Notes under the pieces: generated by a model | What the model saw: only the letters and a program-made list of their open reading frames with translations | Databases searched by the model: none | Told to the model about the DNA's origin: nothing | Part shown: positions 1 through 64,000 of the stretch, one piece after another | Layout: the number at the start of each line of letters is the position of its first letter | How positions within the stretch are numbered: the stretch's first letter is position 1 | Assembly (NCBI GenBank): GCA_019720975.1 | Contig: JAGVSJ010000009.1 | Span: 4,065 to 68,064, forward strand | Length of the DNA stretch: 64,000 nt | From: Candidatus Sysuiplasma superficiale | GTDB lineage: Archaea > Thermoplasmatota > Thermoplasmata > Sysuiplasmatales > Sysuiplasmataceae | Direction: 5' to 3' | Position numbers and translations under genes: made by a program

Positions 1-104
1 TGAGCAGGTTTAACCACCCTGAAGTAAAGCGAGCCAAGATCGGAGTATGTAACGCTTGCAAGGAATACGTCACTTCGGGTCAAACCGATTGTCTCCCGGG
101 CCAT
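1..104 (-). CDS. hypothetical protein, N-terminal part only (runs off window start)
   Basis: ATG at 104-102 on the minus strand, then an open frame (MARETIGLTRSDVFLASVTYSDLGSLYFRVVKPA...) to position 1. It lies 35 nt downstream of the hemL stop on the same strand. No family recognised. Confidence 0.3.
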   Translation of the reverse strand, partial: MARETIGLTRSDVFLASVTYSDLGSLYFRVVKPA

Positions 105-138
105 TCTATATTTACATGTGTTAATACTTTTGCCCGTA

Positions 139-1362
139 TCAGCTATTGATTAAAGACCGATCTCTCCGTGACCGGTATATATTCTCTGCCATCTCCGCAA
201 TAAAGGAGAAATTATCCGAAACCATTTTCTGTGTGTGGCTGAAGGAGATGAAGATAGTTTCCTCTTGGGAAGGAGGAATGAAGATGCCCTCATCCAGTGC
301 AAGTCTGAAAAGTTTAGGAAACAGGGAATGATCTATTGCCCTGACGTCCCTGTAATCGGTAACTTTTCCTCTTGTGAAAAAAAGGGAGACCATGCCCGTG
401 TCGGAAGTCACACACAGTCCAGATGAGAGCAGTTTCTCTGCTGCAATCTCTGAAAGATGTCGAAGGTATCCGTAGTCTTTTCTTCTGAGTATATCGAGCG
501 TCTTAAGACCGGCTGCGACGGAGACAGGATGCGCAGCATAGGTGCCTGCCTGGGGAAAGCTGCCGGCCGGTTTTACATCCCTCATCACATCATCTCTTCC
601 GCCATATAGTGCAAGCGGCATTCCGCCTCCTATGATCTTTCCGAGTGTCACGATGTCGGGCTCTACACCAGCGGCCTCTGAATAAAGACCGAAGCGCGTC
701 CTGAAACCTGTGATTACCTCGTCGCAGACGAGAAGTGAACCGTATCTGTTGCACAGCTCACGCACCGACTGAAGATAGTCCTTCTCTGGAGGTATAAAAC
801 CAGCATTGCCTAACGCAGGCTCAATTATCACTGCAGCGTACTCCTTCCCCGAAAGCTTCCTCTCAAGTTCATTGATTGAGTTGAACCCTACCTCATCAAC
901 TATGTCCGATCTGTAGTTGAGCGTATGGGTGCCGTGGTATCCTCCTTCCATTTTGACTATCTTTTTCCTGCCGGTGTGGTGAATGGCAAGCCTGAGAGCA
1001 TGCATGGTTGCCTCACTTCCACTGGCAACAAAACGCATGCGCTCAAGTGAGGGACAGTACTTTCCTATCATTTCCGCCAGTGCAACCTCATCCGGGGCAG
1101 GAGCGCCGAAAATCATGCCATTTCGCGCCACCCTATGTAGAGCGTTTACAACGCCACCCTCGGAATGACCAAGGATGAGAGGGCCGTAGCCCAGCACGTA
1201 ATCAGCGTATTTCCTGCCATCGACGTCCTGAAGATAAGGCCCTTCACCCCGCCGCATGTATCGCGGGTAAGGTGGATAGTATCTCACAGGACTGTTAACC
1301 CCACCTGGAAAGACTGCATTCGCCCTTCCAAACAATCTCTGACTTCTGGACAAACTCCACAC
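139..1362 (-). CDS. hemL: glutamate-1-semialdehyde 2,1-aminomutase
   Basis: The ORF track protein carries LFGRANAVFPGGVNSPVR, the class-III aminotransferase core and the PLP-Lys region (TLGKIIGGG). The ORF is open to 1515, but homologues start about 10 aa before LF..A. An in-frame GTG at 1362 fits that length, so the start is uncertain. Confidence 0.9.
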   Translation of the reverse strand: MWSLSRSQRLFGRANAVFPGGVNSPVRYYPPYPRYMRRGEGPYLQDVDGRKYADYVLGYGPLILGHSEGGVVNALHRVARNGMIFGAPAPDEVALAEMIGKYCPSLERMRFVASGSEATMHALRLAIHHTGRKKIVKMEGGYHGTHTLNYRSDIVDEVGFNSINELERKLSGKEYAAVIIEPALGNAGFIPPEKDYLQSVRELCNRYGSLLVCDEVITGFRTRFGLYSEAAGVEPDIVTLGKIIGGGMPLALYGGRDDVMRDVKPAGSFPQAGTYAAHPVSVAAGLKTLDILRRKDYGYLRHLSEIAAEKLLSSGLCVTSDTGMVSLFFTRGKVTDYRDVRAIDHSLFPKLFRLALDEGIFIPPSQEETIFISFSHTQKMVSDNFSFIAEMAENIYRSRRDRSLINS

Positions 1363-1716
1363 GCCCTGTAACTCAAGATAGCCAATTGGTTTAAATGTCT
1401 GAGTATGAGAGGATCTGAGACATCTATCTCCGGGACAGAGCAGATACGCCGACTGCCCTATCCACGAGTCTGATATTGCATCCAAACTGTAAAAAATAAA
1501 GTTCGGTGATCTCAAGCGAAGGTGGCGAATTGATTTTCACCAGTATGCACCACAGTGCATGGACCTATCCGGAAATGAACATTCCTGTTACGGCCTGTGA
1601 AAATGGATACGAAAGCTCATATACTAATAAAAGCAGATTTAGAGAAGCTCAAATATCGATAAACTGTAATCAAAAATAGACCGATTTACTGATATTTGAT
1701 GGAGCAAAGCTGACAA

Positions 1717-3324
1717 ATGGCTGAAGAGCAGAAGAGCTCAAAGAGCTCAAGAAAGGAATGCTACAACTGCTGGCGCCTCATACCTGAGGATTCTAAGTTC
1801 TGTCCCTTCTGCGGATTTGACCAGATCGAGAAAGCAGGCTTCAAGCTCATATCCGAACAGAAGGAAGGCAGTGTCACTCAAGGCCAGACTTATTCTCAAA
1901 CCGTTACCACACCTCAGTACACGAACACAGCCTACTCCTCTGCTTCGCATAACTATACACAGTACGGTATGGCTGGCAGCATGTCACCGGCGTATACAGG
2001 AAATTATCCGCGACAGACAGTGCCAAGAAGATTCGGATGGGTCGACATTGCTCGCTTCATAGGAGCTTTCGGTGCCTTCATTTACCTGATTGCGCTTGTC
2101 ATCGAGATAGCTGCGGTCTATCTTTATACCGAATACATTCCCTTGATGGCGTCCTTCCCGCAGCCCTTCCCCTTCTACTTTGTAATTCCTCCTTTTCCAA
2201 CCGTCCTGATAAACGGGGTGTATTCGACAGGGTACTATGTGGCCTATCCGCTGATTGCGGTAATTGCCACCCTATGCTTCGTTTACATGCTTACAGTTTC
2301 TAGGAATTTCAAAAGGGAGATATCCTTCTCATACAGGGGCAAGGCAGGAAGCACGCTGTTCCTGATAGGGGGGCTTTTCATGGCATACATCTTCCTGAGC
2401 TATGCCATTGTTCTAATAGCTGCAGCTTTCGGCCAGTCGCTCCCCGCGCCTGATTTTGGTGCCATTCCCAATTACATGCTTATTTTTGAGCTCATATTTG
2501 CACCTGTCTGGGAAGAAACGGTCTACAGGATGATGATAATCGGCATACCGATACTCATCTACGCGGCACTGACGCACAGCGGCGACGGCAGGAAATGGTG
2601 GAAATATCTTCTCGGCGGAAACATGAAAATCACGAAACCTGTCATCGTAATGATGCTCATCTCGGCATCAATTTTTGGCGTGGCTCACTGGGCTGCAGAT
2701 TCGGGATGGGGACTCTGGAAGATTTTCCCAGCAGCAGTGGCAGGTCTCATTCTGGCATATCTGTTTGTAAGGAAGGGGCTCTGGGCAAGCATACTCTTCC
2801 ATTTCAGCGTTGACGCCGCAGGCATAATAACATCTCCAGCCAACAACAATGCTCTGCTGAACTCGACAATGGACGGATTTCTCTTCATCTGGATTGTGGT
2901 TGGTGCCATTTTCTTCGTCTACTGGTTGATGGTTCTTTATGGCTTTGTAACAGGCATAAAGACCCTTCCTCCTTCGGTTACCTCAAGGTACGCGGCAGCG
3001 GCTACTGGAAGTTCAAATTCAGAAAATACCCAATCAACCGCCGGAACAGATGAAAAACCACCAACACTCTCTCCGTCGTACGCACATTTTGATGCCGGCA
3101 CAGGCACTGCAGTGGCACCGCAGACATATCAGCACCCCTCTGGGATACAGTCACCACAGGCTCAGCAGGAGGGACATAACCTGACCCAGTACAGCGGAAG
3201 GATACCAACGACACCGAGCGAGCTCGCATTTGGATATGTCTGCAGTAACTGTGGGGGACTTGAGGCAAAGTACGAAAACGGGAAATTCATATGTGTGTAC
3301 TGCGGACATGAATCAGACAAATGA
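1717..3324 (+). CDS. CPBP-family intramembrane glutamic endopeptidase with N- and C-terminal zinc ribbons
   Basis: CPBP motifs are present: WEETVYR (EExxxR), FGVAHW (FxxxH) and HFSVD (HxxxD), in a multi-TM core. N-terminal CYNC...CPFCG and C-terminal CSNCGG...CVYCGH ribbons are joined to the core by Q/T/S/Y-rich linkers. Confidence 0.75.
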   Translation: MAEEQKSSKSSRKECYNCWRLIPEDSKFCPFCGFDQIEKAGFKLISEQKEGSVTQGQTYSQTVTTPQYTNTAYSSASHNYTQYGMAGSMSPAYTGNYPRQTVPRRFGWVDIARFIGAFGAFIYLIALVIEIAAVYLYTEYIPLMASFPQPFPFYFVIPPFPTVLINGVYSTGYYVAYPLIAVIATLCFVYMLTVSRNFKREISFSYRGKAGSTLFLIGGLFMAYIFLSYAIVLIAAAFGQSLPAPDFGAIPNYMLIFELIFAPVWEETVYRMMIIGIPILIYAALTHSGDGRKWWKYLLGGNMKITKPVIVMMLISASIFGVAHWAADSGWGLWKIFPAAVAGLILAYLFVRKGLWASILFHFSVDAAGIITSPANNNALLNSTMDGFLFIWIVVGAIFFVYWLMVLYGFVTGIKTLPPSVTSRYAAAATGSSNSENTQSTAGTDEKPPTLSPSYAHFDAGTGTAVAPQTYQHPSGIQSPQAQQEGHNLTQYSGRIPTTPSELAFGYVCSNCGGLEAKYENGKFICVYCGHESDK

Positions 3325-4080
3325 CCCCAGTATTCTTGTCAGATAGTTCTTCCCTTCAATGGCCTCAGGTAAGTTTCTTGCCTCAATGACAAGAGGGCAG
3401 TTCATTGTGTGCAGGTTGCGTAGGATGGCTGAATGATCAGATACACCTCTGCCTATAGGCAGATGGCAATCTGATTTTCCATCGTTGTCACTAATGTGGA
3501 GCATCTTTATGCTGTCACGCGCTGCAAGAAATGCACTCAGTTCCCCTTCGAGAAGAGCATGAGAGATGTCAAGACACAAACCGGCCCTCGTTCCATCTAT
3601 TATCTTCCTCATCTCGGAGTAGCGTGAACCCAGAGCGAATGTGTCGGAGGGTAGATTTTCCACGAGCAGTGTAGAATTGTGAGAGGCAGCATATGAGGAT
3701 AGAGAAATTATGGCTTCCCTCGAAAGAACAATGGCCCTTTCCCTTTCCTGAAAGGAAAGAAGCGAATAATTACCGGGGTGAAGGACAAAGGTTGTTACAC
3801 CGAGAAGGGAAAATGTGCTGATTGCTCTGGCACATTCGTTGATGGACGCTGTTCTTATACTTCTGTTAAGACTCGCCAGATTTATATCATCCATAGGAAG
3901 ATGGACAGTATACTGCAAATCATAAGATCCTGACAAATCTTCAAAGACATCTGACACCATCTCTGGACTGTGCCTTCCTTCGGCTACAAGCTGCCATCCT
4001 TCAAAATTACTGGCCACTTCCTCTATGTTTTCCTCGAATCCCTTGAGGCAGAGGGAAAGAGAAGAAAGATGGAGTTTCAC
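3313..4080 (-). CDS. sugar phosphate isomerase/epimerase (xylose-isomerase-like TIM barrel)
   Basis: Motifs FVLHPGN, LLVENL, LCLDISHA and HISDNDG are typical of the AP-endonuclease-2/xylose-isomerase-like TIM barrel fold. Confidence 0.7.
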   Translation of the reverse strand: MKLHLSSLSLCLKGFEENIEEVASNFEGWQLVAEGRHSPEMVSDVFEDLSGSYDLQYTVHLPMDDINLASLNRSIRTASINECARAISTFSLLGVTTFVLHPGNYSLLSFQERERAIVLSREAIISLSSYAASHNSTLLVENLPSDTFALGSRYSEMRKIIDGTRAGLCLDISHALLEGELSAFLAARDSIKMLHISDNDGKSDCHLPIGRGVSDHSAILRNLHTMNCPLVIEARNLPEAIEGKNYLTRILGSFV

Positions 4081-4511
4081 AGATGACTCCTCGCCTGCCC
4101 GCCGTTGTGAGTGGCGGATGTCGTTTGCTCCCTCGCTGAAATATATCCCTGGATTCCCAGCATCTTCTCAAAATAAATCACAGGCTCCCTCACTTCTCCC
4201 CTAAAAACAATCTCACCGAGCGGTTTTGGCTCGTCCACAAGATTGACTTTTCCGGCAAAAGCCGCCTGCTTGTTCAGTGAAATCGAAAAGGAGGCAATGT
4301 CACTGTGTCTGTGGATGCTCTCTAGGAATGCATAACGTATCTTTTGCTCAATCACCATGTTCATAAGGTGTTGAATGTCCTTGATTTCGCCTTCCAGCCT
4401 GCCCTCCCTGATGATAATATTCGTCTCCGGAAAGAGATTGATGACAGAGATTCTCACTTTTTCTGCATCTTCTGTTGGGTATATTTCCGAAATTACATAG
4501 AATGACGCCAT
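4077..4511 (-). CDS. UPF0201/COG1931-like putative RNA-binding protein
   Basis: 144-aa ORF whose stop/start overlaps the downstream gene by 4 nt. Length and sequence pattern resemble the archaeal UPF0201 family. The family call is from memory only. Confidence 0.45.
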   Translation of the reverse strand: MASFYVISEIYPTEDAEKVRISVINLFPETNIIIREGRLEGEIKDIQHLMNMVIEQKIRYAFLESIHRHSDIASFSISLNKQAAFAGKVNLVDEPKPLGEIVFRGEVREPVIYFEKMLGIQGYISAREQTTSATHNGGQARSHL

Positions 4512-4637
4512 CAGTGATCAGCATCTGCCCAATCAATGGACTTTATTAAAATAATTCTTTTGCTGGAACCTGCTGGTCGATCGTGCAAAAGTGTAACACT
4601 ATATATTCTCAGAGAGCGATCCGCATCCGATAATACG

Positions 4638-5567
4638 GTGGCAACTTTCACTATCGGTATATGCGCCGTGGATGAGGCTGACAGTCTTCGTAGGCTCATT
4701 GGCGTAATCAACAGAGAGGAGATACCTGAGGGTATGGAGATAAGGGACATTGTAATCGTTGTCAGTGGTGGCTTTCGCTCTACGGAAAATGTTGCATTGT
4801 CCGAGCCGTCCAGGTATACAAAGAGGGTGTTTGTTGAAAGCTTGCGGAAAGGCAAGGCTGAGGCAATAAACCGCATCATGGCAAGCATGGAGGGCAGCAA
4901 CCTAATCCTTATAAATGCGGATGCTGAGCCTTCGTCCGGTGCAATAGGCCGCCTGATGGAAGCACTCCTGACCTCTGATTTTTCCATCGTTTGCGCAACA
5001 CCCTATCCTGCAAGCGCAGGCAAAGCCGGGAATTTTCCAGTGTATTCAATATGCAGATTCATGTGGGCACTCCATAATGCGACCATGAGTGTTCTCGGGA
5101 GCAGGGATCACAGAATACATCTTACAGATGAGATGATAGCCATCGGCGGGTCCGAAATAATTGCTCTTCCGGAGGATATCGTCAATGACGGTGCTTACCT
5201 CTCAGTCAGGGCGCAGATTGCAGGCAAAAAAATCACCTTTGCTGAGGATGCAAGGGTCACTGTAACTCCGCCTGCTTCAATCCGTGACTTCCTTAGGCAG
5301 AGAAGAAGGATCATCTACGGCCATATGCAGATTGAGAAGAACCTTGGCATTTTGCCAGCAACAGCAGAATTCACATTGCTGCACAGGCCATTTTCAGCGG
5401 CCGTCATATGGAAGGAATACATAAAGAAGTATCCACTGGAATCACTGGCACTTCCAGCGGCCATCATACTGGAATTGATATCAATGGCAGCAGCATTGAA
5501 GGACATTAGGAAACCACATAACCCTCACAGAATATGGCATAGGTCGATGCAAGTTTCTTGGAGATGA
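4638..5567 (+). CDS. glycosyltransferase family 2-like protein
   Basis: GT-A-like N-terminal half (FTIGICAVDEAD..., LILINADAEP as the DxD equivalent) and a QRRRIIYGH motif resembling the GT2 Q(R/Q)xRW. The ORF is open from 4536. TATA-like TTTATTAAAATAA at 4543-4555 lies inside that extension, so the first canonical start after it (GTG 4638) is preferred. Confidence 0.6.
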   Translation: MATFTIGICAVDEADSLRRLIGVINREEIPEGMEIRDIVIVVSGGFRSTENVALSEPSRYTKRVFVESLRKGKAEAINRIMASMEGSNLILINADAEPSSGAIGRLMEALLTSDFSIVCATPYPASAGKAGNFPVYSICRFMWALHNATMSVLGSRDHRIHLTDEMIAIGGSEIIALPEDIVNDGAYLSVRAQIAGKKITFAEDARVTVTPPASIRDFLRQRRRIIYGHMQIEKNLGILPATAEFTLLHRPFSAAVIWKEYIKKYPLESLALPAAIILELISMAAALKDIRKPHNPHRIWHRSMQVSWR

Positions 5568-6487
5568 TTCACGGGGATGATATTCTGATTTGTGGCCAAG
5601 GTCAGCTAAACTACATGAGATCGCAGGTCATAAGCGAGCTCAGATATTCATCCTTTTGCGGCTACAGTGCGTCCATTGACGACATACAGAACAGGCTCTG
5701 TGGAGCTGACAGGGAGCTTATCCAGCACTGCAGCAACGCAATAACTTCGCTCTTGAATGAAGGGGCTATCAAATTCGATGGGAAGGCATTGAGTCTTTCT
5801 GCGGATGGCAGTACCGCCAGAAATTATCTTGATGACAGAAGAAGGGCTGAAGAGAGATATCGCTTTGCTTCCCAGTTCCTGAACGATGCACTTGCAGATA
5901 TTCCTGATGTTCTTCTTGCTGGGATAGGCGGCTCTGTATCCTACGGTACGGCTCGGGAAGATGATGATGTGGACATAGTAATAGTCTCAAGGGATGGAGC
6001 ACTATGGAATGTTCTGTGGAGACTCCTTCTTGATGCCAGAAAGACAAGAAAGGGATCCCCTGACAAACCATTGCTGTGCTTTAGCTACTGCATCGAGGAC
6101 AGCGCCTTCAGAGTGGAGACTGCGACCCACAGGAGCAGGCTTTTTGCAAGCGACTTCCTGAACATGAAGGTGGTGAAAGGAGAGGGGTATTACGCCGAAA
6201 TTCTCAGAGAGAATGAATGGATGGCTTCCTACTATCCTGGATACTACCGCAGGGCAAGGACAGGCAGCAAGGGAGGGCCAGCGCCTTCAGCCATGAAAAC
6301 TAGACCGGATGTCACGAAATATGCTGTTGCCGGTACCTACCTTAAACTTTCAGCAACTGTCAGAAACATACTTTTCAGACTGAGAGGAATGAATGATTCT
6401 GACTTCAGTGCAATAATCAGGCATGACAGATGTATTTACCAGTCATCCAAGTGGAAGAGACTTGAGATGCTGGACAGTCATAAGTGA
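5564..6487 (+). CDS. nucleotidyltransferase-fold protein with N-terminal wHTH-like region
   Basis: Pol-beta-type NTase signature GIGGSVSYGTAREDDDVDIVIV (G[GS]-x9-13-DxD). ATG 5564 overlaps the GT2 stop (ATGA). An alternative TTG start lies at 5558. Confidence 0.55.
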   Translation: MIHGDDILICGQGQLNYMRSQVISELRYSSFCGYSASIDDIQNRLCGADRELIQHCSNAITSLLNEGAIKFDGKALSLSADGSTARNYLDDRRRAEERYRFASQFLNDALADIPDVLLAGIGGSVSYGTAREDDDVDIVIVSRDGALWNVLWRLLLDARKTRKGSPDKPLLCFSYCIEDSAFRVETATHRSRLFASDFLNMKVVKGEGYYAEILRENEWMASYYPGYYRRARTGSKGGPAPSAMKTRPDVTKYAVAGTYLKLSATVRNILFRLRGMNDSDFSAIIRHDRCIYQSSKWKRLEMLDSHK

Positions 6488-6582
6488 AGAAAATTTTAGC
6501 TTTTCCGTTCATCTGACTGATTTCAACTGTGTTTACTGATAAATTGCTCTATACTTTGTCTGAAAGGCTTAAATATGACCAA

Positions 6583-8064
6583 ATGAAGATATGCAAAGCA
6601 AGGGTGACATTTCTGGCAAGGAGAAACTTCGCGGTGTCGGACGTGATTGAGTCTGTGAACAGGGATGGAGTCAGATGGATTGATCTGCAATTCACTGATC
6701 TTGTCGGCGGGCTGCAGCACATAACAATTCCTGCTTCTGCGCTTAATGAGAAGAGCTTCAGCAGGGGTGTGAATAAACTGGACGGCTCTTCCATTAAGGG
6801 TTTCAAGGAAATACATGAGTCTGATATGGTGATGAGGCCTGATCCTGCAACCTATGCCGTTCTGCCATTTTACCCTCCTGAACAGAAGACAGCGAGACTT
6901 CTAGTAGATATCTACGAAGGCGGATCTGCTGAACGTTTCACGCGCGACCCCAGATTCGTTGCTCAGAAGGCTGTTGAATACGCAAGGAACAACGGTTTCG
7001 ATACAACCTACTGGGGACCTGAACCGGAGTTTTTTGTCTTCGACGGCATAAAGGTGACACCGAATCCACTGGCTGCAAGAGACGGATGGGGCGGTTCGGG
7101 ATATGAGATAATATCAAAAGAGTCACCGTGGTTCAATGACAGCGGAAAGCAGTTTCCGATCAGATTCAAGGAAGGATACTATCCGGCTCCGCCCCAGGAC
7201 ACGCTCGTTGACTTCCGCAATGAGGCTGCAAGCATACTCACTGACACATTTGGTCTGGAGATTGATGCACACCACCATGAGGTTGCGACCGCAGGTCAGT
7301 GCGAGCTCAATTTACATTTCGATGAACTTGTTTCAATGGCAGACAATGTTGTAACAATGAAATATGTCCTGAAGAATGTTGCAAAGAGAATGGGCATGAT
7401 ATGCACCTGGATGCCCAAGCCGGTCTTTGGCGACAATGCGTCTGGTATGCATGTCCATCAGAGCCTGTGGAGCTCGGAGAAGAACATATTCTACGATCCG
7501 TCAGATGATTATGCTGAAATCAGCCAGACATGCAGGTACTATATAGGCGGTTTGATGGATCATGCAAGGGCACTCTGTGCCATAACCAATCCCACCACAA
7601 ACTCATACAGGAGGCTTGTTCCCGGATACGAAGCACCTGTATTCATAGCCTGGAGCAAGAGAAACAGATCTGCAAACATAAGGATACCGATGTATGAGAG
7701 AGGAGAGGAAAGGAGCAAGAGACTTGAATACAGGACACCAGATCCTAGCTGCAATATCTATCTCGCAGAAGCGGCAATGCTTGCCGCAGGTATTGACGGC
7801 ATAAAGAAGAAGATAGACCCTGGAAACCCAGTTGACAAGGACATTTACAAGCTGACGCGCATGGACAGGAGAGAACTCGGCATAAAGGAACTTCCAGGAA
7901 GCCTGAAGGAGAGCATAGAGGAGCTGGAGTCCGACCATGATTTCCTGCTGCCTGTTTTCTCTGAAGATCTGATTGAAACGCACATTCAGCTGAAAATGGA
8001 TGAGTTCCTCAATGTCTCCATGAGGACAACGCCGTATGAGGTATATCGCTACATGGATATCTGA
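6583..8064 (+). CDS. glnA: glutamine synthetase type I
   Basis: N-terminal beta-grasp (IDLQFTDLVGG...DGSSIKGF), catalytic-domain motifs (HHHEVATAGQCE, NASGMHVHQS) and the NSYRRLVPGYEAP region. The start is uncertain, with in-frame candidates at 6529, 6583 and a later GTG. Confidence 0.9.
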   Translation: MKICKARVTFLARRNFAVSDVIESVNRDGVRWIDLQFTDLVGGLQHITIPASALNEKSFSRGVNKLDGSSIKGFKEIHESDMVMRPDPATYAVLPFYPPEQKTARLLVDIYEGGSAERFTRDPRFVAQKAVEYARNNGFDTTYWGPEPEFFVFDGIKVTPNPLAARDGWGGSGYEIISKESPWFNDSGKQFPIRFKEGYYPAPPQDTLVDFRNEAASILTDTFGLEIDAHHHEVATAGQCELNLHFDELVSMADNVVTMKYVLKNVAKRMGMICTWMPKPVFGDNASGMHVHQSLWSSEKNIFYDPSDDYAEISQTCRYYIGGLMDHARALCAITNPTTNSYRRLVPGYEAPVFIAWSKRNRSANIRIPMYERGEERSKRLEYRTPDPSCNIYLAEAAMLAAGIDGIKKKIDPGNPVDKDIYKLTRMDRRELGIKELPGSLKESIEELESDHDFLLPVFSEDLIETHIQLKMDEFLNVSMRTTPYEVYRYMDI

Positions 8065-8139
8065 TGCCATCTCCTTCCGCCAGGAAGGTAGATAATCTGC
8101 AGGATATGGTTAAATAGTGACAGTGCGGCTATTTGAAAT

Positions 8140-8901
8140 GTGAGAGATGAAGACATACCGCTGTCTGTCAGGAACCTGACGATAAGATACGGAGAAAGGA
8201 CTGCTGTTGAGGATCTCTCATTCGACGTCCATCCGGGAAAGATATACGGGCTCCTGGGTCCAAACGGCGCAGGGAAGACATCCACGCTGAAGGCTATCCT
8301 AGGTCTTGTTGAGAAATCTAGCGGGAGAGCATTTGTATACGGAAAGGATGTGAGGGATGACCCTGTATATGTGAAGAACAGGATCGGTGTTGTTCTGGAG
8401 AGTCCTGTCCTTTTTGACTCACTTACGCCAAACGAATTCATGGAATTTGTCGCTTCCATAAGGAAGGTGGATAACAGAGGTAGAATAGAACATCTTGTCA
8501 ATGCCTTCGGCCTCCAAGAATACATGGAGACACCGATTGCCAGCCTTTCAATGGGCAACAGACAGAAAACAACGATAGTTGCGGCCCTGATGTCGGAACC
8601 GCCACTCCTGCTGCTAGATGAACCGTTCAACGGCCTGGATATCAGGTCTGTGAAGATATTCAAGGAACTCATACTGAACCACGTCAGAAGAGGCAATTCA
8701 GTACTGTTCTCGACTCACATACTGGACGTTGTGGAAAAGATATGCGATGAGGTTGGCATACTGAACAATGGAAGGATGGTGGAGCACGGTACAATGGATG
8801 ACCTGCGGAAACGACTTGAGGGATCGGACCTGGAGGAAATTTTCCTGAAAGCAACGAAGATGGATGAGGAAATAGAGAGCATACTTCGAGCATTCGAGTG
8901 A
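8140..8901 (+). CDS. ABC transporter ATP-binding protein
   Basis: Walker A GPNGAGKTS, signature LSMGNRQK and Walker B LLLLDEP. GTG start. Confidence 0.85.
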   Translation: MRDEDIPLSVRNLTIRYGERTAVEDLSFDVHPGKIYGLLGPNGAGKTSTLKAILGLVEKSSGRAFVYGKDVRDDPVYVKNRIGVVLESPVLFDSLTPNEFMEFVASIRKVDNRGRIEHLVNAFGLQEYMETPIASLSMGNRQKTTIVAALMSEPPLLLLDEPFNGLDIRSVKIFKELILNHVRRGNSVLFSTHILDVVEKICDEVGILNNGRMVEHGTMDDLRKRLEGSDLEEIFLKATKMDEEIESILRAFE

Positions 8902-8907
8902 TTCCCC

Positions 8908-10437
8908 ATGAAGGCTGAAAAACGCTTGTTGCGTGGAAGGAAAAGAAAGGAAACCATCTCCCGTATCTACCGGGAAATTGTGTTCCATGGATATACCGCT
9001 TCAGGCATCACAGGGATCAGCGTGAAAAATGCAACCCGGGCGATTGCCGGCATCTCCGTTTACAAATACATCCTGACAGTTTTTGTTGCCGTAGCAATGT
9101 CGCTCCTAGTCGTCTATGCGGCAGTTGGTGGTTCCTATCAGCTTTCAATCTTCCCCATCTCTGTCTTTGTCTGGACCATGCTCATATCCCTTGTGACCGC
9201 AATGCAGCTTTCCTACGGTGCCTCAGGAAGCGGAAACATCAGAAATTTCCTTTACACCGTTCCTCTGACAGAGGAGGAAGCGCTTTCTCTTGCCTCATCT
9301 GCCATGCTCAGAACAATTGATCTACCAATCTTCTCATCGGCTCTTGTCATATTCCTTTCAATTACGGTCTTAGGCATTTACGGCATGCTCTCGGGCATTA
9401 TTGCACTGCTCACAGGCTTCTCCATATTTCTCATTGCGGCTGGATCGGCTGCAAGGATGTTCAGAAGGCTCAGGATACACGGAGGCAAAGGTTTGCTTGT
9501 AAGGCTTATCGCTTCTCTGCCAGTGATATTTTTCCTAGCCGTTCCCACACTCCTTTTCCGGTTTGAAATTCCCATCAGTGCAGCTGAGATGACCTATGTC
9601 CCTGTCCTGAGTCTTTCAGGTATCGCACATGGGAACGGTGTGTCGATTGCAGTATCCAGCATATTTGCACTGCTTCTTCTTGCCGGCGGCAAGAGGATTT
9701 TCAGCAGATATGCGCTTCAGCTGATATCGCCGGATGAACTGGCTGGCAGCAGAAGTGGAAAGCTCCGGATGAAAATAAGAACACCAGTCCGATCACTGAT
9801 AATCACGGACTTGAGGCAGGCATTCAGATCTCCCAGGCTGGCGAGCCTTCTCTTTGTGCCGTTTGTCCTTGTTGCCGTCGTTGCATTCTATTTTACTTCG
9901 TTCAGCGGCAGGCTTTCTGTTCCGTTTCCGGTTCTGTACGCTGAGGATATTCTTCCTGTTGCGTTCGTGAGTTCCTATATTGCATATCTTCTCTATATGA
10001 CCGAGCTGGGAGGACTTGCATATTTCAAACTGCTTTCAATATCCAGGTACCTCAACCTCACTGCAAAGATGATCGTGTCTGTTCTCTTTTACGCAGTATC
10101 GGCACTTCTCCTTACGCTTATATTTGTGATGACAGGAAAGACGGTGTATTACATAGCTGCCGTATACACACTCCTCCTTCCGCTTCTCGTGTCCGTCATA
10201 TTCACCTCCGTATTCTTCCAGAATGCTTCGAGGGATGGAAGGCTGGGGATGAGCAATCCATCATCTTATGCACTCTACACTGCTGTCAATCTTCTGATAT
10301 TTGCCGTGCCGGCAGGTTCCTTCCTGGCGGGCCTGCTCGTCTACAGAAGCATTCTGATTGCAGGTGTCTCCATAGCTTCGGCATCTCTTGTGGAGGGGTT
10401 GCTCATGCTTTTCCTTCTTTCAGTCTCATCTGACTGA
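8908..10437 (+). CDS. polytopic membrane protein, putative permease partner of the upstream ABC ATPase
   Basis: 509-aa ORF with about 12 hydrophobic segments, starting 7 nt after the ATPase stop. No specific family recognised. Confidence 0.5.
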   Translation: MKAEKRLLRGRKRKETISRIYREIVFHGYTASGITGISVKNATRAIAGISVYKYILTVFVAVAMSLLVVYAAVGGSYQLSIFPISVFVWTMLISLVTAMQLSYGASGSGNIRNFLYTVPLTEEEALSLASSAMLRTIDLPIFSSALVIFLSITVLGIYGMLSGIIALLTGFSIFLIAAGSAARMFRRLRIHGGKGLLVRLIASLPVIFFLAVPTLLFRFEIPISAAEMTYVPVLSLSGIAHGNGVSIAVSSIFALLLLAGGKRIFSRYALQLISPDELAGSRSGKLRMKIRTPVRSLIITDLRQAFRSPRLASLLFVPFVLVAVVAFYFTSFSGRLSVPFPVLYAEDILPVAFVSSYIAYLLYMTELGGLAYFKLLSISRYLNLTAKMIVSVLFYAVSALLLTLIFVMTGKTVYYIAAVYTLLLPLLVSVIFTSVFFQNASRDGRLGMSNPSSYALYTAVNLLIFAVPAGSFLAGLLVYRSILIAGVSIASASLVEGLLMLFLLSVSSD

Positions 10438-10481
10438 AAGGCACCACAACACTATTTAAAGGGAGAGGAAAATCAACTGCC

Positions 10482-10841
10482 GTGTACAGGAAGGAGGCGA
10501 TGGAGGCCAGAAGAATTGCAAGGGAGCGAATAGAGAAGCTATTCGGGCTTGCCAGGGATCTTGCGGCATCAGGTGAGAAGGAGAGGAGCAGGATGTACAT
10601 AATGCTTGCAAGGCGGATTGGTATGAAACTTGACATTCCACTGGGACACAGGAGGGAATACTGCAGGAAGTGCAATAGCTATCTCATACCCGGTAGGAAT
10701 GCAAGGGTCAGGATGGGGAGAAAGAAGGTTACTTTGACATGTCTTGAATGTGGAAAGGTGACAAGATTTCCATTTGGAACAAGGGAACGTGCAGGTAGAA
10801 GGGAAAGCAGCGAATACAGCGAGAAGGTGGTATTGCGATAG
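10482..10841 (+). CDS. rnp4: RNase P protein component 4 (Rpp21/Rpr2)
   Basis: Basic N-terminal helices followed by the zinc ribbon CRKCNSYLIPGRNARVRM...LTCLECG, characteristic of archaeal Rpp21. Confidence 0.8.
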   Translation: MYRKEAMEARRIARERIEKLFGLARDLAASGEKERSRMYIMLARRIGMKLDIPLGHRREYCRKCNSYLIPGRNARVRMGRKKVTLTCLECGKVTRFPFGTRERAGRRESSEYSEKVVLR

Positions 10842-11077
10842 ACAGAAGAGAGAGGGCGCTTGCTCATCACCTCAAGGCAACTGTCCTGATAGGAAAGAAG
10901 GGCGTAAGCGATGAGTCGAGAAAGGAGACGATGGCACAGGTGGAAAAGAGGGGGATGGTAAAGGTAAAGTTCAACAGCACTTCAGCTGATATTGATGCAT
11001 TCATAGAGAGCCTGTCTGAAAAGGCGGTGCTTGTGATGAGGACGGGGAGAACAGTTGTTCTGAAGAAGAGGAGATGA
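10838..11077 (+). CDS. YhbY/CRS1-like RNA-binding protein (no canonical start codon)
   Basis: My own translation of frame 2 from 10799 to the TGA at 11075-11077 gives ...IAIDRRERALAHHLKATVLIGKKGVSDESRKETMAQVEKRGMVKVKFNS...VLVMRTGRTVVLKKRR. This matches the YhbY pattern (AH.LKP.V.IGK.G......HELIKVK). It is absent from the ORF track because the first ATG (10931) lies after the conserved AHHLK...IGKKG segment. The candidate start ATA 10838 overlaps the Rpp21 TAG, forming ATAG. Confidence 0.6.
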   Translation: MDRRERALAHHLKATVLIGKKGVSDESRKETMAQVEKRGMVKVKFNSTSADIDAFIESLSEKAVLVMRTGRTVVLKKRR

Positions 11078-11081
11078 AAAC

Positions 11082-12362
11082 ATGCTGGACGCGAAATTCA
11101 TAAGGGACAACAAGGAAGCTGTCAGGGAATCCCTCCGCAACAGGCGCCGTGATACTTCAATACTCGATCGCTTCGAAATGCTCGATCAGAAGTGGAAGGT
11201 ACTTGTTGACAGGAGAAACACTCTCAACCGGATGCGGAATGAGAGCGCAATAAGGGTATCAAAACTTGTCGGGCAAGAGAAAGAAAGGGAGCTTGAAGAT
11301 GCCAGAAAACTGGCTTCTGAACTGAAAAGCGTTAATGAAGAAATAGAGATTGTGGAAAAGGAAAGGGAAGAGCTGCTCCTATATTTTCCGAACATACCGA
11401 GCAGGAAGACACCGGTTGGAAAGGATGAGAGCGAGAATGTCGTTGTCAGAGTACCGGTGCAACCGAAGAACCTTGACTTCAAGCCGCTGCCTCACTATGA
11501 GCTCTGTGATAGACTGGGAATACTTGACCTGAAACGGGGCGCAAAGATAACCGGAAGCGGCTTCTATGTTCTAAGAGGTGAAGGTGCAAGGCTTGAAAGA
11601 GCCCTCATAAACTATATGCTGGACAGACACAGAAAGCAAGGGTACACTGAAGTCCAGGTGCCGGTGATTGTGAGATCCAGGTGTGCCCTTGGAACAGGCC
11701 AGCTGCCTGAGAAACGTGACGATATGTACTGGATCGACGGGGAAGATTTGCTGCTGAATCCCACAGCAGAGGTGCCCGTAACAAATCTGCTGAACGAAGA
11801 GATCCTTTCACTGGAAGAGCTTCCGGTGTACTACACAGCCTATCTGCCTTCATTCAGAAAGGAGGCAGGGAGACACGTTGACCTTAAGGGCATAGGCAGG
11901 GTCCATGAATTCAACAAGGTCGAACTCGTGAAATTTGTTGAACCTGGAACAGCGGAGAAAGAACTGGAAAAACTTGTGGAAGATGCTGAAGAAATCGTAC
12001 GTGGGCTCGGCCTTCCATACAGGATAGTGCACCTATGCACAGGAGACCTGGGCTTTGCAAGTGAGGAAACATATGACATAGAGGTATATGCTCCAGGACT
12101 TGACAGCTGGCTCGAGGTTTCGTCCTGCAGTTCCTTCGGTGACTTTCAGGCCAGAAGGGCGCACATCAAGTTCAGGAGGGAGCCGCATCTCAAGAGCGAA
12201 TTTGTGGCAACGCTGAATGGCTCTGGCCTCGCACTGCCGAGGACATTTATTGGAGTGGTTGAGAATTATCAGACGAAGGAAGGAGACATTGAAATACCGG
12301 AGGTTCTCAGAGGGTACATGGGAGGGGATAGCATAATTTCAGTTGGTAAAAGTTTGAAGTGA
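11082..12362 (+). CDS. serS: seryl-tRNA synthetase
   Basis: N-terminal coiled-coil arm plus class II motifs (FRKEAG, GRVHEFNKVE, GSGLALPRT). Confidence 0.95.
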   Translation: MLDAKFIRDNKEAVRESLRNRRRDTSILDRFEMLDQKWKVLVDRRNTLNRMRNESAIRVSKLVGQEKERELEDARKLASELKSVNEEIEIVEKEREELLLYFPNIPSRKTPVGKDESENVVVRVPVQPKNLDFKPLPHYELCDRLGILDLKRGAKITGSGFYVLRGEGARLERALINYMLDRHRKQGYTEVQVPVIVRSRCALGTGQLPEKRDDMYWIDGEDLLLNPTAEVPVTNLLNEEILSLEELPVYYTAYLPSFRKEAGRHVDLKGIGRVHEFNKVELVKFVEPGTAEKELEKLVEDAEEIVRGLGLPYRIVHLCTGDLGFASEETYDIEVYAPGLDSWLEVSSCSSFGDFQARRAHIKFRREPHLKSEFVATLNGSGLALPRTFIGVVENYQTKEGDIEIPEVLRGYMGGDSIISVGKSLK

Positions 12363-12431
12363 TAATTATAAGAACTATGAAAATCAATTTACCCCGGCGG
12401 GTCCTGATGGACCCTGTAATCCGGTGTTTAG

Positions 12432-12896
12432 ATGGAGGATGTTGTTGAGATAATTGCATGTCCTGTTTGCAATCAGGAAGTCACGCTCGAAGACGAGTCC
12501 TGCCCGTTCTGCGGCGCAGAATTTGCGCCAGGAGTTGTGAGCAGTGGAAACAGGGCAGGGAGAAACGTTGCAAACACTCATTCAGCCAGCATATCCTCAA
12601 GGACACATACTGGCCCAGCCTCATCCCGCGCCATGCAGATGGGACTCCTTGGCATTACATATGTTCTGGGATATGTGACAATTGTTGTTGCAAATTACAT
12701 CTCAAACGGCGGGCTGGTCAACACGGGGCCAGAGATGATACTCATAGGAGTAGGTGCGGTGACCATAATGATCGCTCTTGCCGGTGCGGTGATCCTTGGA
12801 AAGATAGGTGGTCCGGCATCATTCAGGTTCAACATACCTCTACTGGCAGGCTTCATCCTTCTTCTGCCGACACTTCTGTTCATATTCAGAATTTAG
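12432..12896 (+). CDS. zinc-ribbon membrane protein
   Basis: N-terminal CPVCNQ...CPFCG ribbon followed by 3 predicted TM helices. The overlapping alternative frame (12458..12934) lacks such features. Confidence 0.5.
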   Translation: MEDVVEIIACPVCNQEVTLEDESCPFCGAEFAPGVVSSGNRAGRNVANTHSASISSRTHTGPASSRAMQMGLLGITYVLGYVTIVVANYISNGGLVNTGPEMILIGVGAVTIMIALAGAVILGKIGGPASFRFNIPLLAGFILLLPTLLFIFRI

Positions 12897-12935
12897 CAGC
12901 GGTTATGCTCTTTTCTTCTCGCTTTGTGAGATAGC

Positions 12936-13613
12936 TCATTCTGGTGGTGCCGCCTCGATCTGGCGTACCATTCCCTGCTTCTTCCGCGATATGCGTATGA
13001 ACTGAAAGAACACGCCAATAACTATTATGGCAAACGCAATCAGTGTGGATAACTGGCCCACCCTGAAAACTGTAAGCCCATAGTCAACGAGTATACCTCC
13101 AGCAACAGCTGTGAAAACGACGATAAGATCCTTGAAATAGATGATACATATGACAAACACTGCAAGTCCAACCACCAGTGCAACAATAAACGGAACTGTG
13201 GAGGACTGGGCTGATCTACCGAGAACACCGCCTTTTATGCCAAGGAGTATGAGTGTCCCGACCATGGCGAAATATGCAATTAACAGCGATATTCCTATTT
13301 CAGCAATATAGTAGAAAAGTATTCCTCCCACTATGGCACCTATCAACCCGAGTATCAGACCGCCTACAAAACCTGCAAAAGCTGTTCCGAATGCAAGCCC
13401 AAGTGAGGCACCAAGTATGACACCAATGAGAGATGTTAGTATTTTCCACATCTCCTCACCTGCAAAAGCAAGAAGCAGACCTATCGCAATCGATATGAAG
13501 CCTATGTAAGGGTACACAGTTCTGGGAATGGAAGGTATAATCGCGTACATGTGAGAGAGCATTGTCAGTGATTCAACACACTGAGTATAATTACTTTCAC
13601 TAACCGGTATCAC
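12936..13613 (-). CDS. glycine-zipper-rich polytopic membrane protein
   Basis: 225-aa ORF with 5-6 hydrophobic, G/A-rich helices. No family recognised. Confidence 0.45.
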   Translation of the reverse strand: MIPVSESNYTQCVESLTMLSHMYAIIPSIPRTVYPYIGFISIAIGLLLAFAGEEMWKILTSLIGVILGASLGLAFGTAFAGFVGGLILGLIGAIVGGILFYYIAEIGISLLIAYFAMVGTLILLGIKGGVLGRSAQSSTVPFIVALVVGLAVFVICIIYFKDLIVVFTAVAGGILVDYGLTVFRVGQLSTLIAFAIIVIGVFFQFIRISRKKQGMVRQIEAAPPE

Positions 13614-13654
13614 TGCATCTCAAGTGCATAAACCGGATGAAGGTCAAGCAGGCT

Positions 13655-13682
13655 AAAAATAAGCGGGTCTTCGTGAGACCCG
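13655..13682 (-). terminator. hairpin plus T-tract downstream of the small zinc-ribbon gene
   Basis: On the minus strand, CGGGTCT-CACGA-AGACCCG (7-bp stem, 13664-13682) is followed by CTTATTTTTAG. Confidence 0.35.
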
Positions 13683-13706
13683 ATTCGTAAGTTAAAATTA
13701 AGAAAT

Positions 13707-13913
13707 TTACTTTCCAATCCTGAACACTTTTGTCCCGCAGTTTGGACAGGTTCCCTTTGTGGCAGGTTTGCCATTCTTCAACTTTGTCTTTACCGGGTTC
13801 TTTATTTCAACCGACTTCTTGCACTTTACACAATATGCTTTGACTTTGTCAGGCGTGGATTCCACCTTGCCCGTCCATTTACATTGTATTATAAAAAAGC
13901 ATCGTGATTTCAC
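13707..13913 (-). CDS. small zinc-ribbon protein (DUF5679-like)
   Basis: CVKCKK...CPNCGTKVFRIGK, with two CxxC pairs in a lysine-rich 50-aa core. The true start may be the GTG at 13865. Confidence 0.55.
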   Translation of the reverse strand: MKSRCFFIIQCKWTGKVESTPDKVKAYCVKCKKSVEIKNPVKTKLKNGKPATKGTCPNCGTKVFRIGK

Positions 13914-14058
13914 GAAGGAATCGAGCTCACTTTGAGCTCAAAACCTGAGATTAGGAGTGAAAGAAAGCTGAGCTCAATTTAGCTGAAAGTAGCAGAATCG
14001 TTAACAAGTTATTAATACAAAGGTTGACAAGAAGATAGCGCATTAACCGGAATTAACT

Positions 14059-15066
14059 ATGAAAGAACCTTTCATAAGCGTTATCGTCACTGCATACAAC
14101 AGAAAGGAGTACCTCAGGGAAGCACTGCAGTCTGTGGCGGACCAGGACCTTCCAAAGGAGGAATTTGAAACATTTGTGGTGATGAATTTTGAAGACAGAG
14201 AAATAGAGGAGATGTGCCACAGACTGAATGCGGAAATCATCCATACAGTGGAAAGAAACGTTGCGCTCTTCAGGTATGAAGCGATTGATCGCGCAAGAGG
14301 ACAGGTGCTTGTCTTTCTTGACGATGATGACAGATGGGAAAGCAGAAAACTGAGCCATGTTTTCGAACTCTTCAGCAGGGACAGAAACCTGGGTTTTTAC
14401 AGGAATTCTATACGCTTCATCAATCACGACGGTGTGGAGATTGATAATCCTTACAGGTACAGGCCGATTCAGTACAGGGAGAAGGGATCGCGCCTTTACA
14501 TTCCGGGAAAGGTTCTTGAAGGTTATTCCGAACACATAATAAACAGGCGCTATGATTTCAACTGCAGCTCAATCTCAATCAGGAAAGACATACTGGCACT
14601 GAACAGAGAAAGTGCCCGTGGAATACAATCATCCTTTGACAGTTTCATGTTTTACTGCACGGTGATGAGCGGATATTCCTTCCTTGTCGACAACAGCGTA
14701 CTCACATACTACAGGATAAATGGAAATAGCATTTCATTCACTCCGACACTGGACTTCTCAGCCAGACAGATAGTGACCTACGGCACAATGCAGGCAATGG
14801 CTGTAAGACATGGCAAGATGGTACTGCTGAGACTGATTGAGAGGCAGATTGCATTCTTCGAACTAATCAACGCTATTCACAAGAGTGACGTGAAAAAGAA
14901 GGAGGTAATCTCTCTCGCAGTCCTGTTCTCACGTTACCTCAGGATATACAAAATAGTTGAAAATACTGTAACAGAAATCATCTCCCTCGTCTATGTCATA
15001 CATCCGCCTCTCGGTAGATCGCTTTACGCCAAGTTCACCTCTGTTAGCAGTTCGGTGCTGCCCTGA
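14059..15066 (+). CDS. glycosyltransferase family 2
   Basis: ISVIVTAYNRKEYLREALQSVADQD followed by FLDDDD (DxD). Confidence 0.8.
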   Translation: MKEPFISVIVTAYNRKEYLREALQSVADQDLPKEEFETFVVMNFEDREIEEMCHRLNAEIIHTVERNVALFRYEAIDRARGQVLVFLDDDDRWESRKLSHVFELFSRDRNLGFYRNSIRFINHDGVEIDNPYRYRPIQYREKGSRLYIPGKVLEGYSEHIINRRYDFNCSSISIRKDILALNRESARGIQSSFDSFMFYCTVMSGYSFLVDNSVLTYYRINGNSISFTPTLDFSARQIVTYGTMQAMAVRHGKMVLLRLIERQIAFFELINAIHKSDVKKKEVISLAVLFSRYLRIYKIVENTVTEIISLVYVIHPPLGRSLYAKFTSVSSSVLP

Positions 15067-15106
15067 ATGAGCGTTGAGCACAAAAATGACCTTCAGGATG
15101 CCGTGC

Positions 15107-16657
15107 TCATGAAGACGATGCAAGGTTTCTGAGAATACAGAACAGATAAGTGAAGCCGTCGTCTGGCCTGTTTGGAGAATCTATACCTGAGAGGTATTGG
15201 ATATCAATATCCTCTATCCTTCTGACAGTGTAAGCCTGGGCATCCATTGCCTGAAAGCATTCACTAGACACAACAGGCTTGTGAAGAGCTGAAGCAAGGC
15301 GCATTGAGCCTGAGGACTGCACCACGCTGACCTGGGAAAACAGGATGTGTGTGCAGGAACTGAGCTTACGGAACAGTTCTTCCGGAGTGAAAAAACCCAC
15401 CTCGACATTGACGTTCCGTGAAACGCAACGATTCATGATGCGCTTCGCATGTCTTTCAGTTCTTCTCCTGAAGTTCTCGTCGGTATCCGAAACACTTAGT
15501 AAGACCTTACAGGGAACGCCCAGCTTTTCAGCCAGCCTGCATATCTTCTCCACCCTCTTGTACGGTGCAGCAAACCCAAAAGTGCCTATGCACAGTCGGT
15601 CGGATTTCTTAACGGAGTCCGCGTCATTGTTAAATTCCGGGTAATCGTAATTTATATGTGGCATCAAATAGTAATTTGAAAACTCAGGGAATGAACTTGC
15701 TCCTGCAGTGCCGATCCTCATCATGCATTTTATGCGGCCTGCCATCAGAGATAAAAATTTCAACGAATGTCTGAGTGGATCATTCCTGAATATATAGTAT
15801 GCGGAAACTGCCCTCAGCCATATGTCTCTGCCGTACAGGTCTATTGTTTCCCTGGTTTGCCTCAGGAGGAGGATGTGCTTCTGCATCTCAATTGCGACAT
15901 CTGATTCAAAAGGCAGAGAATGGCATTCGATGACGATCCTACTTTCCGAAGGCAATGTCAGCTTCATATTTCTTTCATACTCGAGCACTGTGGGAAGAGA
16001 AAGGTTGACTCCCTCGAATGAGGTTGAAAGATTTACATTCACACCCATTCTTCTGAATCTACTTGCAAGCATTGAAGTGTATTCACCTATACCATCCTTC
16101 CTTCCAAGAAAAGGACATACGATATTAACCTCGGAGAGCACTCTTCCAGCTTTTCCGATGAGCGGCCTCTTATTGAAGCAGAGAACAGACAGCCGGTCGC
16201 TGACGTAACTTTCGGATGAAATGGTTGCTTCCGCTGCGTGACGAAAAATTGATGACACCTCACATGACATAGATTCCACTGAACTTTCAGTATGACTTCC
16301 CTTTCCTGCAAGTATGAACACAATCAGTATGCGTGCTTCAGACTCAGTCACCCTCATCAGTTCATCGACTACCGCATTGAATGCGGTGCTATTTTTTCCA
16401 GGAAGGTAAATCGCCAGCCTGTACATACAGTCTGGAAGATGCGTCATAGGTCCGCAGGAATACCAGCACTTCACATATGTGTTGAATTTCTGCCTGAGTA
16501 TATTGCTGTCTGATGAGACCACATGCAGATTGCTGTATCCTGAAGATACAATTTCGTCCACGAGCCATACATGCGCGAGATCCGGAATCCAGAGAAGGAC
16601 GTATGGATTCAGCCGAGGATCAGCCTTTTCCAGCAAGTATTCGGTGAAGCTTCTCAT
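15107..16657 (-). CDS. uncharacterised protein with GT1/GT4-like C-terminal domain
   Basis: 516 aa. The C-terminal third (GTFGFAAPYKR...LLSVSD...VEVGFFTPEEL...SGSMRLASALHKPVV) looks like a GT-B C-terminal Rossmann domain. The N-terminal 300 aa are unassigned. Confidence 0.45.
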   Translation of the reverse strand: MRSFTEYLLEKADPRLNPYVLLWIPDLAHVWLVDEIVSSGYSNLHVVSSDSNILRQKFNTYVKCWYSCGPMTHLPDCMYRLAIYLPGKNSTAFNAVVDELMRVTESEARILIVFILAGKGSHTESSVESMSCEVSSIFRHAAEATISSESYVSDRLSVLCFNKRPLIGKAGRVLSEVNIVCPFLGRKDGIGEYTSMLASRFRRMGVNVNLSTSFEGVNLSLPTVLEYERNMKLTLPSESRIVIECHSLPFESDVAIEMQKHILLLRQTRETIDLYGRDIWLRAVSAYYIFRNDPLRHSLKFLSLMAGRIKCMMRIGTAGASSFPEFSNYYLMPHINYDYPEFNNDADSVKKSDRLCIGTFGFAAPYKRVEKICRLAEKLGVPCKVLLSVSDTDENFRRRTERHAKRIMNRCVSRNVNVEVGFFTPEELFRKLSSCTHILFSQVSVVQSSGSMRLASALHKPVVSSECFQAMDAQAYTVRRIEDIDIQYLSGIDSPNRPDDGFTYLFCILRNLASSS

Positions 16658-16760
16658 CAGTCTCCATGAAGGAAGAGCACTATCTATAATAGCATATCAG
16701 CACAAGAAAGCCTGAAGGGCATAATCATGTTGCGCTCAGCCGTTGCAAGTAAGTTGAAAT

Positions 16761-18152
16761 ATGCGTAAGCTGACAGATAGCTATTTCAAACAGACGAATA
16801 TAAGCAGATTAAGGGAAGAACTGGGTCATGAAATGCAAGCTGAAGAGAGGCAGAAACTGCTGAATTGGCTCTACAGCCTTGAAAATTTCGGGATCAAGCT
16901 TGGTCTCGAAAACATGAAGAAACTGCTTGACAGACTGGGAAATCCCCAGGAGAAGTACAGGACAGTGCATGTTGCCGGAACCAACGGCAAAGGATCCGTA
17001 TGTGCGCTAGTAGCGTCAATTCTCACCGCCGAAGGATATGTCACCGGACTGTATACATCACCTCACTTTGTTGATTTTGAAGAGAGGATCAAGATCAATG
17101 GTAAGTGCATATCTGAGGATGAGCTTGTGGAGTACGCCGGAAAGGTGAGAGGCGCCCTGTTTCAGATCTTCGGCGACAACAGCAGGGACATGACATTCTT
17201 CGAGATAACTACAGCCATTGCATTTCTCTACTTTGCAGAAAGAAATGTCGAGTTTGCGGTCATTGAAGTCGGGCTTGGAGGAAGGCTCGATGCAACCAAT
17301 GTGATAGTGCCCGAAGTTGCTGCAATCACTCATATCGCGCTCGAGCATACACAATACCTGGGAAATACTCTCACCTCAATAGCGTTCGAAAAGGGCGGGA
17401 TCATCAAAAAGAGAGTCCCTGTCATATCTGCCGAAACAAGGGCTGAGCCTCTCAATGAGCTGAAGCGCATCGCTTCGGTGAACGAGACCGTTCTGGAGGA
17501 CGCCCACAGATTGGTTGATATTGAGGTTATCGAAAAGGGACTCGGTCTGCTGAGATTCAACGCTTATGGCCTCGCAGAATACAGGAATCTGATGTGCCCG
17601 CTATGGGGAGCCTACCAGATACCCAACATAAAGCTGTCGATAGCGGCTGTTGAGAAACTGCAGCAGCTCGGTACATACATAAGCAATGGAGCTGTAACGA
17701 AAGGCGTATCAACAGTTTTCTGGCCCGGGAGATTGCAGCTGGCGGGGAGGGAGATGACATTCATATTTGATTCTGCGCACAATCCGGATGCCGCCCAAGC
17801 ACTAGCCGCTTCCATTCTTGAGGTCACAGACGAGAAGTTTCTTTGTGTCATAGGTGTTCTTTCAGACAAGAACCTCGATGGTATAATGGACAATCTCGTC
17901 AGCGTTTCAGATGGGTTCATATGCGCCTCACCATCCTCCTCACGATCAAGACCTGCTTCAGAACTCGTTGCCTCCGCAGTCAGAAGAGGTAAGATCGCAG
18001 TGGAAGCACCCGATGTTGGAGATGCAATGAGAATGGCGCTGGAGTCGGCCCGCGGGAGAAAGGTGATCGTCACAGGTTCTCTCAGAACAGTGGGCGAGGC
18101 GATGAAATGGTGGTCAGACACTTATGGCGAAAAACTCTGGAAGCAGGAATGA
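16761..18152 (+). CDS. folC: folylpolyglutamate synthase / dihydrofolate synthase (Mur ligase family)
   Basis: P-loop VHVAGTNGKGSV, FEITTAIAFLYF and the Mur-ligase C-terminal domain. An alternative start lies at ATG 16833. Confidence 0.8.
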   Translation: MRKLTDSYFKQTNISRLREELGHEMQAEERQKLLNWLYSLENFGIKLGLENMKKLLDRLGNPQEKYRTVHVAGTNGKGSVCALVASILTAEGYVTGLYTSPHFVDFEERIKINGKCISEDELVEYAGKVRGALFQIFGDNSRDMTFFEITTAIAFLYFAERNVEFAVIEVGLGGRLDATNVIVPEVAAITHIALEHTQYLGNTLTSIAFEKGGIIKKRVPVISAETRAEPLNELKRIASVNETVLEDAHRLVDIEVIEKGLGLLRFNAYGLAEYRNLMCPLWGAYQIPNIKLSIAAVEKLQQLGTYISNGAVTKGVSTVFWPGRLQLAGREMTFIFDSAHNPDAAQALAASILEVTDEKFLCVIGVLSDKNLDGIMDNLVSVSDGFICASPSSSRSRPASELVASAVRRGKIAVEAPDVGDAMRMALESARGRKVIVTGSLRTVGEAMKWWSDTYGEKLWKQE

Positions 18153-18852
18153 TTTTCCTGAAATATTCGGAAAGCTGAGCGAATATTATGCCCGCCGGCG
18201 ACTGTACACTGCCCTCGACAAGGTGGCGCGGCAGGACGAGCCTTTCAGGGTACTCATTTCCACAGTAATATCACAGAGGACGAAGGATGAGGTGACGGAG
18301 AAGGCCTCCAAAAGGCTCTTCTCCAGGTTTCCAACAATACAGTCGCTTGCTGCTGCACAAACAAAGGACGTGGAAGAATGCATAAGAGACGCTGGTTTCT
18401 ACAGAACAAAATCCACCTGCATAATTCAAATAGCAAAAATTATTGAGAGAAGATACGGATGTGCGGTTCCTGACTCAATTGAGGAGATGATGGAACTTCC
18501 TCTGGTTGGCAGAAAGACAGCAAACTGCGTGCTCGTATACGGCTTTGGGAAGGCTGCGATTCCTGTGGACACACATGTCCACAGAATATCCAACAGGTTG
18601 GGAATTGTGAGTACTCGGAATGTTGAAGAGACAGAGAGAGAATTGCGCAGGCAAATACCGCGTCGTTTCTGGATTGGCATAAACGAACTGTTTGTCCTTC
18701 ACGGCAGGAGTGTCTGCAGACCGATTTCTCCAAGATGTGAAATATGTCCCGTTTCCGAACTGTGCGCTTTTTTCAGGACAGGGAAAAGTGGAGAAAGACG
18801 CAGCAGTAAAGGCGTGAGCTCCGGCAGAAAGGGTGTCAGTAATGTACTTTAA
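18124..18852 (+). CDS. nth: endonuclease III (HhH-GPD DNA glycosylase)
   Basis: HhH-GPD core (LPLVGRKTANCVL, VDTHVHR) and the 4Fe-4S loop CRPISPRCEICPVSELC. Confidence 0.9.
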   Translation: MAKNSGSRNDFPEIFGKLSEYYARRRLYTALDKVARQDEPFRVLISTVISQRTKDEVTEKASKRLFSRFPTIQSLAAAQTKDVEECIRDAGFYRTKSTCIIQIAKIIERRYGCAVPDSIEEMMELPLVGRKTANCVLVYGFGKAAIPVDTHVHRISNRLGIVSTRNVEETERELRRQIPRRFWIGINELFVLHGRSVCRPISPRCEICPVSELCAFFRTGKSGERRSSKGVSSGRKGVSNVL

Positions 18853-18860
18853 GAACCTCT

Positions 18861-18870
18861 GTTATTATAA
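18861..18870 (+). promoter_or_regulatory. candidate TATA box for tRNA-Gly
   Basis: GTTATTATAA is centred about 20 nt upstream of tRNA position 1. Confidence 0.35.
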
Positions 18871-18883
18871 CGCGTTTTCCGGA

Positions 18884-18957
18884 GCGAGGTTAGTCTAGTC
18901 TGGTTAGGACATTAGCTTGCCAAGCTAGTAAGGCGGGTTCAAATCCCGCACCTCGCA
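18884..18957 (+). tRNA. tRNA-Gly (anticodon GCC)
   Basis: Hand-folded cloverleaf. Acceptor GCGAGGT/ACCTCGC, D stem GTCT/GGAC, anticodon stem TTAGC/GCTAG with loop TTGCCAA, and T arm GCGGG-TTCAAAT-CCCGC. Discriminator A, 74 nt. CCA is not encoded (followed by CCT). Confidence 0.9.
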
Positions 18958-19107
18958 CCTGCGATGGAAATAGTTTGGGTGACAACTACCCTCTTAGATT
19001 GAGAGGAGAAAAAATTCAGCACTTCGTTGGCGTCCTCGCAGATAGTGTAGCGTGGCAGGTGGACGCGCAGTATTCGAAAAGAAGTCCCTCATGGAAGGAG
19101 CGTGATT

Positions 19108-19311
19108 TCATTCATTTTTGTAGATGTATCTGCCAATCGCACCTCTAAGACGCGGCAGGATTATAGACAGGGCAGTTAACTCAAGCACCGAACTGACATA
19201 GACCGCGGTTAGAAACAGAAAAGAAAAATGGACTGTAAGGCTGGCAAACCTGCTCGCTACAACGTCAAAAAGATACATTACAGACAGCACAGCACCTATC
19301 CAGATGTTCAA
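19108..19311 (-). CDS. small hypothetical two-TM protein
   Basis: 67-aa ORF (TTG start) with two hydrophobic segments. There is no homology evidence and it could be spurious. Confidence 0.25.
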   Translation of the reverse strand: MNIWIGAVLSVMYLFDVVASRFASLTVHFSFLFLTAVYVSSVLELTALSIILPRLRGAIGRYIYKNE

Positions 19312-19459
19312 TTAACTCCCCTCGCATCCAGTCAATGAACGACCTGAGGAAGGTACACGCCTTCCCGGGTTAGCCTGTGAGTCCTAAGCGCACCTGATAT
19401 AAGAGACTGCTGGCCTACGGGGAGGGGACCATCAGGAGCAGTGCGTCTGAACATAACTG

Positions 19460-20661
19460 TCATTCTGAGACGAAACTGAAGGCTATCTCCGCAAGTGACG
19501 CTGTACCCAGCTTCAAAACTGATTCATCTACACTGAACCTTGAACTGTGGTTCGGGTAAATGCACCCTTTTGATGAATTGTATGTTCCAAGAAAGTAAAA
19601 AACACCCGGTGCTTTCTGAAGGAAACGCGAAAAATCCTCAGCACCCATCAAAAGACCCGATCCATTACCCTTGCTCCCGGTATTCTTCTGAGAAGTCTCT
19701 GCACACGCGCAGTGGCTCTCTTATCGTTGACAGTGACAGGATAAGCATTTTCCTTGAATTCGACATCACAGCGCGCCCCAAAAGAGGAGCATATCTTCTT
19801 CGCAATTCTGGAGACCGAGACCTTAGAGTGTCTGCGGAGAGCTTCATTAAAGGTTCTGATTGTACCTTCCAGAATCGCTTCATCGGGAATTATATTATTC
19901 TTTGAGCCGCTGTGGAAACTGCACACAGACAAAACAAATGGCTCGCGGGGATCCACGTTTCGGGAACGCACTCCCTGCAGGGCTGTGACAAGCTGGGAAC
20001 CGATGAATATTGGATCAACAGTTTGATGAGGTGCAGAGCCATGGCCTCCCTTTCCATGGATGGTTATCTTGAAAAGATCAGGTGCAGCCATTATTGGTCC
20101 GGGCCTGAGTGCAAATGAGCCTGAAGGATAATCAGACGTTATGTGCAGACCGAATATGTAGTCGACCTTCGGGTTTTCCATCACGCCGGCCTCGATCATC
20201 GGAAGCGCACCGCCAATACCTCCGTCCTCCTCTGCAGGCTGGAAGATGAGTTTCACGCTGCCATTAAGTTCGTTTTTGTGCATGTTAATTATTCGTGCTG
20301 CGCCGAGGAGCATGGCCACGTGCGTATCGTGCCCGCAGGCGTGCATTAAGCCAGGTTTCATGGATCTGAAAGGGACGTCGGTGAGTTCATTGAGAGGGAG
20401 TGCATCCATATCGGCCCTCAATCCTATACATGGGCTGGGCAGCCTTCCTTCGATTAGACCCACGACACCGTAGCCGCCGACATCTGACTTGAACCTGATA
20501 CCGTACTCCTTCAGTTTGGACTTTATTAATTCGGATGTCTCCCTTTCATCGTAGGAAAGTTCAGGATTCTGATGTACTGCCCTCCTTATGTCTATTATAT
20601 CCTCTTCAAGCGAGGAAGCTTGCTCAAGAAATGATGACACACAACGGTATTGTTTCCGCAA
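19460..20661 (-). pseudogene. M20D amidohydrolase/carboxypeptidase (CpsA/HipO-like) interrupted by a 1-nt frameshift
   Basis: ORF 19648..20661 carries the M20D N-terminal and central parts (MHACGHDTH, FQPAEE). ORF 19460..19651 encodes the conserved C-terminus (MGAEDFSRFLQKAPGVFYFLG...YPNHSS.F). The two frames join perfectly if the T4 run (plus-strand A4 at 19650-19653) were T5. Confidence 0.75.
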
Positions 20662-20730
20662 TATAAATGCACAATGGATGGCGGCACACTTTACAACCCT
20701 GTGGAAACATTTGAAAAATATGTGAGTATA

Positions 20731-21510
20731 TCATCCTCCCATGACTGATGATTCATATCCTGCATCGGATACTGCCTTTGCAACATCTTCCGGCCTCAGT
20801 GTCTTTGGTATTCGGGCCGTAGCCTTCTTATCCTTCAGCGAAACCGAAGGAGACTCTGCACCAATACTCTCAAGTGTAGCCCTGACTGTAGTTGCGCAGC
20901 TTTCGCAGGTCATGCCCTCCACTCTCAGTGCAACGTCAACAAAGTCATCCCCTGAACCCGAGAGCCTGTTCGCGACATCAGTGAGTTTCAGCCTGAGATG
21001 AGGCTCTTTCACCTGCTTCAGGAATTTGTCGACTATACCCGGAAGATATTCCCTGCAACACTTACCGCTAGGATTGGTAACGAAACACCACTTTCCGGTC
21101 CCTGCTCTGGTGTATTCCTCTATGTCCTCAAGCGAATCGCAGCATCCCTTGCTGAGTATCTCCGTCTTTATTTCTTCCTCGGTGACGCCCATACAGTAAC
21201 AGACAGGCCTGGGAGAAGCCATTTCCTTCAGCGCGTATGGTGTTTTCACCTCGTCGTTGAAGAAATAAAGACCATCAGCGTTGCTGTAATAGATGACATT
21301 GCAGTCAGGCTCAGGTGAAAATCTGTAAGTATCGTCAACAAGTGACCAGTATCTTACGTCAACATGATTTCTCATTGTTGTTGGAAAGACCTTTGTGCCC
21401 TTTGTTCCGCAAACTAGGCAGTACTTATCTGCATTTGACCTGTCTCTCGATACAGCCTTCTCATATTCAGCGGATTCTGCAACCCTTTTTCCTTTGACAG
21501 ATTTCATCAT
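20731..21510 (-). CDS. CopZ-like metallochaperone: Cys-rich N-terminal domain plus C-terminal HMA domain
   Basis: C-terminal HMA fold with GMTCESC. Upstream are about 10 Cys (YCLVC, VCYCMGV, GCCDS, WC...GKCC), resembling the Zn/[2Fe-2S] N-domain of Archaeoglobus CopZ and BFD-like domains. The start is taken at ATG 21510 because the longer ORF (to 21711) would overlap the divergent regulator. Confidence 0.6.
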   Translation of the reverse strand: MMKSVKGKRVAESAEYEKAVSRDRSNADKYCLVCGTKGTKVFPTTMRNHVDVRYWSLVDDTYRFSPEPDCNVIYYSNADGLYFFNDEVKTPYALKEMASPRPVCYCMGVTEEEIKTEILSKGCCDSLEDIEEYTRAGTGKWCFVTNPSGKCCREYLPGIVDKFLKQVKEPHLRLKLTDVANRLSGSGDDFVDVALRVEGMTCESCATTVRATLESIGAESPSVSLKDKKATARIPKTLRPEDVAKAVSDAGYESSVMGG

Positions 21511-21672
21511 AAGTCTCACGGAAGCGTATGGGGACTGGAAGGTAATAAACAGTACAGTAAAAGATTTTATAGCTGATTCAGAGAGACGGAAGATCGTATG
21601 CATAGAGCTGGAGCGTAAGTGTGTGTATTGGGCCGGCGATTTTGAAATAATTGATCGGTTATTCCAATCAAT

Positions 21673-22062
21673 ATGGAACAGACTGACGGAAGAGCACGCA
21701 TGATAATCCAAAACGGGAAAGAAACATGCGCCCTACCGTCAGAGGGAATTCTAGGTATGCTGCGAAAGAAGTACAGTATACTTATAATTGGTCTTCTAAG
21801 AAACGAAAAGGAAATCAGATTCAACATGGCGCTTGAAGGCATAGGAAAGACGAGAGCCAACCGTCTTTCAATACGTCTCAGGAGACTAGAAACACTGGGA
21901 CTTATGGAGAGAAAGGTGGAACCATGGAGATCATTTTCATTTGAATATTCTCTGACCGCAAGAGGGTTGGATTCGGAGAACGTCATATTCCGCCATTCGA
22001 TTGAATTGAACATACCTGAATTTGGAGAATCGGCGCATTTTGCTGCGGGCAGGAAAATGTAA
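21673..22062 (+). CDS. HxlR-type winged-helix transcriptional regulator
   Basis: CALPSEGILGMLRKKYSILIIGLL...FEYSLTARG follows the HxlR/DUF24 wHTH pattern. It is divergent from the CopZ-like gene. Confidence 0.55.
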   Translation: MEQTDGRARMIIQNGKETCALPSEGILGMLRKKYSILIIGLLRNEKEIRFNMALEGIGKTRANRLSIRLRRLETLGLMERKVEPWRSFSFEYSLTARGLDSENVIFRHSIELNIPEFGESAHFAAGRKM

Positions 22063-22073
22063 GTGCCGGAGAT

Positions 22074-22568
22074 ATGATAATGAGAAGTGAAAATTCTGAA
22101 AGCCACGAGATGGAGATGAAGATTCGGAGATATCTGGTTTTTCTTGCAGTTTTGCTGGCAATGATTGTTGCCATAACATACAACAACAATTTTTTGCTTG
22201 CACCGCCCTATGCTGTGACTGCCTATCTGCTTGTTTTTGAACGGGAAAGTAAATTCTCAAAAGCGGGCAACATAGCTGCCTCCTACATATTCGTCATCAT
22301 CAGTTCGGAAGCAATCCATCTCACCTTGGGCATCAGTGCATCAGCGCTGGTGCTGAATCTTGTTGCTGTTTCGCTTTTCATTTCATTCACAAAGTACAGT
22401 CATCCACCTGCTCTCGCACTCACGATCTTTTCATATATCGCACACAATTCAGTTGAGTTCACAATAACATCCTTCGTTGTCCTCGCGATTGCAATAACAG
22501 CAGATGTGCTGATTAAGTGGAGTCATGCCATCGATAGCAGAGATGCGAAATCAGAACATCCGGGCTGA
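22074..22568 (+). CDS. HPP-family membrane protein
   Basis: Four TM helices with the YSHPPALALT (HPP) motif. Confidence 0.55.
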   Translation: MIMRSENSESHEMEMKIRRYLVFLAVLLAMIVAITYNNNFLLAPPYAVTAYLLVFERESKFSKAGNIAASYIFVIISSEAIHLTLGISASALVLNLVAVSLFISFTKYSHPPALALTIFSYIAHNSVEFTITSFVVLAIAITADVLIKWSHAIDSRDAKSEHPG

Positions 22569-22606
22569 AGACCACATATACAACGTTATGGAACGGGCAA
22601 CGTGGT

Positions 22607-22942
22607 TCATGAAATTCTCTGGCCTGGGCTCACGTCTCTTTCAGGGCACAGCAGGACAACACCACCCTCTATTGGCACCCCAAGAACCAGAACCTCCGAA
22701 ATATAATTGGCTATCTGCCTTGGTTTGAGGTTAACAACCGCGACTACATTTTTGCCTATGAGCTGTTCAGGCTCATAGAAATCAGTAATCTGTGCGCTGC
22801 TCTTCTTCATTCCGAGAGGCCCAAAGTCTATAAGGAGTTTGTATGCAGGCTTTCTTGCCCCGGTGAAATAGCTGGCTTCCACTATCTTTCCTGTCCTTAT
22901 GTCAACAGAATTGAAGGTCGAAATATCTATTTCATCTGACAT
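22607..22942 (-). CDS. csaA: tRNA-binding domain protein (CsaA/EMAP-like)
   Basis: VDIRTGKIVEA...ARKPAYKLLIDFG...SSAQIT...VVAVVNLKPRQIANYISEVLVLG closely follows the CsaA pattern. The ORF is open to 22966, and ATG 22942 fits the homologue length. Confidence 0.8.
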   Translation of the reverse strand: MSDEIDISTFNSVDIRTGKIVEASYFTGARKPAYKLLIDFGPLGMKKSSAQITDFYEPEQLIGKNVVAVVNLKPRQIANYISEVLVLGVPIEGGVVLLCPERDVSPGQRIS

Positions 22943-23240
22943 GCGCTGACCATACATCTGCTTCATATTTAATCCAACAGCAAATCGATCCCGTCAGCAA
23001 TCGTAGCAGGCAGCGCCACATATACAGTGATATATTGCCTTCACAAGAGTGCCTTTCACCTCTGAATGAAGCTTCATGCTCTTTCCACAGTATCTGCATT
23101 TCCTCTCCAAGAACAAACACTGCCCTAGGCTCTTATCGGATTCCAGATATAACAATTATTGCTTCTGATAGAGAGGTAGCAATACCACTGCATGGAAAGT
23201 AGTTTCAGTTACAGGATGTTTCAAGCAGGTTCACACGACT

Positions 23241-23597
23241 TCAAGAACCGCATCCACAGCCGCAACCGCCACCGCCACAGCCACATCCGGCACCGTTTGA
23301 GACCTTTATATTCGGGTTATTTATTGTGAAACCGCCACCTTCGATTGTTTCAACATAATCGATTTCAGTGCCATCCAGATGGTTTGCGCTCTCCTTGTCG
23401 ACAACGATCTTGACACCGCCCTGGACCATCTCTATGTCCTGTGACGGATCGACATTTTCATCAAAAGCCATCCCGTACCTGAAGCCATGATCGGCTGCTG
23501 TTAGGTAGACCCTGAGCAGTAAGTTCTTGTTGTCCTGTTCCGCTATGAGGGCCCTCACCTTGTCACTAGCTCTTTCGGTCAATACCAGGCTGACCAT
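23241..23597 (-). CDS. A-type Fe-S cluster carrier (HesB/IscA family) with extended Cys-Gly tail
   Basis: LTERASDKVRALI...LRVYL...GF.YGMAFD...IDYV...GGGFTINNP core. The C-terminus reads GAGCGCGGGGCGCGCGS. The start (23597 or 23618) is uncertain, and the ORF is open to 23717. Confidence 0.8.
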   Translation of the reverse strand: MVSLVLTERASDKVRALIAEQDNKNLLLRVYLTAADHGFRYGMAFDENVDPSQDIEMVQGGVKIVVDKESANHLDGTEIDYVETIEGGGFTINNPNIKVSNGAGCGCGGGGCGCGCGS

Positions 23598-23748
23598 ATC
23601 TACCACTCGTTTTTCCATTGAATTCAATGTATTTAAACATTCATTAGCGGGAAAACATACAGCGAAACGGCATGTCAGGTCGGATCCTGTCCCTTCGAAT
23701 TCCGTTTCCTGCTGCAAATGATTATGAATGTCTCACCGATGAAGGGAC

Positions 23749-26001
23749 ATGCCTGAAATGCGTTCGACGGGGCAGGCGAAGGATATTGACGCTGTATCCG
23801 CTTCTTTCAAATTGAAAGGCAGCAAAGGGAAAGATATACTGATTAGATTCACTCAGTCTGGAAAGAACTGCCTTCGAATGAACATTTCCGGTCCTCAACA
23901 TACTCCACGTGGCAGCAGCTTCAGAAATTTCAGGAATGGCAGGATCGGCAGATTCGATATCAGCACGGGTGAAGAATCAGCCGCTCTAAGAATTCGTTTC
24001 AGAAACAGGAACACGATCACAATCCCGAACTATCTTCCCATCGGAAAGAAAGGCTTACCGGAGGGGTTATCGGTGACAGACGGCGGCGTCACTGTGCCTT
24101 TCGAAATAGACGAAGATGAAGGCCTTTACGGACTTGGCGAATTCTTCGGCGACATAAACAGAAACGGCCAGGAGCTGTCAGTGAACGTCAGGGATTCGTT
24201 TCAGCTTCCGAACGACGAAACTTATGTCACTTACCCGTTCTTCTGGAGTACTAAAGGATACGGTATTTTCGTCAACACCAGCAGTATTGTCACATTTGAT
24301 TTTGGTCATAACTTCAAGGGGATAGGTGAGATGAAGGTGGACCGGCAGCCGATCGAAATCTATATTTTTGCCGGAAAACCGAATGAAATACTGAAAGCAT
24401 ACTGGAAAAAGACGGGAACACCGCAGATACCGCCTCTGTGGTCCTTCGGGCTCTGGATGAGCAGGTGTTCCTACCGCAATCATGATGAACTGCTTTCCGT
24501 TGCGGAGGAGATCAGGAGAAAGCACATACCATGTGATGTCATTCATCTCGACCCGGACTGGCTTCGAAGGCCCCTTCCCCATTCACTGCAGGAGTTGATG
24601 AAGGAGAAGGGCATAGATCCTGAGAGCTATGCCGCGAATTACGGAAATCCGGCTGTCCTGCTTGAAAGATTGAACCGGGACTTTCCCGAATATATGAGAG
24701 AGAGGGGGTACCCCGGTGAGGGATGCACTTTCGAGTGGAATACGGATGCCTTCCCTGTGCCTCGCAAAACCATCGAGTCTCTTCACAGACTGTCCTTCAG
24801 ACTGTCGCTCTGGATCAACCCTTACATTCCGCGCGGCACGGATATTTTCAACCATCTTCTTGAAGAAAACCTCTTTGTCACCGATTCTGACGGCGTGCCC
24901 GTATCCATGTTCGACCGTATGACACACGACTTTGGTGCAGTGGATTTCACAAATCCTGAAGCCAGGAAATGGTTTTCGGCAAAGGTGACGGATCTTCTTG
25001 AAATGGGAGTGGATGTTCTCAAAACAGACTACGGAGAAGGTGCCCCGCTTGATGCTGAATATCACAGCATGAAGGGTGAGGAGGCGCATAATATCTATCC
25101 CACTCTCTACAATGAAACAGTCTTCGCAGCAGTCGCAGAAAGGAGAGGGGAGGGCATTGTATGGGGAAGATCCGGCGGTATAGGAATACATAGGTTTCCT
25201 CTGCAGTGGGGAGGTGACCCAGGATGCCGCAAGAGGGATATGTACGCATCCCTTCGAGGAGCGCTTTCCTATGCGCTATCAGGAGGTGCTTTCATGAGCT
25301 TTGATATCGGAGGATTTGCAGGAACGCCCGAACCGGAGCTGTACGCCAGATGGGCGCAAATGGGTCTTCTGTTCTCACATTCAAGGGCGCACGGCACTAC
25401 ACCGAGGGAGCCATGGTTTTTTGGCCAAAGGGCGGAAAGGGTATTCATAGAGTATGACCGCCTGAGATACGCTCTCATCCCCTATCTTTACTCGCAGTCT
25501 CTGAAATCCATAAGGGAAGGCAAAACGCTTGTGAGGGCACTTGTGTCTGAATTTCCGGGAGATCCGTTTGTCAGGAATATGCAGGATGAGTACATGCTGG
25601 GTGATTACCTTCTGGTTGCTCCCCTGACAGATGGAGACAGAAGAACTGTTTATCTTCCGGAAGGGAAATGGTATGATTTCTGGACAGGAGAGATGTTTGA
25701 AGGCCCCTCATCTCTGGATTACAGCGCACCCCTCGAAGTAATTCCACTCTTTGTGAGAGACGGTGCCTCATTGCTTATCTCACTGACAGGATCGGAGCAT
25801 ACAGATGAAAATATCTTCGCCCGGATGGAAATAATATTCTTTGGGACGCCAGAAACGAGGACTATCGGCCTCGGAAAATATGGGACAGTGAATGTGCACA
25901 GGGGTGGAGGAGGATACAGTGCCGAAGGAAGAGGAAGCATCGCAGGTTCTAAAATAACTGTAAGGAAGTTTTCTGCTTCGAGAAGGAAAAAAGTTTTGTG
26001 A
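23749..26001 (+). CDS. glycoside hydrolase family 31 (alpha-glucosidase/alpha-xylosidase-like)
   Basis: GH31 catalytic region: GLWMSRCSY, IHLDPDW, KTDYGE and WGGDPG. Confidence 0.85.
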   Translation: MPEMRSTGQAKDIDAVSASFKLKGSKGKDILIRFTQSGKNCLRMNISGPQHTPRGSSFRNFRNGRIGRFDISTGEESAALRIRFRNRNTITIPNYLPIGKKGLPEGLSVTDGGVTVPFEIDEDEGLYGLGEFFGDINRNGQELSVNVRDSFQLPNDETYVTYPFFWSTKGYGIFVNTSSIVTFDFGHNFKGIGEMKVDRQPIEIYIFAGKPNEILKAYWKKTGTPQIPPLWSFGLWMSRCSYRNHDELLSVAEEIRRKHIPCDVIHLDPDWLRRPLPHSLQELMKEKGIDPESYAANYGNPAVLLERLNRDFPEYMRERGYPGEGCTFEWNTDAFPVPRKTIESLHRLSFRLSLWINPYIPRGTDIFNHLLEENLFVTDSDGVPVSMFDRMTHDFGAVDFTNPEARKWFSAKVTDLLEMGVDVLKTDYGEGAPLDAEYHSMKGEEAHNIYPTLYNETVFAAVAERRGEGIVWGRSGGIGIHRFPLQWGGDPGCRKRDMYASLRGALSYALSGGAFMSFDIGGFAGTPEPELYARWAQMGLLFSHSRAHGTTPREPWFFGQRAERVFIEYDRLRYALIPYLYSQSLKSIREGKTLVRALVSEFPGDPFVRNMQDEYMLGDYLLVAPLTDGDRRTVYLPEGKWYDFWTGEMFEGPSSLDYSAPLEVIPLFVRDGASLLISLTGSEHTDENIFARMEIIFFGTPETRTIGLGKYGTVNVHRGGGGYSAEGRGSIAGSKITVRKFSASRRKKVL

Positions 26002-26008
26002 AAGAGTT

Positions 26009-28207
26009 TTATTTCTTCTCTTCTTCTCTTGTCTTCGATTTTCTCATGAGGCCTGCTTTCTTTGCCATGTAGGCGACAGCTGCGAGTGCCACCACTATTA
26101 TCACAATGAAGGCCAGTATCAGATAGAACAAATTGGTTGATGTAAGCGGTGGATATACCTGAGTGAACTTCATTACAAGTGATGTCTGGGAAGACACCGA
26201 AAGAGACTGCGTTAGCTTCTGCGAGACGGGGGTCAGGTCATATGTCGTGGAGAAGGAGCCTGTTACGATATAACTGCCTCCGGCCACTTCAAAGGAGGCC
26301 ACACCGTTTGACGCTGTGACTGCAGACAGGACAGTACCGGTGGCATTATTGTAGATATCGACAACTACATTCGCGAGCGGCTGCCCGGAGGCGCTCAGTG
26401 CCTTCACCGTGACTGTGTAAATTGAGGCGTTAAGCACCATTGCAGGGGCTGTGGGGTTTTTCAGCATCACGCTGTTGCTCTGGAATACGAGTATGCCCTT
26501 CCAGTAAACATATACCGAATATGAACCGTAAGGTATGACAGAGGATGTGAGACCGGATGCGTTGGTTGTGCCGAAGCCTATGTCTGTTCCTGTGGTGGAG
26601 TTGACGATTAGCACATTTGCTGTCGGAACTGCGTTTCCTGATGCACTGACAACCTCAAAGGACTGGCTGTATGCATTGACATTGACTGCGATGTTTCCAT
26701 TTGCTCTGAAATCGATGGCACCGTTGAAAACAGGGCTGCTGTGCCAGAAGACAGTAGCCGTATAGTTACCGCCTGCCATTTCGTAGAGAGGATATGTACC
26801 ATTGCTGCCAGTTACAAACAACGGGAGCGATGTACCGTTTGGGGATGTCAGATAAACAAATGCGTCCGCCAGAGGCAAGCTGCCCTGGTCCTCGAATATG
26901 AATGAAGGGGAATAGACTTTTGACCTTAGGACAAAGGAATTGCTTGTATTGTTGACTGTAACGGCAAATTTACCGACATTCACTGACTGCCAGTAGACAA
27001 TCACTGTGTAATTACCGCCGAACAACGACATGCCGGCAACGCCAGTGCTGTTTGTTCTGTTCGACGCAATGAATGAAGCAGTGTAATAGGCGCGCACTAC
27101 AGCCCCGTTCAGCACATGCCCAAGGGAATCCTGAACAGTGAAGCTGGCGCGAACCGGTGGGAGACCGACAGAGAGTTGCAGGCTGCCATATGCATTCCTG
27201 CCGTAAATGACACCGAGAGATGAGAGATAGTTGTGCATAGTGTTGTCGGTTCCGTTGACTGTTATGGTATACATCCCAAGGGCAAAACCGCTGTAATTGA
27301 AATCAAAACTGTAGAGCACATAGTAGCTGTCAATGTGAAATGCCGTAACAGGAACCATTGTACCGTTGCCTATGACGCCTGTAGAGTTGCTTATCTTAAA
27401 ATGAACTGGCCAGGAGTAGAAATCATAAGCGCCAAGGGGATCCGTAAGATTTGCATAGACTGTCACAGTCTTGTTTGTTGCGTTGCTCGGAAGCGAGTAG
27501 AGCCTTGCGCCAGAGCTGCTGACAGCATACACGCTGCTGACTTCTAGATAAGAGGAAACAGATAACACGGCCTCTGAGTAATAATATGTCCCTTTGACAT
27601 GTCCCCAGAGCGCATTGTATATCTGACTTGAACCACCCGCCACCACTATGACGAAGGAAAGACTGTAATTAGTGCCCACTTTCATATCAAGGGAAGGGCC
27701 TGTGATCCTTATCAGTGTAGGCGAAGAGCCGGGATAATTCACATTTGTGGATGTCGCTGGTCCTGTTGAAATAAGCGTAGAACTCCCGTTGGGTGCATCA
27801 AGGTAGACAGACATTGTTATGTGACCGGAAGTGGGCGCCGAACCGTTCTGCGTCATATACAGGTAGGCATACATTGTGCCATTGAGCATCAGAGGCCCCG
27901 AGAGCTGTGGATAGAGAGTGAAATTCAGTGAAAGATAGTGTGTCGCCGAGACATTGTCTCCAGTGCTGGCATATTGTGGGATAGTGTCATTCCAGGTATT
28001 TGCAATATGTAGATGAGGTGCTCCGCCGACAGTTACAGGCGTCGAGATATTGTGGAAATAAACAGTCAGATTCGTGGGAGTCGGCGGACTGCCTGAATAG
28101 GGGGAGGCAAGCGCAACTGATGATGCGCCCTGAATTATGAATGTGCCTGATATTACGAAAAGCATAGCAATTATGCATGACCATACACTGTTGAGTTGCC
28201 TGTGCAT
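26009..28207 (-). CDS. large secreted, C-terminally membrane-anchored surface glycoprotein candidate
   Basis: Signal/TM segment near the N-terminus, and a C-terminal TM helix followed by a KK-rich tail. More than 25 N-x-S/T sequons by eye. Four tandem ~75-90-aa modules in the C-terminal half resemble carboxypeptidase-regulatory-like beta-sandwiches (...GGNYTVIVYW, GGNYTATVFW, YGSYSVYVYW, GGSYIVTGSF). Confidence 0.6.
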   Translation of the reverse strand: MHRQLNSVWSCIIAMLFVISGTFIIQGASSVALASPYSGSPPTPTNLTVYFHNISTPVTVGGAPHLHIANTWNDTIPQYASTGDNVSATHYLSLNFTLYPQLSGPLMLNGTMYAYLYMTQNGSAPTSGHITMSVYLDAPNGSSTLISTGPATSTNVNYPGSSPTLIRITGPSLDMKVGTNYSLSFVIVVAGGSSQIYNALWGHVKGTYYYSEAVLSVSSYLEVSSVYAVSSSGARLYSLPSNATNKTVTVYANLTDPLGAYDFYSWPVHFKISNSTGVIGNGTMVPVTAFHIDSYYVLYSFDFNYSGFALGMYTITVNGTDNTMHNYLSSLGVIYGRNAYGSLQLSVGLPPVRASFTVQDSLGHVLNGAVVRAYYTASFIASNRTNSTGVAGMSLFGGNYTVIVYWQSVNVGKFAVTVNNTSNSFVLRSKVYSPSFIFEDQGSLPLADAFVYLTSPNGTSLPLFVTGSNGTYPLYEMAGGNYTATVFWHSSPVFNGAIDFRANGNIAVNVNAYSQSFEVVSASGNAVPTANVLIVNSTTGTDIGFGTTNASGLTSSVIPYGSYSVYVYWKGILVFQSNSVMLKNPTAPAMVLNASIYTVTVKALSASGQPLANVVVDIYNNATGTVLSAVTASNGVASFEVAGGSYIVTGSFSTTYDLTPVSQKLTQSLSVSSQTSLVMKFTQVYPPLTSTNLFYLILAFIVIIVVALAAVAYMAKKAGLMRKSKTREEEKK

Positions 28208-28314
28208 TTTTATCGATGAGAAGTCTGAGCCGGAGTATATCAAAACTTACTCATTAATATTCCAATTCGAAAATTGTCTAAAACTGAGAATAGTCCTTCG
28301 CCGGAAAGGGTGTC

Positions 28315-29022
28315 TCAGTGACTCTGGCTGTTGAAGAAGTGGCTTTCACCTTTCGAAAATATCAGTGTGAGCGTGTGTGTTACAGCGCATGCATGCGTTT
28401 TGCCATTTACCCTTTTCTGCAGCTGATCCTCCGAGCAGATTGATCGCATTCCCTTGAAAAGTTCAGCGAACTCCTGTGGTCCTCCACAACTGGCCAGGGG
28501 CCGTATCATTTTATTGCCGGGCAGACTCCTGCTTCTAAGATCCATGGGGCCCTTCTCAATAAGAATGAGGCAGCCTCCTTCCTTCAGGACCCTGCGTATC
28601 TCGGCACCGAACTGAACCAAATCTCTCTCCATGAAACCATCCAGCAGATGTCTGGAGATGACGACGTCAAAAGTTCCCATTGGAAACGGAAGGCTGAAGG
28701 CATTTCCACGAACAAGATGTGGGGTCCCCTTCCAGGTCTTAAGAGGATGCGCATTCACATCAACTCCCACAAGAAGGTATTCCTTCCCCCGATGCCGGAA
28801 CATGTCATCCAGCATTGACAGTGTCCTTGGCCTTCCGCATCCGACATCCAGTATGCTCATCTCCCTTCCAGCGAGTCTTCTGATGAAATCAAACGCAGTG
28901 TCTGAAAGCGGCACACCTCCAGGGCGATAGCCCCGGTTGTATGATTCCCTCCAGAAGAGTGCTATCGAACGAATCCTCTCCAAGTGACCGCTGTCCCCCA
29001 CTGCATCGTCTTCAGCGTACAT
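28315..29022 (-). CDS. class I SAM-dependent methyltransferase
   Basis: Motif I ILDVGCGRPRT plus downstream Rossmann-fold motifs. Confidence 0.7.
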   Translation of the reverse strand: MYAEDDAVGDSGHLERIRSIALFWRESYNRGYRPGGVPLSDTAFDFIRRLAGREMSILDVGCGRPRTLSMLDDMFRHRGKEYLLVGVDVNAHPLKTWKGTPHLVRGNAFSLPFPMGTFDVVISRHLLDGFMERDLVQFGAEIRRVLKEGGCLILIEKGPMDLRSRSLPGNKMIRPLASCGGPQEFAELFKGMRSICSEDQLQKRVNGKTHACAVTHTLTLIFSKGESHFFNSQSH

Positions 29023-29030
29023 CAGCGCAC

Positions 29031-31631
29031 CTACCCTCTTCTGATGAGGACGAGCAACCCGTCCGCCTCGACTGCATCGACTTCACTTCCGTCAACTGCG
29101 TACGAATAATTCACAGAAAATTCATCTTGCCCGAGTGTCACCTTCCCATGTGAAGTTTCTACCGACAGCCCTTCTGTGTCCTCAAGCGAGTCAGGGTTAA
29201 TACTCTTCAGTGCTTCTATTATCTCCCTGGCCCGCTCCCTGTACCTGGGGCCGATTACCTGATAATTTGGCGTTATGGATGAGACCAGGCGCCTGTATCC
29301 GCCTGCCGAAGTGAATTTGACCTTCTCCGCCCTGCATGCACATGATATCTCTGAGACAGCATTGCTGAGCCTGTCTGCTCCGCCGGGTATGATCAGTTCT
29401 GCGATGTTTCCTCTGAAATCCCTCTTCGCTCTCCAGTCCCTCACGGCACCTATGACTGATACAGTCGTCCTGCCGGACTCAGGCGAGGAGACAGCAACTT
29501 CCTCGGGGAGAGGCCATGCCGACACATGAACACTCCTGCATTGCTCAGCACTGCCTTTGAAGAACCGCTGGTAAACAGATTCTGTGACATGTGGAAGAAA
29601 TGGTGCAAGGAGCTTCACGACGCCGAGTGAGATGCGATGCAGCGCCCATATAGCATCCCTGTCACCTTTCTTTGCGCGCTGTTTCACCATTTCAATATAA
29701 TTGTCGGCAAAATCATGCCAAGTGAACTGCTCTACAACGCGCATTGCCCTGTCGAATTCGTAAACATCCATGAATGCCGTCGCAGATTTCACCATTTCAT
29801 TGTAAAGCAAAATGATCCACGAATCAACAGAACCCAGCATGGCTGGACGATAGTCTCTGTCAGTTTGGAAGGAAGAGCAGAATAATACTATGTTCCAGAG
29901 CTTGTTGCAAAGTCGCTGGCCATGCACTACGTCCTTCTCCCTGAATGCCTGATCTGTTCCGAGGCTGCATGTGGCAGCATAGTACCGAAGGGCATCAGCA
30001 CCGTATTTGTGTATGAGTGGTAGGGGGTCGATGACATTTCCGAGATGTGTGTGCATAGGCGTCCTGTCCGGGGCCATTATGAAACCTGTGATCATTATAT
30101 CCTTCCACGGTATGGAATCAAGCAGAAGATGGCATCTCAGCACGGTGTAGTATGTCCAAGTCCTGATTATTTCGTGAGCTTGGGCTCTCAGGCTCATAGG
30201 AAACAGCCTTGAAAACATTCTCTCATCCCTCTGCCAACCGGTGTTGTACAGGACACTGATGCTTGAATCCATCCAGGTGTCGAAGACGTCCGTGCTTCCT
30301 CTGAGCTCCGAGGAGCATTGGGGACATCTGGAAGGGGGAGGTGTGTCCTGCGGGTCGATATAGCACTGTTCCTCCGATGCAGCAAGCACATAATCGCAGG
30401 AGGCGCATTCCCACACAGGTATGGGTGTGGCAAAGAGTCTCTGCCTGGATATCACCCAGTCCCAATTCAGGGATTCTGTCCAGTCAGCAAGCCGCTGCTT
30501 CATAAATGAAGGGAACCAGCGGATCTCATCCGCCTTTTCAAGTATCTGTCTGCTGAATTCGACACTCCTAAGGAACCACTGTCTCTTTTCCAGAATTTCC
30601 ACTGGCGTCGCGCATCGCCAGCATACACCAACGCTGTGAACCAGTTCCTCCTCCCTGACAATAGCGCCTTCCTCCCTGAGCCTCTGCACGATCTCTCTCC
30701 TTGCATCCTCTGTGTTCATGCCGGAAAGGAAAAGGGCACTGGCATTCATTCTTCCAAATTCGTCAATGATCACTGTGGAGGGCAGTTTATGCTTCAGTAT
30801 CCATTCCACATCATCTCTATCTCCGTACGAACAGACCATTACTGCACCCGAGCCGAATGCGGAGTCCACGCCCGGATCGCTCATAACGGGCACCTTCCTG
30901 AGGTAAAGGGGAAGTATCACCTCCTTCCCCTCCATTCCTGAATAACGGCTGTCACCTGTTCGGAAGAGTACTGCCTGGCATGCACCAATGAGCTCAGGCC
31001 TCGTTGTTGCTATTGTAATCTTTCCACCGCCACTGACATTGAAGTCGATGTAGTGGAGCCTTGAATTCCTCTCCTCACGCTCCACCTCTGCGTCCGCGAG
31101 GGAGGTATTGCAGTTAGGGCACCAATTTACAGGGAATGTACCCCTGTAGGCGAGACCCTTTTTCAGCATACGAAGGAATGTTATCTGCGTGATCCTCCTG
31201 TATTCGGCGGAATCGGTCTGGTAGTAAAGGGATGAGTCAAGGCTCATGCCAAGCATGTCAAATTGCTTTGTCATCGTTTCTATGAACTGGTTGGCGTATT
31301 CGGAGCAGAGCCTGAGATATGTCTTTCTGTCAACTGTGAATTTGTTTATGCCATACTTCTTCTCAGTTGCTGTCTCGACAGGCATGCCGTTGGTGTCAAA
31401 ACACAAGGGAAAGAAGACATTGTATCCTCGCATGCGCCTGTATCTTGCAGCAAAATCGATCATAGGATAACTGGTTGCGTGCCCTAAATGAAGTGAGCCA
31501 GAAGTGTATCGTGGCGGATTGTCTATGCTGTAAGCCGGCAAATTGCTCTCAGGATCGAAGCGGTATATTTTCCACTCCTTCCACTTCTCCTGCCATTTTG
31601 GCTCCTCTTCTGTATGACTGTACGATGACAT
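29031..31631 (-). CDS. valS: valyl-tRNA synthetase (archaeal type) with divergent KMSKS loop
   Basis: Class Ia aaRS with HIGH as SLHLGH, TTRPELIGACQAV, WVISRQR...IPVW, DVFDTWMDSS and LRAQAHEIIRTW. The KMSKS position reads PMHTH-LGNVIDP. Confidence 0.8.
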   Translation of the reverse strand: MSSYSHTEEEPKWQEKWKEWKIYRFDPESNLPAYSIDNPPRYTSGSLHLGHATSYPMIDFAARYRRMRGYNVFFPLCFDTNGMPVETATEKKYGINKFTVDRKTYLRLCSEYANQFIETMTKQFDMLGMSLDSSLYYQTDSAEYRRITQITFLRMLKKGLAYRGTFPVNWCPNCNTSLADAEVEREERNSRLHYIDFNVSGGGKITIATTRPELIGACQAVLFRTGDSRYSGMEGKEVILPLYLRKVPVMSDPGVDSAFGSGAVMVCSYGDRDDVEWILKHKLPSTVIIDEFGRMNASALFLSGMNTEDARREIVQRLREEGAIVREEELVHSVGVCWRCATPVEILEKRQWFLRSVEFSRQILEKADEIRWFPSFMKQRLADWTESLNWDWVISRQRLFATPIPVWECASCDYVLAASEEQCYIDPQDTPPPSRCPQCSSELRGSTDVFDTWMDSSISVLYNTGWQRDERMFSRLFPMSLRAQAHEIIRTWTYYTVLRCHLLLDSIPWKDIMITGFIMAPDRTPMHTHLGNVIDPLPLIHKYGADALRYYAATCSLGTDQAFREKDVVHGQRLCNKLWNIVLFCSSFQTDRDYRPAMLGSVDSWIILLYNEMVKSATAFMDVYEFDRAMRVVEQFTWHDFADNYIEMVKQRAKKGDRDAIWALHRISLGVVKLLAPFLPHVTESVYQRFFKGSAEQCRSVHVSAWPLPEEVAVSSPESGRTTVSVIGAVRDWRAKRDFRGNIAELIIPGGADRLSNAVSEISCACRAEKVKFTSAGGYRRLVSSITPNYQVIGPRYRERAREIIEALKSINPDSLEDTEGLSVETSHGKVTLGQDEFSVNYSYAVDGSEVDAVEADGLLVLIRRG

Positions 31632-31824
31632 CAGGCGATGTAAAAATGTGCTGAATTAAAATACATTCCCAAGGAATGGTTGCTTGGTTATAACCTGTTA
31701 AGGCAATCGCTGCTCTCCTAGCACAGCCCTATGCACAACCTGTTTAGCGGCAAATTTTCATCATTGTGACATCAGTCACTCCGCACAGTATAAACCCAGA
31801 AAGCTTCGCAGAAGAGTTCTGGGT

Positions 31825-32469
31825 CTATTCATAAACATGATGGCGGAGGTGCCCTGTATCCCTCAGTTCCTTCAGATCCTCGAACAGCGGAGGGGCGACC
31901 TTTATTGCTTCATCAAACGCCAGCTGAGCCATCTGCCTGATCTCCCACTGTGCGCTCGTATCCAGGCGCATTATGAAGAAGTGTCGCAGTGAACGTGCAT
32001 TTGTGGTCCAGTAAAGTTTGGTTTCAGCTGCATTTGTCAGCACAAAACGTGCATCCTCCTTCTTCACGCCGAGACTCACCAGCCGTGAGTACACCTCATA
32101 GCTCTTCCTGATGTAATCCTCCATGAGCGTTATCGACTCCTTCCTCCTTTCAGCACTCAGATAGTCAAGGGACGGTATGACATAACCGGCCTCCTTCTCC
32201 GAAACGTATCTCTGACTTCTCTGGCTGAAGGAGCTGTGTCTGTGCCTCACCAGTTGGTGTGAGCAGGCTCTGCTTATGCCCTCGATTCTGAATGTAAAGT
32301 TTGCATGCTCAATGACATCCATGTGGCCGTACCCTATGATCCTCTTGATGAATGAGTTGTAATCCTCCTTCTGTTCCCTGTCGTAGCATATCCCCGCTGC
32401 CCTTCCGCATGCCTCCACTGGATTTGGCGTATAGCTCACAAGTTCTACCTTCACTCTTCCACTCAACAC
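31825..32469 (-). CDS. thyX: FAD-dependent thymidylate synthase
   Basis: ThyX signature RHRHSSFSQRSQRY. Confidence 0.92.
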   Translation of the reverse strand: MLSGRVKVELVSYTPNPVEACGRAAGICYDREQKEDYNSFIKRIIGYGHMDVIEHANFTFRIEGISRACSHQLVRHRHSSFSQRSQRYVSEKEAGYVIPSLDYLSAERRKESITLMEDYIRKSYEVYSRLVSLGVKKEDARFVLTNAAETKLYWTTNARSLRHFFIMRLDTSAQWEIRQMAQLAFDEAIKVAPPLFEDLKELRDTGHLRHHVYE

Positions 32470-32608
32470 TGAGATACAAGTGAAAGAGATAAAACTTAGC
32501 CGGTCGTATCAGTCAGTACACTGACTGCAAACGTCTGCTGTCATCCTGTGAGATAGTTTAATAAGCGTTTTACGAATTCGTTAACAGCCGGGCAGAGTTG
32601 GTAATGAG

Positions 32609-33832
32609 TTGGCTTCTGAGGATGTTAGCAGAAGAGTGGGGTACCTAAAAGTACTCGGTAACAGAAATTTCCTGTTCCTCTGGCTTGCGACACTTATGTC
32701 GAGAACAGCTGACAGCCTTCTGCTCATCGTCATGATATGGTTTGTTTACGGCATACTGACACACAATCCGCTGTATGCGGGATTCATAACCGCAGCATAC
32801 TACATTCCAACATTTCTCTTTGCCCCCTACTTCGGTAAACTGGCAGATACTTATGACAGAAAGAGGCTGATGATGAGCGCCACATTCTTTCAATTTATTT
32901 TCATCTTTCTGCTGTTTGCAGCACTGAGCTTCAGATTTCTGGTTCTTGACATAACGTTCCTCACTGTTTTTGCCGTTGCAAGCATGGGCATTCTCGTATC
33001 CATCTCGAGGAGCAGCACCATACCGCTTGCAGTTCCGAAGGAAGAACTGACGGCAGCCAATTCCCTTCAGCAGGCAACCACTCAGATGACAAGGATATTC
33101 GGTTTCGTCGCCGGCGGGATCCTTCTTGTTCTTAAAGACATCGGGCTAATTCTGATTGTGGAGATGCTCATCTTCCTCACAAGCATTGCCGTCCTGACCG
33201 TCATGAGCATAAGCGGGCAGAAAATTGGCGGCCCCCGGCGAAGCGGACTCGACGGCCTGAGGTACATAGTCAGGGAAAGGTTGTTTTTCGAAATAACAGT
33301 CTTCCTCTCGATAGTGAATTTCACAGGTGCGGGAATGACGATGCTGCCTGCGGTAATGGCGAAAACTGTCTTCAGATCGGGGCCGGGCCTGTTTTCGGCA
33401 ATACTCATTTCACTTGCGATAGGCACGGTTGCAGGCAATTATGCGGTGACCCGTTTCAACGTTGGCAGCATTGTCGGCAAGCTGCTCATCGCTACCAATG
33501 CGCTCGACGCCATACTTTATATTGTGTTTGCCTACTCGGGCAACGCAACTGTTTCCACACTTGTTGCGGCAGTGATAGGTTTCGCCGAGGGAATTTCGAT
33601 AGTGCCCTTTGTGACGCTCATACAGGCAAGGACGCCCAATGACAGACTTGGAGGCGTTCTTGCAGGCCTGTCGATGCTACTTCTGGGAAGTGCCTCGATC
33701 TCAATGGTTTCAAGCGGCTTCCTTGTTTATCTGCTTGGAGTCAGGGGTGTCTACCTGCTCTTCGCAATCCTTCTCTTTGTTATGTCAGCCGTGGCAATGA
33801 ATATGAAAGAGTTGCGCAATGCCACATACTGA
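32609..33832 (+). CDS. MFS transporter
   Basis: About 12 TM segments and a GKLADTYDRKR loop between TM2 and TM3. TTG start. Confidence 0.75.
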   Translation: MASEDVSRRVGYLKVLGNRNFLFLWLATLMSRTADSLLLIVMIWFVYGILTHNPLYAGFITAAYYIPTFLFAPYFGKLADTYDRKRLMMSATFFQFIFIFLLFAALSFRFLVLDITFLTVFAVASMGILVSISRSSTIPLAVPKEELTAANSLQQATTQMTRIFGFVAGGILLVLKDIGLILIVEMLIFLTSIAVLTVMSISGQKIGGPRRSGLDGLRYIVRERLFFEITVFLSIVNFTGAGMTMLPAVMAKTVFRSGPGLFSAILISLAIGTVAGNYAVTRFNVGSIVGKLLIATNALDAILYIVFAYSGNATVSTLVAAVIGFAEGISIVPFVTLIQARTPNDRLGGVLAGLSMLLLGSASISMVSSGFLVYLLGVRGVYLLFAILLFVMSAVAMNMKELRNATY

Positions 33833-33843
33833 GAAGTGATTGT

Positions 33844-34431
33844 GTGGCCAACAAGAGGAAGAGAAAGTTTCCGATAGGCATAGGCGACACGCTGCTTTCC
33901 GAAGACAGGATGAGGATGATAGATCCAAGGACGGTCCTCAGATCATTTGGTGTGAGAGAGGGGGTTACATTGATTGATGTTGGATGCGGGCCAGGTGCAT
34001 TTCTGGAGGCTGCATCGGAGAGTGTTGGTGAGAACGGAACAGTCATAGCTGTGGATATACAGGAACCTTTCATCAATATGGCAAGAAGACTGGCCGAAGA
34101 AAAGGGTCTCAGGAACATAAGATTCATTGTCTCTAAGGAAAGCAGCATACCAGTAGAAAGTGGTAGTGCTGATGTCGCACTAATCGTTACGAGCCTGCAT
34201 GAATTTGAGGGAGACGGAACGCTGAAGGAGGTTCGCAGGATCCTCAGGAAGGGTGGAAAGCTTGCTGTGGTAGAATGGGAAAAGATGAAATCACCAATAG
34301 GGCCGCCCCTTGCTGAACGCCTTTCACAGGAGGAGGCTGAGAAAATGCTGTCTGAATGCAACTTTGCAGTGGAAAAGATATTTCAGGCAGGCAAGTACCA
34401 CTACGGGATAGAGGCGAAGAAGTTAAAATGA
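33844..34431 (+). CDS. class I SAM-dependent methyltransferase
   Basis: Motif I LIDVGCGPGAF and motif post-II LRKGGKLAVVEW. Confidence 0.75.
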   Translation: MANKRKRKFPIGIGDTLLSEDRMRMIDPRTVLRSFGVREGVTLIDVGCGPGAFLEAASESVGENGTVIAVDIQEPFINMARRLAEEKGLRNIRFIVSKESSIPVESGSADVALIVTSLHEFEGDGTLKEVRRILRKGGKLAVVEWEKMKSPIGPPLAERLSQEEAEKMLSECNFAVEKIFQAGKYHYGIEAKKLK

Positions 34432-34634
34432 AGGGAACAGGCACTGGGGATCGTGACTCGCATTCTCTTGAAGTGGAAGCTGACGGATCAGCATTCCTGC
34501 CTGCTCTTGTCTTTACCCCCTTCGATGGCGTCGTGACAGTGTTGGTGATCCTTGTTCTCCTGCTCCTGTTCATCATCTGGAGGAGGCGGAACAGAAGAAA
34601 GAATAGGGGGAATTCTGTCTATCTCTTCCATTAG
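34428..34634 (+). CDS. small single-TM protein
   Basis: ATG 34428 overlaps the methyltransferase stop (ATGA). 68 aa with one strongly hydrophobic helix followed by RRRNRRKNR. Confidence 0.3.
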   Translation: MKGTGTGDRDSHSLEVEADGSAFLPALVFTPFDGVVTVLVILVLLLLFIIWRRRNRRKNRGNSVYLFH

Positions 34635-35065
34635 AGCTGTGTGCCGTCTGAAAGCTCTTCCTGAATGAACTTGCCGCTGTCTGATAGGCGCCATGAACGC
34701 ATGCCAGCAGGTGAACCGTTCATAACACTGATTATGAAATATGAGTAGCCGGGCCAAGCGTTGTTTCTGTCAAACTCCGAGGGTACCGGCGGATGATCCG
34801 GATGGGAGTGGTAGTAGCCGAGTATCTTTTTGCCTGCGGAGTGTACTGACTGCTCCATTTTCAATATCTCACGGGGTTCAATGGTGTAGCGCGTTCTCTT
34901 TGAATTCGCAGCTGCATTCACGGCACGCACCGCGTCGCTGACAGTCCTGATGCCTCTTTTGGCATCCTCTGTTCCGATAAGGAAACCGCAGCATTCCTCG
35001 GGATATGTTTCGGATGCATGAACAATGATCTCCTTCAGGATGCTGGATTGCATTTGAAGCGACAT
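34631..35065 (-). CDS. JAMM/MPN+ metalloprotease (Mec+/desampylase-like)
   Basis: Complete JAMM signature: EECCG (catalytic Glu) and HSHPDHPPVPSEFD (HxH-x7-S-xx-D). It is the last gene of the suf/Ubl operon. Confidence 0.85.
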   Translation of the reverse strand: MSLQMQSSILKEIIVHASETYPEECCGFLIGTEDAKRGIRTVSDAVRAVNAAANSKRTRYTIEPREILKMEQSVHSAGKKILGYYHSHPDHPPVPSEFDRNNAWPGYSYFIISVMNGSPAGMRSWRLSDSGKFIQEELSDGTQL

Positions 35066-35100
35066 TGACTGTCTGCCCTCGGTTATGCCTGAAGGCGGAA

Positions 35101-36348
35101 TCAGGCAAATACCTTTCTGACCTCATCGAGTGCGTCGATAAGGGCATCAACATCCCTCTTCCCGTTGTAAAGATAGAAGGATGCGCGCGACGCTGATGAT
35201 ATTCCAAGCCTTTCCATCAGTGGTTGGGCACAGTGGTGTCCTGACCTGATGGAAACGCCCCTTCTTCCCAGTATTTCGGCAGTGTCATGCCCATGGACCC
35301 CTTTCAGGTTGAAGGCGATTACACCGCTCCTCTGCTCGATATCGTGTGGCCCGTATATCTCTATGTCATCTGATTCACCCAGGCGCGACAGCGCGTAGGA
35401 AATAAGATGCCTGTCGTATCTTTCAACATTCTCCATTCCAATGGCAGAGAGATAGTCCACCGCAGCCCCCAGACCGATTGCCCCTATTATGTTTGGCGTC
35501 CCGGCTTCGAATTTATATGGCGGCACATTCCACGTGCATCCGTTCTGGTGAACCTCACTTATCATTTCGCCGCCTCCAAGTGCCGGTTCAATCTTTCTGA
35601 GGAGATCGTACCTTCCATAAAGTGCACCAATGCCTGTAGGTGCCAGCATTTTGTGGCCCGAAAGTGCAAAGAAATCGCAGCCGATCTTCCTGACATCTAC
35701 TGGTATGTGTGGTGCCGACTGTGCTCCGTCCACAATCAGGAGGGATGAATTGTCATGAGCCATATCGGCTATTTCCCTTACCGGATTTATTGTACCGAGA
35801 ACGTTGGAAACATGAGCGACTGAAACTATCTTTGTCCTCCCCGTAAGCTTTGTGGCAAAATCGTCCATGTCAATCTGCCCCTCACTGTCGATATCTGCAA
35901 ACTTAAGCCTCACTCCCTTCCAAGAGAGCATCTGCCATGGGACAACGTTTGAATGATGTTCCATTACTGTGGTGAGCACCTCATCCCCCGGCTTGAGCTG
36001 CCAGATGCCCAGGCTCAGTGCAAGCACATTCAGCGCCTCTGTGGTGCCACGAAGGAATACGATCTCATCGGCAGATTCTGAATTGATGAAGCCCGCAACT
36101 TTCTTTCTCGCCCCTTCATAACGCTCGGTTGCATCCTCGCTGAGGGGGTAAATGCCGCGGTGGACATTCGCATTGTATTTTCTTTCAAACTCGCAAACAG
36201 CATCAATGACCTGCCTGGGCTTCTGGCTGGTGGCCGCACTGTCAAGATACACCAGTCCCTCCTTTCTCTCTGAAAAGATGGGGAAATCCGCCGCAAGCGG
36301 CGAAATGTCAGGCAGCGCATCAGGAAGCTTGGTGACCACTCGCATCAC
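35101..36348 (-). CDS. sufS: cysteine desulfurase, SufS type (class II)
   Basis: SGHKMLAPTGIGALYG (PLP Lys), RSGHHCAQPL (active-site Cys loop) and the overall SufS/CsdA pattern. Confidence 0.92.
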   Translation of the reverse strand: MMRVVTKLPDALPDISPLAADFPIFSERKEGLVYLDSAATSQKPRQVIDAVCEFERKYNANVHRGIYPLSEDATERYEGARKKVAGFINSESADEIVFLRGTTEALNVLALSLGIWQLKPGDEVLTTVMEHHSNVVPWQMLSWKGVRLKFADIDSEGQIDMDDFATKLTGRTKIVSVAHVSNVLGTINPVREIADMAHDNSSLLIVDGAQSAPHIPVDVRKIGCDFFALSGHKMLAPTGIGALYGRYDLLRKIEPALGGGEMISEVHQNGCTWNVPPYKFEAGTPNIIGAIGLGAAVDYLSAIGMENVERYDRHLISYALSRLGESDDIEIYGPHDIEQRSGVIAFNLKGVHGHDTAEILGRRGVSIRSGHHCAQPLMERLGISSASRASFYLYNGKRDVDALIDALDEVRKVFA

Positions 36349-36650
36349 ACATCCACATAAATTTCGTTGCCATCAACCCTTACACTGTATGTCCTGAGAG
36401 GTTCGGTTGCAGGAGGGTTTTCAACCTCGCCAGTCTCCACATTGAATCTGGAAAGATGAAGAGGACACACTATTGAATTGCCTGAGAGTATCCCTCTTGA
36501 AAGGTCGGCGTCCTCATGCGTGCAGGTCGAATCCAGCGCATGGAAGCTGTCACCGAGACGTATTATCATTATTTGGGAGCCGTCAATTTCAACCTTCCTC
36601 ACGTTGCCTGATGAGAAGTCTTCTGTCGAGGCAGCTCTCCTGAAGGTCAA
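36345..36650 (-). CDS. Rieske [2Fe-2S] ferredoxin-like protein
   Basis: CTHEDADL...CPLH (CxH...CxxH). TTG start 6 nt after the sufD stop. Its stop overlaps the sufS start. Confidence 0.85.
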   Translation of the reverse strand: MTFRRAASTEDFSSGNVRKVEIDGSQIMIIRLGDSFHALDSTCTHEDADLSRGILSGNSIVCPLHLSRFNVETGEVENPPATEPLRTYSVRVDGNEIYVDV

Positions 36651-36656
36651 GGATCA

Positions 36657-38099
36657 TCACCTGTACTTGTAGTGGCCTTCGAAGATATTCTCACCAGGGG
36701 ACTTTATCTGATCTTTGACATATTTTTCGAATTCGAGCTCATCGAGATGGCGCGACGACTGTATCGAAATCGCATTATTCCACTTGTCCTCTATCTGGAA
36801 GCGCAACTTGTCACGTACCGCATCTATTGGTATCCTTGAAATTACAGGATCGAAGAAACCAAGGACAAGGAGTTTTTCCGCATCGTTCCTTTCTATCCCT
36901 CTGGTCTGAAGGTAGTAAAGCTGCTGTTCATCCATCTGGGAAACGGAGGCTGAATGTGTTGCCTTCACACCGTTTGTGAGTATCTCCAGCCCGGGTATCG
37001 CATCGCATTTTGAGTCCCTGCTCAACAGCATCCCGTGTTCAGCAAGGTAAGCGCTGGTATTGGATGCCTTTTCGCCTATCCTTATCATTCCGCGCAGGAG
37101 TGCCCTCGATCTGTCGCGCAGAACGCTTCTGACAGTGACCCTTCCACTTGTAGACTCCACATTGTGGTGCAGGTCTGTGACAATGTCAAACTTCTGTTTG
37201 CCTCCCGAAAAGAGTATTTCGTAATCATCTGTGGAAGCTCCCTGGCCCTCAAAATCTGTGTCAGACCTTGCCCTTGTTATGTCACCACCCATATAGCTTG
37301 AGACCCAGTGCATCCTGCTCTCACGCATTGCAATGGCACGTTTGTTTGAAAGATAGACAGTCCCAGCCGAGAGATTCTCAAGTGAAGCGTGATGCAGTTC
37401 AGCACCATGGGAAAGGTGGACGTCGGTTACGGAAGAGTAAAGGGACAGGCCGCTGACACCCTCCTCAGAATATATCTCTTCGATGACATTCGCGCTGCTT
37501 CCTTCCTCCAGACGAACTATGTTCTGGTGGAAGCCCGCCTTCCCCGCACCATTTTCTATGTATACCACATGAACTGGTGCTTCCAGATGCGTGTTTCTTG
37601 GAACATAGAGGAAATAGCCTGAGGTGAAGAAGGCGTTGTTCAGTGCAACGTATATGTCATCCTCCGGCTTAAGGCCCTTAAGCCTGAAGGATTCTTCTGC
37701 AATGTCGGCATGTTTTGCCACAGCATCCTTCATCTCCTCAAAAATGACGCCGCGTGGAAGAGATTTTGACCGGTAGAACGCACCACCATAGTGTATCATG
37801 AAGATACTCTTTCCCTCCTCACCCGCAAGCTCCACATACCTTTCCGGCACGGCTGGTAACTCCGAAGGCACTTTCGCGGGCGTGAGTCCGGAGGCGTCGA
37901 ATCTGGTAAGTGACTCATACTTTGTGTACAGTGGATTCGGTTCAGGCCTTGACTGGCGGAAAACAGCAAGGGAGCGTCTCCTGTACTCAGAAAGCCATGC
38001 GGGTTCCATGTTGAATGAGGGGAGCTCGGATTCTCCCGTGTTCATTATGTCCTGTGTCATTGCTGTCATGGCAGACTGGCACCTCCTTCGAAATTTCAC
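36657..38099 (-). CDS. sufD: Fe-S cluster assembly protein SufD
   Basis: SufB/SufD beta-helix family, lacking the SufB N-terminal Cys region. The GTG start overlaps the sufB stop (GTGA). Confidence 0.85.
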
Positions 38100-39502
38100 C
38101 CTACTGAACCTGTCATCTCAAGCTGTATAAGCCTATTCAGCTCCACCGCGTACTCCATTGGCAATTCCTTCGAGAAGACATCGAGAAAACCCATGACTAT
38201 CATGTTGAGAGCGTCTGCTTCCGTGAGTCCCCTTGACATGAGGTAGAAAAGCTGTTCCTCGCTTATCTTGCCTACAGTTGCCTCATGCGTGGTTGAGGCT
38301 GTCTCCTCATTGATTGTATTGTACGGATAAGTGTCGGTCCTCGACTTTTCATCAAGCAGGAGGGCGTCGCACCTAACACTGCTCTTTGAGTTGTGTGCAC
38401 CTTTTTCAATGTGCAGAAGGCCACGGTAGGTAGTCCTGCCTCCATCCTTGCTCACGCTCTTCGATGTTATTCTCGATGTTGTTTCAGGCGCAAAATGCAG
38501 TATCTTCGCGCCTGCATCCTGATGCTGCCCTCTACCTGCAAATGCAATTGAAATGACCTCACCCTTGGCTCTCGGTCCGAGGAGATACACGGAAGGGTAT
38601 TTCATTGTCAGCTTCGAACCGATGTTGCCATCTATCCACTCCACCGTTGCATCTTCGTGTGCGAACGCCCTCTTTGTTACCAGGTTATAGACATTGTTTG
38701 ACCAGTTCTGAATGGTTGTGTAGCGAACATACGCTCCCTTCTTCGCTATAATCTCCACAACAGCAGAGTGCAGTGAGTCCTTCGAATAGATGGGTGCGGT
38801 GCACCCTTCGATGTAATGTATCCGACTGTTCTTCTCCGCAACTATCAGTGTCCTCTCGAACTGACCTACACTCTTGGCATTGATTCTGAAATAGGCCTGG
38901 AGAGGGATGTCAACCTCAACACCTTCCGGGACGTAGATGAAGCTCCCACCGCTCCAGACGGCGCTGTTTAGTGCTGCGAATTTGTTGTCCTCGGGCGGAA
39001 TAACAGTGCCGAAATGCTCTCTGAATATGTCAGGGTATTCCTTGAGACCTTCATCCGTCCCAAGGAATATGACGCCCTTCTTGCTGAGATCCTCTCTTAT
39101 CTTATGATATACCACTTCGCTGTCATACTGTGCCCCGACTCCGCCGAGGAATTTCTTCTCTGCCTCAGGTATACCCAGCTTGTCGAATGTCCTCTTGACA
39201 TAGTCAGGAACATCCTCCCAGCTGTCGCTGTTCTTGCCTGAAGGGGCCATGTAATAGTAAATGTCATTGAAATCAATTTCCTTCAGATCGCTTCCCCATG
39301 GCGGAAGAGGCTTCCTGTTGAAAATATCCAGCGATCGGAGTCTGAAATCCCTCATCCACTCCGGTTCCTTCTTGTATCTGGATATGGCTTCCACAACATC
39401 TCTGCTGAGCCCTTTCTGTGTCTGAAACACGTATTTGGCATCCTCATCGTAGAAGCCATACCTGCTGTAGTCACGGTCTATTCCCTGTTCATTCATCACC
39501 AT
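38096..39502 (-). CDS. sufB: Fe-S cluster assembly scaffold SufB
   Basis: Strong SufB pattern ([34 protein letters not shown]...[27 protein letters not shown]). The ORF is open to 39523. ATG 39502 is preceded by AGAGGAAGTGAT. Confidence 0.93.
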
Positions 39503-39553
39503 TTTATCACTTCCTCTTAACATTCATCAAATAGTTCACCTTCATCATTGAAA

Positions 39554-40975
39554 TCAGTAGCGCGGCATTGATGCGTCGACCTTCTCGGCCCATGCATTTA
39601 TACCTCCCTTCAGATTCTTGACCTTTCTGAAGCCTATGTCCTTCAGAAAATTCACGGCATATGCGCTTCTCTGGCCGACCTTGCAGTAGAGTACTATCTC
39701 GTCTGCGGTGTTGAGTTCGTTCACTCTTGCCGGTATATCATTCAGGGGTATCAGCCTGGCTCCCTCTATCCTGCATATGTCCCATTCCTGCGGTTCACGG
39801 ACATCCACCAAAACGATGTTCTCCCCGCTCTTCAGGCGTTTTGCCAGTTCCTCCGCGGTTATTGAGTTCTCATCGTTCTCCCTTTCCGGAGTTATTCCGC
39901 AGAACTGCTCGTAATCAATCAGTTCATGTATTGTCGGCTTCGTGCCACACACTGGGCAGTCAGGATTCTTGCGGAGCTTGAGCTCCTTGAAGCGCATCTT
40001 CATAGCATCGAAGAGCAGCAGCCTCCCTATCAGCGGTTCACCTTCACCGAGTATGAGCTTTATTGCCTCCATTGCCTGCAGTGTGCCGATGGTGCCGGGC
40101 AGTACGCCGACAACACCTCCCTCAGCACACGAAGGCACAAGCCCCGGCGGTGGCGGATTCTCGTAAAGGCACCTGTAGCAGGGCCCTCTCTTTGCGTCAA
40201 AGACAGAAACCTGGCCCTCAAAACGGTATATTGAGCCGTAAACGTTCGGTTTACCCAGCAGGACACATGCATCGTTCACAAGATAGCGTGTCGGGAAATT
40301 GTCTGTTCCGTCAATCACTATATCATACTGTCTTATGATGTCAAGTGCGTTTTCAGATGTCAGCCTGGTTTCGTGCTTGACAACCTGTATGTTGTGGTTT
40401 ATCTCTTTGATCTTCTCTTCTGCAGAATCTATCTTTTTTCTCCCGACGTCCTTCTGCGAATGAATGATCTGCCTCTGCAGGTTGCTGAAATCAACGGTAT
40501 CGAAATCGACTATGCCGAGTGTGCCCACGCCTGCTGCTGCAAGGTAAAGCAGAAGGGGTGAACCCAGTCCGCCTGCTCCAATTACGAGCACTTTCGCCTT
40601 TCTAAGTTTCAGTTGCCCTCCAAGGCCGACCTCAGGAAGCAGGAGATGCCTGCTGTAGCGCTGTATGTCTTCATATGTGAAATCATTTTCAAGGGTGCTC
40701 GAACCGCCCGCAATGGAGGGTATTATTGATATCACATCCCCCTCCTTTACGGCCGTCTTTTCCCTCTCAAGGTACCGTATATCCTCCTCGTTCAGGTACA
40801 CATTCACAAAATTCCTCATTTTTCCGTTTTCATCAAACAGATGGCGCTTCAGCTGAACGCTTGTATCCGCCACTTTGCGCAGGACTTCGTCTACAGATTC
40901 GCCATCAACAACAATCGTATCGCTGTTTCCGACGTATTGTCTAAGGGGTGTCGGTATCATCACCTTAACTTTCAC
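39554..40975 (-). CDS. fusion protein: MoaD/CysO-like beta-grasp (ends ...IPSIAGG) + MoeB/ThiF-type E1 adenylyltransferase + rhodanese
   Basis: Residues 1-91 (VKVKVMIPTPLRQYVG...VNVYLNEEDI...KEGDVISIIPSIAGG) fit the archaeal MoaD/SAMP/CysO pattern with a di-glycine at 90-91 (codons 40703-40708). Next comes RYSRHLLLPEVG, VLVIGAGGLGS, CYRC...SCAEGGVVG...CPVCG (E1), followed by the rhodanese loop CKVGQRS. GTG 40975 is preceded by GGGAGG at 7-nt spacing and overlaps the cysM stop (GTGA). The ORF-track extension to 41077 runs through cysM and is discounted. Confidence 0.85.
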   Translation of the reverse strand: MKVKVMIPTPLRQYVGNSDTIVVDGESVDEVLRKVADTSVQLKRHLFDENGKMRNFVNVYLNEEDIRYLEREKTAVKEGDVISIIPSIAGGSSTLENDFTYEDIQRYSRHLLLPEVGLGGQLKLRKAKVLVIGAGGLGSPLLLYLAAAGVGTLGIVDFDTVDFSNLQRQIIHSQKDVGRKKIDSAEEKIKEINHNIQVVKHETRLTSENALDIIRQYDIVIDGTDNFPTRYLVNDACVLLGKPNVYGSIYRFEGQVSVFDAKRGPCYRCLYENPPPPGLVPSCAEGGVVGVLPGTIGTLQAMEAIKLILGEGEPLIGRLLLFDAMKMRFKELKLRKNPDCPVCGTKPTIHELIDYEQFCGITPERENDENSITAEELAKRLKSGENIVLVDVREPQEWDICRIEGARLIPLNDIPARVNELNTADEIVLYCKVGQRSAYAVNFLKDIGFRKVKNLKGGINAWAEKVDASMPRY

Positions 40976-41904
40976 AGATTCGCCTCCCAAAACCTCTCTC
41001 CAAGGTAGCGCTGCCCACTGTCGGGGAAAACAGTGACCACACTGCACTTTCCCTCCCTCCTGAAAATATCTTCGCAAGCCTTCAATGCGGCTCCGGAACT
41101 CACGCCGAGGAGCAGCCCTTCCTTCCTTGCAGCCGTGATCACCATTCTCTGTGCATCCTCTGTCTTCACATAGATGTGCTCGTCCGCAAGCGTCTCATCG
41201 TAAATGCCGGGCCTTATTGATGAATCCATTCTCTTCAGTCCCTCTATGCCGTGAAGAGGGCTGTCGGGCTCAACAGCCACTGCAGTCAGAGAGGGGATCT
41301 TCTCCTTGAGAAATTTTGCTGTGCCTGTGAACGTGCCTCCTGTTCCAACACCGGCAACGAAATAGTCTATTTTGCCACCGGTCTGCCTGAGTATTTCCTG
41401 ACCTGTTCCGTCATAATGTGCCCTCCAGTTGCTGCTGTTGTTGTATTGGTCTGCATAGTAGTACATGCCCGGATTTTCATCATCAAGCTTTTTCGCTAGT
41501 CTCTGAGCGCCATCGGTCCCCTCCATCGGATCACTGAGAACAACCTCTGCGCCGTACGCCCTCAGCATTTCAAGCTTTTCCTTGCCTATGTTTCGCGGAA
41601 CCACGATGCAGGACCTTATGCCCTTTACCGCACAGATCATCGCGTATGCAATGCCCGTGTTCCCGGATGATGCATCCAGCAAAATCTTCCCGTCCGAAAG
41701 GGAGCCTCTGCGCAGTGCATCTTCGATTATCCTGAGCGCTGCCCTATCCTTCACACTGCCACCGGGATTGAACCATTCTGCCTTTGCATAGAGCTCAGCT
41801 CCGCCCTGCAGTTCCATAATCCTCCCGAGTCTGAGAAGCGGTGTGTTACCTATCTTCGAGAGTATGTCTTCGCCGTACTGCGACTTCAGTTCAGTGCATA
41901 TCAT
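40972..41904 (-). CDS. cysM: CysM-type cysteine synthase / O-phosphoserine sulfhydrylase (PLP fold type II)
   Basis: GNTPLL, PGGSVKDR (PLP Lys), SSGNTG and GVGTGGTFTG. The region QYNNSSNWRAHYDGTGQEI and the loop VEPDSPLHGIEGLKRM align by eye with M. tuberculosis CysM rather than CysK. Confidence 0.8.
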   Translation of the reverse strand: MICTELKSQYGEDILSKIGNTPLLRLGRIMELQGGAELYAKAEWFNPGGSVKDRAALRIIEDALRRGSLSDGKILLDASSGNTGIAYAMICAVKGIRSCIVVPRNIGKEKLEMLRAYGAEVVLSDPMEGTDGAQRLAKKLDDENPGMYYYADQYNNSSNWRAHYDGTGQEILRQTGGKIDYFVAGVGTGGTFTGTAKFLKEKIPSLTAVAVEPDSPLHGIEGLKRMDSSIRPGIYDETLADEHIYVKTEDAQRMVITAARKEGLLLGVSSGAALKACEDIFRREGKCSVVTVFPDSGQRYLGERFWEANL

Positions 41905-42280
41905 TTTTCACGCCTCCGGCAGAGACCGTCTCCTGGAGTGTTTTGAGCGAAAGAGTAGCGCATTTCATCCTCACAGCACTGAGCGGTATATGGAGCATTT
42001 CCTTCACATAATCGGGTGAGAGCCTCTCTATTTCTTCCAACTTCATTCCCTTTATCCTGTCCGTGAGCATTGAAGCGGAGGCCTGGCTTATAGCACATCC
42101 GCGTCCGTCGAACGATACATCCTCGATTATGTCATTTTTTATCTTTAGGTAAATCGTTATGTCGTCACCGCACACAGGATTGTTTCCGTGCCCGAAGAGA
42201 TCGGGATGATCCATCGCCCCCTTATTGTGAGGGCTTTTGTAATGCTCGATTATTTCCTCCTGATAGATGTCGAATCCCAT
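41891..42280 (-). CDS. sufU: SufU/IscU-family (NifU N-terminal domain) sulfur-transfer/scaffold protein
   Basis: Three conserved Cys in NPVCGD, GCAIS and RMKCATLS. Lys rather than His precedes the third Cys, as in SufU. It lacks the long Bacillus SufU insertion. Confidence 0.8.
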   Translation of the reverse strand: MGFDIYQEEIIEHYKSPHNKGAMDHPDLFGHGNNPVCGDDITIYLKIKNDIIEDVSFDGRGCAISQASASMLTDRIKGMKLEEIERLSPDYVKEMLHIPLSAVRMKCATLSLKTLQETVSAGGVKNDMH

Positions 42281-42293
42281 TTTTACACTCCAT

Positions 42294-43058
42294 TCAGTTT
42301 GTCAACTCAGGTTCTCTTAGCCAGTCATATCCCTTCTCCTCAAGTTCCCTGGCGAGTTCCTTTCCTCCGCTCTTCACAATCCTTCCGTCAACCACGACAT
42401 GAACAAATTGCGGCGTGATGTACTGGAGAAGCCTCTGATAATGTGTGACAAGTATGAGGCCGATGTTCGGACCCGCCATCGAGTTTATTGCTGTTGCAAC
42501 TATCTTCAGGGAGTCAATATCCAGGCCGCTGTCTGTCTCGTCCAGTATACCGAACTTTGGCTGGAGTATGGCCATCTGCAGAACCTCAGCCCGTTTCTTT
42601 TCACCGCCGGAAAAGCCCTCATTGAGTGACCGGCCAATGAAATTTTCATCAATGCCGAGCTGATTGACCTTTTCTTTCAGAAGTTTGAAAAATTTAGTCG
42701 GGCTGAGAGGTGAGTTCGGATGTGAACTGTTGTACGCTATCCTGAGGAAATTGCCCAGTCTTACGCCTGGTACCTCTACAGGGTACTGAAAGCCCAAGAA
42801 AAGGCCCGCACGTGCCCTCTTGTCAGCTGTCAATGAGAGTACGTCCTGCCCATCAAGGAGCACCTGCCCTCCGGTGATCTGGTATTTGGGATGTCCCATG
42901 AGCGCATAGCTCATTGTGCTTTTTCCAGAACCGTTGGGGCCCATGATCGCATGGATTTCACCCTGCCTGACTGTGAGATTTATGCCCTTAAGTATCTGTT
43001 TGCCCTCTATACTTACCTTGAGATCTCTGATAACCAGTTCCGATGTCATTGTATTCAT
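42294..43058 (-). CDS. sufC: Fe-S cluster assembly ATPase SufC
   Basis: Walker A GPNGSGKST, signature FSGGEKKR, Walker B ILDETDSGLD and the SufC-typical HYQRLL. Confidence 0.93.
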   Translation of the reverse strand: MNTMTSELVIRDLKVSIEGKQILKGINLTVRQGEIHAIMGPNGSGKSTMSYALMGHPKYQITGGQVLLDGQDVLSLTADKRARAGLFLGFQYPVEVPGVRLGNFLRIAYNSSHPNSPLSPTKFFKLLKEKVNQLGIDENFIGRSLNEGFSGGEKKRAEVLQMAILQPKFGILDETDSGLDIDSLKIVATAINSMAGPNIGLILVTHYQRLLQYITPQFVHVVVDGRIVKSGGKELARELEEKGYDWLREPELTN

Positions 43059-43107
43059 ACCTCACGGAGCCTATCCTTCAACATTCGCTCTATTCGATAA
43101 GGGACAT

Positions 43108-43123
43108 GATATTTAAACATATC
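43108..43123. promoter_or_regulatory. palindrome overlapping the candidate sufC TATA box
   Basis: GATAT-TTAAAC-ATATC has perfect 5-bp arms. On the minus strand it contains TTTAAATA about 55 nt upstream of the sufC ATG. It lies in the sufC/regulator divergent intergenic region. Confidence 0.3.
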
Positions 43124-43158
43124 TTAGTGTCTAAATTGCATAAATTTAATATAGGAAC

Positions 43159-43815
43159 ATGATGGTATATTACCTGACAACGATGGAAAAGGAGCTCTCC
43201 CTTCTAGGTGAATCAAAAACTAAACTGATCACCCTTCTGGGTGAAGGAGAGAAATCCGGACAGGAGCTCGCAAGGCTCATGGGTATCAATACAACGGCCA
43301 TAAGGGAGCATACCGATACACTGGAAAGACTGGGCCTAGTATCTTCAAGGTTTGTTCATCTCGGGGTCGGAAGGCCAAAAAAGATGTATAGGCTGACACC
43401 GGCAGGAATTGAACTCCTGCCAAAGCACTATGATGAACTTCTCAATCTTCTGCTCAGAAAGATTCATGACAAAGGCGGTAACATACTCCTGAGCCAGCTA
43501 ATATCGGATGTTGTTAGGGAGTTCAAGTCCGAGTGTGATGAATGTCAGTCCGAGACGCTGGAAAAGCGCATTGAAAACGCTGTAAACTTCCTCAACAAAC
43601 TTGGGTTCATGGCCACGGTTGAAAGGGACGGGGGTAAAACGTTTGTAGTAAGGCATAACTGCATTTTCAACAAGACGGCGAAGCTGTATTCGGGAATACT
43701 GTGCAGCGAATGTGATACATCTTTTGTGAAGGAACCAATAGGGAGCTCAAATATTGAGCTTATCTCCTGCATAGGAAAGGGGGACACATCCTGCAGGAAT
43801 CTTATAAAATCCTAG
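43159..43815 (+). CDS. SufR-like (COG2345/ArsR-type) wHTH regulator with Cys-rich C-terminal domain
   Basis: wHTH with GRPKKMYRLTPAG..LLPKHY, typical of COG2345 regulators such as cyanobacterial/actinobacterial SufR. The C-terminal domain carries five Cys (HNC, CSEC, SC, SC). It is divergent from sufC. Confidence 0.6.
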   Translation: MMVYYLTTMEKELSLLGESKTKLITLLGEGEKSGQELARLMGINTTAIREHTDTLERLGLVSSRFVHLGVGRPKKMYRLTPAGIELLPKHYDELLNLLLRKIHDKGGNILLSQLISDVVREFKSECDECQSETLEKRIENAVNFLNKLGFMATVERDGGKTFVVRHNCIFNKTAKLYSGILCSECDTSFVKEPIGSSNIELISCIGKGDTSCRNLIKS

Positions 43816-43890
43816 TAGTTCGGTGCGGAGGTCGAAGAACACTAATTCGAAACGTGTAAAATAAGTGTTTTATACCATTGGAGACCATTT

Positions 43891-44904
43891 TTGCCTGTGA
43901 TGAAGATAATCCTGTTCAAGATTTGCGTTGTCTTTCTCATAGCTGTGCTTGTTTTGCCTGCACTTACATCAGCGGTTGCACGCGCGGACAATGGCCAGCA
44001 GGACAGGGAAGTGTCTATCCAAACATCTGATAACGGTTATTTCCAGATAGTCTCCAAGCTGCCTGGGCAACCCGGAAATCAGTTTGATCTGCAGTTCGCA
44101 GAAAATACGCTTCTTATGACTTTCAGCAATGGTTCTGATCAGCAGAATGCATCGCTCGAGTTTGCCATAACACTGGATAAACTGATATACACCAATGGCA
44201 CAGGTTCAAACTCAACGCTGATTTCGTTTGAGGATGCCGGCTTCACACTCATGAGCGGCACAATGCTTGCCCCCTATGTCTCCACCTTCAGCAGATCCGT
44301 TTTTGGTGTCATTTCAGAGGCGAAGGGAACAGTCTTCATAATGATAATACAGGTGAATGGAAAGCCTGTCCAGGTTATGTCCCCAGTAGTCAACAAACCT
44401 GTTGAACTCTATCCAAATCAGGTGAAGATTTCCTTCATAATACAGAACGCAGGTATGCCGCAGATACAGTCCGGTACCTATATGAACCAGCAGCCTCCGA
44501 ACATGTTTACCGCAGGCAATATTTCGCTTCTGATGACACTGAGTTCACCCTCAGGATTTCCGGTTCTTTACCAGTCTGCGTCTTCCGTTCAGCTGAATTT
44601 CACTGAGGAAAACAGCACAGGTTATTTCGAATGGAGCCGCAGCGCGTATGTCTATAGCAGCCTTACCCAGAGTGTGTCAGAAAGAAATGTCCTTTTCTCG
44701 CTTGACAAGAGCAGGCTCACACTTGTCTATCCGGCGGCCCAGAGAATAGTTCATGATCCCGTCATCGGCATTTCCCCACAGTCCCTCATAGGCGGAGTGG
44801 TGAACGCGGTGAAGACTGCCGGAAACATAATAATATACAGTATTGCACTGACACTTGCTGCCGTTCTGGTTGCAGGCTCCGTGCTCTACAGACGGAAGCA
44901 CTGA
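43891..44904 (+). CDS. secreted protein with C-terminal membrane anchor
   Basis: N-terminal signal-like helix ending ALTSAVARA and a C-terminal TM followed by RRKH. The start is TTG 43891 or ATG 43900. Confidence 0.45.
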   Translation: MPVMKIILFKICVVFLIAVLVLPALTSAVARADNGQQDREVSIQTSDNGYFQIVSKLPGQPGNQFDLQFAENTLLMTFSNGSDQQNASLEFAITLDKLIYTNGTGSNSTLISFEDAGFTLMSGTMLAPYVSTFSRSVFGVISEAKGTVFIMIIQVNGKPVQVMSPVVNKPVELYPNQVKISFIIQNAGMPQIQSGTYMNQQPPNMFTAGNISLLMTLSSPSGFPVLYQSASSVQLNFTEENSTGYFEWSRSAYVYSSLTQSVSERNVLFSLDKSRLTLVYPAAQRIVHDPVIGISPQSLIGGVVNAVKTAGNIIIYSIALTLAAVLVAGSVLYRRKH

Positions 44905-44928
44905 ATACGGAAGGCAGAATGTGGCATC

Positions 44929-45210
44929 ATGTCGTTTCTGAGCTTCATTACACTGCAGAATTTCGTCGCAGCATGGGTTACTGTGATAGCTTTCGTTCTC
45001 TTCACAATATCCATTCTTGCTCTCAGGAAGAGCGGTAATTCAAGAATAGCAATGATTGCCGGTGCCTTTCTTCTCTTCTTCTTAGAGGGTCTCATATTCA
45101 CGTACCAGCTTTTTGCGGAGTACTTCGCTCTGCCGGTTTTCTTTGTTATTGTGGGTTTGATTGACATAGCAATACTGCTGCTCATTTTTGGCGCGACACT
45201 GATGAGATAG
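44929..45210 (+). CDS. small three-TM membrane protein
   Basis: 93-aa hydrophobic ORF between the secreted protein and the regulator. Confidence 0.4.
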   Translation: MSFLSFITLQNFVAAWVTVIAFVLFTISILALRKSGNSRIAMIAGAFLLFFLEGLIFTYQLFAEYFALPVFFVIVGLIDIAILLLIFGATLMR

Positions 45211-45221
45211 AGCGTGGTCTG

Positions 45222-45770
45222 ATGGATGAGATCCTCGAGCTGCAGACTAGAAAGAGGATTTATGATGAAGTCTGCAACTTTCCCGGTCTACATCTCCGCG
45301 AGCTTTCAAGGCAGCTCAACGAAAGCGTCCCACTAATAGACTATCATCTCAACTTTCTTGAAAAGCATGGGATTGTCACTGCCATCAATGACGGTCAGTT
45401 TAAAAGGTACTATCCAAGGGATCCTGTTGGTTCCGGCATCAAAACTGACACACTTTCAGCCGAAGAGAAGAGGATGGTTGCATTGCTCAGACAGAAGATA
45501 CCTCTTCAGATAATACTTTTCCTTCTGAAGAACGGCTCAGCCCAGCACAAAGACATGCTCCCCATGATGAATGTGTCCGCTTCAACACTCTCGCATCATC
45601 TGAATAAACTCGTGAGGAGGGGTATCGTAACCAAAACAGAATCGGGAAAGGAGAGGGGATACAGGCTCGCGAACGAAACACAGATGGCTAGGCTGCTCCT
45701 GCACTACCAGCCTCCCCCTGGAACAATTGTGGACAGCTTCATTGAAATATGGGAGGAGCTGAGGCAGTAG
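45222..45770 (+). CDS. tandem winged-helix (ArsR-like) transcriptional regulator
   Basis: Two wHTH units (GLHLRELSRQLNESVPLIDYHLNFLEKHGIV and AQHKDMLPMMNVSASTLSHHLNKLVRRGIV). Confidence 0.65.
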   Translation: MDEILELQTRKRIYDEVCNFPGLHLRELSRQLNESVPLIDYHLNFLEKHGIVTAINDGQFKRYYPRDPVGSGIKTDTLSAEEKRMVALLRQKIPLQIILFLLKNGSAQHKDMLPMMNVSASTLSHHLNKLVRRGIVTKTESGKERGYRLANETQMARLLLHYQPPPGTIVDSFIEIWEELRQ

Positions 45771-45838
45771 GATATTGAATATATTAAAATAGCCCTGATT
45801 GGTGTGTTTACTGCCTTTCCACTGATCAGGGAAAATAT

Positions 45839-46315
45839 ATGAAAATATCCATCGACGGCTGGGAGACCGGCCTGAGGTTTGTAGCAGGGCATTTCCTGCC
45901 CTCTATCGAAAAGTGCAGCAGACTGCATGGTCACAATTATGCCTTGAGCATAATGGTTGAAGGTGAGCCCGGAGATGGAGGGATAGTGGTGGATTTCATC
46001 GAGCTGAAAAGACTTGCACATACTCTTATCGAGAGGATCGACCACAGGATGCTTCTTCCAACTGCGGGAAAATCAATGAAAATAACCATTGAAGGTGAGC
46101 AGTACATTATCAGCTTTAACGGAAAGAGATATGTTATACCGCAGTCAGATGTTGCAACCATGCCACTGGAGAATATCAGTGCAGAGGAGCTTTCCAGATA
46201 TTTTGCACAGGAACTTGCAAGAGGATTGCGTGCGTTCAGCAACATAAGTGCGGTTACAGCCACAATTTCCGAAGGCAAGGGACAGGAGGCGTCATGGGAG
46301 GAGAGGCTGAGATGA
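45839..46315 (+). CDS. queD: 6-carboxy-5,6,7,8-tetrahydropterin synthase (PTPS family)
   Basis: CSRLHGHNY zinc/catalytic motif. It is the first gene of an overlapping queD-queC-queE set. Confidence 0.85.
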   Translation: MKISIDGWETGLRFVAGHFLPSIEKCSRLHGHNYALSIMVEGEPGDGGIVVDFIELKRLAHTLIERIDHRMLLPTAGKSMKITIEGEQYIISFNGKRYVIPQSDVATMPLENISAEELSRYFAQELARGLRAFSNISAVTATISEGKGQEASWEERLR

Positions 46316-46980
46316 AGGAAGCAGTGCTTCTTCTCTCAGGTGGCCTTGACTCAACAACCGTCGCCGCAATCCTGAATTCACAGGGATACAGCATCAGGGC
46401 GCTTACGGTTGATTACGGACAGAGACACATTAGGGAAATTGAAGCTGCCAAGTCTGTCGCATCTCACTTCAAAGTGAAGGAGCATGTCGTGATGCACGTG
46501 GATTTTTCACTTATTGGCGGCAGTGCCCTCACGGATATGTCGCTAAGCGTACCTGAAGGCGGAACATCAGGCATCCCTGTCACTTATGTTCCGGCAAGGA
46601 ATGCTGTTTTCCTGTCACTGGCATTGGCGTTTTCAGAGACGAGACAGTGCAATGAAATATACACCGGCATAAATGCAATCGATTACAGCGGTTATCCGGA
46701 TTGCAGACCTGAGTTTCTGGAAGCATTCAATAGGCTTGCACGGCTCGCAACAAGGGCAGGAGTTGAGGGCAAACCTGCTAGGGTGATTGCGCCGCTCATC
46801 AACATGAGGAAAGCGGATATCATCAGGGCAGGGATAGCGGTCGGCGCACCTTACGGGCTAAGCTGGAGTTGCTACAACGGAAGGGAGAAGGCATGTGGCC
46901 TCTGCGACTCGTGCCTGCTGAGATTGAAAGGATTCATGGAAGCAGGGTTAGAGGATCCGATAGATTATGAAAATAAATGA
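46312..46980 (+). CDS. queC: 7-cyano-7-deazaguanine synthase
   Basis: PP-loop LLLSGGLDST and a C-terminal Zn site C...CGLCDSCLLR. The ATG overlaps the queD stop (ATGA). Confidence 0.9.
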   Translation: MKEAVLLLSGGLDSTTVAAILNSQGYSIRALTVDYGQRHIREIEAAKSVASHFKVKEHVVMHVDFSLIGGSALTDMSLSVPEGGTSGIPVTYVPARNAVFLSLALAFSETRQCNEIYTGINAIDYSGYPDCRPEFLEAFNRLARLATRAGVEGKPARVIAPLINMRKADIIRAGIAVGAPYGLSWSCYNGREKACGLCDSCLLRLKGFMEAGLEDPIDYENK

Positions 46981-47605
46981 GATATTTGAATCAATTCAGG
47001 GGGAAGGACTTCTGGTTGGACTGCCTACACTCTTCATAAGGACTGCAGGCTGCGATCTCAGGTGTGTCTGGTGCGACACACCTTATGCACTGCTTGAGAG
47101 CCAAGGAACCGAGTGGAGTGTTGATGAGCTGGTGACTGAGGCCAAGAGGCATCGTGTGAGGGATATCTGTATCACGGGCGGTGACCCGTTAAGGCAGAAG
47201 GAAGAGGTGGTTCTCCTCATATCGCGACTGTTGGGAGAAGGTTTCAGGATTGTCTTGGAAACAAGCGGTGCCTATCCAATCGACGGTCTGCCCCGTTCGG
47301 AGAGGCTGGTGATAAGCATGGACGTCAAGCTTCCGGGTTCAGGGATGGAGGGAAGGAACATGCTTGAGAACATAGATTTGCTGAGGAAGTGGGACCAGCT
47401 GAAACTGATAATAGCTGACAGGAATGACTATGAATATGCACGAAAACTTCTTTCAGGCTGCAGTATTCCCTGTGAGGTGATAATGACTCCGGCTGGGGGG
47501 CGCGAGCTTAAGTGGCTGGCTGAAAGGGTTCTTTCGGATGGCCTAGCTGTCAGGGTACTGCCTCAGATGCACAAATACATCTGGGGGGATGAAAGGGGAA
47601 GGTAA
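46967..47605 (+). CDS. queE: 7-carboxy-7-deazaguanine synthase (radical SAM)
   Basis: EIFESIQGEG and the CDLRCVWCDT cluster motif. It overlaps queC by 14 nt. Confidence 0.88.
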   Translation: MKINEIFESIQGEGLLVGLPTLFIRTAGCDLRCVWCDTPYALLESQGTEWSVDELVTEAKRHRVRDICITGGDPLRQKEEVVLLISRLLGEGFRIVLETSGAYPIDGLPRSERLVISMDVKLPGSGMEGRNMLENIDLLRKWDQLKLIIADRNDYEYARKLLSGCSIPCEVIMTPAGGRELKWLAERVLSDGLAVRVLPQMHKYIWGDERGR

Positions 47606-47612
47606 AGAGGTC

Positions 47613-48596
47613 CTACTGTTCTGCAAGTATCTGGTCGAATCTGAAATCTGAAAAGGGCCTGGCACCGATTGCTATCTCAGCCTCTACGGGAGTGAGTATC
47701 GGTTTCGGATACCTCGCATAGTCGTCTATTGCAACACGTGGACAGACTGTCGAGGCGAACGCATCGAAACCGTATGAACCGATAAGTTCAGGAGTCACAA
47801 TGTTTGTCTGTATCAGAGCGGCAGATCTGCCTGCTGCCTTTATGCTTGCGAGGAGCTTTTCTGCAACAGTTCTTCTCCTCTGTCCGAGCTTTGAGCTCAC
47901 CAACACACCAAAGGTCTTCGCCTGCATTGCACGCTCGATTGCAACAAGCCGTTGTTTCATTATCACGTCGCGCAATGAGTCTATCTTTCTCACTGTTCCA
48001 TTCATGGGATTTGCACAGACGAGAGGCCTTTCGCTCAAAACAGCCAGGCCGATGGGATGAAAGTCGCCATCCCCCACATACAGGAACATATCCACCCTGT
48101 CCTCGATATCTAGCCCGGCACTGTAATCACACCCCAGAAGCTGTGCAGGACTGTCAAGACGCATGTCCCCTCTTGAATAGATTGCATTGATCCCTTCCCC
48201 TTCAAGGAATGAGACGATAGATGAGATATGATGGATATGCTGGGCAGTGGTGACCAGACCGACAGTGCCACGAAGCATGGGCAGTGCTTGCCTGACGACA
48301 TATACAGGGTCTATGTCAACAAGGATGTTGGCGAAATACATCTTTGGAATCGCACCGATAGAGGGCATTCTGGTGTGCCCTATCTGAATAATGACGTCGG
48401 AAATGCCGAAGAGATGCACTGGTATATCACATGCGCCGAAACAGGGGTCGGAATCGATAACAACTTCCGCAGATGATATCATGCCTATGCGAGAGGCTAT
48501 TTCCTGCCCAAATGTTTTCAGACCTTCGGGCAGCTGGAGGGCAATGCGCTTTGCACCTCTTGATCTGGCGAATGCACCTATTGCATCATAATCAAT
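47613..48596 (-). CDS. dph2: 2-(3-amino-3-carboxypropyl)histidine synthase (diphthamide synthesis)
   Basis: Dph2 pattern (DPCFGACD, IQIGHTRM, three-domain repeat). The ORF track starts at ATG 48482. My translation of the same frame upstream gives IDYDAIGAFARSRGAKRIALQLPEGLKTFGQEIASRIG, matching the conserved Dph2 N-terminus (compare Pyrococcus ...RIGAKRVLIQSPEGL). There is no ATG/GTG/TTG in that stretch, so the start is provisionally placed at ATT 48596. Confidence 0.75.
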   Translation of the reverse strand: MDYDAIGAFARSRGAKRIALQLPEGLKTFGQEIASRIGMISSAEVVIDSDPCFGACDIPVHLFGISDVIIQIGHTRMPSIGAIPKMYFANILVDIDPVYVVRQALPMLRGTVGLVTTAQHIHHISSIVSFLEGEGINAIYSRGDMRLDSPAQLLGCDYSAGLDIEDRVDMFLYVGDGDFHPIGLAVLSERPLVCANPMNGTVRKIDSLRDVIMKQRLVAIERAMQAKTFGVLVSSKLGQRRRTVAEKLLASIKAAGRSAALIQTNIVTPELIGSYGFDAFASTVCPRVAIDDYARYPKPILTPVEAEIAIGARPFSDFRFDQILAEQ

Positions 48597-48906
48597 GAGA
48601 AGCTTTGAACCGTTTACGACAGGACTGTATACCGTTTTGCCACCACTACGCCATTTGTCAGAACTGAATTTAAGTTAAAGCTTTGTATCGGAAGTAACTG
48701 TTTTTTTGTGGCGGAAGCTTCATTGGACCGTATAATGGCACGCGGGTTTCCTCCGTCCATACAGAACACTGTAAACCCTTTCACTTTATCCGGCGTTTGT
48801 TCTTCGCATCGCTGGGATCTGACGGATATGAGGAATCTGACGCCTGTACGGACTGATACAGTATTGACTGTAACAGTTAAATCGACTCATGTTATCCTGC
48901 AAGAGT

Positions 48907-50172
48907 ATGAAGATATCCATCGTCGGCTCTGGCTATGTTGGGCTTGTAACCGGCGCATGCCTTGCAAAGCTGGGCAACAGTGTAGTGCTCATCGACGTTA
49001 TTGAGGAGAAGATACAACGCATCAACAGTCGAAGGCCGACTGTATTTGAACCTGGTCTTGATGCAGTCCTCAGTGAGGCTGTTGGAAAGGGTGCACTGAG
49101 GGCGACTGCAGACTTCAGTGACGGAATTGGCACCACGGAATTGACTTTTATATGCGTCGGAACGCCCTCGCGCGATGACGGAAGCCAGGATCTGACACAG
49201 GTTGCTGGGGCCGCCGAATCTATCGGTTCTGTGCTGAAGGAGAAGAGCGATTACCATTCCGTAGTAACAAAGAGCACAGTTGTTCCAGGGACAACGCTCA
49301 AAACTGTAGGTCCGATTGTAGAGCGTGCCTCCGGGAAGAGAGCAGGAGTTGATTTCGGCCTAGGAATGAACCCGGAATTCCTGAAGGAGGGTGATGCTGT
49401 TAATGATTTCTTCAGACCGGACAGAGTCGTTATAGGTGCAGTTGATGCTAAAACACGGGAGAGGCTTTCAGAACTCTACAGTCCTCTTGGGGTGCCTGTC
49501 TTCCATACAGATTGCACAACAGCCGAGATGATAAAGTATTCATCGAATATCTTTCTTGCTGCCAGGGTTGCGCTTGTCAATGAACTTGGAAATGTCTCCA
49601 AAGCTCTGGGTATAGACGTCAGGGAGGTCGCGAAGGCGGTTGGCATGGACAGAAGAATAGGACCGCTCTTCCTTAAGGCGGGTGCGGGTTTCGGAGGGAG
49701 CTGTTTCAGGAAGGATGCTTCCGCTCTGTCCAGGAAGGCAAGGGAGCTCGGTGTCAGCACACCGATCATTGATTCTGTCCTGATGCAGAATGATGCACAG
49801 CCACTGAGACTCGTTGAACTTCTTGAGGGTAAACTGAAAATAAAAGGGAAAAGGATAGCCGTCCTCGGGCTCTCATTCAAGCCCAATTCGGACGATGTCA
49901 GGGATGCACCATCCTTAAAGGTTGTCGATGCACTGGCAGTGAGGGGGGCGTATGTTGTCGCCTATGATCCGGTTGCATCAGACAATTTCAGGAAGCTGAG
50001 ACCCGACATAGAGTATGCGAAAAGCGCAAGATCGGCAGTCAATTCTTCGGACGCTGTCGTCATAGTCACGGAATGGGAAGAATTTTCCGATCCGATGTTA
50101 TACGGTACAAAGCCGGTAATTGACGGGCGCGGCATCACAAAGACGGAGAACTACGAGGGTGTTTGCTGGTGA
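48907..50172 (+). CDS. ugd: UDP-glucose 6-dehydrogenase
   Basis: MKISIVGSGYVGLVTG, GFGGSCFRKD (catalytic Cys) and the C-terminal UDP-binding domain. Confidence 0.88.
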   Translation: MKISIVGSGYVGLVTGACLAKLGNSVVLIDVIEEKIQRINSRRPTVFEPGLDAVLSEAVGKGALRATADFSDGIGTTELTFICVGTPSRDDGSQDLTQVAGAAESIGSVLKEKSDYHSVVTKSTVVPGTTLKTVGPIVERASGKRAGVDFGLGMNPEFLKEGDAVNDFFRPDRVVIGAVDAKTRERLSELYSPLGVPVFHTDCTTAEMIKYSSNIFLAARVALVNELGNVSKALGIDVREVAKAVGMDRRIGPLFLKAGAGFGGSCFRKDASALSRKARELGVSTPIIDSVLMQNDAQPLRLVELLEGKLKIKGKRIAVLGLSFKPNSDDVRDAPSLKVVDALAVRGAYVVAYDPVASDNFRKLRPDIEYAKSARSAVNSSDAVVIVTEWEEFSDPMLYGTKPVIDGRGITKTENYEGVCW

Positions 50173-50176
50173 GTCG

Positions 50177-51025
50177 ATGAAAGCCGTCATACCCGCTGCT
50201 GGAATGGGTACACGCTTCCTCCCCCTTACCAAGGTTCAGCCGAAAGAAATGCTGCCAGTGGTTGACAAACCTGTGATACAGTATGTTGTGGAGGAGGCAG
50301 TTAATGCCGGAATCACAGACATAATAATTGTTACTGGAAGGGAAAAACGTGCGATAGAAGACCATTTTGATTCCTCTCCAGAACTCGAAAGAGTGCTAAG
50401 GGAGCGGAAGAAGGACGACTATCTGAAGAGAGTCAAGGAGATAACATCGCTTGCAGATATACACTATATAAGACAGAAGTATCCACGCGGGCTTGGGGAT
50501 GCAGTTTACTGTGCAAGACACCACATCGGAAATGAGAGCTTTGCAGTAATGCTCGGAGACACAATAAACATATCGAAGGTACCTGTGGTGAAGCAGCTGA
50601 TGACCGTTCACGATGAACTTGATTCTTCCGTCATAGCTGTTGAAAAGGTTACAAGAGACAAGATCAGTGATTATGGTATAATCGGCGGAAAGATGATCAG
50701 GAAGAGACTGTACAGCATCGATGAGCTTGTTGAGAAGCCTGATCCTGCTGCGGCACCGTCAGACTTAGGCATAACTGGCACCTATGTTCTGACTCCAGGC
50801 ATATTCGATGCAATCGAAAGAACGGAACCAGACATCAGGGATGAGATACAGCTTACCAATGCACTCTCGATATTGAAGAAAAGGGAAAAGATATATGGCT
50901 ACGCATTTGAGGGAAGAAGATACGACATAGGAGATATCTATCTCTGGATGAAGGTAAACCTGGAGCTGACCCTTAAGAGCAGCAAATATGGGCAACGGCT
51001 GAAAAGGGAAATGAAGGTGATGTGA
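50177..51025 (+). CDS. galU: UTP--glucose-1-phosphate uridylyltransferase
   Basis: KAVIPAAGMGTRFLPLTKVQPKEMLPVVDKP and VEKP motifs. Confidence 0.88.
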   Translation: MKAVIPAAGMGTRFLPLTKVQPKEMLPVVDKPVIQYVVEEAVNAGITDIIIVTGREKRAIEDHFDSSPELERVLRERKKDDYLKRVKEITSLADIHYIRQKYPRGLGDAVYCARHHIGNESFAVMLGDTINISKVPVVKQLMTVHDELDSSVIAVEKVTRDKISDYGIIGGKMIRKRLYSIDELVEKPDPAAAPSDLGITGTYVLTPGIFDAIERTEPDIRDEIQLTNALSILKKREKIYGYAFEGRRYDIGDIYLWMKVNLELTLKSSKYGQRLKREMKVM

Positions 51026-51988
51026 GTGGAAAGGATTGTAATTACAGGTGGGGCAGGTTTCATAGGCTCTGCACTTTGTGAGAGACTTCTGAATGAAGGC
51101 AACAGCGTTGTATGCATAGACAACCTCTCCAGCGGCAGGAGACTGAACATTGCCCACCTGGAGAGCCGCGAGAGCATGCTCTTTCTCAAAAAGGACATCA
51201 CCGAGCATTTTTCCGTGGAGGGGAGCGTGGACAAGGTGTACCATCTTGCTTCAATGGCTTCTCCAAAAGATTTTGAATCTCATGCGCTTGAAATAGCTCT
51301 AACCGGTTCAATCGGAACGTTGAATGCACTTGAGCTTGCGAGGGAGAAAAATGCGCGTTTTCTCTTCACATCCACTTCTGAAGTGTACGGACAGCCAACC
51401 CGGCACCCTCAATCCGAAGATTACTGGGGGAATGTCAATCCTGTTGGCGTTCGGGCCTGCTACGATGAGTCGAAGCGTTTCTCGGAAATGCTTTCGACTG
51501 TGTTTGGAAGAACCTATGGACTGGATATCAGAATAGCAAGGATATTCAATACGTATGGGCCAGGAATGCGACCTGGAGACGGAAGAGTGATACCCAACTT
51601 CGTATCACAGGCACTTCAGAATAGACCAATCACAATAAACGGAGACGGCCAGCAGACCCGATCTTTCTGCTATATAGACGACATGGTCGATGGTTTGATC
51701 CGACTTATGAACACAGAAAAACTTAAGGACAGCGGACCCGTGAACCTTGGAAGCGACAGGGAAATCACCGTGCTTCAGCTCGCAAATATGATCAAGGACA
51801 TAACGGGCTCCGAAAGCAAGCTGGTTTTCAATGAAATGCCACAGGACGATCCGGTGAGGAGGAGACCGGACATCAGGAAGGCCTACCAGCTGCTCGGATG
51901 GAAACCAAAGACGGCACTGAGCACAGGCCTCAGAAAGGTCATAGAGAGATACCAGAGCACGTCCTCGATGAAACAGAATGCCAAGTGA
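51026..51988 (+). CDS. UDP-glucuronate decarboxylase (UDP-xylose synthase, SDR family)
   Basis: ITGGAGFIGS, YDESKR (YxxxK) and RIFNTYGP. The GTG start follows the galU stop directly. Confidence 0.85.
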   Translation: MERIVITGGAGFIGSALCERLLNEGNSVVCIDNLSSGRRLNIAHLESRESMLFLKKDITEHFSVEGSVDKVYHLASMASPKDFESHALEIALTGSIGTLNALELAREKNARFLFTSTSEVYGQPTRHPQSEDYWGNVNPVGVRACYDESKRFSEMLSTVFGRTYGLDIRIARIFNTYGPGMRPGDGRVIPNFVSQALQNRPITINGDGQQTRSFCYIDDMVDGLIRLMNTEKLKDSGPVNLGSDREITVLQLANMIKDITGSESKLVFNEMPQDDPVRRRPDIRKAYQLLGWKPKTALSTGLRKVIERYQSTSSMKQNAK

Positions 51989-52056
51989 GCTGTTTTCGGG
52001 CGACCCGCTGCAATGCCTTTATTTACGGCCGGATTATCCACGGGGGGAAGCGGGGC

Positions 52057-53256
52057 ATGACAGATTCCGTACCAAAGGAGCTCATCTTTGCCAGGGATAT
52101 GTTCGGGAAATATTACAGGGAGCACACCATCCATGCACCGCCGCGTTCAGAGGCAAGGGAGTTCGGTTTCATGTTCTTCGACAGGACATTCGTTCACAGA
52201 CACATACACTTCCATGGTGAGGGGGAACTTAACGATTATCTGAGAGGACGGTCTCCATCGCACGGATACTACTCAGCCGCACGCTATGCCAGACCTGATG
52301 CAGATACAATGGCCGAAAAGGGGTGGGAAGGGGCGGATTTGATATTTGATCTGGATGCGGACCACGTGAAGGGTTCAGAGAAGCTTGAATACGACAGAAT
52401 GCTGGAACAGGTGAAGGATGTTTTGATACGGCTCTACGACGATTACATAACAGGGGATCTGGGATTTGGCGAAAAGGAAACGGAAATAGTCTTCTCCGGG
52501 GGAAGGGGCTACCACATTCACATATACAGCAGTAGCGTGGCTCAGCTGGGCAGTCATGAAAGAAGAGAAATTGTCGACTACATAACAGGCAATGGCCTTG
52601 ATGTTTCAATGCTTTTCCGTAGACAGGTCGTCGGAGTTGATGAGAAGACGGGAAAAAAAATAACAAGCATGAGGGCACCCTCCGCCATGGAAGGTGGCTG
52701 GTACGCAAGGGCTGCAAGGGCGCTGGAAATGGCTCTCGAACATGCCACCGATATGGGCACAATCCTGAAATTCCTGACTGACGCTGGTCTGAACGAGAGA
52801 CAGGCAGGCAGAATGGCATCCGTTCTGGTCGAAATGGGAGGAAGAGATAGGATAAAGGATACAGGACTCATTGATGTCTTTGCGCGATCTGGCAGGTATG
52901 ATGACAGCATGAGCTTCGCCGCGATGCTCACAAAGATTGCATCCGAGACAATGGCGGGGCAGACAGATGAGCCCGTGACCAGCGATGTGCACAGGCTAAT
53001 AAGGATACCTGGAACGCTTCACGGTAAGACCGGTCTGAAGGTAATCTCCATGACAAGGAATTCTCTTGATTCTTTCAATCCCCTTGAGGATGCAGTGGCC
53101 AGGTTCGATGACAGCGAAGTTACCGTCATCTCCAGAACAGCATTCGAGACACCGCCGTTCATGGGCGAACGCGTGAGGTTGAATGAAGGGAAAAATCGTC
53201 TGCCGTCGAATCTTGCGCTTTTCCTCATTCTGAGAAGGCAGGTGCAGCTCCCGTGA
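52057..53256 (+). CDS. priS: DNA primase small (catalytic) subunit PriS
   Basis: AEP primase motifs DLIFDLDADH, FSGGRGYHIH and RIPGTLHGKTG. The ORF is open from 51898, but that extension overlaps the preceding gene. Confidence 0.88.
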   Translation: MTDSVPKELIFARDMFGKYYREHTIHAPPRSEAREFGFMFFDRTFVHRHIHFHGEGELNDYLRGRSPSHGYYSAARYARPDADTMAEKGWEGADLIFDLDADHVKGSEKLEYDRMLEQVKDVLIRLYDDYITGDLGFGEKETEIVFSGGRGYHIHIYSSSVAQLGSHERREIVDYITGNGLDVSMLFRRQVVGVDEKTGKKITSMRAPSAMEGGWYARAARALEMALEHATDMGTILKFLTDAGLNERQAGRMASVLVEMGGRDRIKDTGLIDVFARSGRYDDSMSFAAMLTKIASETMAGQTDEPVTSDVHRLIRIPGTLHGKTGLKVISMTRNSLDSFNPLEDAVARFDDSEVTVISRTAFETPPFMGERVRLNEGKNRLPSNLALFLILRRQVQLP

Positions 53257-53315
53257 AGCTTAGTTAGAAGCCACACTGATAATCGTTCAGTAACCTATAT
53301 AAAAAGACACCATCG

Positions 53316-54155
53316 ATGGTATTGGGGATGAAGGCAAAGGACCTGGAAAACGATCCGCGTCTTGCACGAATACTCAGGACGAAGAGCGCCCTCTTTGGAA
53401 TGGAGGAGGCTGCGCTTGTGATCATCGCCGTCTTTCTGCTTCTTCTCAACGGCTTTTCACTCAGGCCACCACTCTTTCCAATATACAACGTCGTACTAAT
53501 TTTCTTTTTCTTCCTGTTGGTAATGTCTGTTGAGCGCATATTCTTCTTCAGGCTCTCAATGCGCTACGGGAGGAGAAAGGGCGTGATGTACCTGATAGCA
53601 AGACGTGTGATGAGATATTCCGTCGCGATTCTCGTACTGTCGATCGTTGCCTCAGCATTGCTCTTTGCTGTGAATTTCATGCCCGTATTCAATCAGCAGG
53701 GGACTGTGTCGGGGCCGGTGGGCACTGCCAGCTTCCAATCGGGAAACTTCCTGGCACTTTATTCTGTCGGTTCTGTAACCGTGTCAAATCCGACGGGTAG
53801 CAACCTCACTTTTGTAATAGTCACCCAGGGAGATTATCTTGCTTCGGGCGCGACACCACAGGCTGCGAATGAATCACTTTTGATATATTCCAACCTCGCA
53901 GGAGGGAATGATTTTGTTCCGGCAGGAGGCTCAACGACAGTCCATATCGTCACGCTTCCTGACGCTGTCTATTATATTGTCGTATTCTCGGGCAGCGGAA
54001 ACGTACAGGCACATTACATTCTGCAGATGAAGGCTTCCCCGTCAATATTTGACGCGTTTCTCCTTTCCTGCGGCATGATACCTGTCTCCGCCTATCTTGC
54101 TGTTGTCTCAAAGGCAAATATGTCTTTTTTGCGCTCGGAAACGATATTTAAGTAG
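53316..54155 (+). CDS. membrane protein with extracytoplasmic domain
   Basis: Three N-terminal TM helices, a ~120-aa T/S/G-rich soluble segment and a C-terminal TM. No family recognised. Confidence 0.45.
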   Translation: MVLGMKAKDLENDPRLARILRTKSALFGMEEAALVIIAVFLLLLNGFSLRPPLFPIYNVVLIFFFFLLVMSVERIFFFRLSMRYGRRKGVMYLIARRVMRYSVAILVLSIVASALLFAVNFMPVFNQQGTVSGPVGTASFQSGNFLALYSVGSVTVSNPTGSNLTFVIVTQGDYLASGATPQAANESLLIYSNLAGGNDFVPAGGSTTVHIVTLPDAVYYIVVFSGSGNVQAHYILQMKASPSIFDAFLLSCGMIPVSAYLAVVSKANMSFLRSETIFK

Positions 54156-54230
54156 TGGATATAGCTCTATCATTCAGCGGCTTGGCGGAAACACTGTTTC
54201 CTCGTCCTGTTCGCTCGAAGGAAGGTGTGA

Positions 54231-54467
54231 TTGTTGAAGGCATATATGGTTACGGGAAAATTCAAGGTATCAGATAGACAGTGGCAGTCTTTCAACATAG
54301 AGGTTGCCTCGGCCAGTGAAGATGGTGCAGCGGAAAAGATAAGGACACTGCTGGGAAGCAGACACAGGGTTCCTCGGAGGCTAATAACCATAGAGAGGAT
54401 CGCTGAGCTGGAAGAAGGTAGTATCGAAGACAATGTGGTGAAGTATCAGGTTGGTGCGAAAGCTTGA
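54231..54467 (+). CDS. rplX: 50S ribosomal protein LX (L18Ae/L20A family)
   Basis: KAYMVTGKFKVSDRQWQSFNIEV...LGSRHRV pattern, and the conserved archaeal LX-pfdA-ftsY gene order. TTG start after GAAGGTGTGA. Confidence 0.8.
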   Translation: MLKAYMVTGKFKVSDRQWQSFNIEVASASEDGAAEKIRTLLGSRHRVPRRLITIERIAELEEGSIEDNVVKYQVGAKA

Positions 54468-54892
54468 ATGAAGATGAGTTCAGACAGGCGCTAGCTGCGC
54501 TTGAAAACCTGAAAGCCCAAGCTGAAAATCTCTCCGCTCAGCTGCAGCTCATACAGGACACAATAAACGAATTTTCAAGGGCCAAGGAGACTGCAAGCAA
54601 TTACAGTCGGGTTGAAGATGGTGCAGAAGTCATGGTTCCGGTCGGTGGTGGTGTATTCCTTCCTGCTAGGGCAGTTAAGACAGGACGAGGCGTGATGTCA
54701 ACAGGAGTCGGGTACTCTTTCGAACAATCTCTCTCAAGGATAGTCGAAACGATGGATACACGGATAAAAGAGCTTGTTGAAGCATCACAGAAGATATATG
54801 ACAGGATGTCTGAGCTTCAGAGGCAGATAAACAGCCTGCAGTCCGTCATAGAGGAAGAAGCGACGAGGGAACAGGGGCCACAGCAGGGGTGA
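54464..54892 (+). CDS. pfdA: prefoldin alpha subunit
   Basis: Two coiled-coil arms flank the beta-hairpin region (VMVPVGGGVFLPARAV). The TTG start overlaps the LX stop (TTGA). Confidence 0.8.
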   Translation: MNEDEFRQALAALENLKAQAENLSAQLQLIQDTINEFSRAKETASNYSRVEDGAEVMVPVGGGVFLPARAVKTGRGVMSTGVGYSFEQSLSRIVETMDTRIKELVEASQKIYDRMSELQRQINSLQSVIEEEATREQGPQQG

Positions 54893-54896
54893 TCCC

Positions 54897-55844
54897 ATGT
54901 TTTCCGCCCTGAAGCGGCGACTCGGATTGTTAAAGCAGAGTTCGTCAGGCAGAGATGCCTCCACGGCGATAGGGGAGGAGGGCAGAAAGATAAAGGACGA
55001 TCAGCTCGATGAGATATGCTGGGAGCTGGAACTGGGGCTTCTTGAATCAGATGTTGCACAAACCGTTGCCTCAAAAATAATCGAGGGAATGAAGAACGAG
55101 CTCCGCGGAAAAAGGATTGCGAAGGGGCATGATCTCTCGGAAGCTGTTGGGAATGCGCTGAGGGACACCGTGGAGAATATACTTTCAGCACACACGATTG
55201 ATTTTGACAGCGTGATCAAAGGGTTGAGGAGGCCAACAGTCATCATGTTTGTAGGCATAAACGGCACTGGGAAAACAACTGTGGTGGCGAAGATGGCGAA
55301 GATGCTCAGACAGGAGGGGTACACACTCGTCATTGCAGCTGGGGATACATTCAGGGCGGGAGCGATTGAACAGCTGAAGACGCATGGAAGAGCCCTCGAC
55401 ATCCATGTGGTGGCGCATGAACACGGAGGCGACGCCGCCGCTGTTGCGTTTGACGCCGTGGAGCATGCTCGTGCGAGGCACCGTGATTTCGTCCTCATCG
55501 ACACTGCGGGGAGGATGCAGACAAACAGCAATCTGATGGATGAGATGAAGAAGATCAAGAGGGTCGCTGAACCGGACATAACTGTCTTTGTCGGCGACGC
55601 ACTAGCAGGGAACGACATGATAGAGCAGGCCAGAAAGTTCAACGAGGCTGTTGGTGTTGACATGGTGATACTCACAAAAATAGATGCGGATGCACGCGGA
55701 GGCAGTGCGCTCTCTGTCGCTGATGCCATCGGCAAACCCGTTGTTTTCCTCGGCACTGGACAGAAATACGAGGATCTGATACCTTTTAATCCCAAATGGA
55801 TGGCAGAGAGGCTGGTAAGCCCAGAACAGCAGGGCGGGGCGTGA
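54897..55844 (+). CDS. ftsY: signal recognition particle receptor FtsY
   Basis: SRP GTPase motifs GINGTGKTT, DTAGR and TKIDADARGG, plus the N domain. Confidence 0.93.
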   Translation: MFSALKRRLGLLKQSSSGRDASTAIGEEGRKIKDDQLDEICWELELGLLESDVAQTVASKIIEGMKNELRGKRIAKGHDLSEAVGNALRDTVENILSAHTIDFDSVIKGLRRPTVIMFVGINGTGKTTVVAKMAKMLRQEGYTLVIAAGDTFRAGAIEQLKTHGRALDIHVVAHEHGGDAAAVAFDAVEHARARHRDFVLIDTAGRMQTNSNLMDEMKKIKRVAEPDITVFVGDALAGNDMIEQARKFNEAVGVDMVILTKIDADARGGSALSVADAIGKPVVFLGTGQKYEDLIPFNPKWMAERLVSPEQQGGA

Positions 55845-57121
55845 AGCATCTGAAGAAGTATGATGCCATAGTTGTGGGTGCAGGGGTTACCGGGCTCTCA
55901 ACCGCATTCAATCTCATATCGCTGAGACCGGATCTCAGCATATGCGTTGTTGAGGCAGGGAACGGCATAGCCACGGGCAATTCATCGAAGAGTGCCTCAG
56001 GATTCAGAACTTCGTTCACATCGGACGTCAACCGTAAACTTGCAAGGTCTACCGCAGATTATTTCATCCGTGTGAGCTCGAAAGGAGCTGACATCGGTTT
56101 AAGGCAGGTGGGGTATCTCTACCTAATAGCCGATGACCGTTTTGCGCATTTCAGCTCAGTTGCGGAAAGGCTGAACAGGAACGGCTCAGCGCTCCGGATC
56201 ATTGATGCCGGCAGTCTTGAGAAGATGATCCCCGGCATCGTTGTTGAACCTGCATCTGAGGATGCGGAGATAATGGGACTGCACCGCATCGGAGGAGGCA
56301 TCTTTGATCCTGTCGCCGGAATAATGGATCCTGTGAAGGTATGCGAACATTACTATGCCGCTGCTCTCGCAGGAGGAGTTGATTTCCTGTTCAACACACG
56401 TGTTCAGGAGTTCATAACGGAAGCTGACCGACCTCTCGGGATTCCCGGTGAACCGTTTGGCTGGCAAAAAGCACAGGTTGGAGGAGTGAAAACTGCCCGC
56501 GGAGACATCAGGGGGAGGGTAATAGTTGCGGCAGGGACGTGGGCCCCAGACATTGTGAATGCCATAGGAGTCGACGCAAGAGCGAGACCCAAGACACGCC
56601 AGATCTTTGTGCTTCGCGGCCAGCAGCTGGCAGATCTCTATCATAATGGAAACTTCAGCACTGCAGGCACACTGCCCTTCACCTTCCTTCCCGGCGGTGT
56701 ATACCTAAGACCGGAAACATCGGATGAGGCTTTTGATATCGGCTTCGCTGATGACTTCGGAAGGCGATTTGGATTCGAGGAGTATCCTGCTGCCGATGAG
56801 AGCTTCTTTGAAATGAACATACACCCTGTCCTGAGCGAATATCTCCCCGTATTCTCATCCATCAGGCCTTCCGGAAGCTGGGCGGGGCAGTACATAATCA
56901 ACACATTTGACAGCAATCCGATAATTTTTGAGGAGTACGGCATGATAACCGTCACGGGCATGAGCGGGAGCGGCATACTGAAGAGCTATGCAATCGGCAG
57001 GATTGCCGCGTCGCTCTTCCTTGGAATAGAGGAGGCGGATCTTGGAAACGGCATATCGATCAGGACAGATGAGCTGGGCTACAGAAACAGGCATGTGCAG
57101 GCCGAAGAGCTTGTATTCTGA
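55841..57121 (+). CDS. FAD-dependent oxidoreductase (DAO family)
   Basis: Dinucleotide fold YDAIVVGAGVTGLSTA. GTG 55841 overlaps the ftsY stop (GTGA). The ORF is open from 55796. Confidence 0.75.
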   Translation: MKHLKKYDAIVVGAGVTGLSTAFNLISLRPDLSICVVEAGNGIATGNSSKSASGFRTSFTSDVNRKLARSTADYFIRVSSKGADIGLRQVGYLYLIADDRFAHFSSVAERLNRNGSALRIIDAGSLEKMIPGIVVEPASEDAEIMGLHRIGGGIFDPVAGIMDPVKVCEHYYAAALAGGVDFLFNTRVQEFITEADRPLGIPGEPFGWQKAQVGGVKTARGDIRGRVIVAAGTWAPDIVNAIGVDARARPKTRQIFVLRGQQLADLYHNGNFSTAGTLPFTFLPGGVYLRPETSDEAFDIGFADDFGRRFGFEEYPAADESFFEMNIHPVLSEYLPVFSSIRPSGSWAGQYIINTFDSNPIIFEEYGMITVTGMSGSGILKSYAIGRIAASLFLGIEEADLGNGISIRTDELGYRNRHVQAEELVF

Positions 57122-57127
57122 TGCCCC

Positions 57128-58357
57128 TCAGCGGGCAAACAATGCTGCCATCACCTTTGCATCCTCCACCATATTCCTGATGAGAGAATATTCGTTTGGC
57201 TGATGCGCCATTCCGCATTCCGTGCTCCAGACTGCCGCAGGAAAACCGCGCAGCCTGACTATATTCGCACAAGTCCCTCCTCCTATTCCGACGAAGCGCG
57301 GCTCTATGCCCCGCATATCTTTCACAGCCTCAGCAAGCGCCCTGAATATCCCTGAACTCGTGGAAGAAGGTTCGGCTGCGGTGCTCTTCTTGAAAACGTC
57401 GACACGTATTTTTGCCCCCGTTCTCTCACTGAAAAGTGCAGCAACACGCCTCATATCCTGAAGGATAGCTGAAACTCTGTAGGAGGGTAGGATCCTGCAA
57501 TCGAAGTAGAATTCATCCGTTCCGGGAATGGTGTTGACATTTTCAACGTTCGACAGCCTCTTTGTGGGCTCAAATGTCGAGCCTGGCACAGGCTCAAAGA
57601 GATGATCCTTCCTGTCATATTTTGCGTACAAATATTCTGTCATGAATACCATGAATCTTGATGCGGCGAGAGATGCGTTCAGGCCTGAAGCTGGAGTGCT
57701 CGCGTGCGTCTGCCTGCCTGCAGTCCTAACCCTTGCCCAGAGGGAGCTCTTCTCAGCGATCTCAATGGCATCTCCACGCTCGCTGCCTGAGTCTGGCACA
57801 AGAAACTCATCCCCCTTCGAAAAGGCGCCCTTCTTCAGCATGTATTCGATGCCCTTCGCACTTCCGAGCTCCTCATCGCTCACAAATGATATCTTCACAT
57901 CAGGCGAAAGCCCCGCGTCAATAACAGCCTTCGCTGCGTAGATGGAGGCTATCAGCGACTGCCCGTTGTCCTCAGCTCCACGGCCGAAAATTTTGCCTTC
58001 CCTGACAACAGCGGTGAAAGGGTCGTGTTTCCACAGATTTCTGTCGCCCACAGGAACTGTGTCCATGTGTGAGATTACCCAGAGCGAGGGCCCCTTCCCG
58101 TTTCCCAGAGATGCGACAATGTTTGGCCTGATGCCATGCTTTGCCTTTCTGTCAGGGGCATCAAACCTGCTTACCCGTGTTATTCCGTTCTCTTTCAGAA
58201 GAGAGACTAAGAATTCTCCCCTGTCATACTCTCCTTCTCCGCCGGATTCAGGGCTTATGGCAGGAATGGATATCATGCGTTTCATCGCATCTATCATCTC
58301 TCCCTCAAGAGATGAAACATAACCGCTGAGTTTTGAATTCGAGCTCATTTTGACCAA
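57128..58357 (-). CDS. M20 family metallopeptidase (ArgE/DapE-like)
   Basis: VISHMDTVP, GRGAEDNGQS and the SDEELGS metal-ligand pattern. Confidence 0.8.
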   Translation of the reverse strand: MVKMSSNSKLSGYVSSLEGEMIDAMKRMISIPAISPESGGEGEYDRGEFLVSLLKENGITRVSRFDAPDRKAKHGIRPNIVASLGNGKGPSLWVISHMDTVPVGDRNLWKHDPFTAVVREGKIFGRGAEDNGQSLIASIYAAKAVIDAGLSPDVKISFVSDEELGSAKGIEYMLKKGAFSKGDEFLVPDSGSERGDAIEIAEKSSLWARVRTAGRQTHASTPASGLNASLAASRFMVFMTEYLYAKYDRKDHLFEPVPGSTFEPTKRLSNVENVNTIPGTDEFYFDCRILPSYRVSAILQDMRRVAALFSERTGAKIRVDVFKKSTAAEPSSTSSGIFRALAEAVKDMRGIEPRFVGIGGGTCANIVRLRGFPAAVWSTECGMAHQPNEYSLIRNMVEDAKVMAALFAR

Positions 58358-58430
58358 ACGTCAGTAAAGTGAGGAGAGATAAATCCTTTTCATCAGGCAA
58401 GAGATGTGAACTCTGAAGGTGTACCTCGGA

Positions 58431-58931
58431 CTAGGAAATGCGCGGCGGTTTCTCTACATGTACAAGATCGACCCTGATGCCCAACTCCCTCATAAGCTCA
58501 AGCCCCATGTGCTCCGGATAATCTTCGCTGTAAGCCACACGCCTTATGCCGGCATTAACTATCATCTTCGCGCACGTGTTGCAGGGCAGTATAGTTGAGT
58601 ATATCGTTGCGCCGTAGGCCCCGGTTCCTGCCTGTATTATGGCATTCTGCTCTGCATGGACAGCAGTGCATATCTCCATCTTTGTCCCTGATGGTATCTG
58701 AAGTATGTCCCTTATACAACCTATTTCCTCACAGTGCTTCATGTTGCGCGGATTTCCGTTGTATCCGCTGCTCACAATGTGATTCATGTCATTGACAATT
58801 ACAGCACCTATCTGACGGCCATTTCTTATGCATGTGCTCCTTTCTGATATAACATATGCGAGCTTCATGTAATATATATCCCGCGGGGTCCTCTTTGCGC
58901 GGGGATGTTCAGAAGGTTCAATGTACTGCAT
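58431..58931 (-). CDS. dCMP deaminase (ComEB type)
   Basis: Zinc motifs AVHAEQNAI and PCNTCAKMI. The ORF is open to 59039, and ATG 58931 fits the family length. Confidence 0.85.
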   Translation of the reverse strand: MQYIEPSEHPRAKRTPRDIYYMKLAYVISERSTCIRNGRQIGAVIVNDMNHIVSSGYNGNPRNMKHCEEIGCIRDILQIPSGTKMEICTAVHAEQNAIIQAGTGAYGATIYSTILPCNTCAKMIVNAGIRRVAYSEDYPEHMGLELMRELGIRVDLVHVEKPPRIS

Positions 58932-59037
58932 CGTCTCCCAGAGACTATCAATAATCTGGATTAAAAAGGTGCGGTAGGGATTGCCGGATGATACGTGCCT
59001 GATTAAAAACATATAGCTCGAAACTCTCGCATTGCCC

Positions 59038-59913
59038 ATGGATCCGGGAGAGAAGACTCAGCTCAGGGATTTCGTAGTGTCGATCTCTGCCGCCGCACTA
59101 ATCGCGTTGCTCATAATAGGTGGCCTTTATGTCTACGCTGGCAACTGGCCGCCCATGGTGGTGGTGGAATCTGGCAGCATGCAACACAGTTCAACCTACG
59201 CATATCTGGGTGACCTCAACATAGGAGACATGGTGGTTGTGAAAAGGGTCTCTTCCGTTTCCCAGATAGTAACATACGTCCAGGGGGCGGAGAGTCATTT
59301 CTCAACCTATGGAGAGTTCGGAAACGTCATAATATACAAACCGTACGGAAGCAGCAACGTAGTCCCGATAATACACAGAGCCATAGTTTATATACAGTAC
59401 AACAAAACCGGAGGTGGATACAACATACCTTCACTTGCCGGCCTCAACGATTCTGAATGGTTTGTCATGACGCCTTCAGGGCCAGAACACTATGTTAACA
59501 ACATAATGTACAACGTTGAACTGACAAATGTGGGTTACACCCATACGCCTGTGATAATTCCTGTCAAACAGATGATCAGAAGTGCCAGATTCAGTGGCTT
59601 CATTACAATGGGGGATCACAATCATGCAGCCTATGGAGAGAATGCGACGGATCAGGCTCTTGGAATATTTCCGCTTCCTGTGAAGATCCAGTGGGTTGAA
59701 GGAATAGCCGTCGGCCTTCTCCCATATGTTGGCCTCATAAAACTGTACTTTGATGGTGGCATACCTGCCGAAACGCCTCAGAACAGCGTAGTTGCCCTCG
59801 TCGTGATCATAGTGGCTGTTGCGGCCACCATATTCTCGGCAGAATACATTCTAGAAACACTCAGAAGGAGGAAAGAGGGAGAGGGCGATCAGGAAAACAG
59901 AGAGTCAGATTAG
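59038..59913 (+). CDS. archaeal signal peptidase I (S26B/Sec11-like)
   Basis: N-terminal TM, VVESGSMQHS (catalytic Ser) and MGDHN (His), then a C-terminal TM. TATA-like GATTAAAAACATATA lies about 25-35 nt upstream of ATG 59038. Confidence 0.7.
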   Translation: MDPGEKTQLRDFVVSISAAALIALLIIGGLYVYAGNWPPMVVVESGSMQHSSTYAYLGDLNIGDMVVVKRVSSVSQIVTYVQGAESHFSTYGEFGNVIIYKPYGSSNVVPIIHRAIVYIQYNKTGGGYNIPSLAGLNDSEWFVMTPSGPEHYVNNIMYNVELTNVGYTHTPVIIPVKQMIRSARFSGFITMGDHNHAAYGENATDQALGIFPLPVKIQWVEGIAVGLLPYVGLIKLYFDGGIPAETPQNSVVALVVIIVAVAATIFSAEYILETLRRRKEGEGDQENRESD

Positions 59914-61167
59914 TGTCGTCTGTACCCTTGCATGCGAAGTTCTGTAGGATTTCAGCAGTTCATCCCCCGCAAGGATGTCCCTTGTTTCGTTAATCGGCAC
60001 AGCAAGTTCTACCTCCTTGGTTCTTCCACCACGACCGAATGAACGGACCCTTGCCCTGAGTATTCCGAGCATGTCCAGTTCTGACAGAAGATCACCTATC
60101 CTGCGCTGTGTCAGAGGCTGAACGCCTACAGAGTTGCATAGATTTCTGTACACTTCATACACATCTCCTGTTGTCATCATACTGCGCTTTTCAGAGTGTA
60201 TTATGATAGACATCAGCAGGATCTTGGACTGATAGGGAAGTGTTCTTAGCGTCTCTGAAACGGTGTCAAGCTCTATCTTTTCCTTCGCTCTGTATACATC
60301 TGCCGCCGTGATCTTTGTCCGTCTCTCTCTTTCGGCAGATTCTCCAGCAACGCGAAGGAGCTCAAGCGCTCTTCTGGCATCGCCGTGTTCTTGTGCAGCT
60401 AGTGCGGAGCAGAGCGGTATGACATCCTCATCGAGTACACCCTCTTGGAAAACAAGCCCCGCGCGATCGCGTAGTATGTCTGAGAGTTCACCTGCATTGT
60501 ATGGAGAAAACACTATTCTCTCCTCTCCGAGCCTGCTCCTGACACGAGCGTCGAGGAAATCGGTGAACTTCAGATCGTTCGCAATGCCAATGATTGAGAG
60601 TTTTGAATTCTTCAGGTCATCATTGATCCTCGAAAGATTATAGAGAAGATCGTCGCCCGCCTTGTACACCAGCCTGTCAAGTTCATCAAGAACAACCACA
60701 ACCAGCCTTCCGAGCTGTTCTGTCTTTTCCTTGAACAGGGTATATATTCTCTCCATGCTCCACCCATTATATGGGGCACGCTCCTCAGGATTGGTGATGA
60801 AGCTATTTACCATGTACTGCACGACACCATAATTGGTGTCGGCTTCGCAACAGTTGACGTAGAGAAACTCTATCTTCCTTTCTCTGGTCATTCTGGAAGC
60901 TTCATTTGAAATGAACCTGACAGTCGCTGTTTTGCCTGTTCCCGTCTTACCAAAAACAAGAACGTTTGATGGTCTGTCCCCGTTAAGACCGATGGAAATA
61001 ATTGCTGCTAGCTGATCTATTTCCCTCTCACGGTGAGGAAGAGAGGATGGTATGTAGGACGGGCGGAGTATCTCTCTGTTGCTTCTGAAAATAGTTGGCG
61101 AGCAGACATACCTGTCAAAGATGTTTGGTCTCGGTTGATGGGCATTAACTGCAGACTGTTCAGTCAT
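59905..61167 (-). CDS. cdc6: Orc1/Cdc6 replication initiator
   Basis: AAA+ Walker A FGKTGTGKTAT, Walker B VVVVLDELD and a C-terminal winged helix. The ORF is open to 61227. Confidence 0.9.
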   Translation of the reverse strand: MTEQSAVNAHQPRPNIFDRYVCSPTIFRSNREILRPSYIPSSLPHREREIDQLAAIISIGLNGDRPSNVLVFGKTGTGKTATVRFISNEASRMTRERKIEFLYVNCCEADTNYGVVQYMVNSFITNPEERAPYNGWSMERIYTLFKEKTEQLGRLVVVVLDELDRLVYKAGDDLLYNLSRINDDLKNSKLSIIGIANDLKFTDFLDARVRSRLGEERIVFSPYNAGELSDILRDRAGLVFQEGVLDEDVIPLCSALAAQEHGDARRALELLRVAGESAERERRTKITAADVYRAKEKIELDTVSETLRTLPYQSKILLMSIIIHSEKRSMMTTGDVYEVYRNLCNSVGVQPLTQRRIGDLLSELDMLGILRARVRSFGRGGRTKEVELAVPINETRDILAGDELLKSYRTSHARVQTTLI

Positions 61168-61355
61168 TGAGAAACCATATCTCCCACCTATTTTCAAGAG
61201 GTAAAGGTAGGGTAAAATTTCACCCATACTAAAACGTTCTTTTTATCTCATAATTCGAGTAAATAAAACACACTTACATCACACAAATCCATTAATGGTT
61301 CCTTCTCGATGCATAAATGGAAATATATATAAATAATAATAATCAACAATAGAGA

Positions 61356-61374
61356 GTCCATGATTTCCACTGGA
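61356..61374. repeat. ORB-like origin recognition box, copy 1
   Basis: GTCCATGATTTCCACTGGA is the perfect reverse complement of 61529-61547. It contains the TCCAGTGGAAA core of archaeal ORB/mini-ORB elements. Confidence 0.7.
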
Positions 61375-61528
61375 AAATTTGAGTATTACATACTGCAGTT
61401 GAAGAGAGAGTTGGCTTAAGCAGCAAGTGACAATTGATGTAATGGCTGGATCTGCTTGATTATTGACAGTCAATAAAAAAATTATTCAAATATTTGATTA
61501 AGTTGGTTCTCACGTTTAATTTTACAGT

Positions 61529-61547
61529 GTCCAGTGGAAATCATGGA
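61529..61547. repeat. ORB-like origin recognition box, copy 2 (inverted)
   Basis: TCCAGTGGAAATCATGGAC, 154 bp from copy 1. Confidence 0.7.
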
Positions 61548-61567
61548 CTGTGTGTTTTGTGTTCTAC

Positions 61568-61948
61568 TTACATTTTGAATTGTCTTTTTTTGTCGATTAC
61601 CATTTCCTCGTACTTTCTGGGGAGGACCCACGCCAGGTATTCAATATCATCAAGGTTCTTTACAAACTTTGCCTTACTGTCTACTCTGAGATATTTTATC
61701 AGGTCGTGTGTCTTTTTCACAGAATCGATAAGCCACCACGCGCCTCCCACAAGGAGTATTGGGCCTATTACAAGCATCCAGTATATCCAGTTGCCAACAG
61801 CCTTTATAGCGGGCTGGAATGGTAGCAGATAATCGGGCAGTGTTGACATGAATATGCCAATTGAGGCAATGAATGTGGACAGTATGCCCACTGCGAGAAG
61901 GAGCGTGGAAAGTTCGAATCTGTATTCCCTGGTGAATGCCTTGGCCAT
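61568..61948 (-). CDS. two-TM membrane protein
   Basis: 126-aa ORF with two long hydrophobic helices and a charged C-terminal domain. No family recognised. Confidence 0.45.
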   Translation of the reverse strand: MAKAFTREYRFELSTLLLAVGILSTFIASIGIFMSTLPDYLLPFQPAIKAVGNWIYWMLVIGPILLVGGAWWLIDSVKKTHDLIKYLRVDSKAKFVKNLDDIEYLAWVLPRKYEEMVIDKKRQFKM

Positions 61949-62087
61949 GCGCCTCTACCTTATTCAGCTTCACGTAACAAGTTTCAAGGCTATTTAAATC
62001 ATATACATTCTCCGCACCTTAGAAATAGCAATTCAGGTAATGGGGCATTTCGTGCCCGGAGCATTGCAGGCAGACGGTAGGATTTGA

Positions 62088-63446
62088 ATGCCAGTTTATG
62101 TGGGTGTTGACGACACGGATTCTGCACAGGGAATGTGTACGACTTATCTTGTCACAGAAATAATAAGGAGACTGAACTTTCCGATTCTGTATGGCCTTCC
62201 ACGGCTGGTCCGGCTCAATCCGAACATACCTTGGAAGACGAGAGGAAACGGCGCACTTTCGATAATCCTTGGAGGGGATGCGCAAGGGTCAAGTGTGGTA
62301 GGTGAGATATCCGGTGTTCCTGTCCTTTCATCTAGAATAGCCACAGGGGTTTCTGATAGTCTGTCAGTTGTGAACCGTGCTGTCCGTTCTGTGGTAGAGG
62401 AAGCTGCCATGATGGACGCCGACAACACAAATCCAGGCGCTGTTGTCAGCCCAGCGCCAGTCAACGAGGCGCTCTATTGGAAAGCGGTTCGCGGCATAGT
62501 TGAAAAGGAAGAAGCCATACTATTTGCCAGAGAGGCCGGCGCCGTGGTTAATGAGTGGAAGAATGGCCGCGGTGTCATTGGCGCAGCATCGGCCTTATCA
62601 TGGAGAGGCCAGAACTCAACCTTCGAACTGATCACCTACAGGTACAGGCACAGATGGGGGACAAGCAGAGACATCAATGTTGTGGATGTCTCATCGCTTT
62701 CAGACAGGTTTCCATCTACCTTTAACAACTATGACAGGGCAACTAGGCATCCCTGCATATATCCATCGTCACCATGCCCGGTACTCTATGGTATAAGGGG
62801 AACCCGTCCAGAAGTGCTTCCGGAAGCTATGAAAACAGTAAGATCGGAGATGCCGGAACGGTGGCTTCTCTTTGAGACGAACCAGGCAACAGACGATCAT
62901 ATCTCAGTACTGAATGGTTCGCCATCCCTCTTTTCATCCTATGTAGTTCAGGGCACCGTGCGCTCCTATCCTGAAACGGTGAGAGGGGGGCATGTCTTCT
63001 TTGAGATGACAACACACGAAGGCATCATTCTGCTATGCGCTGCCTTTGAAGAAACAAAGGATCTCAGAGGGATAGTGAGAGGTTTAATACCGGGCGATTC
63101 CATAACTGTCTGGGGAGCCTTCAAACCGCCTGCCGGTGAACTGCTTAACGGTTCACTGAACATTGAAAAGATATCTGTTAATGCGCTCGCAAGACGCTGG
63201 ATCAAGAAAAGCAATCCTGTTTGTAGCGTATGCGGTCGAAAGATGGAGTCTGTTGGTAGAGGAAAGGGCTACAGATGCAGGAAGTGCAAACAACGGTCAG
63301 ATATGCCGGAAATGACAGAAGCCAGACGCACCGTGAGTCCAGGCATCTACTCACCCACTACTTCATCACGTCGTCATCTGTCCCGTCCCGCAGAGATGAC
63401 AGTTCAGAGTGGTGTCGCCTGCCAGACAGTCACTGGCTCACAGTGA
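62088..63446 (+). CDS. tiaS: tRNA(Ile2) 2-agmatinylcytidine synthetase
   Basis: Signature N-terminus VGVDDTDS..GMCTTYL, central OB/TCKD-like regions and a C-terminal zinc ribbon CSVCGRK...YRCRKC. Confidence 0.88.
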   Translation: MPVYVGVDDTDSAQGMCTTYLVTEIIRRLNFPILYGLPRLVRLNPNIPWKTRGNGALSIILGGDAQGSSVVGEISGVPVLSSRIATGVSDSLSVVNRAVRSVVEEAAMMDADNTNPGAVVSPAPVNEALYWKAVRGIVEKEEAILFAREAGAVVNEWKNGRGVIGAASALSWRGQNSTFELITYRYRHRWGTSRDINVVDVSSLSDRFPSTFNNYDRATRHPCIYPSSPCPVLYGIRGTRPEVLPEAMKTVRSEMPERWLLFETNQATDDHISVLNGSPSLFSSYVVQGTVRSYPETVRGGHVFFEMTTHEGIILLCAAFEETKDLRGIVRGLIPGDSITVWGAFKPPAGELLNGSLNIEKISVNALARRWIKKSNPVCSVCGRKMESVGRGKGYRCRKCKQRSDMPEMTEARRTVSPGIYSPTTSSRRHLSRPAEMTVQSGVACQTVTGSQ

Positions 63447-63518
63447 CAAAATTGGGAAGGACACACAATATCAGGGAAACCATAATTACATCAGAGAACA
63501 TCAAAAAACCTGATAAAG

Positions 63519-64000
63519 ATGACAAAGGGTGAGAAAAGGCTTCAGGAAGCATACATTGTATCTGCTGTGAGGACGCCAGTTGGCAGGTTCGGCGGAGCAT
63601 ACCGGAACGTGTCTGCAGTTCAGCTTGGTAAGATAGCTGTAAGGGAAGCTATAGCGAAGGCAGGCCTCAGCGGTCGCGATGTGGATGAGGTTATACTTGG
63701 GAACGTTCTCCCCGCAGGTCTGGGCCAGTCCCCCGCAAGACAGTGTGCTGTCGATGCCGGCGTGCCTTACTCTTCAGGCTCTTTCTCAGTCAACAAAGTA
63801 TGCGGTTCAGGCCTAAAGGCGATCATGCTTGCAGCCAATTCCATCCGCGTTGGAGAGAATAGCGTGATAGTTGCCGGCGGCATTGAGAATATGAGCATGT
63901 CACCCTATATATCCGGAACATCAAGATGGGGAAGCAAATACGGTAACGTGGAGTTGACAGATTCAATGATAAAGGATGGGCTGTGGGATGTCTACAACAA
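63519..64000 (+). CDS. acetyl-CoA C-acetyltransferase (thiolase), N-terminal part, continues past window end
   Basis: My own translation from ATG 63519 gives MTKGEKRLQEAYIVSAVRTPVGRFGGAY...VNKVCGSGLKAIMLAA..., with the thiolase active-site Cys motif. It is not in the ORF track because no stop is reached. Confidence 0.9.
   Translation, partial: MTKGEKRLQEAYIVSAVRTPVGRFGGAYRNVSAVQLGKIAVREAIAKAGLSGRDVDEVILGNVLPAGLGQSPARQCAVDAGVPYSSGSFSVNKVCGSGLKAIMLAANSIRVGENSVIVAGGIENMSMSPYISGTSRWGSKYGNVELTDSMIKDGLWDVYN

Follow-up and report, generated by a model that had tools for sequence, protein, structure and literature searches.

The window analysed here, a stretch of 64,000 nucleotides from Candidatus Sysuiplasma superficiale, carries a cluster of three genes encoding the RNase P protein component 4 (Rpp21), a YhbY/CRM-domain protein and seryl-tRNA synthetase (SerRS) (Table 1). 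The source genome, referred to as G000, is a MAG of 2.06 Mb in 100 contigs that is 95% complete. Rpp21 is matched by PF04032 (E 3.9e-13, 49.9 bits against a cut-off of 29.3), and its translation contains a zinc ribbon with two CxxC pairs, C-R-K-C and C-L-E-C. Its N-terminus, VYR(K/R)E with the GTG start, is kept in all orthologues of the family. Frame translations of the orthologous loci show a similar A/T box equally far from the conserved GTG-TAC-AG(G/A) start, and we read the TATA-like box TATTTAAA as a putative promoter. The Rpp21–YhbY(–SerRS) transcript probably has little or no leader, and in the best reading the three genes make up a single, tightly packed transcription unit.

Table 1. 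Features of the Rpp21–YhbY–SerRS cluster, in coordinates of the window
Feature	Position	Strand	Description
TATA-like box TATTTAAA	10453-10460	+	21 nt 5' of the Rpp21 GTG; read in the sequence; putative promoter
Rpp21 (RNase P protein component 4)	10482-10841	+	119 aa; GTG start; stop TAG 10839-10841
SD-like element AAGGTGGT	10824-10831	+	In the Rpp21 3' end; GGTG at -12 from ATA 10838; 6-nt spacer after GGTGGT
YhbY/CRM-domain gene, proposed	10838-11077	+	79 aa plus stop TGA 11075-11077; PF01985
AUA start of YhbY, proposed	10838-10840	+	4-nt overlap with the Rpp21 stop (ATAG, 10838-10841)
Conserved segment without canonical start	10838-10930	+	Helix 1, strand 1, GKxG loop and half of helix 2
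Only canonical start, ATG	10931-10933	+	Residue 34 of the model, in helix 2; implausible start
SD-like element GGAGATGA	11070-11077	+	Includes the YhbY stop; 4 nt 5' of the SerRS ATG; duplex -9.3 kcal/mol
Seryl-tRNA synthetase (SerRS)	11082-12362	+	Third gene of the cluster; PF02403 and PF00587

The YhbY frame is open from 10799, directly after a TAG at 10796-10798, to its TGA, a run of 92 residues. The first-pass annotation, made from the sequence alone, had recognised a YhbY/CRS1 domain in this frame, and the Pfam profile bears this out: PF01985 (CRS1_YhbY) matches with an E-value of 2.5e-11 (44.2 bits, cut-off 27), spanning frame residues 18-88 and profile positions 9-82 of 84. A profile search across the 2.06-Mb genome returned this frame as the single match to PF01985. 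An alignment of the nine family orthologues, with the query taken as 10832-11074 (81 aa, the proposed protein plus two upstream codons), contains 19 invariant columns and was used to build an AF2 model with a pLDDT of 87.5. The model runs in the order helix 5-13, strand 16-20, helix 27-40, strand 42-47, helix 51-61 and strands 65-71 and 74-79; that is, the alpha/beta YhbY fold of helix-strand-helix-strand-helix-strand-strand is present according to both AF2 and Foldseek. The best Foldseek matches are E. coli YhbY (1LN4), HI1333 (1JO0) and SAV1595 (1RQ8), with a probability of 1.00 and a TM of 0.77, and a sequence profile search finds the same three entries. These proteins share the fold, the GxxG loop and the size class with the archaeal YhbY, whose N-terminus is about four residues shorter and which, unlike them, is here always linked to Rpp21. 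The GxxG loop follows strand 1 and reads I-G-K-K-G, with G21, K22 and G24 invariant in the alignment. Together, these data support the view that the gene is genuine and under selection. The frame is best explained as coding for a small, conserved, predicted RNA-binding protein with a CRM domain, 79 aa long, complete and functional.

The difficulty lies in where such a protein would begin. As the first-pass annotation had pointed out, the frame contains a single ATG, GTG or TTG, the ATG at 10931, and a start there would delete conserved sequence: seven of the 19 invariant columns (A11, L14, T17, G21, K22, G24 and E32) lie 5' of it, and the resulting 48-aa product would be without helix 1, strand 1 and the GKxG loop. 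None of the codons aligned with this ATG in the relatives is a start codon. The prediction that automatic annotation would mis-call the gene also came true, as public gene calls conflict and place three N-termini on record, giving 87 aa from an in-frame ATA at 10814, 62 aa from another at 10889 (both ATA codons absent from the first-pass annotation) and 48 aa from ATG 10931; none of the three corresponds to the homologous start. These observations support the conclusion that YhbY requires a near-cognate start and that ATG 10931 cannot be its start. The candidate singled out at the outset was the ATA whose last two letters are the first two of the Rpp21 stop, an overlap plainly seen in the sequence, with an in-frame ATT at 10832 as the other option. 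All seven of the 4-nt stop/start overlaps to which the ATAG had been likened are present in the window: ATGA at 5564, 34428 and 46312, TTGA at 54464, GTGA at 55841 and, on the minus strand, GTGA at 38099 and 40975.

The proposed check, a comparison of orthologous Rpp21–YhbY junctions, was run within a family that has ten species genomes, three of which (G001, G002 and G003) are other species of the same genus; a scan of metagenome contigs found no more close relatives. The YhbY proteins of these three species are 49-61% identical, and all three keep a CGATAGA-type junction that reads ...CGA TAG in the Rpp21 frame and ATA GA(C/A) in the YhbY frame, so that ATA stands at the start position in four of four species of the genus. 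G001 and G002 have no canonical start 5' of the conserved A-x-x-L-K-A-T-V-x-x-G-K-x-G, and G003 has an extra ATG four codons 3' of the ATA. The G001 frame is closed only six codons 5' of the ATA, which bounds the position of the start. Conservation of the ATA alone is no proof of a start, since dual coding holds ATA, TAG and CGA in place. In the sister genus the same alignment column holds ATG in G007 (locus L010) and GTG in G009 (locus L006). There, Rpp21 and YhbY share one frame with a single stop between them, and a canonical start follows within three codons of the Rpp21 stop in three genomes, namely GTG in G009, TTG in G005 and ATG in G007; G006 and G008 have no canonical YhbY start and read TAA ACG GCA GCA. 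The comparison thus found the ATA kept within the genus and ATG or GTG at the homologous position in the sister genus. Across the class, adjacency of Rpp21 and YhbY is the rule and YhbY mostly has a plain ATG, so the ancestral state at this position was a canonical start. The Rpp21 tail is about 12 aa longer in the genus and ends exactly at its TAG. This arrangement may go back to one substitution in the ancestor of the genus, G to A, that turned ATGG into ATAG; a frame-shifted, roughly 12-aa longer Rpp21 tail would thereby have gained its stop and YhbY would have lost its ATG.

Positioning of the ribosome provides a second line of evidence. The 3' end of the 16S rRNA reads ...GGATCACCTCCT, and the SD-like element upstream of the ATA, AAGGTGGT, would form a duplex of -9.9 kcal/mol. 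A looser SD definition based on duplex energy was dropped as too permissive, as 6.6% of in-gene codons passed it, and we used exact GGTG or GAGG at empirically enriched offsets. Before 1022 first ATGs, GGTG peaks at -9 (43 cases), -11 (29) and -12 (21), and GAGG at -11 (49). The -12 spacing found at ATA 10838 is thus the third commonest for GGTG, with 21 cases where the background is about 3. Each of the nine family YhbY orthologues has an SD-like element in this register.

Taken together, we consider it likely that YhbY translation starts at AUA 10838, where the SD in Rpp21 would place the ribosome, with terminating ribosomes possibly helping. The evidence on the start is wholly comparative, and we infer both that ribosomes actually begin at the AUA and how they would get there. 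In the proposed mechanism, the small ribosomal subunit would be placed at the AUA by the SD AAGGUGGU, located in the last Rpp21 codons with a 6-nt spacer. Ribosomes finishing Rpp21 at the overlapping UAG may help; AUAG has the geometry of an AUGA overlap. The initiator tRNA(CAU) would then pair with AUA despite a mismatch at the third position, so that the protein would begin with Met. The two genes lie on the same strand with a 4-nt stop/start overlap whose start is not canonical; the geometry fits termination-reinitiation at ATAG, which may occur but is not needed. Initiation guided by the SD in the ordinary way would suffice even at a weak codon, because the SD lies at a normal distance and because other proposed near-cognate starts in the genome do not overlap an upstream gene: the ACG of Dph2 is first in its transcription unit, and the CTG of L31e and the ATA of a nucleotidyltransferase are located after the upstream stop.

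Another non-canonical codon near the junction could serve in place of AUA 10838, be it ATT 10832, ATA 10814 or, in the relatives, the ACG that directly precedes the ATA. The first two are in frame. The ACG lies at the favoured -9 spacing in each of G001, G002 and G003, and other evidence from G000 supports ACG as a start. However, GGTG would sit at -6 from ATT 10832, a spacing seen at only 3 of the 1022 ATG starts, and the ATT is absent in G002 and G003; ATA 10814 has no SD, and its equivalent lies outside the G001 open frame; and the ACG position is GCG in G000, two mismatches from AUG. Of the two codons originally put forward, then, the ATA stands, with four of four species, an aligned ATG or GTG in the sister genus and the SD in its favour, and the ATT is disfavoured. 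We regard a start at any of these other codons as unlikely.

YhbY could also lack a start of its own and be made as a fusion with Rpp21, by programmed -1 frameshifting at the Rpp21 stop. The two frames do differ by -1, the sister genus has both genes in one frame with one stop between them, and two of its genomes, G006 and G008, likewise lack a canonical YhbY start. Yet no slippery X-XXY-YYZ heptamer precedes CGA TAG in any of the four species of the genus, the relative frame of the two genes is not constant, differing from genus to genus and within the class as a whole, and YhbY begins with a plain ATG in most class members. The SD is conserved at start-codon distance, and GTG, TTG or ATG comes right after the stop in three sister-genus genomes. 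A fusion is therefore very improbable. Pyrrolysine insertion or TAG readthrough was set aside as irrelevant, since readthrough keeps the Rpp21 frame and ends 15 codons later.

Decay of the gene, such that only the 48-aa fragment from ATG 10931 or nothing at all is made, would agree with the 48-aa product that Prodigal-type callers give. Against this, the seven upstream invariant columns hold across two genera, the frame is intact in all nine family genomes compared, the gene is single copy, and the fragment would begin within helix 2; we find decay extremely unlikely. Last, the first-pass annotation had foreseen that relatives might show a plain ATG or GTG and this sequence an error, and the sister genus does have ATG or GTG, yet the check comes out in favour of the near-cognate reading. 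Although the genome is a MAG in which one or more real frameshifts occur, one of them in the large subunit of carbamoyl-phosphate synthase (CPSase), we give next to no credence to an indel or substitution concealing a normal YhbY start, since the junction is the same over 600 nt in three other assemblies (Logan SRR7275283, with two SNPs, both off the junction, and NCBI GCA_023379425.1 and GCA_023484865.1, with zero differences) and is shared by three other species of the genus.

The preferred start at AUA 10838 appears to be one of several of its kind in the genome. Defining an extension as the codons from the upstream stop to the first ATG, GTG or TTG, and applying a hexamer coding model to 1805 ORF-defined genes of G000, we found 41 genes (2.3%) whose extension is 15 codons or longer and has a coding score. 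In stop-to-stop translations, at least 13 genes besides YhbY have a Pfam domain that begins 5' of the first canonical start, which brings the Pfam-supported genes of this kind to 14. The 13 encode an ABC_membrane protein, an epimerase (with its Rossmann motif), an amino-acid permease, NAPRT, two ABC ATPases (one with its Walker A upstream, the other with a margin of only 3 codons), Dph2, SAHH, HemC, L31e, the nucleotidyltransferase, an SMC-like protein and a ChsH2-like protein. Two candidates were rejected: the CPSase large subunit, whose true frameshift means that the MAG is not free of indels, and DedA, which has no Pfam support upstream (VTT domain from residue 36, first canonical start at 27). 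In all, at least 14 genes, YhbY included, appear to start at near-miss codons.

Alignment of the start columns follows the pattern seen for YhbY. The nucleotidyltransferase has ATA in G000, ATG in four relatives and CTG in G005; L31e has CTG, with ATG in three relatives and TTG in G005; Dph2 has ACG, with ATG in eight relatives; and the epimerase has CTG behind GAGGTG, with ATG in the sister-genus orthologues. For HemC, the ATA of G000 is matched by ATC in G001 and ATA in G002, and the start is canonical in G003, G005 and G007. NAPRT reads GGTGAA ATT CTG, and the same motif is found in eight of the nine family genomes aligned; G001 reads GGTGGA ACT CTG, G003 differs, and in G002 the frame is closed right before the motif. 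The Dph2 ACG region is the same in six Logan assemblies from six sequencing runs. A strict SD is present at 8 of the 14 proposed near-cognate starts against a background of 4.25% (binomial p = 2.5e-8), a figure that is somewhat optimistic in that some codon choices were partly SD-guided. When all 61 sense codons of the pre-canonical extensions are ranked by enrichment behind an SD, CTG (28/348, p = 2e-4) and ACG (16/172, p = 1e-3) come first. ATA is not enriched behind an SD in these extensions genome-wide (8/373, below background); as a general start it was accordingly rejected, leaving individual cases only (YhbY, the nucleotidyltransferase, HemC and two ABC proteins).

To put these frequencies in context, the same pipeline was run on 400 kb of G001 and, as a control, on 800 kb from another member of the class whose genome is complete (1,486,778 bp, 39% GC). 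G001 gave 14 coding-scoring extensions among 364 genes (3.9%) and at least five Pfam-supported start-less genes, including a Cdc48 N-domain; the control gave 6 among 817 (0.7%) and two to three Pfam-supported start-less genes, including a CCA-adding enzyme. Coding-scoring start-less extensions are thus about 3-5 times as frequent as in this one control genome. By the coding-score criterion, G000 and G001 pooled differ from the control at p = 7e-4, whereas the Pfam-supported counts (19/2169 vs 3/817, p = 0.11) are not significant alone. The near-cognate habit is therefore enriched here but probably not unique to the family. The genes that a reading of relaxed start choice takes in include essential ones, namely L31e, Dph2, HemC and, in a sister species, Cdc48.

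Checks of the initiator tRNA and of aIF1 found no mechanistic cause of the near-cognate starts. Aragorn lists three CAT tRNAs, one of which has the archaeal initiator hallmarks (A1 and a GGG/CCC anticodon stem), a CAT anticodon and a 13-nt intron; an unusual initiator tRNA was rejected as the cause on account of this normal anticodon. The same search found no tRNA with a TAT anticodon in the genome. Loss of aIF1 was likewise rejected, as PF01253 is present in G000 and in seven of nine family genomes, the two misses being 69-85% complete. In Sulfolobus, aIF1 discriminates against non-canonical starts, as cited in PMC6237735, and near-cognate codons in model organisms reach about 1% of ATG or less according to Hecht et al. 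2017, as cited in PMC10666635, which counts against the AUA reading.

Main starts that depart from the canonical three have well-known bacterial precedents. The E. coli genes infC, encoding IF3, and pcnB use an AUU start codon, and that of infC has been shown to belong to an autoregulatory loop acting through IF3. Like these, YhbY is a conserved gene whose proposed main start is a third-position variant of AUG, kept across species, with an SD at start distance and no canonical start upstream. Unlike infC, it belongs to an archaeon and the codon is AUA; in archaea, aIF1 has the proofreading role of IF3. The YhbY model also has the fold of the IF3 C-terminal domain, which appears at Foldseek ranks 6-14. 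More speculatively, by analogy with infC, the weak AUA start might act as a feedback sensor, given this IF3-like fold. NCBI translation table 11 lists ATA, ATT, ATC and CTG as alternative initiators, so ATA is formally allowed, but this entry rests on few bacterial cases, and common gene finders consider ATG, GTG and TTG only. To our knowledge, conserved main starts other than AUG, GUG and UUG are hardly documented in archaea.

Two published data sets bear on how such a start might work. In Haloferax volcanii and E. coli, coupled pairs of the ATGA type have the same same-strand 4-nt overlap, with the SD in the upstream gene, as Rpp21 and YhbY, and termination-reinitiation there requires overlaps or very short gaps (PMC10666635). 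The pairs studied in that work, however, all have canonical starts (ATG, GTG or TTG), whereas the overlap here is a near-cognate ATAG. Ribosome profiling of H. volcanii with harringtonine assigned about 30% of putative alternative initiation sites to near-cognate codons (PMC7261190), so archaeal ribosomes do initiate at such codons, as proposed for YhbY. Those sites are alternative or minor and were set aside by the authors; YhbY, by contrast, is a conserved single-copy gene with no start available other than a near-cognate codon, and that codon is kept across species.

YhbY thus offers a clean, bounded case: its start window is a few codons wide, the SD lies at a measured distance, the ATA is found in four species, and the position is homologous to an ATG or GTG in the sister genus. 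The further start-less genes predict N-terminal peptides that can be tested directly; that of L31e, for instance, would read Met-Ala-Glu-Glu-Glu-Val-Ser-Thr. Gene finders restricted to ATG, GTG and TTG truncate or miss such proteins in MAGs, and truncation strips catalytic or binding N-termini (Rossmann, Walker A) and distorts pangenome and metabolic inference. We put forward tentatively, as a possibility somewhat short of an even chance, that the family has a generally relaxed start choice, in which CUG, ACG, AUA and AUC behind an SD of the GGAGGUGAU type would be regular, heritable starts for about 1-3% of genes. If true, this would mean either that the lineage has undergone a specific change in initiation fidelity, in aIF1, aIF2, the initiator tRNA or its modification, or that weak starts are used systematically to tune expression. 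If lineage-wide, the habit would provide a natural system for start-codon fidelity in the aIF1/aIF2 machinery that archaea and eukaryotes have in common.

Rpp21 and YhbY are neighbours throughout the class (11 of the 12 more distant loci inspected), and the GTG start of Rpp21 is conserved, lying about 21 nt downstream of a TATA-like box (window 10453-10482; equivalent positions in the compared loci L003-L010), a distance that suggests a leaderless Rpp21 transcript. In two species of the sister genus, G006 and G008, YhbY has no ATG, GTG or TTG. The junction there reads GGGGAT TAA ACG GCA GCA, placing a GGGG/GGTG-like, Shine-Dalgarno-like element at -9 from the ACG (offsets are counted from the proposed start codon). 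YhbY in these species lies in frame with Rpp21, downstream of the TAA, and may alternatively be made through readthrough of this stop. Judging from the junction sequence, the ACG immediately 3' of TAA is likely the YhbY start.

Features considered as near-cognate start candidates or related to them
Feature	Genome	Location	Strand	Remark
YhbY start region	G008, sister genus	L007, about 1237-1250
YhbY start region	G006, sister genus	L008, 493-505
Dph2	G000, studied genome	window 47613-48635	minus	ACG at 48635-48633
Nicotinate phosphoribosyltransferase	G000	C8:12426-13628 (L062)		family loci L139-L146
L31e	G000	C79 (L081)
Nucleotidyltransferase	G000	C57 (L086)
HemC	G000	C35 (L075)
Epimerase	G000	C44 (L058)
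Initiator-type tRNA	G000	C57:22179-22267	minus	A1, GGG/CCC anticodon stem, anticodon CAT
Carbamoyl-phosphate synthase large subunit	G000	C68:61150-64539 (L066)
S-adenosylhomocysteine hydrolase	G000	C4:7385-8638 (L073)
Cdc48/VCP	G001, same-genus species	C1:177029-179263 (L195)
CCA-adding enzyme	G021, complete control genome, same class	C1 (L171:14608-15960)	minus

Within the window, orthologue comparison places ACG in the Dph2 start column of G000, whereas eight family relatives carry ATG. GGTG stands at -9 from this ACG, the region has the same sequence in six independent Logan assemblies, and the earliest canonical codon, ATG 48482, falls 17 residues into the Pfam domain. Since Dph2 is the first gene of its transcription unit, its ACG start would not involve reinitiation. 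In nicotinate phosphoribosyltransferase, GGTGAA ATT CTG AAG is conserved at the DNA level, without a canonical start, in 8/9 aligned family genomes, and in G002, another species of the genus, a stop immediately precedes it. From this conservation, CTG (or ATT) looks like the family-wide start. Further candidates in G000, all at the ATG/TTG position of relatives, are CTG in ribosomal protein L31e (preceded by AAGGTGATC), ATA in a nucleotidyltransferase (preceded by GAGGTGAT), CTG in an epimerase (preceded by GAGGTG) and ATA in HemC, where G001 has ATC and G002 ATA. The initiator-type tRNA of G000 carries a 13-nt intron adjoining the anticodon loop.

Not all start-less frames of the G000 assembly are near-cognate starts, as a 1-nt frameshift splits the carbamoyl-phosphate synthase large subunit within the conserved A-A-E-F-D-(Y/F)-S-G segment (GAATTTCGAC); the reading frame is either truly shifted there or carries an indel from the assembly. 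The S-adenosylhomocysteine hydrolase frame opens with ATC immediately after TAA, with an out-of-frame ATG GTG 4 nt downstream; an ATC start and an indel close to the start are equally likely.

Cdc48/VCP of G001 has no ATG, GTG or TTG over 124 codons, a stretch containing the entire CDC48_N domain (Pfam 25-107); nearby lie an out-of-frame ATG and, about 8 codons 5' of the conserved L-K-V-V-E, an ACG. In the control CCA-adding enzyme, the nucleotidyltransferase domain begins at residue 40, ahead of the first canonical start (codon 57); one candidate start is an ATC that has GAGG at -11. Given this control case, near-cognate starts in archaea may exceed what annotation shows.

Follow-up and report, generated by a model that had tools for sequence, protein, structure and literature searches.

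The window, by which we mean the whole 64-kb stretch of DNA analyzed here, comes from an uncultured Thermoplasmata archaeon and contains nine tightly packed ORFs on the minus strand at 34631-43058. We assigned all nine with Pfam and NCBIfam profiles, and their order along that strand is sufC, sufU, a cysM-like gene, a CysO::E1::rhodanese fusion gene, sufB, sufD, a Rieske gene, sufS and a JAMM peptidase gene. The sufC and sufU genes are separated by 13 nt, sufU overlaps the cysM-like gene by 14 nt, and the latter overlaps the fusion gene by 4 nt; then follow a gap of 30 nt between the fusion gene and sufB, an overlap of 4 nt between sufB and sufD, a gap of 6 nt before the Rieske gene, an overlap of 4 nt between it and sufS, and a gap of 35 nt before the JAMM gene. 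Sequence reading, profile searches and alignments indicated that all nine genes are intact and have their catalytic residues. The original prediction had described nine minus-strand genes with gaps of at most 35 nt or overlaps of 1-14 nt, in which a carrier/cysteine module is interleaved in a SUF operon; the ORFs, the junctions, the nine identities and the gene order all bear this out. Within the cluster the coding strand is free of T6 tracts, and hairpin terminators show no enrichment over shuffled sequence.

The SUF components were recognized with scores above the family cut-offs. SufC (42294..43058), the Fe-S assembly ATPase, scored 340.9 bits against TIGR01978 (cut-off 212.8), SufB (38096..39523) 714.7 bits against TIGR01980 (346.4), SufD (36657..38099) 236.9 bits against TIGR01981 (222), and SufS (35101..36348), a type II cysteine desulfurase, 554 bits against TIGR01979 (475.1). 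SufU (41891..42280), a U-type sulfur-transfer/scaffold protein, scored 119.8 bits against TIGR01994 (92.5) and 103.9 bits against NifU_N, and it has the ligand pattern Cys37/Asp39/Cys62/Cys107 with a Lys preceding the last Cys. For sufB, translation more likely begins at Met8 (39502), which is preceded by a Shine-Dalgarno-like sequence; the predicted protein would have 468 residues (461-467 in relatives), and the gap to the fusion gene would be about 51 nt. The Rieske gene (36345..36650; PF00355, 65 bits) encodes a small [2Fe-2S] ferredoxin with the ligands CxH...CxxH.

The fusion gene (39554..40975) encodes a 473-residue protein consisting of a ThiS/CysO β-grasp domain, a linker, an E1 adenylyltransferase and a rhodanese domain (ThiS 42.5, ThiF 290 and Rhodanese 79.7 bits), an architecture common to all of the 120 homologues listed. 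We placed its start at the GTG at 40975, which as GTGA shares bases with the stop codon of cysM and is preceded by GGGAGG 8 nt upstream; the mechanical ORF list gives 41077 and NCBI gives an ATG at 40960. The ubiquitin-like (Ubl) domain (residues 1-91; 40703..40975) ends in PSIAGG. Its best solved relatives, aligned end to end, are the CysO proteins of Amycolatopsis orientalis and M. tuberculosis (4n6e_B, 56.6 bits; 3dwg_C of M. tuberculosis, 54.9 bits), at whose native C-terminus its Gly-Gly aligns. Judged by these alignments, the domain predicted to be MoaD/CysO-like is a CysO orthologue. All of 121 sequences retain A89, G90 and G91, whereas the following linker (residues 92-99; 40679..40702) is unconserved and varies from about 5 to 25 residues across the family. 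In the AlphaFold2 model, which has a mean pLDDT of 85.2, residues 88-95 fall below 50. An invariant Gly-Gly followed by a variable linker of low confidence suggests that the JAMM peptidase probably must cleave the fusion, presumably after Gly91. The rhodanese domain (39557..39868) has the active-site Cys431 (CKVGQRS); all of 60 sequences share C431, G434, R436 and S437.

The Mec-like JAMM/Prok-JAB metallopeptidase (34631..35065; Prok-JAB, 91.3 bits) has the motif E24...H86-S-H88-x7-S96-x2-D99, and its best PDB match was 2kcq (88.9 bits), the score for Pyrococcus JAMM1 being only 34 bits. The CysM-like protein (40972..41904; PALP, 236.9 bits) is a PLP β-replacement enzyme that conserves the PLP Lys and SGNTG, carries the family motif HG[LI]EGLK[HR]M, and scored 329 bits against TIGR01138 (cysM), under the cut-off of 394. 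The original prediction of a CysM-type enzyme was upheld. In sequence it is nearer to the CysM of E. coli (225 bits) than to that of M. tuberculosis (170 bits), which is specific for O-phosphoserine; it has Lys in place of Arg220 and lacks the C-terminal tail of the M. tuberculosis enzyme. Its use of thiocarboxylate and O-phosphoserine is therefore only putative.

Upstream of sufC lies a divergent gene for a winged-helix (wHTH) regulator with a Cys-rich C-terminal domain (plus strand, 43183..43815), which also matches HTH_5/PadR. Its start is most likely Met9 (43183), yielding 210 residues, rather than the mechanical ORF start at 43159, because the relatives all begin at the equivalent residue and have 210 residues. 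The predicted divergence was confirmed; the likeness to SufR amounts to a full-length match to TIGR02702 (SufR_cyano) at 52 bits, short of the cut-off of 179, together with the gene's position. In every interleaved-type relative the regulator gene is adjacent and divergent, and the five C-terminal cysteines (C-X13-C-X2-C-X18-C-X7-C) are invariant among these relatives. Between sufC and the regulator gene is a conserved block of about 45 nt (43110..43153). It has TTTAAATA on the side of sufC (43110-43117, minus strand) and TTAATATA on the side of the regulator gene (43146-43153, plus strand), with the conserved core TGCAATTTAGACAsTAAGATATG in the middle. This block is near-invariant in 7 lineages, although their regulators are only 50-69% identical, and it is a candidate promoter/operator. 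TTTAWATA occurs only once in 34.6-43.2 kb, upstream of sufC. The short junctions and this lone conserved TATA/operator block point to a single predicted operon, and the regulator is probably an Fe-S-sensing, SufR-like repressor.

Identical gene order and flanking synteny were found in seven independent contigs, and a further one (L018) has the same order up to sufB, where it ends. The interleaved order is shared by five other lineages of Thermoplasmata-type MAGs, with fusion proteins 74-82% identical; because order and synteny recur over such divergence, the arrangement is not a matter of chance. In the relatives, overlaps of 1-4 nt are present at the sufU/cysM, cysM/fusion and sufS/JAB junctions. 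The Rieske gene follows sufD in all interleaved-type loci that extend that far, and also in L008, a locus with the order sufC-S-U-cysM-JAB-fusion. Other archaeal lineages have cysM-JAB-fusion appended to the 3' end of the suf operon (five loci). In most bacteria cysM-JAB-fusion stands alone, but of the 34 metagenome loci that were informative, 8 have it directly upstream of iscRSUA-hscBA, and in Acidobacteria an unfused MoeZ gene is found beside Rrf2, an IscS-like gene and sufBCDSU. Altogether, the module is linked to Fe-S genes in at least four distinct gene orders and in two domains. Its place next to SufS or IscS fits equally well with a desulfurase that feeds the rhodanese. The fusion gene is accompanied by cysM in 44 of 48 loci and by JAB in 47 of 48, and cysteine is therefore likely to be the normal product of the module.

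We favor the reading, at a probability of about 0.58, that one operon co-expresses a complete cysteine-dependent SUF system with a bacterial-type thiocarboxylate cysteine-synthesis module under the divergent repressor. As seen from the 64-kb window, this co-expression most likely serves to give SufS its substrate. The JAMM peptidase would cut the CysO::E1::rhodanese polyprotein and free CysO-Gly-Gly; the E1 domain would adenylate CysO, and the rhodanese persulfide would turn the adenylate into CysO-thiocarboxylate, reactions established for MoeZ/CysO and Uba4/MOCS3. CysM would then join the thiocarboxylate to an activated serine (O-phosphoserine or O-acetylserine), and after an S-to-N acyl shift the same JAMM peptidase would release L-cysteine, as established in M. 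tuberculosis. SufS would draw sulfur from the new cysteine and hand it on, via SufU, to SufBCD, with the Rieske protein as the probable source of electrons. If cysteine is to be gained, the rhodanese sulfur would have to come from a non-cysteine source such as sulfide, thiosulfate or sulfane sulfur. The earlier idea that the SufS persulfide regenerates the cysteine that SufS consumes fails on stoichiometry, because sulfur taken from cysteine would return to cysteine and the clusters would get none, at the price of ATP and O-phosphoserine. The arrangement probably ties cysteine supply to Fe-S cluster assembly, and if the proposal is true the two would be switched on jointly. SUF is a stress-robust Fe-S system. 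In keeping with such joint expression, oxidative stress induces the genes of sulfur metabolism and cysteine synthesis in M. tuberculosis, where CysM helps the cells to survive that stress (PMC11361707).

It is possible, though we think it unlikely, that the relay branches: SufS, possibly via SufU, would supply the rhodanese-E1 with its physiological persulfide, CysO-thiocarboxylate would serve thiolations beyond net cysteine synthesis (tRNA 2-thiouridine, Moco, salvage of excess persulfide), and CysM might use mainly free sulfide. Several independent arrangements place the module beside a desulfurase, which is SufS in archaea and IscS in bacteria, and the unfused MoeZ gene of Acidobacteria has such neighbors too; in Thermus thermophilus SufS and IscS feed TtuB-COSH through the rhodanese TtuD. 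A cysteine desulfurase has also been argued, citing human MOCS3, to donate sulfur to MoeZR, which serves MoaD as well (PMC3227635). However, the near-constant company of cysM and JAB points to cysteine as the product, cysteine-derived sulfur would make the loop futile as described above, and neither the cluster nor the Pfam-scanned proteins of the window yielded a tRNA-thiolation gene (TtuA/NcsA) or moaE.

Very unlikely, in our estimate, is co-location without functional coupling, in which a Moco gene of the 'MoaD-MoeB-rhodanese' type, gained by horizontal transfer, and a gene for a cysteine synthase landed in the suf operon by chance. The fusion does pass NF006444 (MoeB; 492 bits, cut-off 449), NCBI names it MoeB, molybdopterin-synthase adenylyltransferase, and a 2024 survey of archaeal fusions catalogued it under Moco biosynthesis and proposed transfer from Acidobacteria (PMC11237513). 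Yet the Ubl domain is far nearer to CysO (55-57 bits) than to MoaD-type proteins (29-31 bits), the genes that constantly accompany it are cysM and JAB rather than moaE, moaA or moaC, and both the recurrent Fe-S linkage and the translationally coupled interleaved order, kept across the divergence noted above, argue against chance. The suggestion that the freed Ubl is attached SAMP-style to Suf or other proteins, with JAMM as deconjugase, is hardly credible: the parts list resembles SAMP/UbaA/JAMM1 (NF047750, UbaA, 358 bits; NF041370, desampylase, 97 bits), but the UbaA, SAMP1 and desampylase models all remain under cut-off. The E1 bears a rhodanese domain, a typical feature of sulfur-transfer systems, E2 and E3 are both absent, and the PADLOC matches are confined to the Rossmann core of the E1 and, weakly, the JAB. 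The module is also of the bacterial CysO/CysM type, with a cysteine synthase nearly always alongside.

The coupled cysteine-synthesis/SUF operon that we favor is conserved and consists of parts already known. The interleaved arrangement is apparently undescribed so far: as the original prediction supposed, the literature searched contains no description of a link between this module and Fe-S assembly. The plain sufC-B-D-S-U operons of other Thermoplasmata and Aciduliprofundum, which contradict for this phylum the earlier notion that archaeal SUF systems are usually minimal, share SufBCD, type II SufS (57% identical to that of the window) and SufU, resemble the SufS-SufU type operons of Gram-positive bacteria, and lack cysM, CysO::E1, JAMM and Rieske genes. 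Actinobacterial and cyanobacterial suf operons are SufR-controlled, some with a Rieske gene; they are alike in having a wHTH regulator, divergent or leading, that bears C-terminal cysteines, and a small Rieske ferredoxin among the genes, whereas the window's regulator is only distantly related and its promoter is of the archaeal TATA type. The Haloferax SAMP/UbaA/JAMM1 system shares a Ubl, an E1 and a JAMM peptidase in an archaeon, with dual sulfur-carrier logic, but the window differs in its three sub-cut-off family models, its rhodanese-bearing E1 and its bacterial CysO type. Carriers with a C-terminally masked Gly-Gly that a JAMM peptidase frees before adenylation include those of Wolinella HcyS/HcyD/HcyF-MetY and Pseudomonas QbsE/QbsD. 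M. tuberculosis MoaX is likewise a sulfur carrier with a C-terminal extension to be removed (PMC3227635, PMC11237513). Their extensions are 1-2 residues or MoaE, whereas here it is the whole 380-residue E1-rhodanese. Class 4c of Iyer, Burroughs and Aravind (2006), to which the stand-alone bacterial cysM-JAB-fusion loci correspond, comprises the same set (ThiS/MoaD, E1-rhodanese, JAB and cysteine synthase), but there the Ubl has a gene of its own, and the set is not connected with SufS, IscS or Fe-S assembly; neither SufS nor SufE occurs in that paper (PMC1779556). The Mec(+)-CysO-CysM system of M. tuberculosis, with MoeZ, has the same four activities (a Gly-Gly Ubl, an E1 with rhodanese, a PLP enzyme and a JAMM peptidase); in the window, CysO is made as one polypeptide with its own E1-rhodanese, the CysM is of a different subfamily, and the genes, which form an operon of their own in M. 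tuberculosis, are scattered inside the suf operon.

Nine minus-strand ORFs, running from 43058 down to 34631, were recovered by ORF calling and assigned by Pfam and NCBIfam searches to sufC, sufU, a cysM-like gene, a CysO::E1::rhodanese fusion, sufB, sufD, a Rieske gene, sufS and a JAB (JAMM peptidase) gene, in agreement with the positions and all the identities of the original prediction. They are separated by gaps of 6–35 nt or overlap by 4–14 nt. SufB (TIGR01980, 714.7 bits; cut-off 346.4), SufC (TIGR01978, 340.9 bits; cut-off 212.8), SufD (TIGR01981, 236.9 bits; cut-off 222) and the type II cysteine desulfurase SufS (TIGR01979, 554 bits; cut-off 475.1) all scored above the NCBIfam cut-offs, as did SufU (TIGR01994, 119.8 bits; cut-off 92.5), whose match is confined to the model's N-terminal two thirds and whose sequence shows the Lys-Cys motif as well as the Cys/Asp ligands. 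The Rieske ferredoxin was identified by Pfam (65 bits). The window is thus predicted to encode both a SufBCD scaffold/ATPase and SufS with its dedicated acceptor SufU. The fusion gene starts at GTG 40975, and not at 41077; the sequence GTGA overlaps the cysM stop codon, with GGGAGG ahead of it. The true starts of SufB and of the divergently encoded regulator are probably at 39502 and 43183, respectively.

The flanking genes are archaeal housekeeping genes, encoding the PriS primase, diphthamide synthase, QueC/D/E, ThyX, aminoacyl-tRNA synthetases, TiaS and Orc1/Cdc6. The Orc1/Cdc6 gene (59905–61227, minus strand) adjoins an 860-nt AT-rich intergenic region (59905–62087 overall), which contains a pair of 27-nt inverted repeats (61348–61374 and 61530–61556) with the core TCCAGTGGAAATCATGGACT and a spacer of 155 nt. 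As these repeats resemble origin recognition boxes, the region is a candidate replication origin. At the Rfam gathering thresholds, tRNA-Gly at 18884 was the sole match, and no riboswitch or other RNA element was found in or near the operon. A Mur-ligase-family protein (Mur_ligase_M plus Mur_ligase_C; 16761–18152, plus strand) is encoded beside this tRNA and an HhH-GPD glycosylase.

Residues 1–91 of the fusion protein (39554–40975, minus strand) align end to end with CysO of Amycolatopsis orientalis (4n6e_B, 56.6 bits) and Mycobacterium tuberculosis (3dwg_C, 54.9 bits), and the alignments stop exactly at the native C-terminal Gly-Gly of these two structures; MoaD-type proteins gave just 29–31 bits. 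Among 121 homologs, the A and both Gs of the PSIAGG motif are invariant, and ~5–25 unconserved residues lie between the motif and RYSRHL, itself invariant, at the start of the E1 domain. Invariance extends to the nucleotide-binding GxGGxG, the two CxxC pairs, Cys283 and Cys431 of the rhodanese. The score against the MoeZ equivalog model NF005902 (527) was below the cut-off of 647, although the E1-rhodanese architecture and the catalytic residues are there. AlphaFold2 gave three confident domains joined by low-confidence linkers (mean pLDDT 85.2), with pLDDT below 50 at residues 88–95 (the Gly-Gly and linker), 282–287 (the Cys283 loop), the E1-rhodanese linker and, briefly, 110–112; such a model is unable to show cleavage.

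The Gly-Gly of the ubiquitin-like domain (Ubl) is internal, followed by the linker and E1, and would be free only after cleavage. E1 enzymes adenylate only a free C-terminal carboxylate. The fused CysO would therefore work as a carrier only once cut behind Gly91, a step for which the JAMM peptidase encoded nearby is the obvious candidate. Carrier processing has precedents in HcyD/HcyS, QbsD/QbsE and the cleavage of MoaX. The fusion family is large, with the best 120 database matches all having three domains and at least 593 metagenome stretches encoding the fusion. These widespread proteins are routinely annotated 'MoeB', but are CysO::MoeZ polyproteins that probably need JAMM maturation. A second, free carrier was sought among the window ORFs of at least 55 codons that end in Gly-Gly; only one other was found, a CopZ/HMA metal-binding protein, which was rejected as it is not a Ubl. 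This protein (20731–21711, minus strand) combines CopZ-type zinc-binding, BFD-like [2Fe-2S] and heavy-metal-associated domains.

The PLP enzyme encoded by the cysM-like gene belongs to the PALP family, with the PLP lysine and SGNTG loop intact. Its nearest model is TIGR01138 (cysM), with a score of 329 bits, below the cut-off of 394. Its best solved relatives are the CysM enzymes of Escherichia coli and Salmonella (225 bits), with M. tuberculosis CysM at 170 bits. We verified the M. tuberculosis sequence against 3dwg_A and aligned it with 62 CysMs linked to the module, by which we mean cysM, JAB and the fusion gene. The position of the O-phosphoserine-binding Arg220 is Lys in 61 of the 62 and in the window enzyme, and the following residue is mostly His (Arg in the window enzyme). 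Neither the window CysM nor the module-linked family has the C-terminal tail seen in M. tuberculosis. The window enzyme lacks both marks of an O-phosphoserine-specific CysM. The Lys in place of Arg220, the missing tail and the E. coli-like best matches make this a distinct CysM subfamily, the substrates of which are not given by sequence. The JAB protein (Prok-JAB, 91.3 bits) has an intact JAMM motif, ExnHxHx7Sx2D; with the M. tuberculosis-type cysteine pathway the cluster shares a predicted JAMM metallopeptidase linked to the carrier.

The gene divergent from sufC, which ends at 43815 (plus strand), encodes a winged-helix protein that had been described as a SufR-like regulator. The layout held up, with a winged helix-turn-helix, five C-terminal cysteines and a divergent position, but membership in the SufR equivalog did not, the full-length match to TIGR02702 (cyanobacterial SufR) being weak (52.2 bits; cut-off 178.8). 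In all relatives the five cysteines are invariant, and the divergent position is conserved. An intergenic block of ~45 nt (43110–43153) is almost unchanged in seven lineages, while the regulators themselves are just 50–69% identical. It contains TTTAAATA (43110–43117, minus strand) toward sufC, TTAATATA (43146–43153, plus strand) toward the regulator and a conserved core in between; TTTAWATA occurs only once between 34.6 and 43.2 kb, in this block. Within the cluster, the coding strand has no T6 tract, and hairpin terminators were not enriched over shuffled sequences. A combined scan for sigma-70 promoters, which do not model archaeal ones, and hairpin terminators likewise gave counts not clearly above shuffles. 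The putative TATA/operator block, the lack of T6 tracts and the lack of terminator enrichment are compatible with a single transcript. Beyond the regulator (43891–45770) lie genes for a 337-residue predicted membrane or secreted protein with no Pfam match, a 93-residue ORF and a 182-residue double-HTH regulator (HTH_5, HVO_0163_N); genes of like size and Pfam profile occupy the same place in three related loci (L002, L108 and L109). This three-gene block may be part of the same regulatory unit as the suf regulator.

The gene neighborhoods of relatives, to which the original prediction had looked for support, showed the module linked to suf genes in several forms. The interleaved, window-type order of nine genes was found with the divergent regulator and flanks in seven loci (L002–L006, L108 and L109) and as far as sufB, where the contig ends, in L018. 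These loci represent five lineages besides that of the window, their fusion proteins being 74–82% identical, and several of their junctions, including sufS/JAB, overlap by 1–4 nt. Only a single archaeal clade has the interleaved form. In another archaeal clade (L007, L032, L112, L113 and L114) the module is appended, in the order sufB-C-D-NifU-(sufB-like)-sufS-sufU-cysM-JAB-fusion, and L008 has sufC-sufS-sufU-cysM-JAB-fusion opposite sufC-B-D-Rieske. Other Thermoplasmata and Aciduliprofundum have a plain sufC-B-D-S-U cluster without the module.

In the appended loci, two genes always come after the fusion gene, one for a conserved helical protein of ~105 residues (no Pfam match) and one for a DUF1684 protein (L112, 13541–14495; L113, 10502–11431; L114, 10503–11427; L007, 10023–10948). 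The helical protein recalls an uncharacterized one in actinobacterial CysO operons (Iyer et al. 2006, PMC1779556); it lacks a C-terminal Gly-Gly and was rejected as a second carrier. Between JAB and the fusion gene, L114 (6660–8855) and L007 (6180–8520) have insertions of ~2.3–2.4 kb. That of L114 contains three unrelated reverse-strand genes, one encoding an aldo-keto reductase and another a DUF998 protein, and the ORFs in that of L007 have no Pfam matches. The module thus tolerates splitting.

In bacteria, the stand-alone module is cysM-JAB-fusion. Enough upstream sequence was available for 48 loci, of which 44 have cysM and 47 have JAB, adjacent to the fusion gene. Among the 34 loci with enough downstream sequence, eight have a cysteine-desulfurase-like gene within 4 kb downstream, after which a U-type scaffold gene usually comes. 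In one of them, L059 (4978–13241), Pfam searches placed cysM-JAB-fusion directly upstream of a complete isc operon, Rrf2/IscR-iscS-iscU-iscA-hscB-hscA; in the other seven (L042, L052, L065, L066, L082, L086 and L096) this position is taken by the desulfurase-like gene, in most cases accompanied by one for a U-type scaffold. As the eight ISC-adjacent fusion proteins are 71–82% identical to each other, they possibly form one clade. Acidobacterial MAGs (L012, 9965–18600; also L011 and L013) have an unfused MoeZ gene beside sufBCDSU and genes for Rrf2, an IscS-like protein and an A-type carrier; neither cysM nor JAB is near it. The interleaved, appended and ISC-adjacent arrangements, taken together, indicate that the linkage of the module with Fe-S biogenesis is recurrent and takes several independent forms. 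The window fusion is 61–63% identical to those of the appended clade and 62–67% to those of bacteria, values compatible with either a single or multiple transfers.

Of the readings considered, a co-regulated supply chain, in which the module makes cysteine that feeds SUF, has the best support. The rhodanese would be charged by a sulfur source other than cysteine, the E1-rhodanese would convert CysO to its thiocarboxylate, and CysM and JAMM would make cysteine from it; SufS, SufU and SufBCD would then use this cysteine, with the Rieske protein as the likely electron donor. This reading is supported by the near-obligate partnership of cysM and JAB with the fusion gene, by the identity of the Ubl as CysO and by the placement of the suf genes and the module under one conserved, predicted promoter. 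It is also in line with M. tuberculosis, in which oxidative stress induces the genes of cysteine synthesis and CysM helps the cells to survive such stress (PMC11361707). The cluster and the gene identities of the original prediction thus stand, but not its proposal that SufS sulfur, passed through the carrier, regenerates the cysteine that SufS consumes: stoichiometrically, the same sulfur cannot both feed clusters and restore cysteine. By established stoichiometries, such a loop nets O-phosphoserine + ATP → alanine + Pi + AMP + PPi, with zero sulfur gained.

The main rival, less probable than the supply chain, is that SufS or IscS feeds the rhodanese for purposes besides net cysteine synthesis. 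It has been argued that a desulfurase supplies MoeZR (PMC3227635), and the repeated adjacency of desulfurase genes agrees with this as well as with the supply chain. It is improbable that CysO-thiocarboxylate is itself an intermediate of Fe-S biogenesis, made by the rhodanese-E1 with sulfur from environmental sulfide, sulfane sulfur or SufS/SufU and passing it straight to SufU/SufBCD (IscU in bacteria). If true, it would be an oxidation-protected, ubiquitin-like carrier route into clusters, and the SUF/ISC linkage would reflect a shared mechanism beyond mere substrate supply. In a weaker version, the loci may reveal that MoeZ-type enzymes get their sulfur physiologically from SufS/IscS, a donor long sought.

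Conjugation of the Ubl to proteins, including the tagging of Suf proteins once offered as an alternative, is unlikely: the haloarchaeal models do match, but below their cut-offs (UbaA NF047750, 357.9 against 450; SAMP NF041918, 50.2 against 60; desampylase NF041370, 97.1 against 130), PfJAMM1 gave only 34 bits with the window JAMM, there is no E2 domain and the E1 bears a rhodanese. It is also unlikely that the genes are together by accident or serve Moco synthesis only. One MoeB model accepts the fusion (NF006444, 492; cut-off 449) and another does not (NF005646, 536; cut-off 633), moaE, moaA and moaC were absent from the cluster, the Pfam-scanned window proteins and the called genes of the related loci checked, and the CysO identity, constant partners and recurring linkage argue against it. 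A Ubl-conjugation defense system of the CBASS Cap2/Cap3 type was rejected, as there is no PADLOC membership and no E2; PADLOC E1-E2 models match the fusion at residues ~27–274, chiefly the Rossmann core (~120–250), with at most 61 bits, and JAB with at most 40 bits.

Every component family is already known, and the stand-alone module and the fusion have been catalogued before. Iyer et al. (2006, PMC1779556) defined the stand-alone class, made up of a Ubl, an E1-rhodanese, JAB and a cysteine synthase, with no mention of SufS or SufE; the term 'Suf' is absent from Makarova and Koonin (2010, PMC2948915), and a review from 2026 on where the sulfur of Fe-S clusters comes from (PMC13066941) mentions neither thiocarboxylates nor CysO nor rhodanese. 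PMC11237513 files the archaeal fusions under Moco and suggests their transfer from Acidobacteria. In open-access full text, which is no proof that the linkage is undescribed, we found no description of suf or isc genes linked with CysO, MoeZ or JAMM. Three points are apparently new: that the module is conserved inside SUF operons, that it is associated more widely with SUF and ISC, and that the 'MoeB' fusions are CysO::MoeZ polyproteins, with JAMM maturation probable. In two domains of life, the loci give genetic evidence for a coupling of thiocarboxylate-dependent cysteine synthesis to Fe-S assembly, through SUF in Thermoplasmata-type archaea and through ISC in a bacterial clade. They also narrow the open question of the sulfur donor of the MoeZ-type rhodanese-E1 to candidates encoded in the same operon, and move the archaeal fusions from Moco to cysteine synthesis. 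If JAMM does free the Ubl, the fusion would be a prokaryotic parallel to ubiquitin, which a deubiquitinase releases from a fusion precursor.

Follow-up and report, generated by a model that had tools for sequence, protein, structure and literature searches.

A JAMM peptidase gene closing an archaeal suf cluster is a probable Mec+-type enzyme for the release and recycling of a ubiquitin-like cysteine carrier

What would a JAMM metalloprotease cut when its gene stands at the end of a suf cluster? We addressed this question in a 64,000-nucleotide stretch of the genome of the archaeon Candidatus Sysuiplasma superficiale (hereafter, the window). The original prediction for this DNA placed a JAMM gene last in the suf operon and gave its product two possible jobs, namely the release of a ubiquitin-like (Ubl) carrier from its fusion with an E1 enzyme and the hydrolysis of a carrier-cysteine adduct or of carrier-protein conjugates.

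The gene occupies positions 34631..35065 on the minus strand and encodes a putative Mec+-type JAMM/MPN+ metalloprotease of 144 aa, an assignment based on Pfam, an AF2 model, Foldseek, and the motif codons. The plus-strand reading of the same interval (34631-35065) gives stops only. Its start lies 35 nt beyond the stop of sufS, whose ORF ends at 35101 on the same strand, and a GAGGG is found 10 nt 5' of the ATG. The predicted 144-aa ORF, with a complete JAMM motif and so placed behind sufS, was thereby confirmed from the ORF itself, the codon coordinates, and Pfam. On the 3' side of the gene, a methyltransferase is encoded convergently on the plus strand (33844-34431), and with JAMM the run of co-directional genes in the suf cluster therefore ends, in keeping with the predicted terminal position of the gene. 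The public gene call (P0001) begins at Met5 and gives 140 aa, but it is with Met1 of the ORF that the N-termini of homologues (MTLH.P..LL..I) line up. Current labels for JAMM genes of this sort are "M67 family metallopeptidase" and "proteasome lid subunit RPN8/RPN11."

All genes of the cluster lie on the minus strand, in the order sufC, sufU, cysM, CysO~E1~rhodanese, sufB, sufD, Rieske, sufS, and JAMM. The first is the ATPase gene sufC (42294..43058; ABC_tran, 6.1e-21), which is 85% identical to the sufC heading the same cluster in two related loci (L002 and L003). It is followed by sufU, encoding a sulfur-transfer protein (41891..42280; TIGR01994, 119.8 bits against a cut-off of 92.5), and by a CysM-type cysteine synthase gene (40972..41904; PALP, 4e-70; TIGR01138, 329 bits, below the cut-off of 394). 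The next ORF (39554..40975) encodes 473 aa from a GTG at 40975 and combines a CysO-like carrier, an E1 of the MoeB/MoeZ type, and a rhodanese domain (Pfam ThiS, ThiF, and Rhodanese in one ORF). Downstream of it are sufB (38096..39523; SUFBD_core, 9.3e-88), sufD (36657..38099; SUFBD_core, 4.5e-64), a Rieske [2Fe-2S] protein gene between sufD and sufS (36345..36650; Pfam Rieske, 5.8e-18), whose position is conserved in the window's own family f1, and the cysteine desulfurase gene sufS (35101..36348; TIGR01979, 554 bits against a cut-off of 475). The sufS product is the likely consumer of cysteine made by the CysM/CysO/E1/JAMM module, and the JAMM gene itself is four genes apart from cysM and cysO in this genome.

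The protein carries the motif YYHSHPDHPPVPSEFD, i.e., H86-x-H88-x7-S96-xx-D99 (in letters, H86-S-H88-PDHPPVP-S96-EF-D99), which together with E24 in EECCG makes up a complete JAMM/MPN+ signature. The minus-strand codons of all five catalytic residues were verified by their coordinates: E24 at 34994-34996, H86 at 34808-34810, H88 at 34802-34804, S96 at 34778-34780, and D99 at 34769-34771. These residues are invariant across 80 relatives of the family and 20 actinobacterial Mec+ proteins, and the same two sets share 14 further invariant residues. Matches to Prok-JAB (PF14464; 91.3 bits against a cut-off of 25, E 4.8e-26) and JAB (PF01398; 34.4 bits against 22.5, E 2.1e-8) were obtained, far beyond chance. 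The best solved sequence relative is Salinibacter ruber SRU_2040 (2kcq; 3.2e-24), which is a structural-genomics entry. The AF2 model, built on 47 homologues, has a pLDDT of 94, and Foldseek matched it with a probability of 1.00 each to 2kks, 2kcq, PfJAMM1, Rpn11, BRCC36, and CSN5. The fold also matches a Caldiarchaeum Rpn11 homologue bound to ubiquitin and PfJAMM1 bound to SAMP2 (TM 0.79/0.87), and the best 50 structural matches are all Ubl- or ubiquitin-processing JAMMs.

To which of these JAMMs is the enzyme related most closely? For a comparison set of Mec+ proteins, 80 actinobacterial cysO loci were fetched by CysO sequence, 75 of which show the order mec-cysO-cysM. Mec+ proteins of such loci are 26-28% identical to the window JAMM (E 1e-7 to 1e-11). 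In a tree of 147 alignment columns, the window JAMM groups with suf-linked JAMMs of Thermoplasmatota (SH-aLRT 83), this local clade being the only one supported. A phylogenetic split of Mec+ proteins, desampylases, and the window family was rejected as a guide, as the deep nodes are unsupported and very long branches lead to the paralogues and to PfJAMM1. Gene context was therefore used instead. We regard the window JAMM as belonging, distantly, to the Mec+ kind.

In the Mycobacterium tuberculosis pathway (PMC3227635), activation of CysO by MoeZ is followed by the CysM-catalysed addition of the thiocarboxylate to O-phosphoserine, after which Mec+ splits the CysO-cysteine adduct by hydrolysis. 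Like Mec+ (Rv1334), the window enzyme is a JAMM that stands alone, measures some 140 aa, and has the same motif and the 14 additional invariant residues; it is also encoded alongside a carrier of the CysO type and a synthase of the CysM type, the carrier being activated by a rhodanese-bearing E1 (PMC3227635). The two differ beyond their low identity: in Actinobacteria, most CysO proteins have a free GG and moeZ is not linked to the locus, whereas the window carrier is fused to its E1, so that an extra maturation cut is needed, and the genes lie inside an archaeal suf operon. An operon of the four components seen here was predicted by Iyer, Burroughs and Aravind in 2006 (Table 1, row 4c, "ThiS/MoaD + E1-rhodanese + JAB + cysteine synthase"; PMC1779556), where it is labelled uncharacterised and includes S. 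ruber, the source of SRU_2040 (2kcq). In the passages searched, no mention of a carrier-E1 fusion or of suf linkage was found for this operon type.

Taking these likenesses together with the comparative genomics described below, we consider it most likely that the window JAMM is the Mec+-type peptidase of a CysM/CysO/MoeZ-rhodanese/JAMM pathway of protein-thiocarboxylate cysteine synthesis, and that it would cut after the carrier's GG in both of its jobs. Every step of the mechanism that we propose is drawn from homology and comparative genomics. The carrier would be translated as CysO~E1~rhodanese, and JAMM would hydrolyse the peptide bond after Gly91 to expose the Gly-Gly carboxylate. The E1 would then adenylate this carboxylate, and the persulfide of rhodanese Cys431 (or sulfide) would convert it to a thiocarboxylate. 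CysM would join the thiocarboxylate to the aminoacrylate formed from O-phosphoserine (or O-acetylserine), and an S-to-N acyl shift would yield CysO-Gly-Gly-Cys. Hydrolysis of the same kind of bond after GG, again by JAMM, would give free cysteine and recycled CysO, and the cysteine would feed the SufS, SufU, and SufBCD proteins encoded around the module. Because the bond after CysO-Gly-Gly is the same in both substrates, the two jobs would amount to a single reaction carried out on a pair of substrates.

The first job presupposes a carrier that is made with residues beyond its GG. In the window, the carrier domain comprises residues 1-91 of the fusion, and the rhodanese cysteine is C431. The fusion reads …IIPSIAGG and continues in frame into SSTLEND-FTYEDIQRYSRHLLL…, the start of the E1, the codons of Gly90-Gly91 lying at 40703..40708 on the minus strand; the scissile bond is predicted to follow G91. 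Both glycines are invariant in 28 fused homologues, and the junction is otherwise variable in length and sequence. Residues 88-96 have a pLDDT of <50 in the AF2 model of the fusion and are its main low-confidence stretch, located between two well-folded domains, which suggests that the CysO-E1 junction is flexible. The best PDB matches of the carrier domain are CysO proteins (4n6e_B, 4.5e-13; 3dwg_C of M. tuberculosis, 1.9e-12), compared with about 1e-5 each for SAMP1 and MoaD.

We then classified carrier C-termini across the family. At 76 JAMM-linked loci, 58 carriers are fused to the E1, 16 bear a short tail, and none ends at GG, the remaining two being unclassifiable (L052, with a possible frameshift, and L080, at a contig end). 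The 79 loci found via the fusion comprise 60 fused carriers, 18 with a short tail, and 1 ending at GG. Among the pooled 155 family loci, with L052 and L080 unclassified, a carrier stopping at GG therefore occurs in L278 alone, and about 75% of family carriers are fused in frame to the E1. Actinobacterial CysO proteins (about 75) present a different picture: none is fused, 57 end exactly at GG, and a minority are short-tailed.

Processing of this kind has precedents. QbsD trims the residues that follow the GG of its carrier, and CxnF has been proposed to do likewise (PMC5925218); in both systems (thioquinolobactin and chuangxinmycin, respectively), the carrier has residues past GG and a clustered JAMM cuts before adenylation (PMC5925218). 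The window family shares these traits, as its carriers are made with residues past GG and JAMM tracks the need for processing, in a small sample with kinship ignored. The extensions of the QbsD and CxnF carriers measure 2-10 residues and serve secondary metabolites, whereas the "extension" here is usually a 380-aa E1-rhodanese and the expected product is cysteine. Linear fusions are likewise cut after GG by DRJAMM and HvJAMM1, which cleave MoaD-MoaE fusions (PMC8832034, PMC4443979). HvJAMM1, PfJAMM1, and DRJAMM have the same fold as the window enzyme (TM about 0.8 to PfJAMM1), but their substrates are MoaD/SAMP1-MoaE fusions and SAMP conjugates, while the fusion partner in the window is an E1.

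If JAMM releases the carrier, its presence should follow the state of the carrier. In a sample of fused carriers gathered independently of JAMM, the genome encodes a JAMM in all 60 of 60 cases, 57 of them adjacent and 3 elsewhere. The three fused loci with no adjacent JAMM were considered as exceptions to this rule and rejected as such, given that a family JAMM (100-139 bits) was found elsewhere in each of the three genomes. Conversely, L278, the sole locus of 79 whose carrier ends at AGG-stop, has no JAMM anywhere in its genome, and the adjacent carrier ORF ends exactly at GG-stop in all three genomes (G139, G289, and G304) that have such a carrier and no JAMM. JAMM and the E1-rhodanese orthologue occur together in 61 of 301 Thermoplasmata genomes, with the E1 alone in 5, JAMM alone in 3, and neither in 232. 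These tallies are raw counts that ignore kinship, and the JAMM-less set consists of three genomes. The missing JAMM in a further genome (G032) is probably due to a contig that ends before the expected position.

Family f10 displays four states of the module. Three genomes (G181, G187, and G259) have cysM, JAMM, and a fused carrier; three others (G082, G199, and G295) have lost the module cysM and kept the fusion along with a divergent JAMM whose motif is intact; G139 and G289 have lost both cysM and JAMM and encode a separate carrier ORF ending …AGG-stop or …SGG-stop; and only the E1-rhodanese is left in G174 and G271. A carrier in need of cutting, or a cysM partner, is thus always accompanied by JAMM, and the gene is lost only with neither, a pattern of retention and loss that is as predicted by two jobs, fusion release and adduct hydrolysis. 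Open frames of 450-500 aa that looked like a CysM-JAMM fusion in f10 were discarded as out-of-frame stop-free stretches in DNA of 68-71% GC.

Carrier release, as originally predicted, is accordingly supported by the fused and tailed carriers, by the constant company of JAMM with the fusion, and by the GG-stop carriers of JAMM-less genomes, and it also fits the three f10 genomes that retained fusion and JAMM after losing the module cysM. Hydrolysis of the carrier-cysteine adduct finds support in the homology to Mec+ (26-28%) and in the near-constant adjacency of cysM; in Actinobacteria, CysO mostly has a free GG, yet Mec+ still stands beside cysM. Cleavage of carrier-protein conjugates, the other activity in the original prediction, is pure speculation.

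How general is the arrangement seen in the window? The 80 loci found via JAMM include 73 with cysM-JAMM-cysO-E1/rhodanese, mostly from Acidobacteriota, 4 from Thermoplasmatota that share the window's suf-interleaved order, and one further Thermoplasmata locus in which suf genes are followed by sufS-cysM-JAMM-cysO-E1. At the 79 loci found via the fusion, JAMM is adjacent in 73, and cysM is present too in at least 67 of those. In 9 of 10 genomes of f1, the order Rieske-sufS-JAMM recurs with the convergent methyltransferase after it, and the tenth probably loses JAMM at a contig end. Outside f1, JAMM sits between cysM and cysO. Families f22, f25, and f27 show the order sufS-sufU-cysM-JAMM-cysO~E1 in 11 of 12 loci, and in f10, the module is divergent to sufC-sufS-sufB. 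All five Thermoplasmata families possessing the module thus have it tied to suf genes, and the interleaved order of the window is a derived reshuffle. The impression that there is no suf linkage in bacteria arose from a Thermoanaerobaculia-rich set and was abandoned: a SufS-like gene lies within 6 kb in 12 of 75 bacterial loci of the broader, fusion-found set. In the literature searched, we found no paper that places CysO and SufS together in one operon.

Several other readings of the gene have to be weighed against a Mec+-type peptidase with two jobs. The enzyme could resemble HvJAMM1 or PfJAMM1 in being a desampylase or deconjugase of general scope, its main role being to strip ubiquitin-like modifiers from many proteins, with its suf/cys context incidental. 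Its best NCBIfam match is indeed the haloarchaeal desampylase model for HvJAMM1 (NF041370; 7.2e-28), its fold resembles that of the PfJAMM1-SAMP2 complex, and in archaea, carriers activated by an E1 can become attached to proteins (PMC4443979). The score against that model, 97.1 bits, nevertheless falls short of the equivalog cut-off of 130, and PfJAMM1 is a weak sequence match (3e-7) next to the cysM-operon type 2kcq (3e-24). The linkage of JAMM to cysM and cysO is also near-universal, and the gene has been lost where cysM is missing and the carrier ends in a free GG. Moreover, the genome encodes two other JAMMs, a small Prok-JAB on contig C35 and, on contig C79, the JAB of a compact E1-Ubl(GG-stop)-E2-JAB operon, so general Ubl deconjugation does not need the window JAMM, and we regard this role as very unlikely. 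A membership outside Ubl processing altogether, as a RadC-like protein or an inactive MPN- scaffold, shares with our data the fold and nothing else. Such a RadC-like placement had been named beforehand as the outcome that would speak against Ubl processing, and it was not seen: the Pfam matches at E <= 0.001 were to two JAB-family models and included no RadC family, and no RadC occurred among the top 50 structural matches. Together with a full and invariant set of catalytic residues, this makes the reading close to negligible.

JAMM might also do one of the two jobs, acting as a maturation protease only, another enzyme resolving the adduct, or as an adduct hydrolase only, in which case the fused domain would stay uncut and would not be the working carrier. 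A difference in role between some ThiF-fused Ubl domains and the stand-alone carrier was suggested by Iyer et al. (PMC1779556), three other ThiS/MoaD-family genes occur in the genome, and the f10 genomes that lack the module cysM have retained JAMM. Against a single job, the scissile bond after CysO-GG is identical in the two substrates, which makes separate specificities hard to picture, the fused domain retains a CysO-like sequence and the invariant IPSIAGG, and the cluster contains no other carrier gene. Actinobacterial Mec+ has likewise been retained though CysO there already ends in GG, and we therefore hold a one-job enzyme to be quite unlikely. A SUF-specific role, such as processing or regulating a Suf protein, would account for the place of the gene at the end of the suf operon, directly after sufS in nine f1 loci, and for the tie between module and suf genes in every Thermoplasmata family having the module. 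The position of JAMM outside f1, away from suf genes, argues against it, as do the bacterial relatives, most of which have no suf gene nearby, and the window's Suf proteins, in which we recognized no Ubl or GG site; this role is highly improbable.

The Mec+-type reading also bears on how this archaeon obtains cysteine. A search of its genome (a MAG, 95% complete, with 5.6% contamination) for CysE, SepCysS, and a second CysK/CysM found none of them, and the module CysM looks like the only recognizable cysteine synthase of this MAG, feeding the adjacent SufS. The window CysM is nearer to E. coli CysM (7e-66) than to M. tuberculosis CysM (5e-49), so it is gene context by itself that points to the use of a thiocarboxylate. 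Arg220 of mycobacterial CysM, the O-phosphoserine-binding residue, aligns with Lys224-Arg225 of the window protein, which would be compatible with O-phosphoserine as the substrate.

Most likely, then, the window system is a variant of the M. tuberculosis cysteine pathway, here built into a suf operon. Three elements are new: the carrier-E1 fusion in some three quarters of a widespread family, a JAMM that tracks this fusion, and, in Thermoplasmata, a module built into suf operons. Its repeated occurrence beside sufS, sufU, and sufBCD suggests co-regulation of cysteine synthesis with the use of cysteine for Fe-S clusters; like the SUF system, the thiocarboxylate route is considered resistant to oxidation. 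An unlikely extension is that uncut CysO serves as a pro-enzyme switch, holding the E1-rhodanese idle or imposing a strict 1:1 stoichiometry until JAMM licenses cysteine synthesis together with the Fe-S machine. As the last gene of a SufR-controlled suf cluster in this family, JAMM would then license cysteine synthesis only alongside that whole machine, and eukaryotic ubiquitin, which is made only as fusion precursors that DUBs have to cut, would find a prokaryotic parallel in the system. It is likewise an unlikely idea that the thiocarboxylate hands its sulfur straight to the SUF machinery, bypassing free cysteine.

Should the JAMM prove to be a two-job, Mec+-type peptidase, all de novo cysteine in this archaeon would pass through a ubiquitin-like carrier that is cut from its own E1 by JAMM, and the same would likely hold for numerous uncultured lineages that have the fused gene, Acidobacteriota and Gemmatimonadota among them. 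Genes of this family could be named CysO-processing or CysO-cysteine peptidases. With a Ubl, an E1, and a DUB, the module would offer a simple three-part system that can be reconstituted and that bears on the origin of ubiquitin-type precursor processing.

Within one Thermoplasmata family (f10), the cysteine module, comprising cysM, the JAMM protease, the CysO-like carrier and the E1-rhodanese, shows stepwise decay in five genomes (G139, G289, G082, G199, and G295; loci L205, L206, L210, L216, and L217), and the decaying module adjoins a divergent sufC-sufS-sufB. The order of decay begins with the loss of cysM alone, a state in which G082, G199, and G295 keep the fusion gene and a JAMM, and is followed by the loss of both cysM and the JAMM, with the carrier un-fused to an ORF that ends in GG-stop (G139 and G289). 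An unlinked CysK/CysM paralogue, ~40% identical, was found in all f10 genomes checked.

In the window, the E1 domain of the CysO~E1~rhodanese fusion protein (39554-40975, minus strand) retains both CxxC motifs (C266-x-x-C269 and C340-x-x-C343), which are a mark of MoeB/MoeBR and are mostly missing from MoeZ/MoeZR (PMC3227635). Since the NCBIfam models for MoeB and MoeZ gave near-equal scores, both below the cut-off, and the CxxC motifs are kept, "MoeZ" is here a functional label rather than a family assignment. In the window CysM (40972-41904, minus strand), K224-R225 aligns with the O-phosphoserine-binding residue of mycobacterial CysM, Arg220; the bacterial relatives in the alignment have Lys-His there. 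Together with the missing CysE, this alignment hints that the substrate may be O-phosphoserine.

The Mec+-type JAMM of the window (34631-35065, minus strand) is met by a converging 92-aa ORF (34356-34634, plus strand), the two sharing 4 nt at the JAMM stop codon. This ORF lies after a methyltransferase gene. The C-terminal half of its product consists of a hydrophobic helix and, behind it, RRRNRRKNR, a sequence that may mark a genuine small membrane protein.

Two further JAMMs lie outside the window in the same genome. One (JAB/Rpn11-like, 183 aa) belongs to a compact four-gene operon on contig C79 (12360-14414, minus strand), together with a 266-aa E1 (ThiF, 160 bits), a Ubl of 73 aa (13362-13583, minus strand) whose C-terminus is exactly LPDPEGG-stop, and an E2 (Pfam UQ_con, 56.7 bits versus a cut-off of 27). 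The operon, here in a Thermoplasmata MAG, resembles a eukaryote-like ubiquitylation cassette of the Caldiarchaeum type. No RING E3 was identified. The third JAMM (136 aa, Prok-JAB 33.7 bits) is on contig C35 (39896-40306, minus strand), where its neighbours, judged by eye, look like a putative NAD kinase and an inositol-monophosphatase-like gene.

Among the 75 bacterial loci in the sample found through the fusion protein, 12 have a SufS-like gene within 6 kb of the module (L229, L234, L235, L239, L246, L249, L255, L262, L272, L278, L293, and L294), and some of these have sufU or sufBCD as well. Therefore, the linkage between the cysteine module and suf recurs outside archaea.

Follow-up and report, generated by a model that had tools for sequence, protein, structure and literature searches.

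The window analyzed here, a stretch of 64,000 nt, spans positions 4,065-68,064 on the forward strand of contig JAGVSJ010000009.1, part of the metagenome-assembled genome of Candidatus Sysuiplasma superficiale (GCA_019720975.1). On its reverse strand, the gene at 39554-40975 encodes 473 aa plus a stop, and the reading frame, the Pfam matches and the homologues all give the same order of parts: a CysO-like ubiquitin-like domain (Ubl), a linker, a MoeB/ThiF-type E1 and a rhodanese domain. The gene starts with a GTG (40975-40973) that shares nucleotides with the TGA (40974-40972) terminating the upstream PALP/CysM gene, is preceded 7 nt upstream by the sequence GGGAGG (40988-40983) and ends with the stop codon at 39554-39556; this start context had been described in an earlier note on the same DNA and the sequence bears it out. 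Pfam assigned ThiS to residues 5-91 (E 8.8e-11, 42.6 bits, cut-off 22.5), ThiF to residues 107-342 (E 1.2e-86) and Rhodanese to residues 373-464 (E 2.2e-22). The glycine codons reported at 40703-40708 are where the note had placed them, with residues 86-91 reading PSIAGG, and all the motifs that it had listed were found, namely RYSRHLLLPEVG (106-117), GAGGLGS (133-139), C266xxC269, C340xxC343, SCAEGG (282-287) and CKVGQRS (431-437). Its central proposal, an in-frame fusion of a Ubl to an E1 with an internal di-glycine, is thus confirmed by the ORF, the Pfam domains and the homologues.

Residues 1-91 (40703-40975, reverse strand) form a CysO-type beta-grasp sulfur carrier ending in A89-G90-G91, as identified by phmmer, AF2, Foldseek and alignment. 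In phmmer searches they matched M. tuberculosis CysO 3dwg_C (1-93) end to end (E 1.4e-12) and CysO 4n6e_B with an E value of 4.3e-13; since the alignment with these characterised CysO proteins runs from end to end, G91 corresponds to their free C-terminus. AF2 predicted a confident beta-grasp, with a pLDDT of ~90 for residues 1-86. Foldseek was run with residues 1-110, because with the full-length model the E1 matches dominate and are uninformative on the N-terminal domain; the top matches were CysO 4n6e_B (TM 0.88) and 3dwg_C (TM 0.84), together with 3dwm, also a CysO, and SAMP1, Urm1 and MoaD ranked after them. The domain had been read at first as MoaD/SAMP/CysO-like; the CysO part of that reading stands by sequence and by structure, whereas a generic MoaD/SAMP identity does not. 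As encoded, G90-G91 is not C-terminal, for 382 residues come after it, and a free C-terminal Gly-Gly is therefore attainable only through proteolysis.

The linker (residues 92-105, SSTLENDFTYEDIQ; 40661-40702, reverse strand) would be cut by the JAMM protease at the G91-S92 bond, according to our prediction. Residues 90-99 have a pLDDT below 50 in the AF2 model and are predicted to be disordered. Among the best 120 homologues, the distance from GG to the RYSRH motif ranges from 11 to 29 residues, the sequence in between is variable, and the residue following GG is S, A, V, N, R, T, I, L or K; A89, G90 and G91 are invariant in an alignment of 20 orthologues. The earlier note had anticipated a beta-grasp followed by an exposed GG linker and the conservation of both the GG and the fusion, and the model and the alignment agree with it on each point. 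An invariant AGG beside a variable, disordered linker is the pattern expected of a cleavable tail, not of a structural junction. Reading of the ORF revealed no in-frame ATG, GTG or TTG between the GG and the E1 domain, so that the E1 is not separately translatable from within the linker, and an internal start for a separate E1 is ruled out.

The E1-like adenylation domain (approximately residues 106-345; 39941-40660, reverse strand) was recognized by Pfam ThiF, by sequence matches to Uba4 (6yub), MoeB (1jw9) and ThiF (1zud) and by Foldseek, in which the full-length model reached a TM of 0.93-0.95 to ThiF and MoeB. It contains the RYSRH arginine-finger helix, the GAGGLGS nucleotide loop, a Zn site made of C266xxC269 and C340xxC343, and the conserved C283 (codon 40127-40129). 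The Pfam Rhodanese domain at residues 373-464 (39584-39859, reverse strand) has the loop C431-KVGQRS, with the Cys codon at 39683-39685. In the orthologue alignment, RYSRH, GAGGLGS, both CxxC pairs and C283 are invariant, as are C431, G434, R436 and S437 of the rhodanese. Of the NCBIfam models, MoeZ NF005902 (527 vs 647) and MoeB NF005646 (537 vs 633) scored below cut-off, and MoeB NF006444 (493 vs 449) and the subfamily model NF004281 (322 vs 266) scored above it. The full-length AF2 model has a pTM of 0.58, and its interdomain geometry is too uncertain to place the Ubl on the E1 in cis.

Because the DNA derives from a metagenome-assembled genome, and because a stop just after the GG and a few residues does exist in some related loci, the fusion might be thought an artefact of assembly, sequencing or gene calling, such as a missed stop or a frameshift. 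The frame is open without ambiguity, however, the identical fusion protein occurs on two contigs, and the best 120 homologues, 63-100% identical and from independent assemblies, all share the three-domain, single-chain architecture (120/120). A similar picture came from the 86 loci examined, 54 of which are fused and 29 split. With the two contigs, the 120 homologues and the 54 fused loci we consider an artefact ruled out for practical purposes, its chance being vanishingly small, and this settles the concern about a missed stop or frameshift that the earlier note had raised. Among the matches listed, from GTDB species representatives, the fusion is found in Thermoplasmata and in at least 10 bacterial phyla. 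The locus counts given here and below refer to loci of GTDB species representatives; a library of representatives at 50% identity is noisy, with frameshifted and truncated metagenome fragments, and served for qualitative purposes only.

The fusion gene lies within a co-directional cluster on the reverse strand that holds the carrier, the E1-rhodanese, a JAMM protease and a PLP-dependent cysteine synthase. The upstream part of the cluster comprises sufC, an ABC ATPase (42294-43058, Pfam ABC_tran), an IscU/NifU_N scaffold (41891-42280, Pfam NifU_N) and the cysteine synthase of the CysM/CysK family (40972-41904, Pfam PALP, E 4e-70), whose PDB matches are CysM and CysK. By sequence, the latter resembles the CysM of E. 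coli (E 7e-66) more closely than that of M. tuberculosis (E 6e-49), which uses the CysO thiocarboxylate together with O-phosphoserine, and it scores 329 bits with the NCBIfam cysM model, under the cut-off of 394; hence any choice of substrate and any use of CysO-COSH ascribed to it are putative. Downstream of the fusion are sufB (38096-39523) and sufD (36657-38099), both with Pfam SUFBD_core, a Rieske ferredoxin (36345-36650, Pfam Rieske) and the cysteine desulfurase SufS (35101-36348, Pfam Aminotran_5), with gaps or overlaps of at most 35 nt between the genes of this stretch (35101-39523); locus L003 has the same downstream SUF gene order. The final gene of the cluster, 4.5 kb downstream of the fusion, encodes the JAMM/MPN+ metalloprotease of 144 aa (34631-35065; Pfam Prok-JAB, E 4.8e-26, 91.3 bits, cut-off 25), which fits the operon-encoded JAMM claimed beforehand. 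Its motif, E23/E24 ... H86-S-H88-x7-S96-x2-D99 (34769-34810), is intact in the translation and in the alignment to 2kcq, and it is the sole JAB-like ORF within the 64-kb window. The same window was searched for a second carrier: all six-frame ORFs of 40 aa or more were scanned with an HMM built from the N-terminal domain, and the fusion was the sole CysO-like ORF recovered; among ORFs below 200 aa the only one ending in GG-stop is a non-homologous fragment of 40 aa. A second free CysO within the window is ruled out by these two scans; a free carrier could lie outside the 64 kb of genome examined.

The gene set is not peculiar to this genome. A JAB gene is located within 6 kb of the fused gene in 50 of the 54 fused loci, mostly in the order PALP-JAB-fusion, and is not within the flanks in the other four, at least two of which are truncated contigs. 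PALP genes are in the flanks of 48/54 fused loci, mostly directly upstream, and PALP, JAB and fusion occur together in 47/54, in bacteria and archaea alike. The split loci bear directly on processing. In 28 of 29, the separate CysO ends in GG followed by 1-15 residues (for example GGMY*, GGC*, GGV* and GGNGDR*, the asterisk being the stop), and these extra residues imply that processing after GG is required in the split loci too. Trimming after GG thus looks general for the clade from these sequences, and the fusion, with an entire E1 after GG, appears as the long end of a range that starts from tails of 1-15 residues. Since nearly all CysO orthologues of the clade have residues after GG, JAMM-dependent maturation is suggested as their norm. 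Some split CysO proteins have a GG-Cys tail, which in chemical terms is the same as the substrate known for Mec+. The CysO and E1 genes share one reading frame in 15/29 split loci, and in L011 and L078 direct reading found a single stop separating them; such in-frame pairs are consistent with interconversion via point mutation. On a rough NJ tree (BLOSUM distances, midpoint rooting, no support values), the fused loci are scattered among the split ones, with 13 or more changes of state, a figure that is indicative only.

These data bear on an alternative in which the beta-grasp is never released and permanently serves the E1 as a structural or regulatory module, of the kind seen in C. jejuni ThiF, while the enzyme serves other, free MoaD, ThiS or SAMP proteins. 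There is some ground for it: Ubl-ThiF fusions exist alongside stand-alone ThiS, for which a non-carrier role of the fused Ubl was suggested (Iyer et al., 2006, PMC1779556), the mycobacterial MoeZR serves several carriers (PMC3227635), and the portion of the genome examined amounts to 64 kb. However, what was described in C. jejuni is a Ubl distinct from ThiS, and the present domain is by contrast orthologous to CysO over its full length; a permanent module would have no need of an AGG that never varies beside a linker that is hypervariable and disordered; orthologous operons carry the same domain as a separate gene, with fused and split forms alternating on the tree; and neither the operon nor the window has a free CysO. 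We consider a permanent module quite improbable.

Another alternative takes the Ubl, the E1 and the JAMM mainly as a SAMPylation-like system for conjugation and deconjugation, with CysM and the SUF proteins as targets or simply as neighbors. The nearest named NCBIfam models do include SAMP1, the SAMP-activating E1 UbaA and desampylase, and archaeal SAMPs are both sulfur carriers and protein modifiers (PMC4443979, PMC2948915). The scores are nevertheless under the cut-offs (SAMP1 54.6 vs 60, UbaA 358 vs 450, desampylase 97 vs 130), for which we set SAMPylation aside as the primary identity; moreover, the best sequence and structure matches of the carrier are CysO proteins, the PALP, JAB and fusion set of the fused loci reproduces the mec-cysO-cysM gene set, and rhodanese domains typically go with sulfur transfer. 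A mainly conjugating system is accordingly quite unlikely, while a dual role as sulfur carrier and protein modifier is possible.

The reading we prefer, to which we give a probability of about three in four, is that the fusion is a self-contained precursor serving cysteine synthesis through a thiocarboxylate, in the manner of M. tuberculosis CysO/MoeZ/CysM/Mec+, with the carrier being freed by the JAMM. At the gene level, the starting product is a chain of 473 aa in which a CysO with an internal Gly90-Gly91 and its own E1-rhodanese are joined through a flexible linker of 14 residues. The JAMM/MPN+ protein would then hydrolyze the G91-S92 bond, giving a CysO of ~10 kDa with a C-terminal glycine carboxylate; chemically, this cut of a Gly-X alpha-peptide would be the same as the release of cysteine from CysO-Gly-Cys at each turnover. 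By homology, Gly91 would be adenylated by the E1 and converted to CysO-COSH with sulfur from the Cys431 persulfide of the rhodanese or from sulfide. CysM would join the thiocarboxylate to the PLP-aminoacrylate formed from O-phosphoserine or O-acetylserine, and after an S-to-N shift yielding CysO-Gly-Cys the JAMM would free cysteine and recycle CysO. The gene order suggests that this cysteine would supply SufS and SufBCD/IscU of the same cluster. With SufS in the operon, cysteine could be both product and sulfur source, a circular arrangement unless sulfide is the real donor.

That the carrier is released after the GG of the fusion by the JAMM of the same operon is what we infer from the genes and from the analogous systems discussed below, and on the same grounds the JAMM is a candidate enzyme for cleaving the precursor as well as for hydrolyzing CysO-Cys. 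The earlier proposal of a proteolytic release before activation gains support, as an inference, from the tails of the split loci, the interchange of fused and split forms and the co-location of the JAMM. A co-occurring JAB alone is no proof of precursor processing, because the enzyme is needed anyway for CysO-Cys hydrolysis. The carrier might instead be released by autoproteolysis or by a housekeeping protease, the JAMM hydrolyzing only CysO-Cys: four of the 54 fused loci are without a nearby JAB, and the linkage of the rest does not discriminate, as the pathway requires a JAB regardless. Against such a release, no autoprocessing motif is apparent, the variable residue after GG fits a protease that reads the Ubl body plus the GG tail, as JAMMs do, and HvJAMM1 and QbsD offer direct precedent (PMC4443979, PMC5925218). 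We thus give a different protease little credence.

If the JAMM does make the cut, the uncleaved fusion might be a zymogen, a tentative idea for which we would put the odds well below even. The Ubl would sit on its own E1 or on that of the partner subunit and the GG-linker would pass by the adenylation site; carrier and E1 would both be inactive until a single JAMM cut left a pre-docked 1:1 E1-CysO complex, an on-switch for the supply of cysteine to SUF. Were it true, thiocarboxylate-dependent cysteine supply for SUF Fe-S assembly would be under post-translational control and, more broadly, an obligatory precursor with a dedicated protease would have been the rule for a clade of prokaryotic sulfur carriers already before the advent of ubiquitin. 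The forms we would name within that broader view are GG+tail, GG-E1, GG-CysO tandem and GG-TusA. The earlier suggestion that the fusion is advantageous by fixing a 1:1 stoichiometry of carrier and E1 is speculation.

The idea of processing is not new: the release of fused ThiS/MoaD by JAB was predicted in 2006 (PMC1779556, section 16), Ubl-E1 fusions were noted in 2010 and a related cleavage was shown in 2015. A full-text search found no experimental study of any CysO-E1 fusion; the Ubl-E1-rhodanese architecture has possibly been described already (likeliest in Burroughs, Iyer and Aravind, 2009, Proteins 75:895). If cleavage is true, the gene is a natural case of a Ubl made within its own E1 and released by a JAMM, a prokaryotic parallel to the obligatory processing of ubiquitin precursors, with a bearing on the way in which Ubl systems came to be linked with DUB-type processing. 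The sequences of the clade suggest JAMM-dependent maturation as the norm for these CysO proteins, and the placement in a SUF operon suggests on-demand production of cysteine for Fe-S assembly by an anaerobic archaeon. There is also a practical side, as thousands of such fusions are annotated simply as 'MoeB' with the carrier gene hidden, and anyone reconstructing pathways in Thermoplasmata, Acidobacteriota, Gemmatimonadota and others might be led to the false conclusion that a sulfur carrier is lacking.

The closest known system is the CysO/MoeZR/CysM/Mec+ cysteine pathway of M. tuberculosis, reportedly described by Burns and colleagues in 2005. It shares with the present locus the four functions (a CysO ending in AGG, an E1 with a C-terminal rhodanese, a PLP cysteine synthase and a JAMM), a carrier of the same fold that aligns end to end, and JAB and PALP genes adjoining that of the carrier. 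In M. tuberculosis, Mec+ hydrolyzes CysO-Cys and MoeZR thiocarboxylates CysO (PMC3227635). There, CysO is a free protein of 93 aa ending in GG and moeZ is unlinked, whereas here CysO is the N-terminus of the E1 and a maturation cut would be needed first; the present genes are also set in a SUF Fe-S operon of an archaeal host, and their CysM is closer to that of E. coli.

Carriers with short tails provide a second comparison. HcyS/HcyD pairs such a short-tailed carrier precursor with a JAMM that trims it. In QbsD/QbsE and CxnF/CxnE the carrier tails after GG are described as trimmed by a JAMM (PMC5925218). As in the present case, the GG is internal, the JAMM is encoded alongside and a MoeZ-type E1-rhodanese activates the trimmed carrier, and the split orthologues of the fusion carry comparable tails of 1-15 residues. 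The tails of QbsE, CxnE and HcyS, however, have 1-10 residues and no known function, whereas the 'tail' of the fusion is an activating enzyme of 382 residues, and those pathways lead to siderophores, antibiotics or homocysteine, not to cysteine.

Fusions of a Ubl to larger partners are also on record. HvJAMM1 cuts a linear SAMP1-MoaE fusion exactly after GG, both in vitro and in vivo, and the cut is needed for activity (PMC4443979, 2015). As in Ubl-MoaE fusions, whether of the natural MoaX type or the engineered SAMP1-MoaE, the carrier here is N-terminal to an enzyme of its own pathway; the inactivity of such a fusion until a JAMM cuts after GG has been demonstrated in an archaeon with the engineered protein. 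The partners differ in that MoaE, which is MPT synthase's large subunit, uses the thiocarboxylate, whereas the E1 makes it. Ubl-E1(-TBP) fusions of Thaumarchaeota and bacteria, called a 'telling fusion' by Makarova and Koonin (2010, PMC2948915), also have a Ubl followed by an E1 adenylation domain in a single polypeptide, a comparison made by description; they take up one sentence there, with no rhodanese, no analysis of GG or linker and no link to CysM, JAB or SUF. In ThiF of the C. jejuni type, a beta-grasp is similarly N-terminal to the ThiF/MoeB Rossmann domain, and that Ubl, distinct from ThiS and co-occurring with free ThiS, is thought to be a non-carrier (Iyer et al., 2006, PMC1779556). 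Unlike it, the domain of the fusion is a CysO with an invariant AGG, and a free paralogue is not nearby.

The broadest comparison is with the eukaryotic ubiquitin precursors, as the Ubl is in both cases always made with something after the GG, which is predicted to be cut off here. Ubiquitin is produced as polyubiquitin and as fusions to ribosomal proteins, and a protease exposes its glycine before the E1 acts. The eukaryotic partners are ribosomal proteins or further ubiquitins, removed mostly by DUBs that are cysteine proteases; in the archaeal gene the partner is the E1 itself, and the pathway is one of sulfur transfer.

The open reading frame at 39554-40975 (reverse strand) encodes a CysO-type carrier, a MoeB/ThiF-type E1 and a rhodanese in one chain. 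As the earlier note had read from the sequence, the upstream gene, for a PLP enzyme, ends in a TGA (40974-40972) that shares nucleotides with the GTG start of the fusion (40975-40973), and a GGGAGG stands 7 nt before this GTG; from the GTG 473 codons run to the stop at 39554-39556. The internal di-glycine was likewise found where it had been placed (PSIAGG, residues 86-91; GG codons 40703-40708); the chain continues with SSTLENDFTYEDIQ, next RYSRHLLLPEVG, GAGGLGS, two pairs of CxxC, SCAEGG and, as the rhodanese loop, CKVGQRS. By Pfam, ThiS covers residues 5-91 (E 8.8e-11), ThiF 107-342 (E 1.2e-86) and Rhodanese 373-464 (E 2.2e-22). The identical public protein P0001 (NCBI, 'MoeB', Thermoplasmata archaeon MAG) has 468 aa and starts 5 codons later, at ATG 40960; both the GGGAGG box and an alignment of orthologues (MxxKVMIPTPL) speak for GTG 40975, which adds residues of the first beta-strand (window 40958-40975). 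The linker between GG and the E1 contains no in-frame ATG, GTG or TTG, so that separate translation of the E1 from inside it is impossible. ThiS, ThiF and Rhodanese occupy one polypeptide in all 120 best homologues (63-100% identity; NCBI, ENA, JGI and Logan), which contradicts the reading of the fusion as an artefact and leaves that reading practically no credit.

The N-terminal domain aligns end to end, over residues 1-91, with CysO of M. tuberculosis (3dwg_C, 93 aa; E 1.4e-12) and of Amycolatopsis orientalis (4n6e_B, 90 aa; E 4.3e-13), and G91 is therefore equivalent to their free C-terminal glycine. Two checks proposed in the earlier note, a beta-grasp fold and conservation of the GG, came out as it had expected: the closest structures to an AlphaFold2 model of residues 1-110 are CysO (TM 0.84-0.88), then SAMP1, Urm1 and MoaD, and A89, G90 and G91 are invariant in 20 orthologues. 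In the model, pLDDT is about 90 over residues 1-86 and <50 over 90-99. Among the 120 homologues, the segment from GG to RYSRH spans 11 to 29 residues with no conserved sequence, and the position directly after GG is filled by S, A, V, N, R, T, I, L or K. In structure the E1 part matches ThiF and MoeB (TM 0.93-0.95), and its nucleotide loop, arginine-finger helix, zinc cysteines and C283, together with C431 of the rhodanese, are invariant in the 20 orthologues.

The fusion is the fourth gene of a dense nine-gene co-directional cluster (34631-43058, reverse strand), whose genes overlap or are spaced by 35 nt at most. It opens with sufC (42294-43058), followed by an IscU/NifU_N gene (41891-42280), a CysM-family PLP enzyme (40972-41904), the fusion, sufB, sufD, a Rieske ferredoxin, the cysteine desulfurase SufS (35101-36348) and a 144-aa JAMM/MPN+ protein (34631-35065), such that the CysM, CysO-E1-rhodanese and JAMM genes are interspersed with a complete SUF set. 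This interleaving implies that cysteine supply is coupled to Fe-S assembly. A divergent regulator with an N-terminal ArsR/PadR-type HTH lies beside the cluster (43159-43815, forward strand), and the related archaeal contig L003 has the same gene at the same place; its Cys-rich C-terminus gives a weak match, slightly under cut-off, to 'Methanogen output domain 1' (E 1.5e-4), and the protein possibly controls the operon as a sensor of sulfur or Fe-S. A 337-aa ORF with no Pfam match (43891-44904, forward strand) has a hydrophobic signal-like N-terminal segment and a hydrophobic C-terminal segment, and its product may be secreted by the archaeon or anchored at its surface.

Starting from how the fusion is built, how it is conserved and how it is linked in the operon, all directly observed, we propose that the JAMM would hydrolyse the G91-S92 bond to give free CysO of roughly 10 kDa. 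The E1 would then adenylate Gly91, and rhodanese persulfide or sulfide would convert it to a thiocarboxylate, which CysM would join to PLP-aminoacrylate to yield, after an S-to-N shift, CysO-Gly-Cys. The same JAMM would free cysteine from this adduct for SufS and SufBCD. SufS-derived persulfide as the sulfur source would be circular, so the true donor is in question. Since maturation and every turnover would use an identical Gly-X hydrolysis, the fusion would be cheap to evolve. We give this whole account a probability of about 0.75. In the JAMM the E...HSH-x7-S-x2-D motif is complete, and no other ORF of the 64-kb window is JAB-like. Release of the carrier by another protease or by autoprocessing seems quite unlikely. 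The window holds no second CysO-like ORF. A primarily SAMPylation-like role is equally hard to favour, as matches to the NCBIfam models for SAMP1, UbaA and desampylase all fall short of cut-off.

We then compared 86 related loci. The contig L003 shows the identical nine-gene order, whereas bacteria and other Thermoplasmata (L001, L002, L005, L007) carry a compact trio of cysteine synthase (PALP), JAB and fusion genes, in L005 with SUF genes upstream. The fused state occurs in 54 of the 86 loci, with a JAB gene within the flanks in 50 and a PALP gene in 48 of these. In the 29 loci where CysO and E1 are separate genes, only one CysO (L065) ends GG-stop; the other 28 have 1-15 extra residues (GGMY*, GGV*, GGD*, GGC*, GGNGDR*, GGCARRCICR*), so that trimming after GG would be needed across the clade. 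Judged from these tails, such trimming looks general, the E1 of the fusion being the longest 'tail'. With a Cys directly after GG, such a CysO reproduces the CysM product and natural Mec+ substrate, CysO-Gly-Cys. Cys-rich tails are frequent (GGLNLRCICR*, GGCARRCICR*, GGRPLRCACS*, GGSSCCR*, GGC*). These observations concern the region at about 6250-6400 of L011, L019, L020, L025, L031, L041, L043, L044, L054 and L059-L086.

The two genes share a reading frame in 15 of the 29 split loci, and in L011 and L078, whose junctions were read directly, one stop codon separates them. When the E1 domains are placed on a rough NJ tree, fused and split states are intermixed, and parsimony requires at least 13 changes; this fits frequent stop-to-sense interconversion and functionally equivalent fused and free carriers. 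A permanently attached Ubl with a regulatory role appears improbable. The tails and this mixing, together with every computational test it had proposed, back the earlier note's interpretation that the carrier is released after GG, cleavage being what we infer. Other CysO-family proteins keep an internal AGG (P0121, P0263, P0261, P0213, P0215, P0190, P0178; single metagenome representatives, possibly chimeric): tandem CysO-CysO (polyubiquitin-like), CysO-TusA, CysO-NIL, CysO-rhodanese, CysO-DSP-phosphatase-like and CysO-AbrB/MraZ-like.

A search of GTDB species representatives gave at least 600 matches, and the 80 loci among the matches listed belong to Thermoplasmata, Acidobacteriota, Gemmatimonadota, Bacteroidota, Chloroflexota, Verrucomicrobiota, Armatimonadota, Eisenbacteria, Elusimicrobia, one Cyanobacteriota MAG and others. 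On the rough tree, bacterial sequences surround the Thermoplasmata copies at two or more distinct positions (L003, L005, L007 versus L046, L052, L056), and the window's fusion is 63-65% identical to Acidobacteriota proteins. Together this suggests that the PALP-JAB-fusion module moved between domains by horizontal transfer, possibly more than once.

The carrier, E1-rhodanese, PLP cysteine synthase and JAMM are components of the M. tuberculosis CysO/MoeZR/CysM/Mec+ cysteine pathway, in which Mec+ hydrolyses the CysO-cysteine adduct (PMC3227635). In the literature searched we found no description of near-universal trimming after GG in this CysO clade, of repeated toggling between fused and split states or of a CysO pathway embedded in an archaeal SUF operon, and no experiments on a CysO-E1 fusion; a 2009 survey of the E1 superfamily, outside that literature, may contain the architecture. 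An operon of ThiS/MoaD, E1-rhodanese, JAB and cysteine synthase was listed by Iyer, Burroughs and Aravind (2006; PMC1779556), who also predicted that JAB frees ThiS/MoaD from fusions. Makarova and Koonin (2010; PMC2948915) noted 'Ubl-E1-TBP' fusions in Thaumarchaeota, which bacteria share. Cao et al. (2015; PMC4443979) catalogued natural Ubl-MoaE fusions and found that HvJAMM1, both in vitro and in vivo, cuts a linear SAMP1-MoaE fusion precisely behind the GG, as a prerequisite for activity. The same kind of processing is described for the carrier precursors QbsE (GG-CF, with QbsD) and CxnE (a decapeptide after GG, with CxnF) (PMC5925218). The principle of Ubl precursor processing is already established, and the fusion is not a new kind of system; it is one member of a large family, present in databases but mislabelled 'MoeB', for which processing has long been predicted, with demonstrations in sibling systems.
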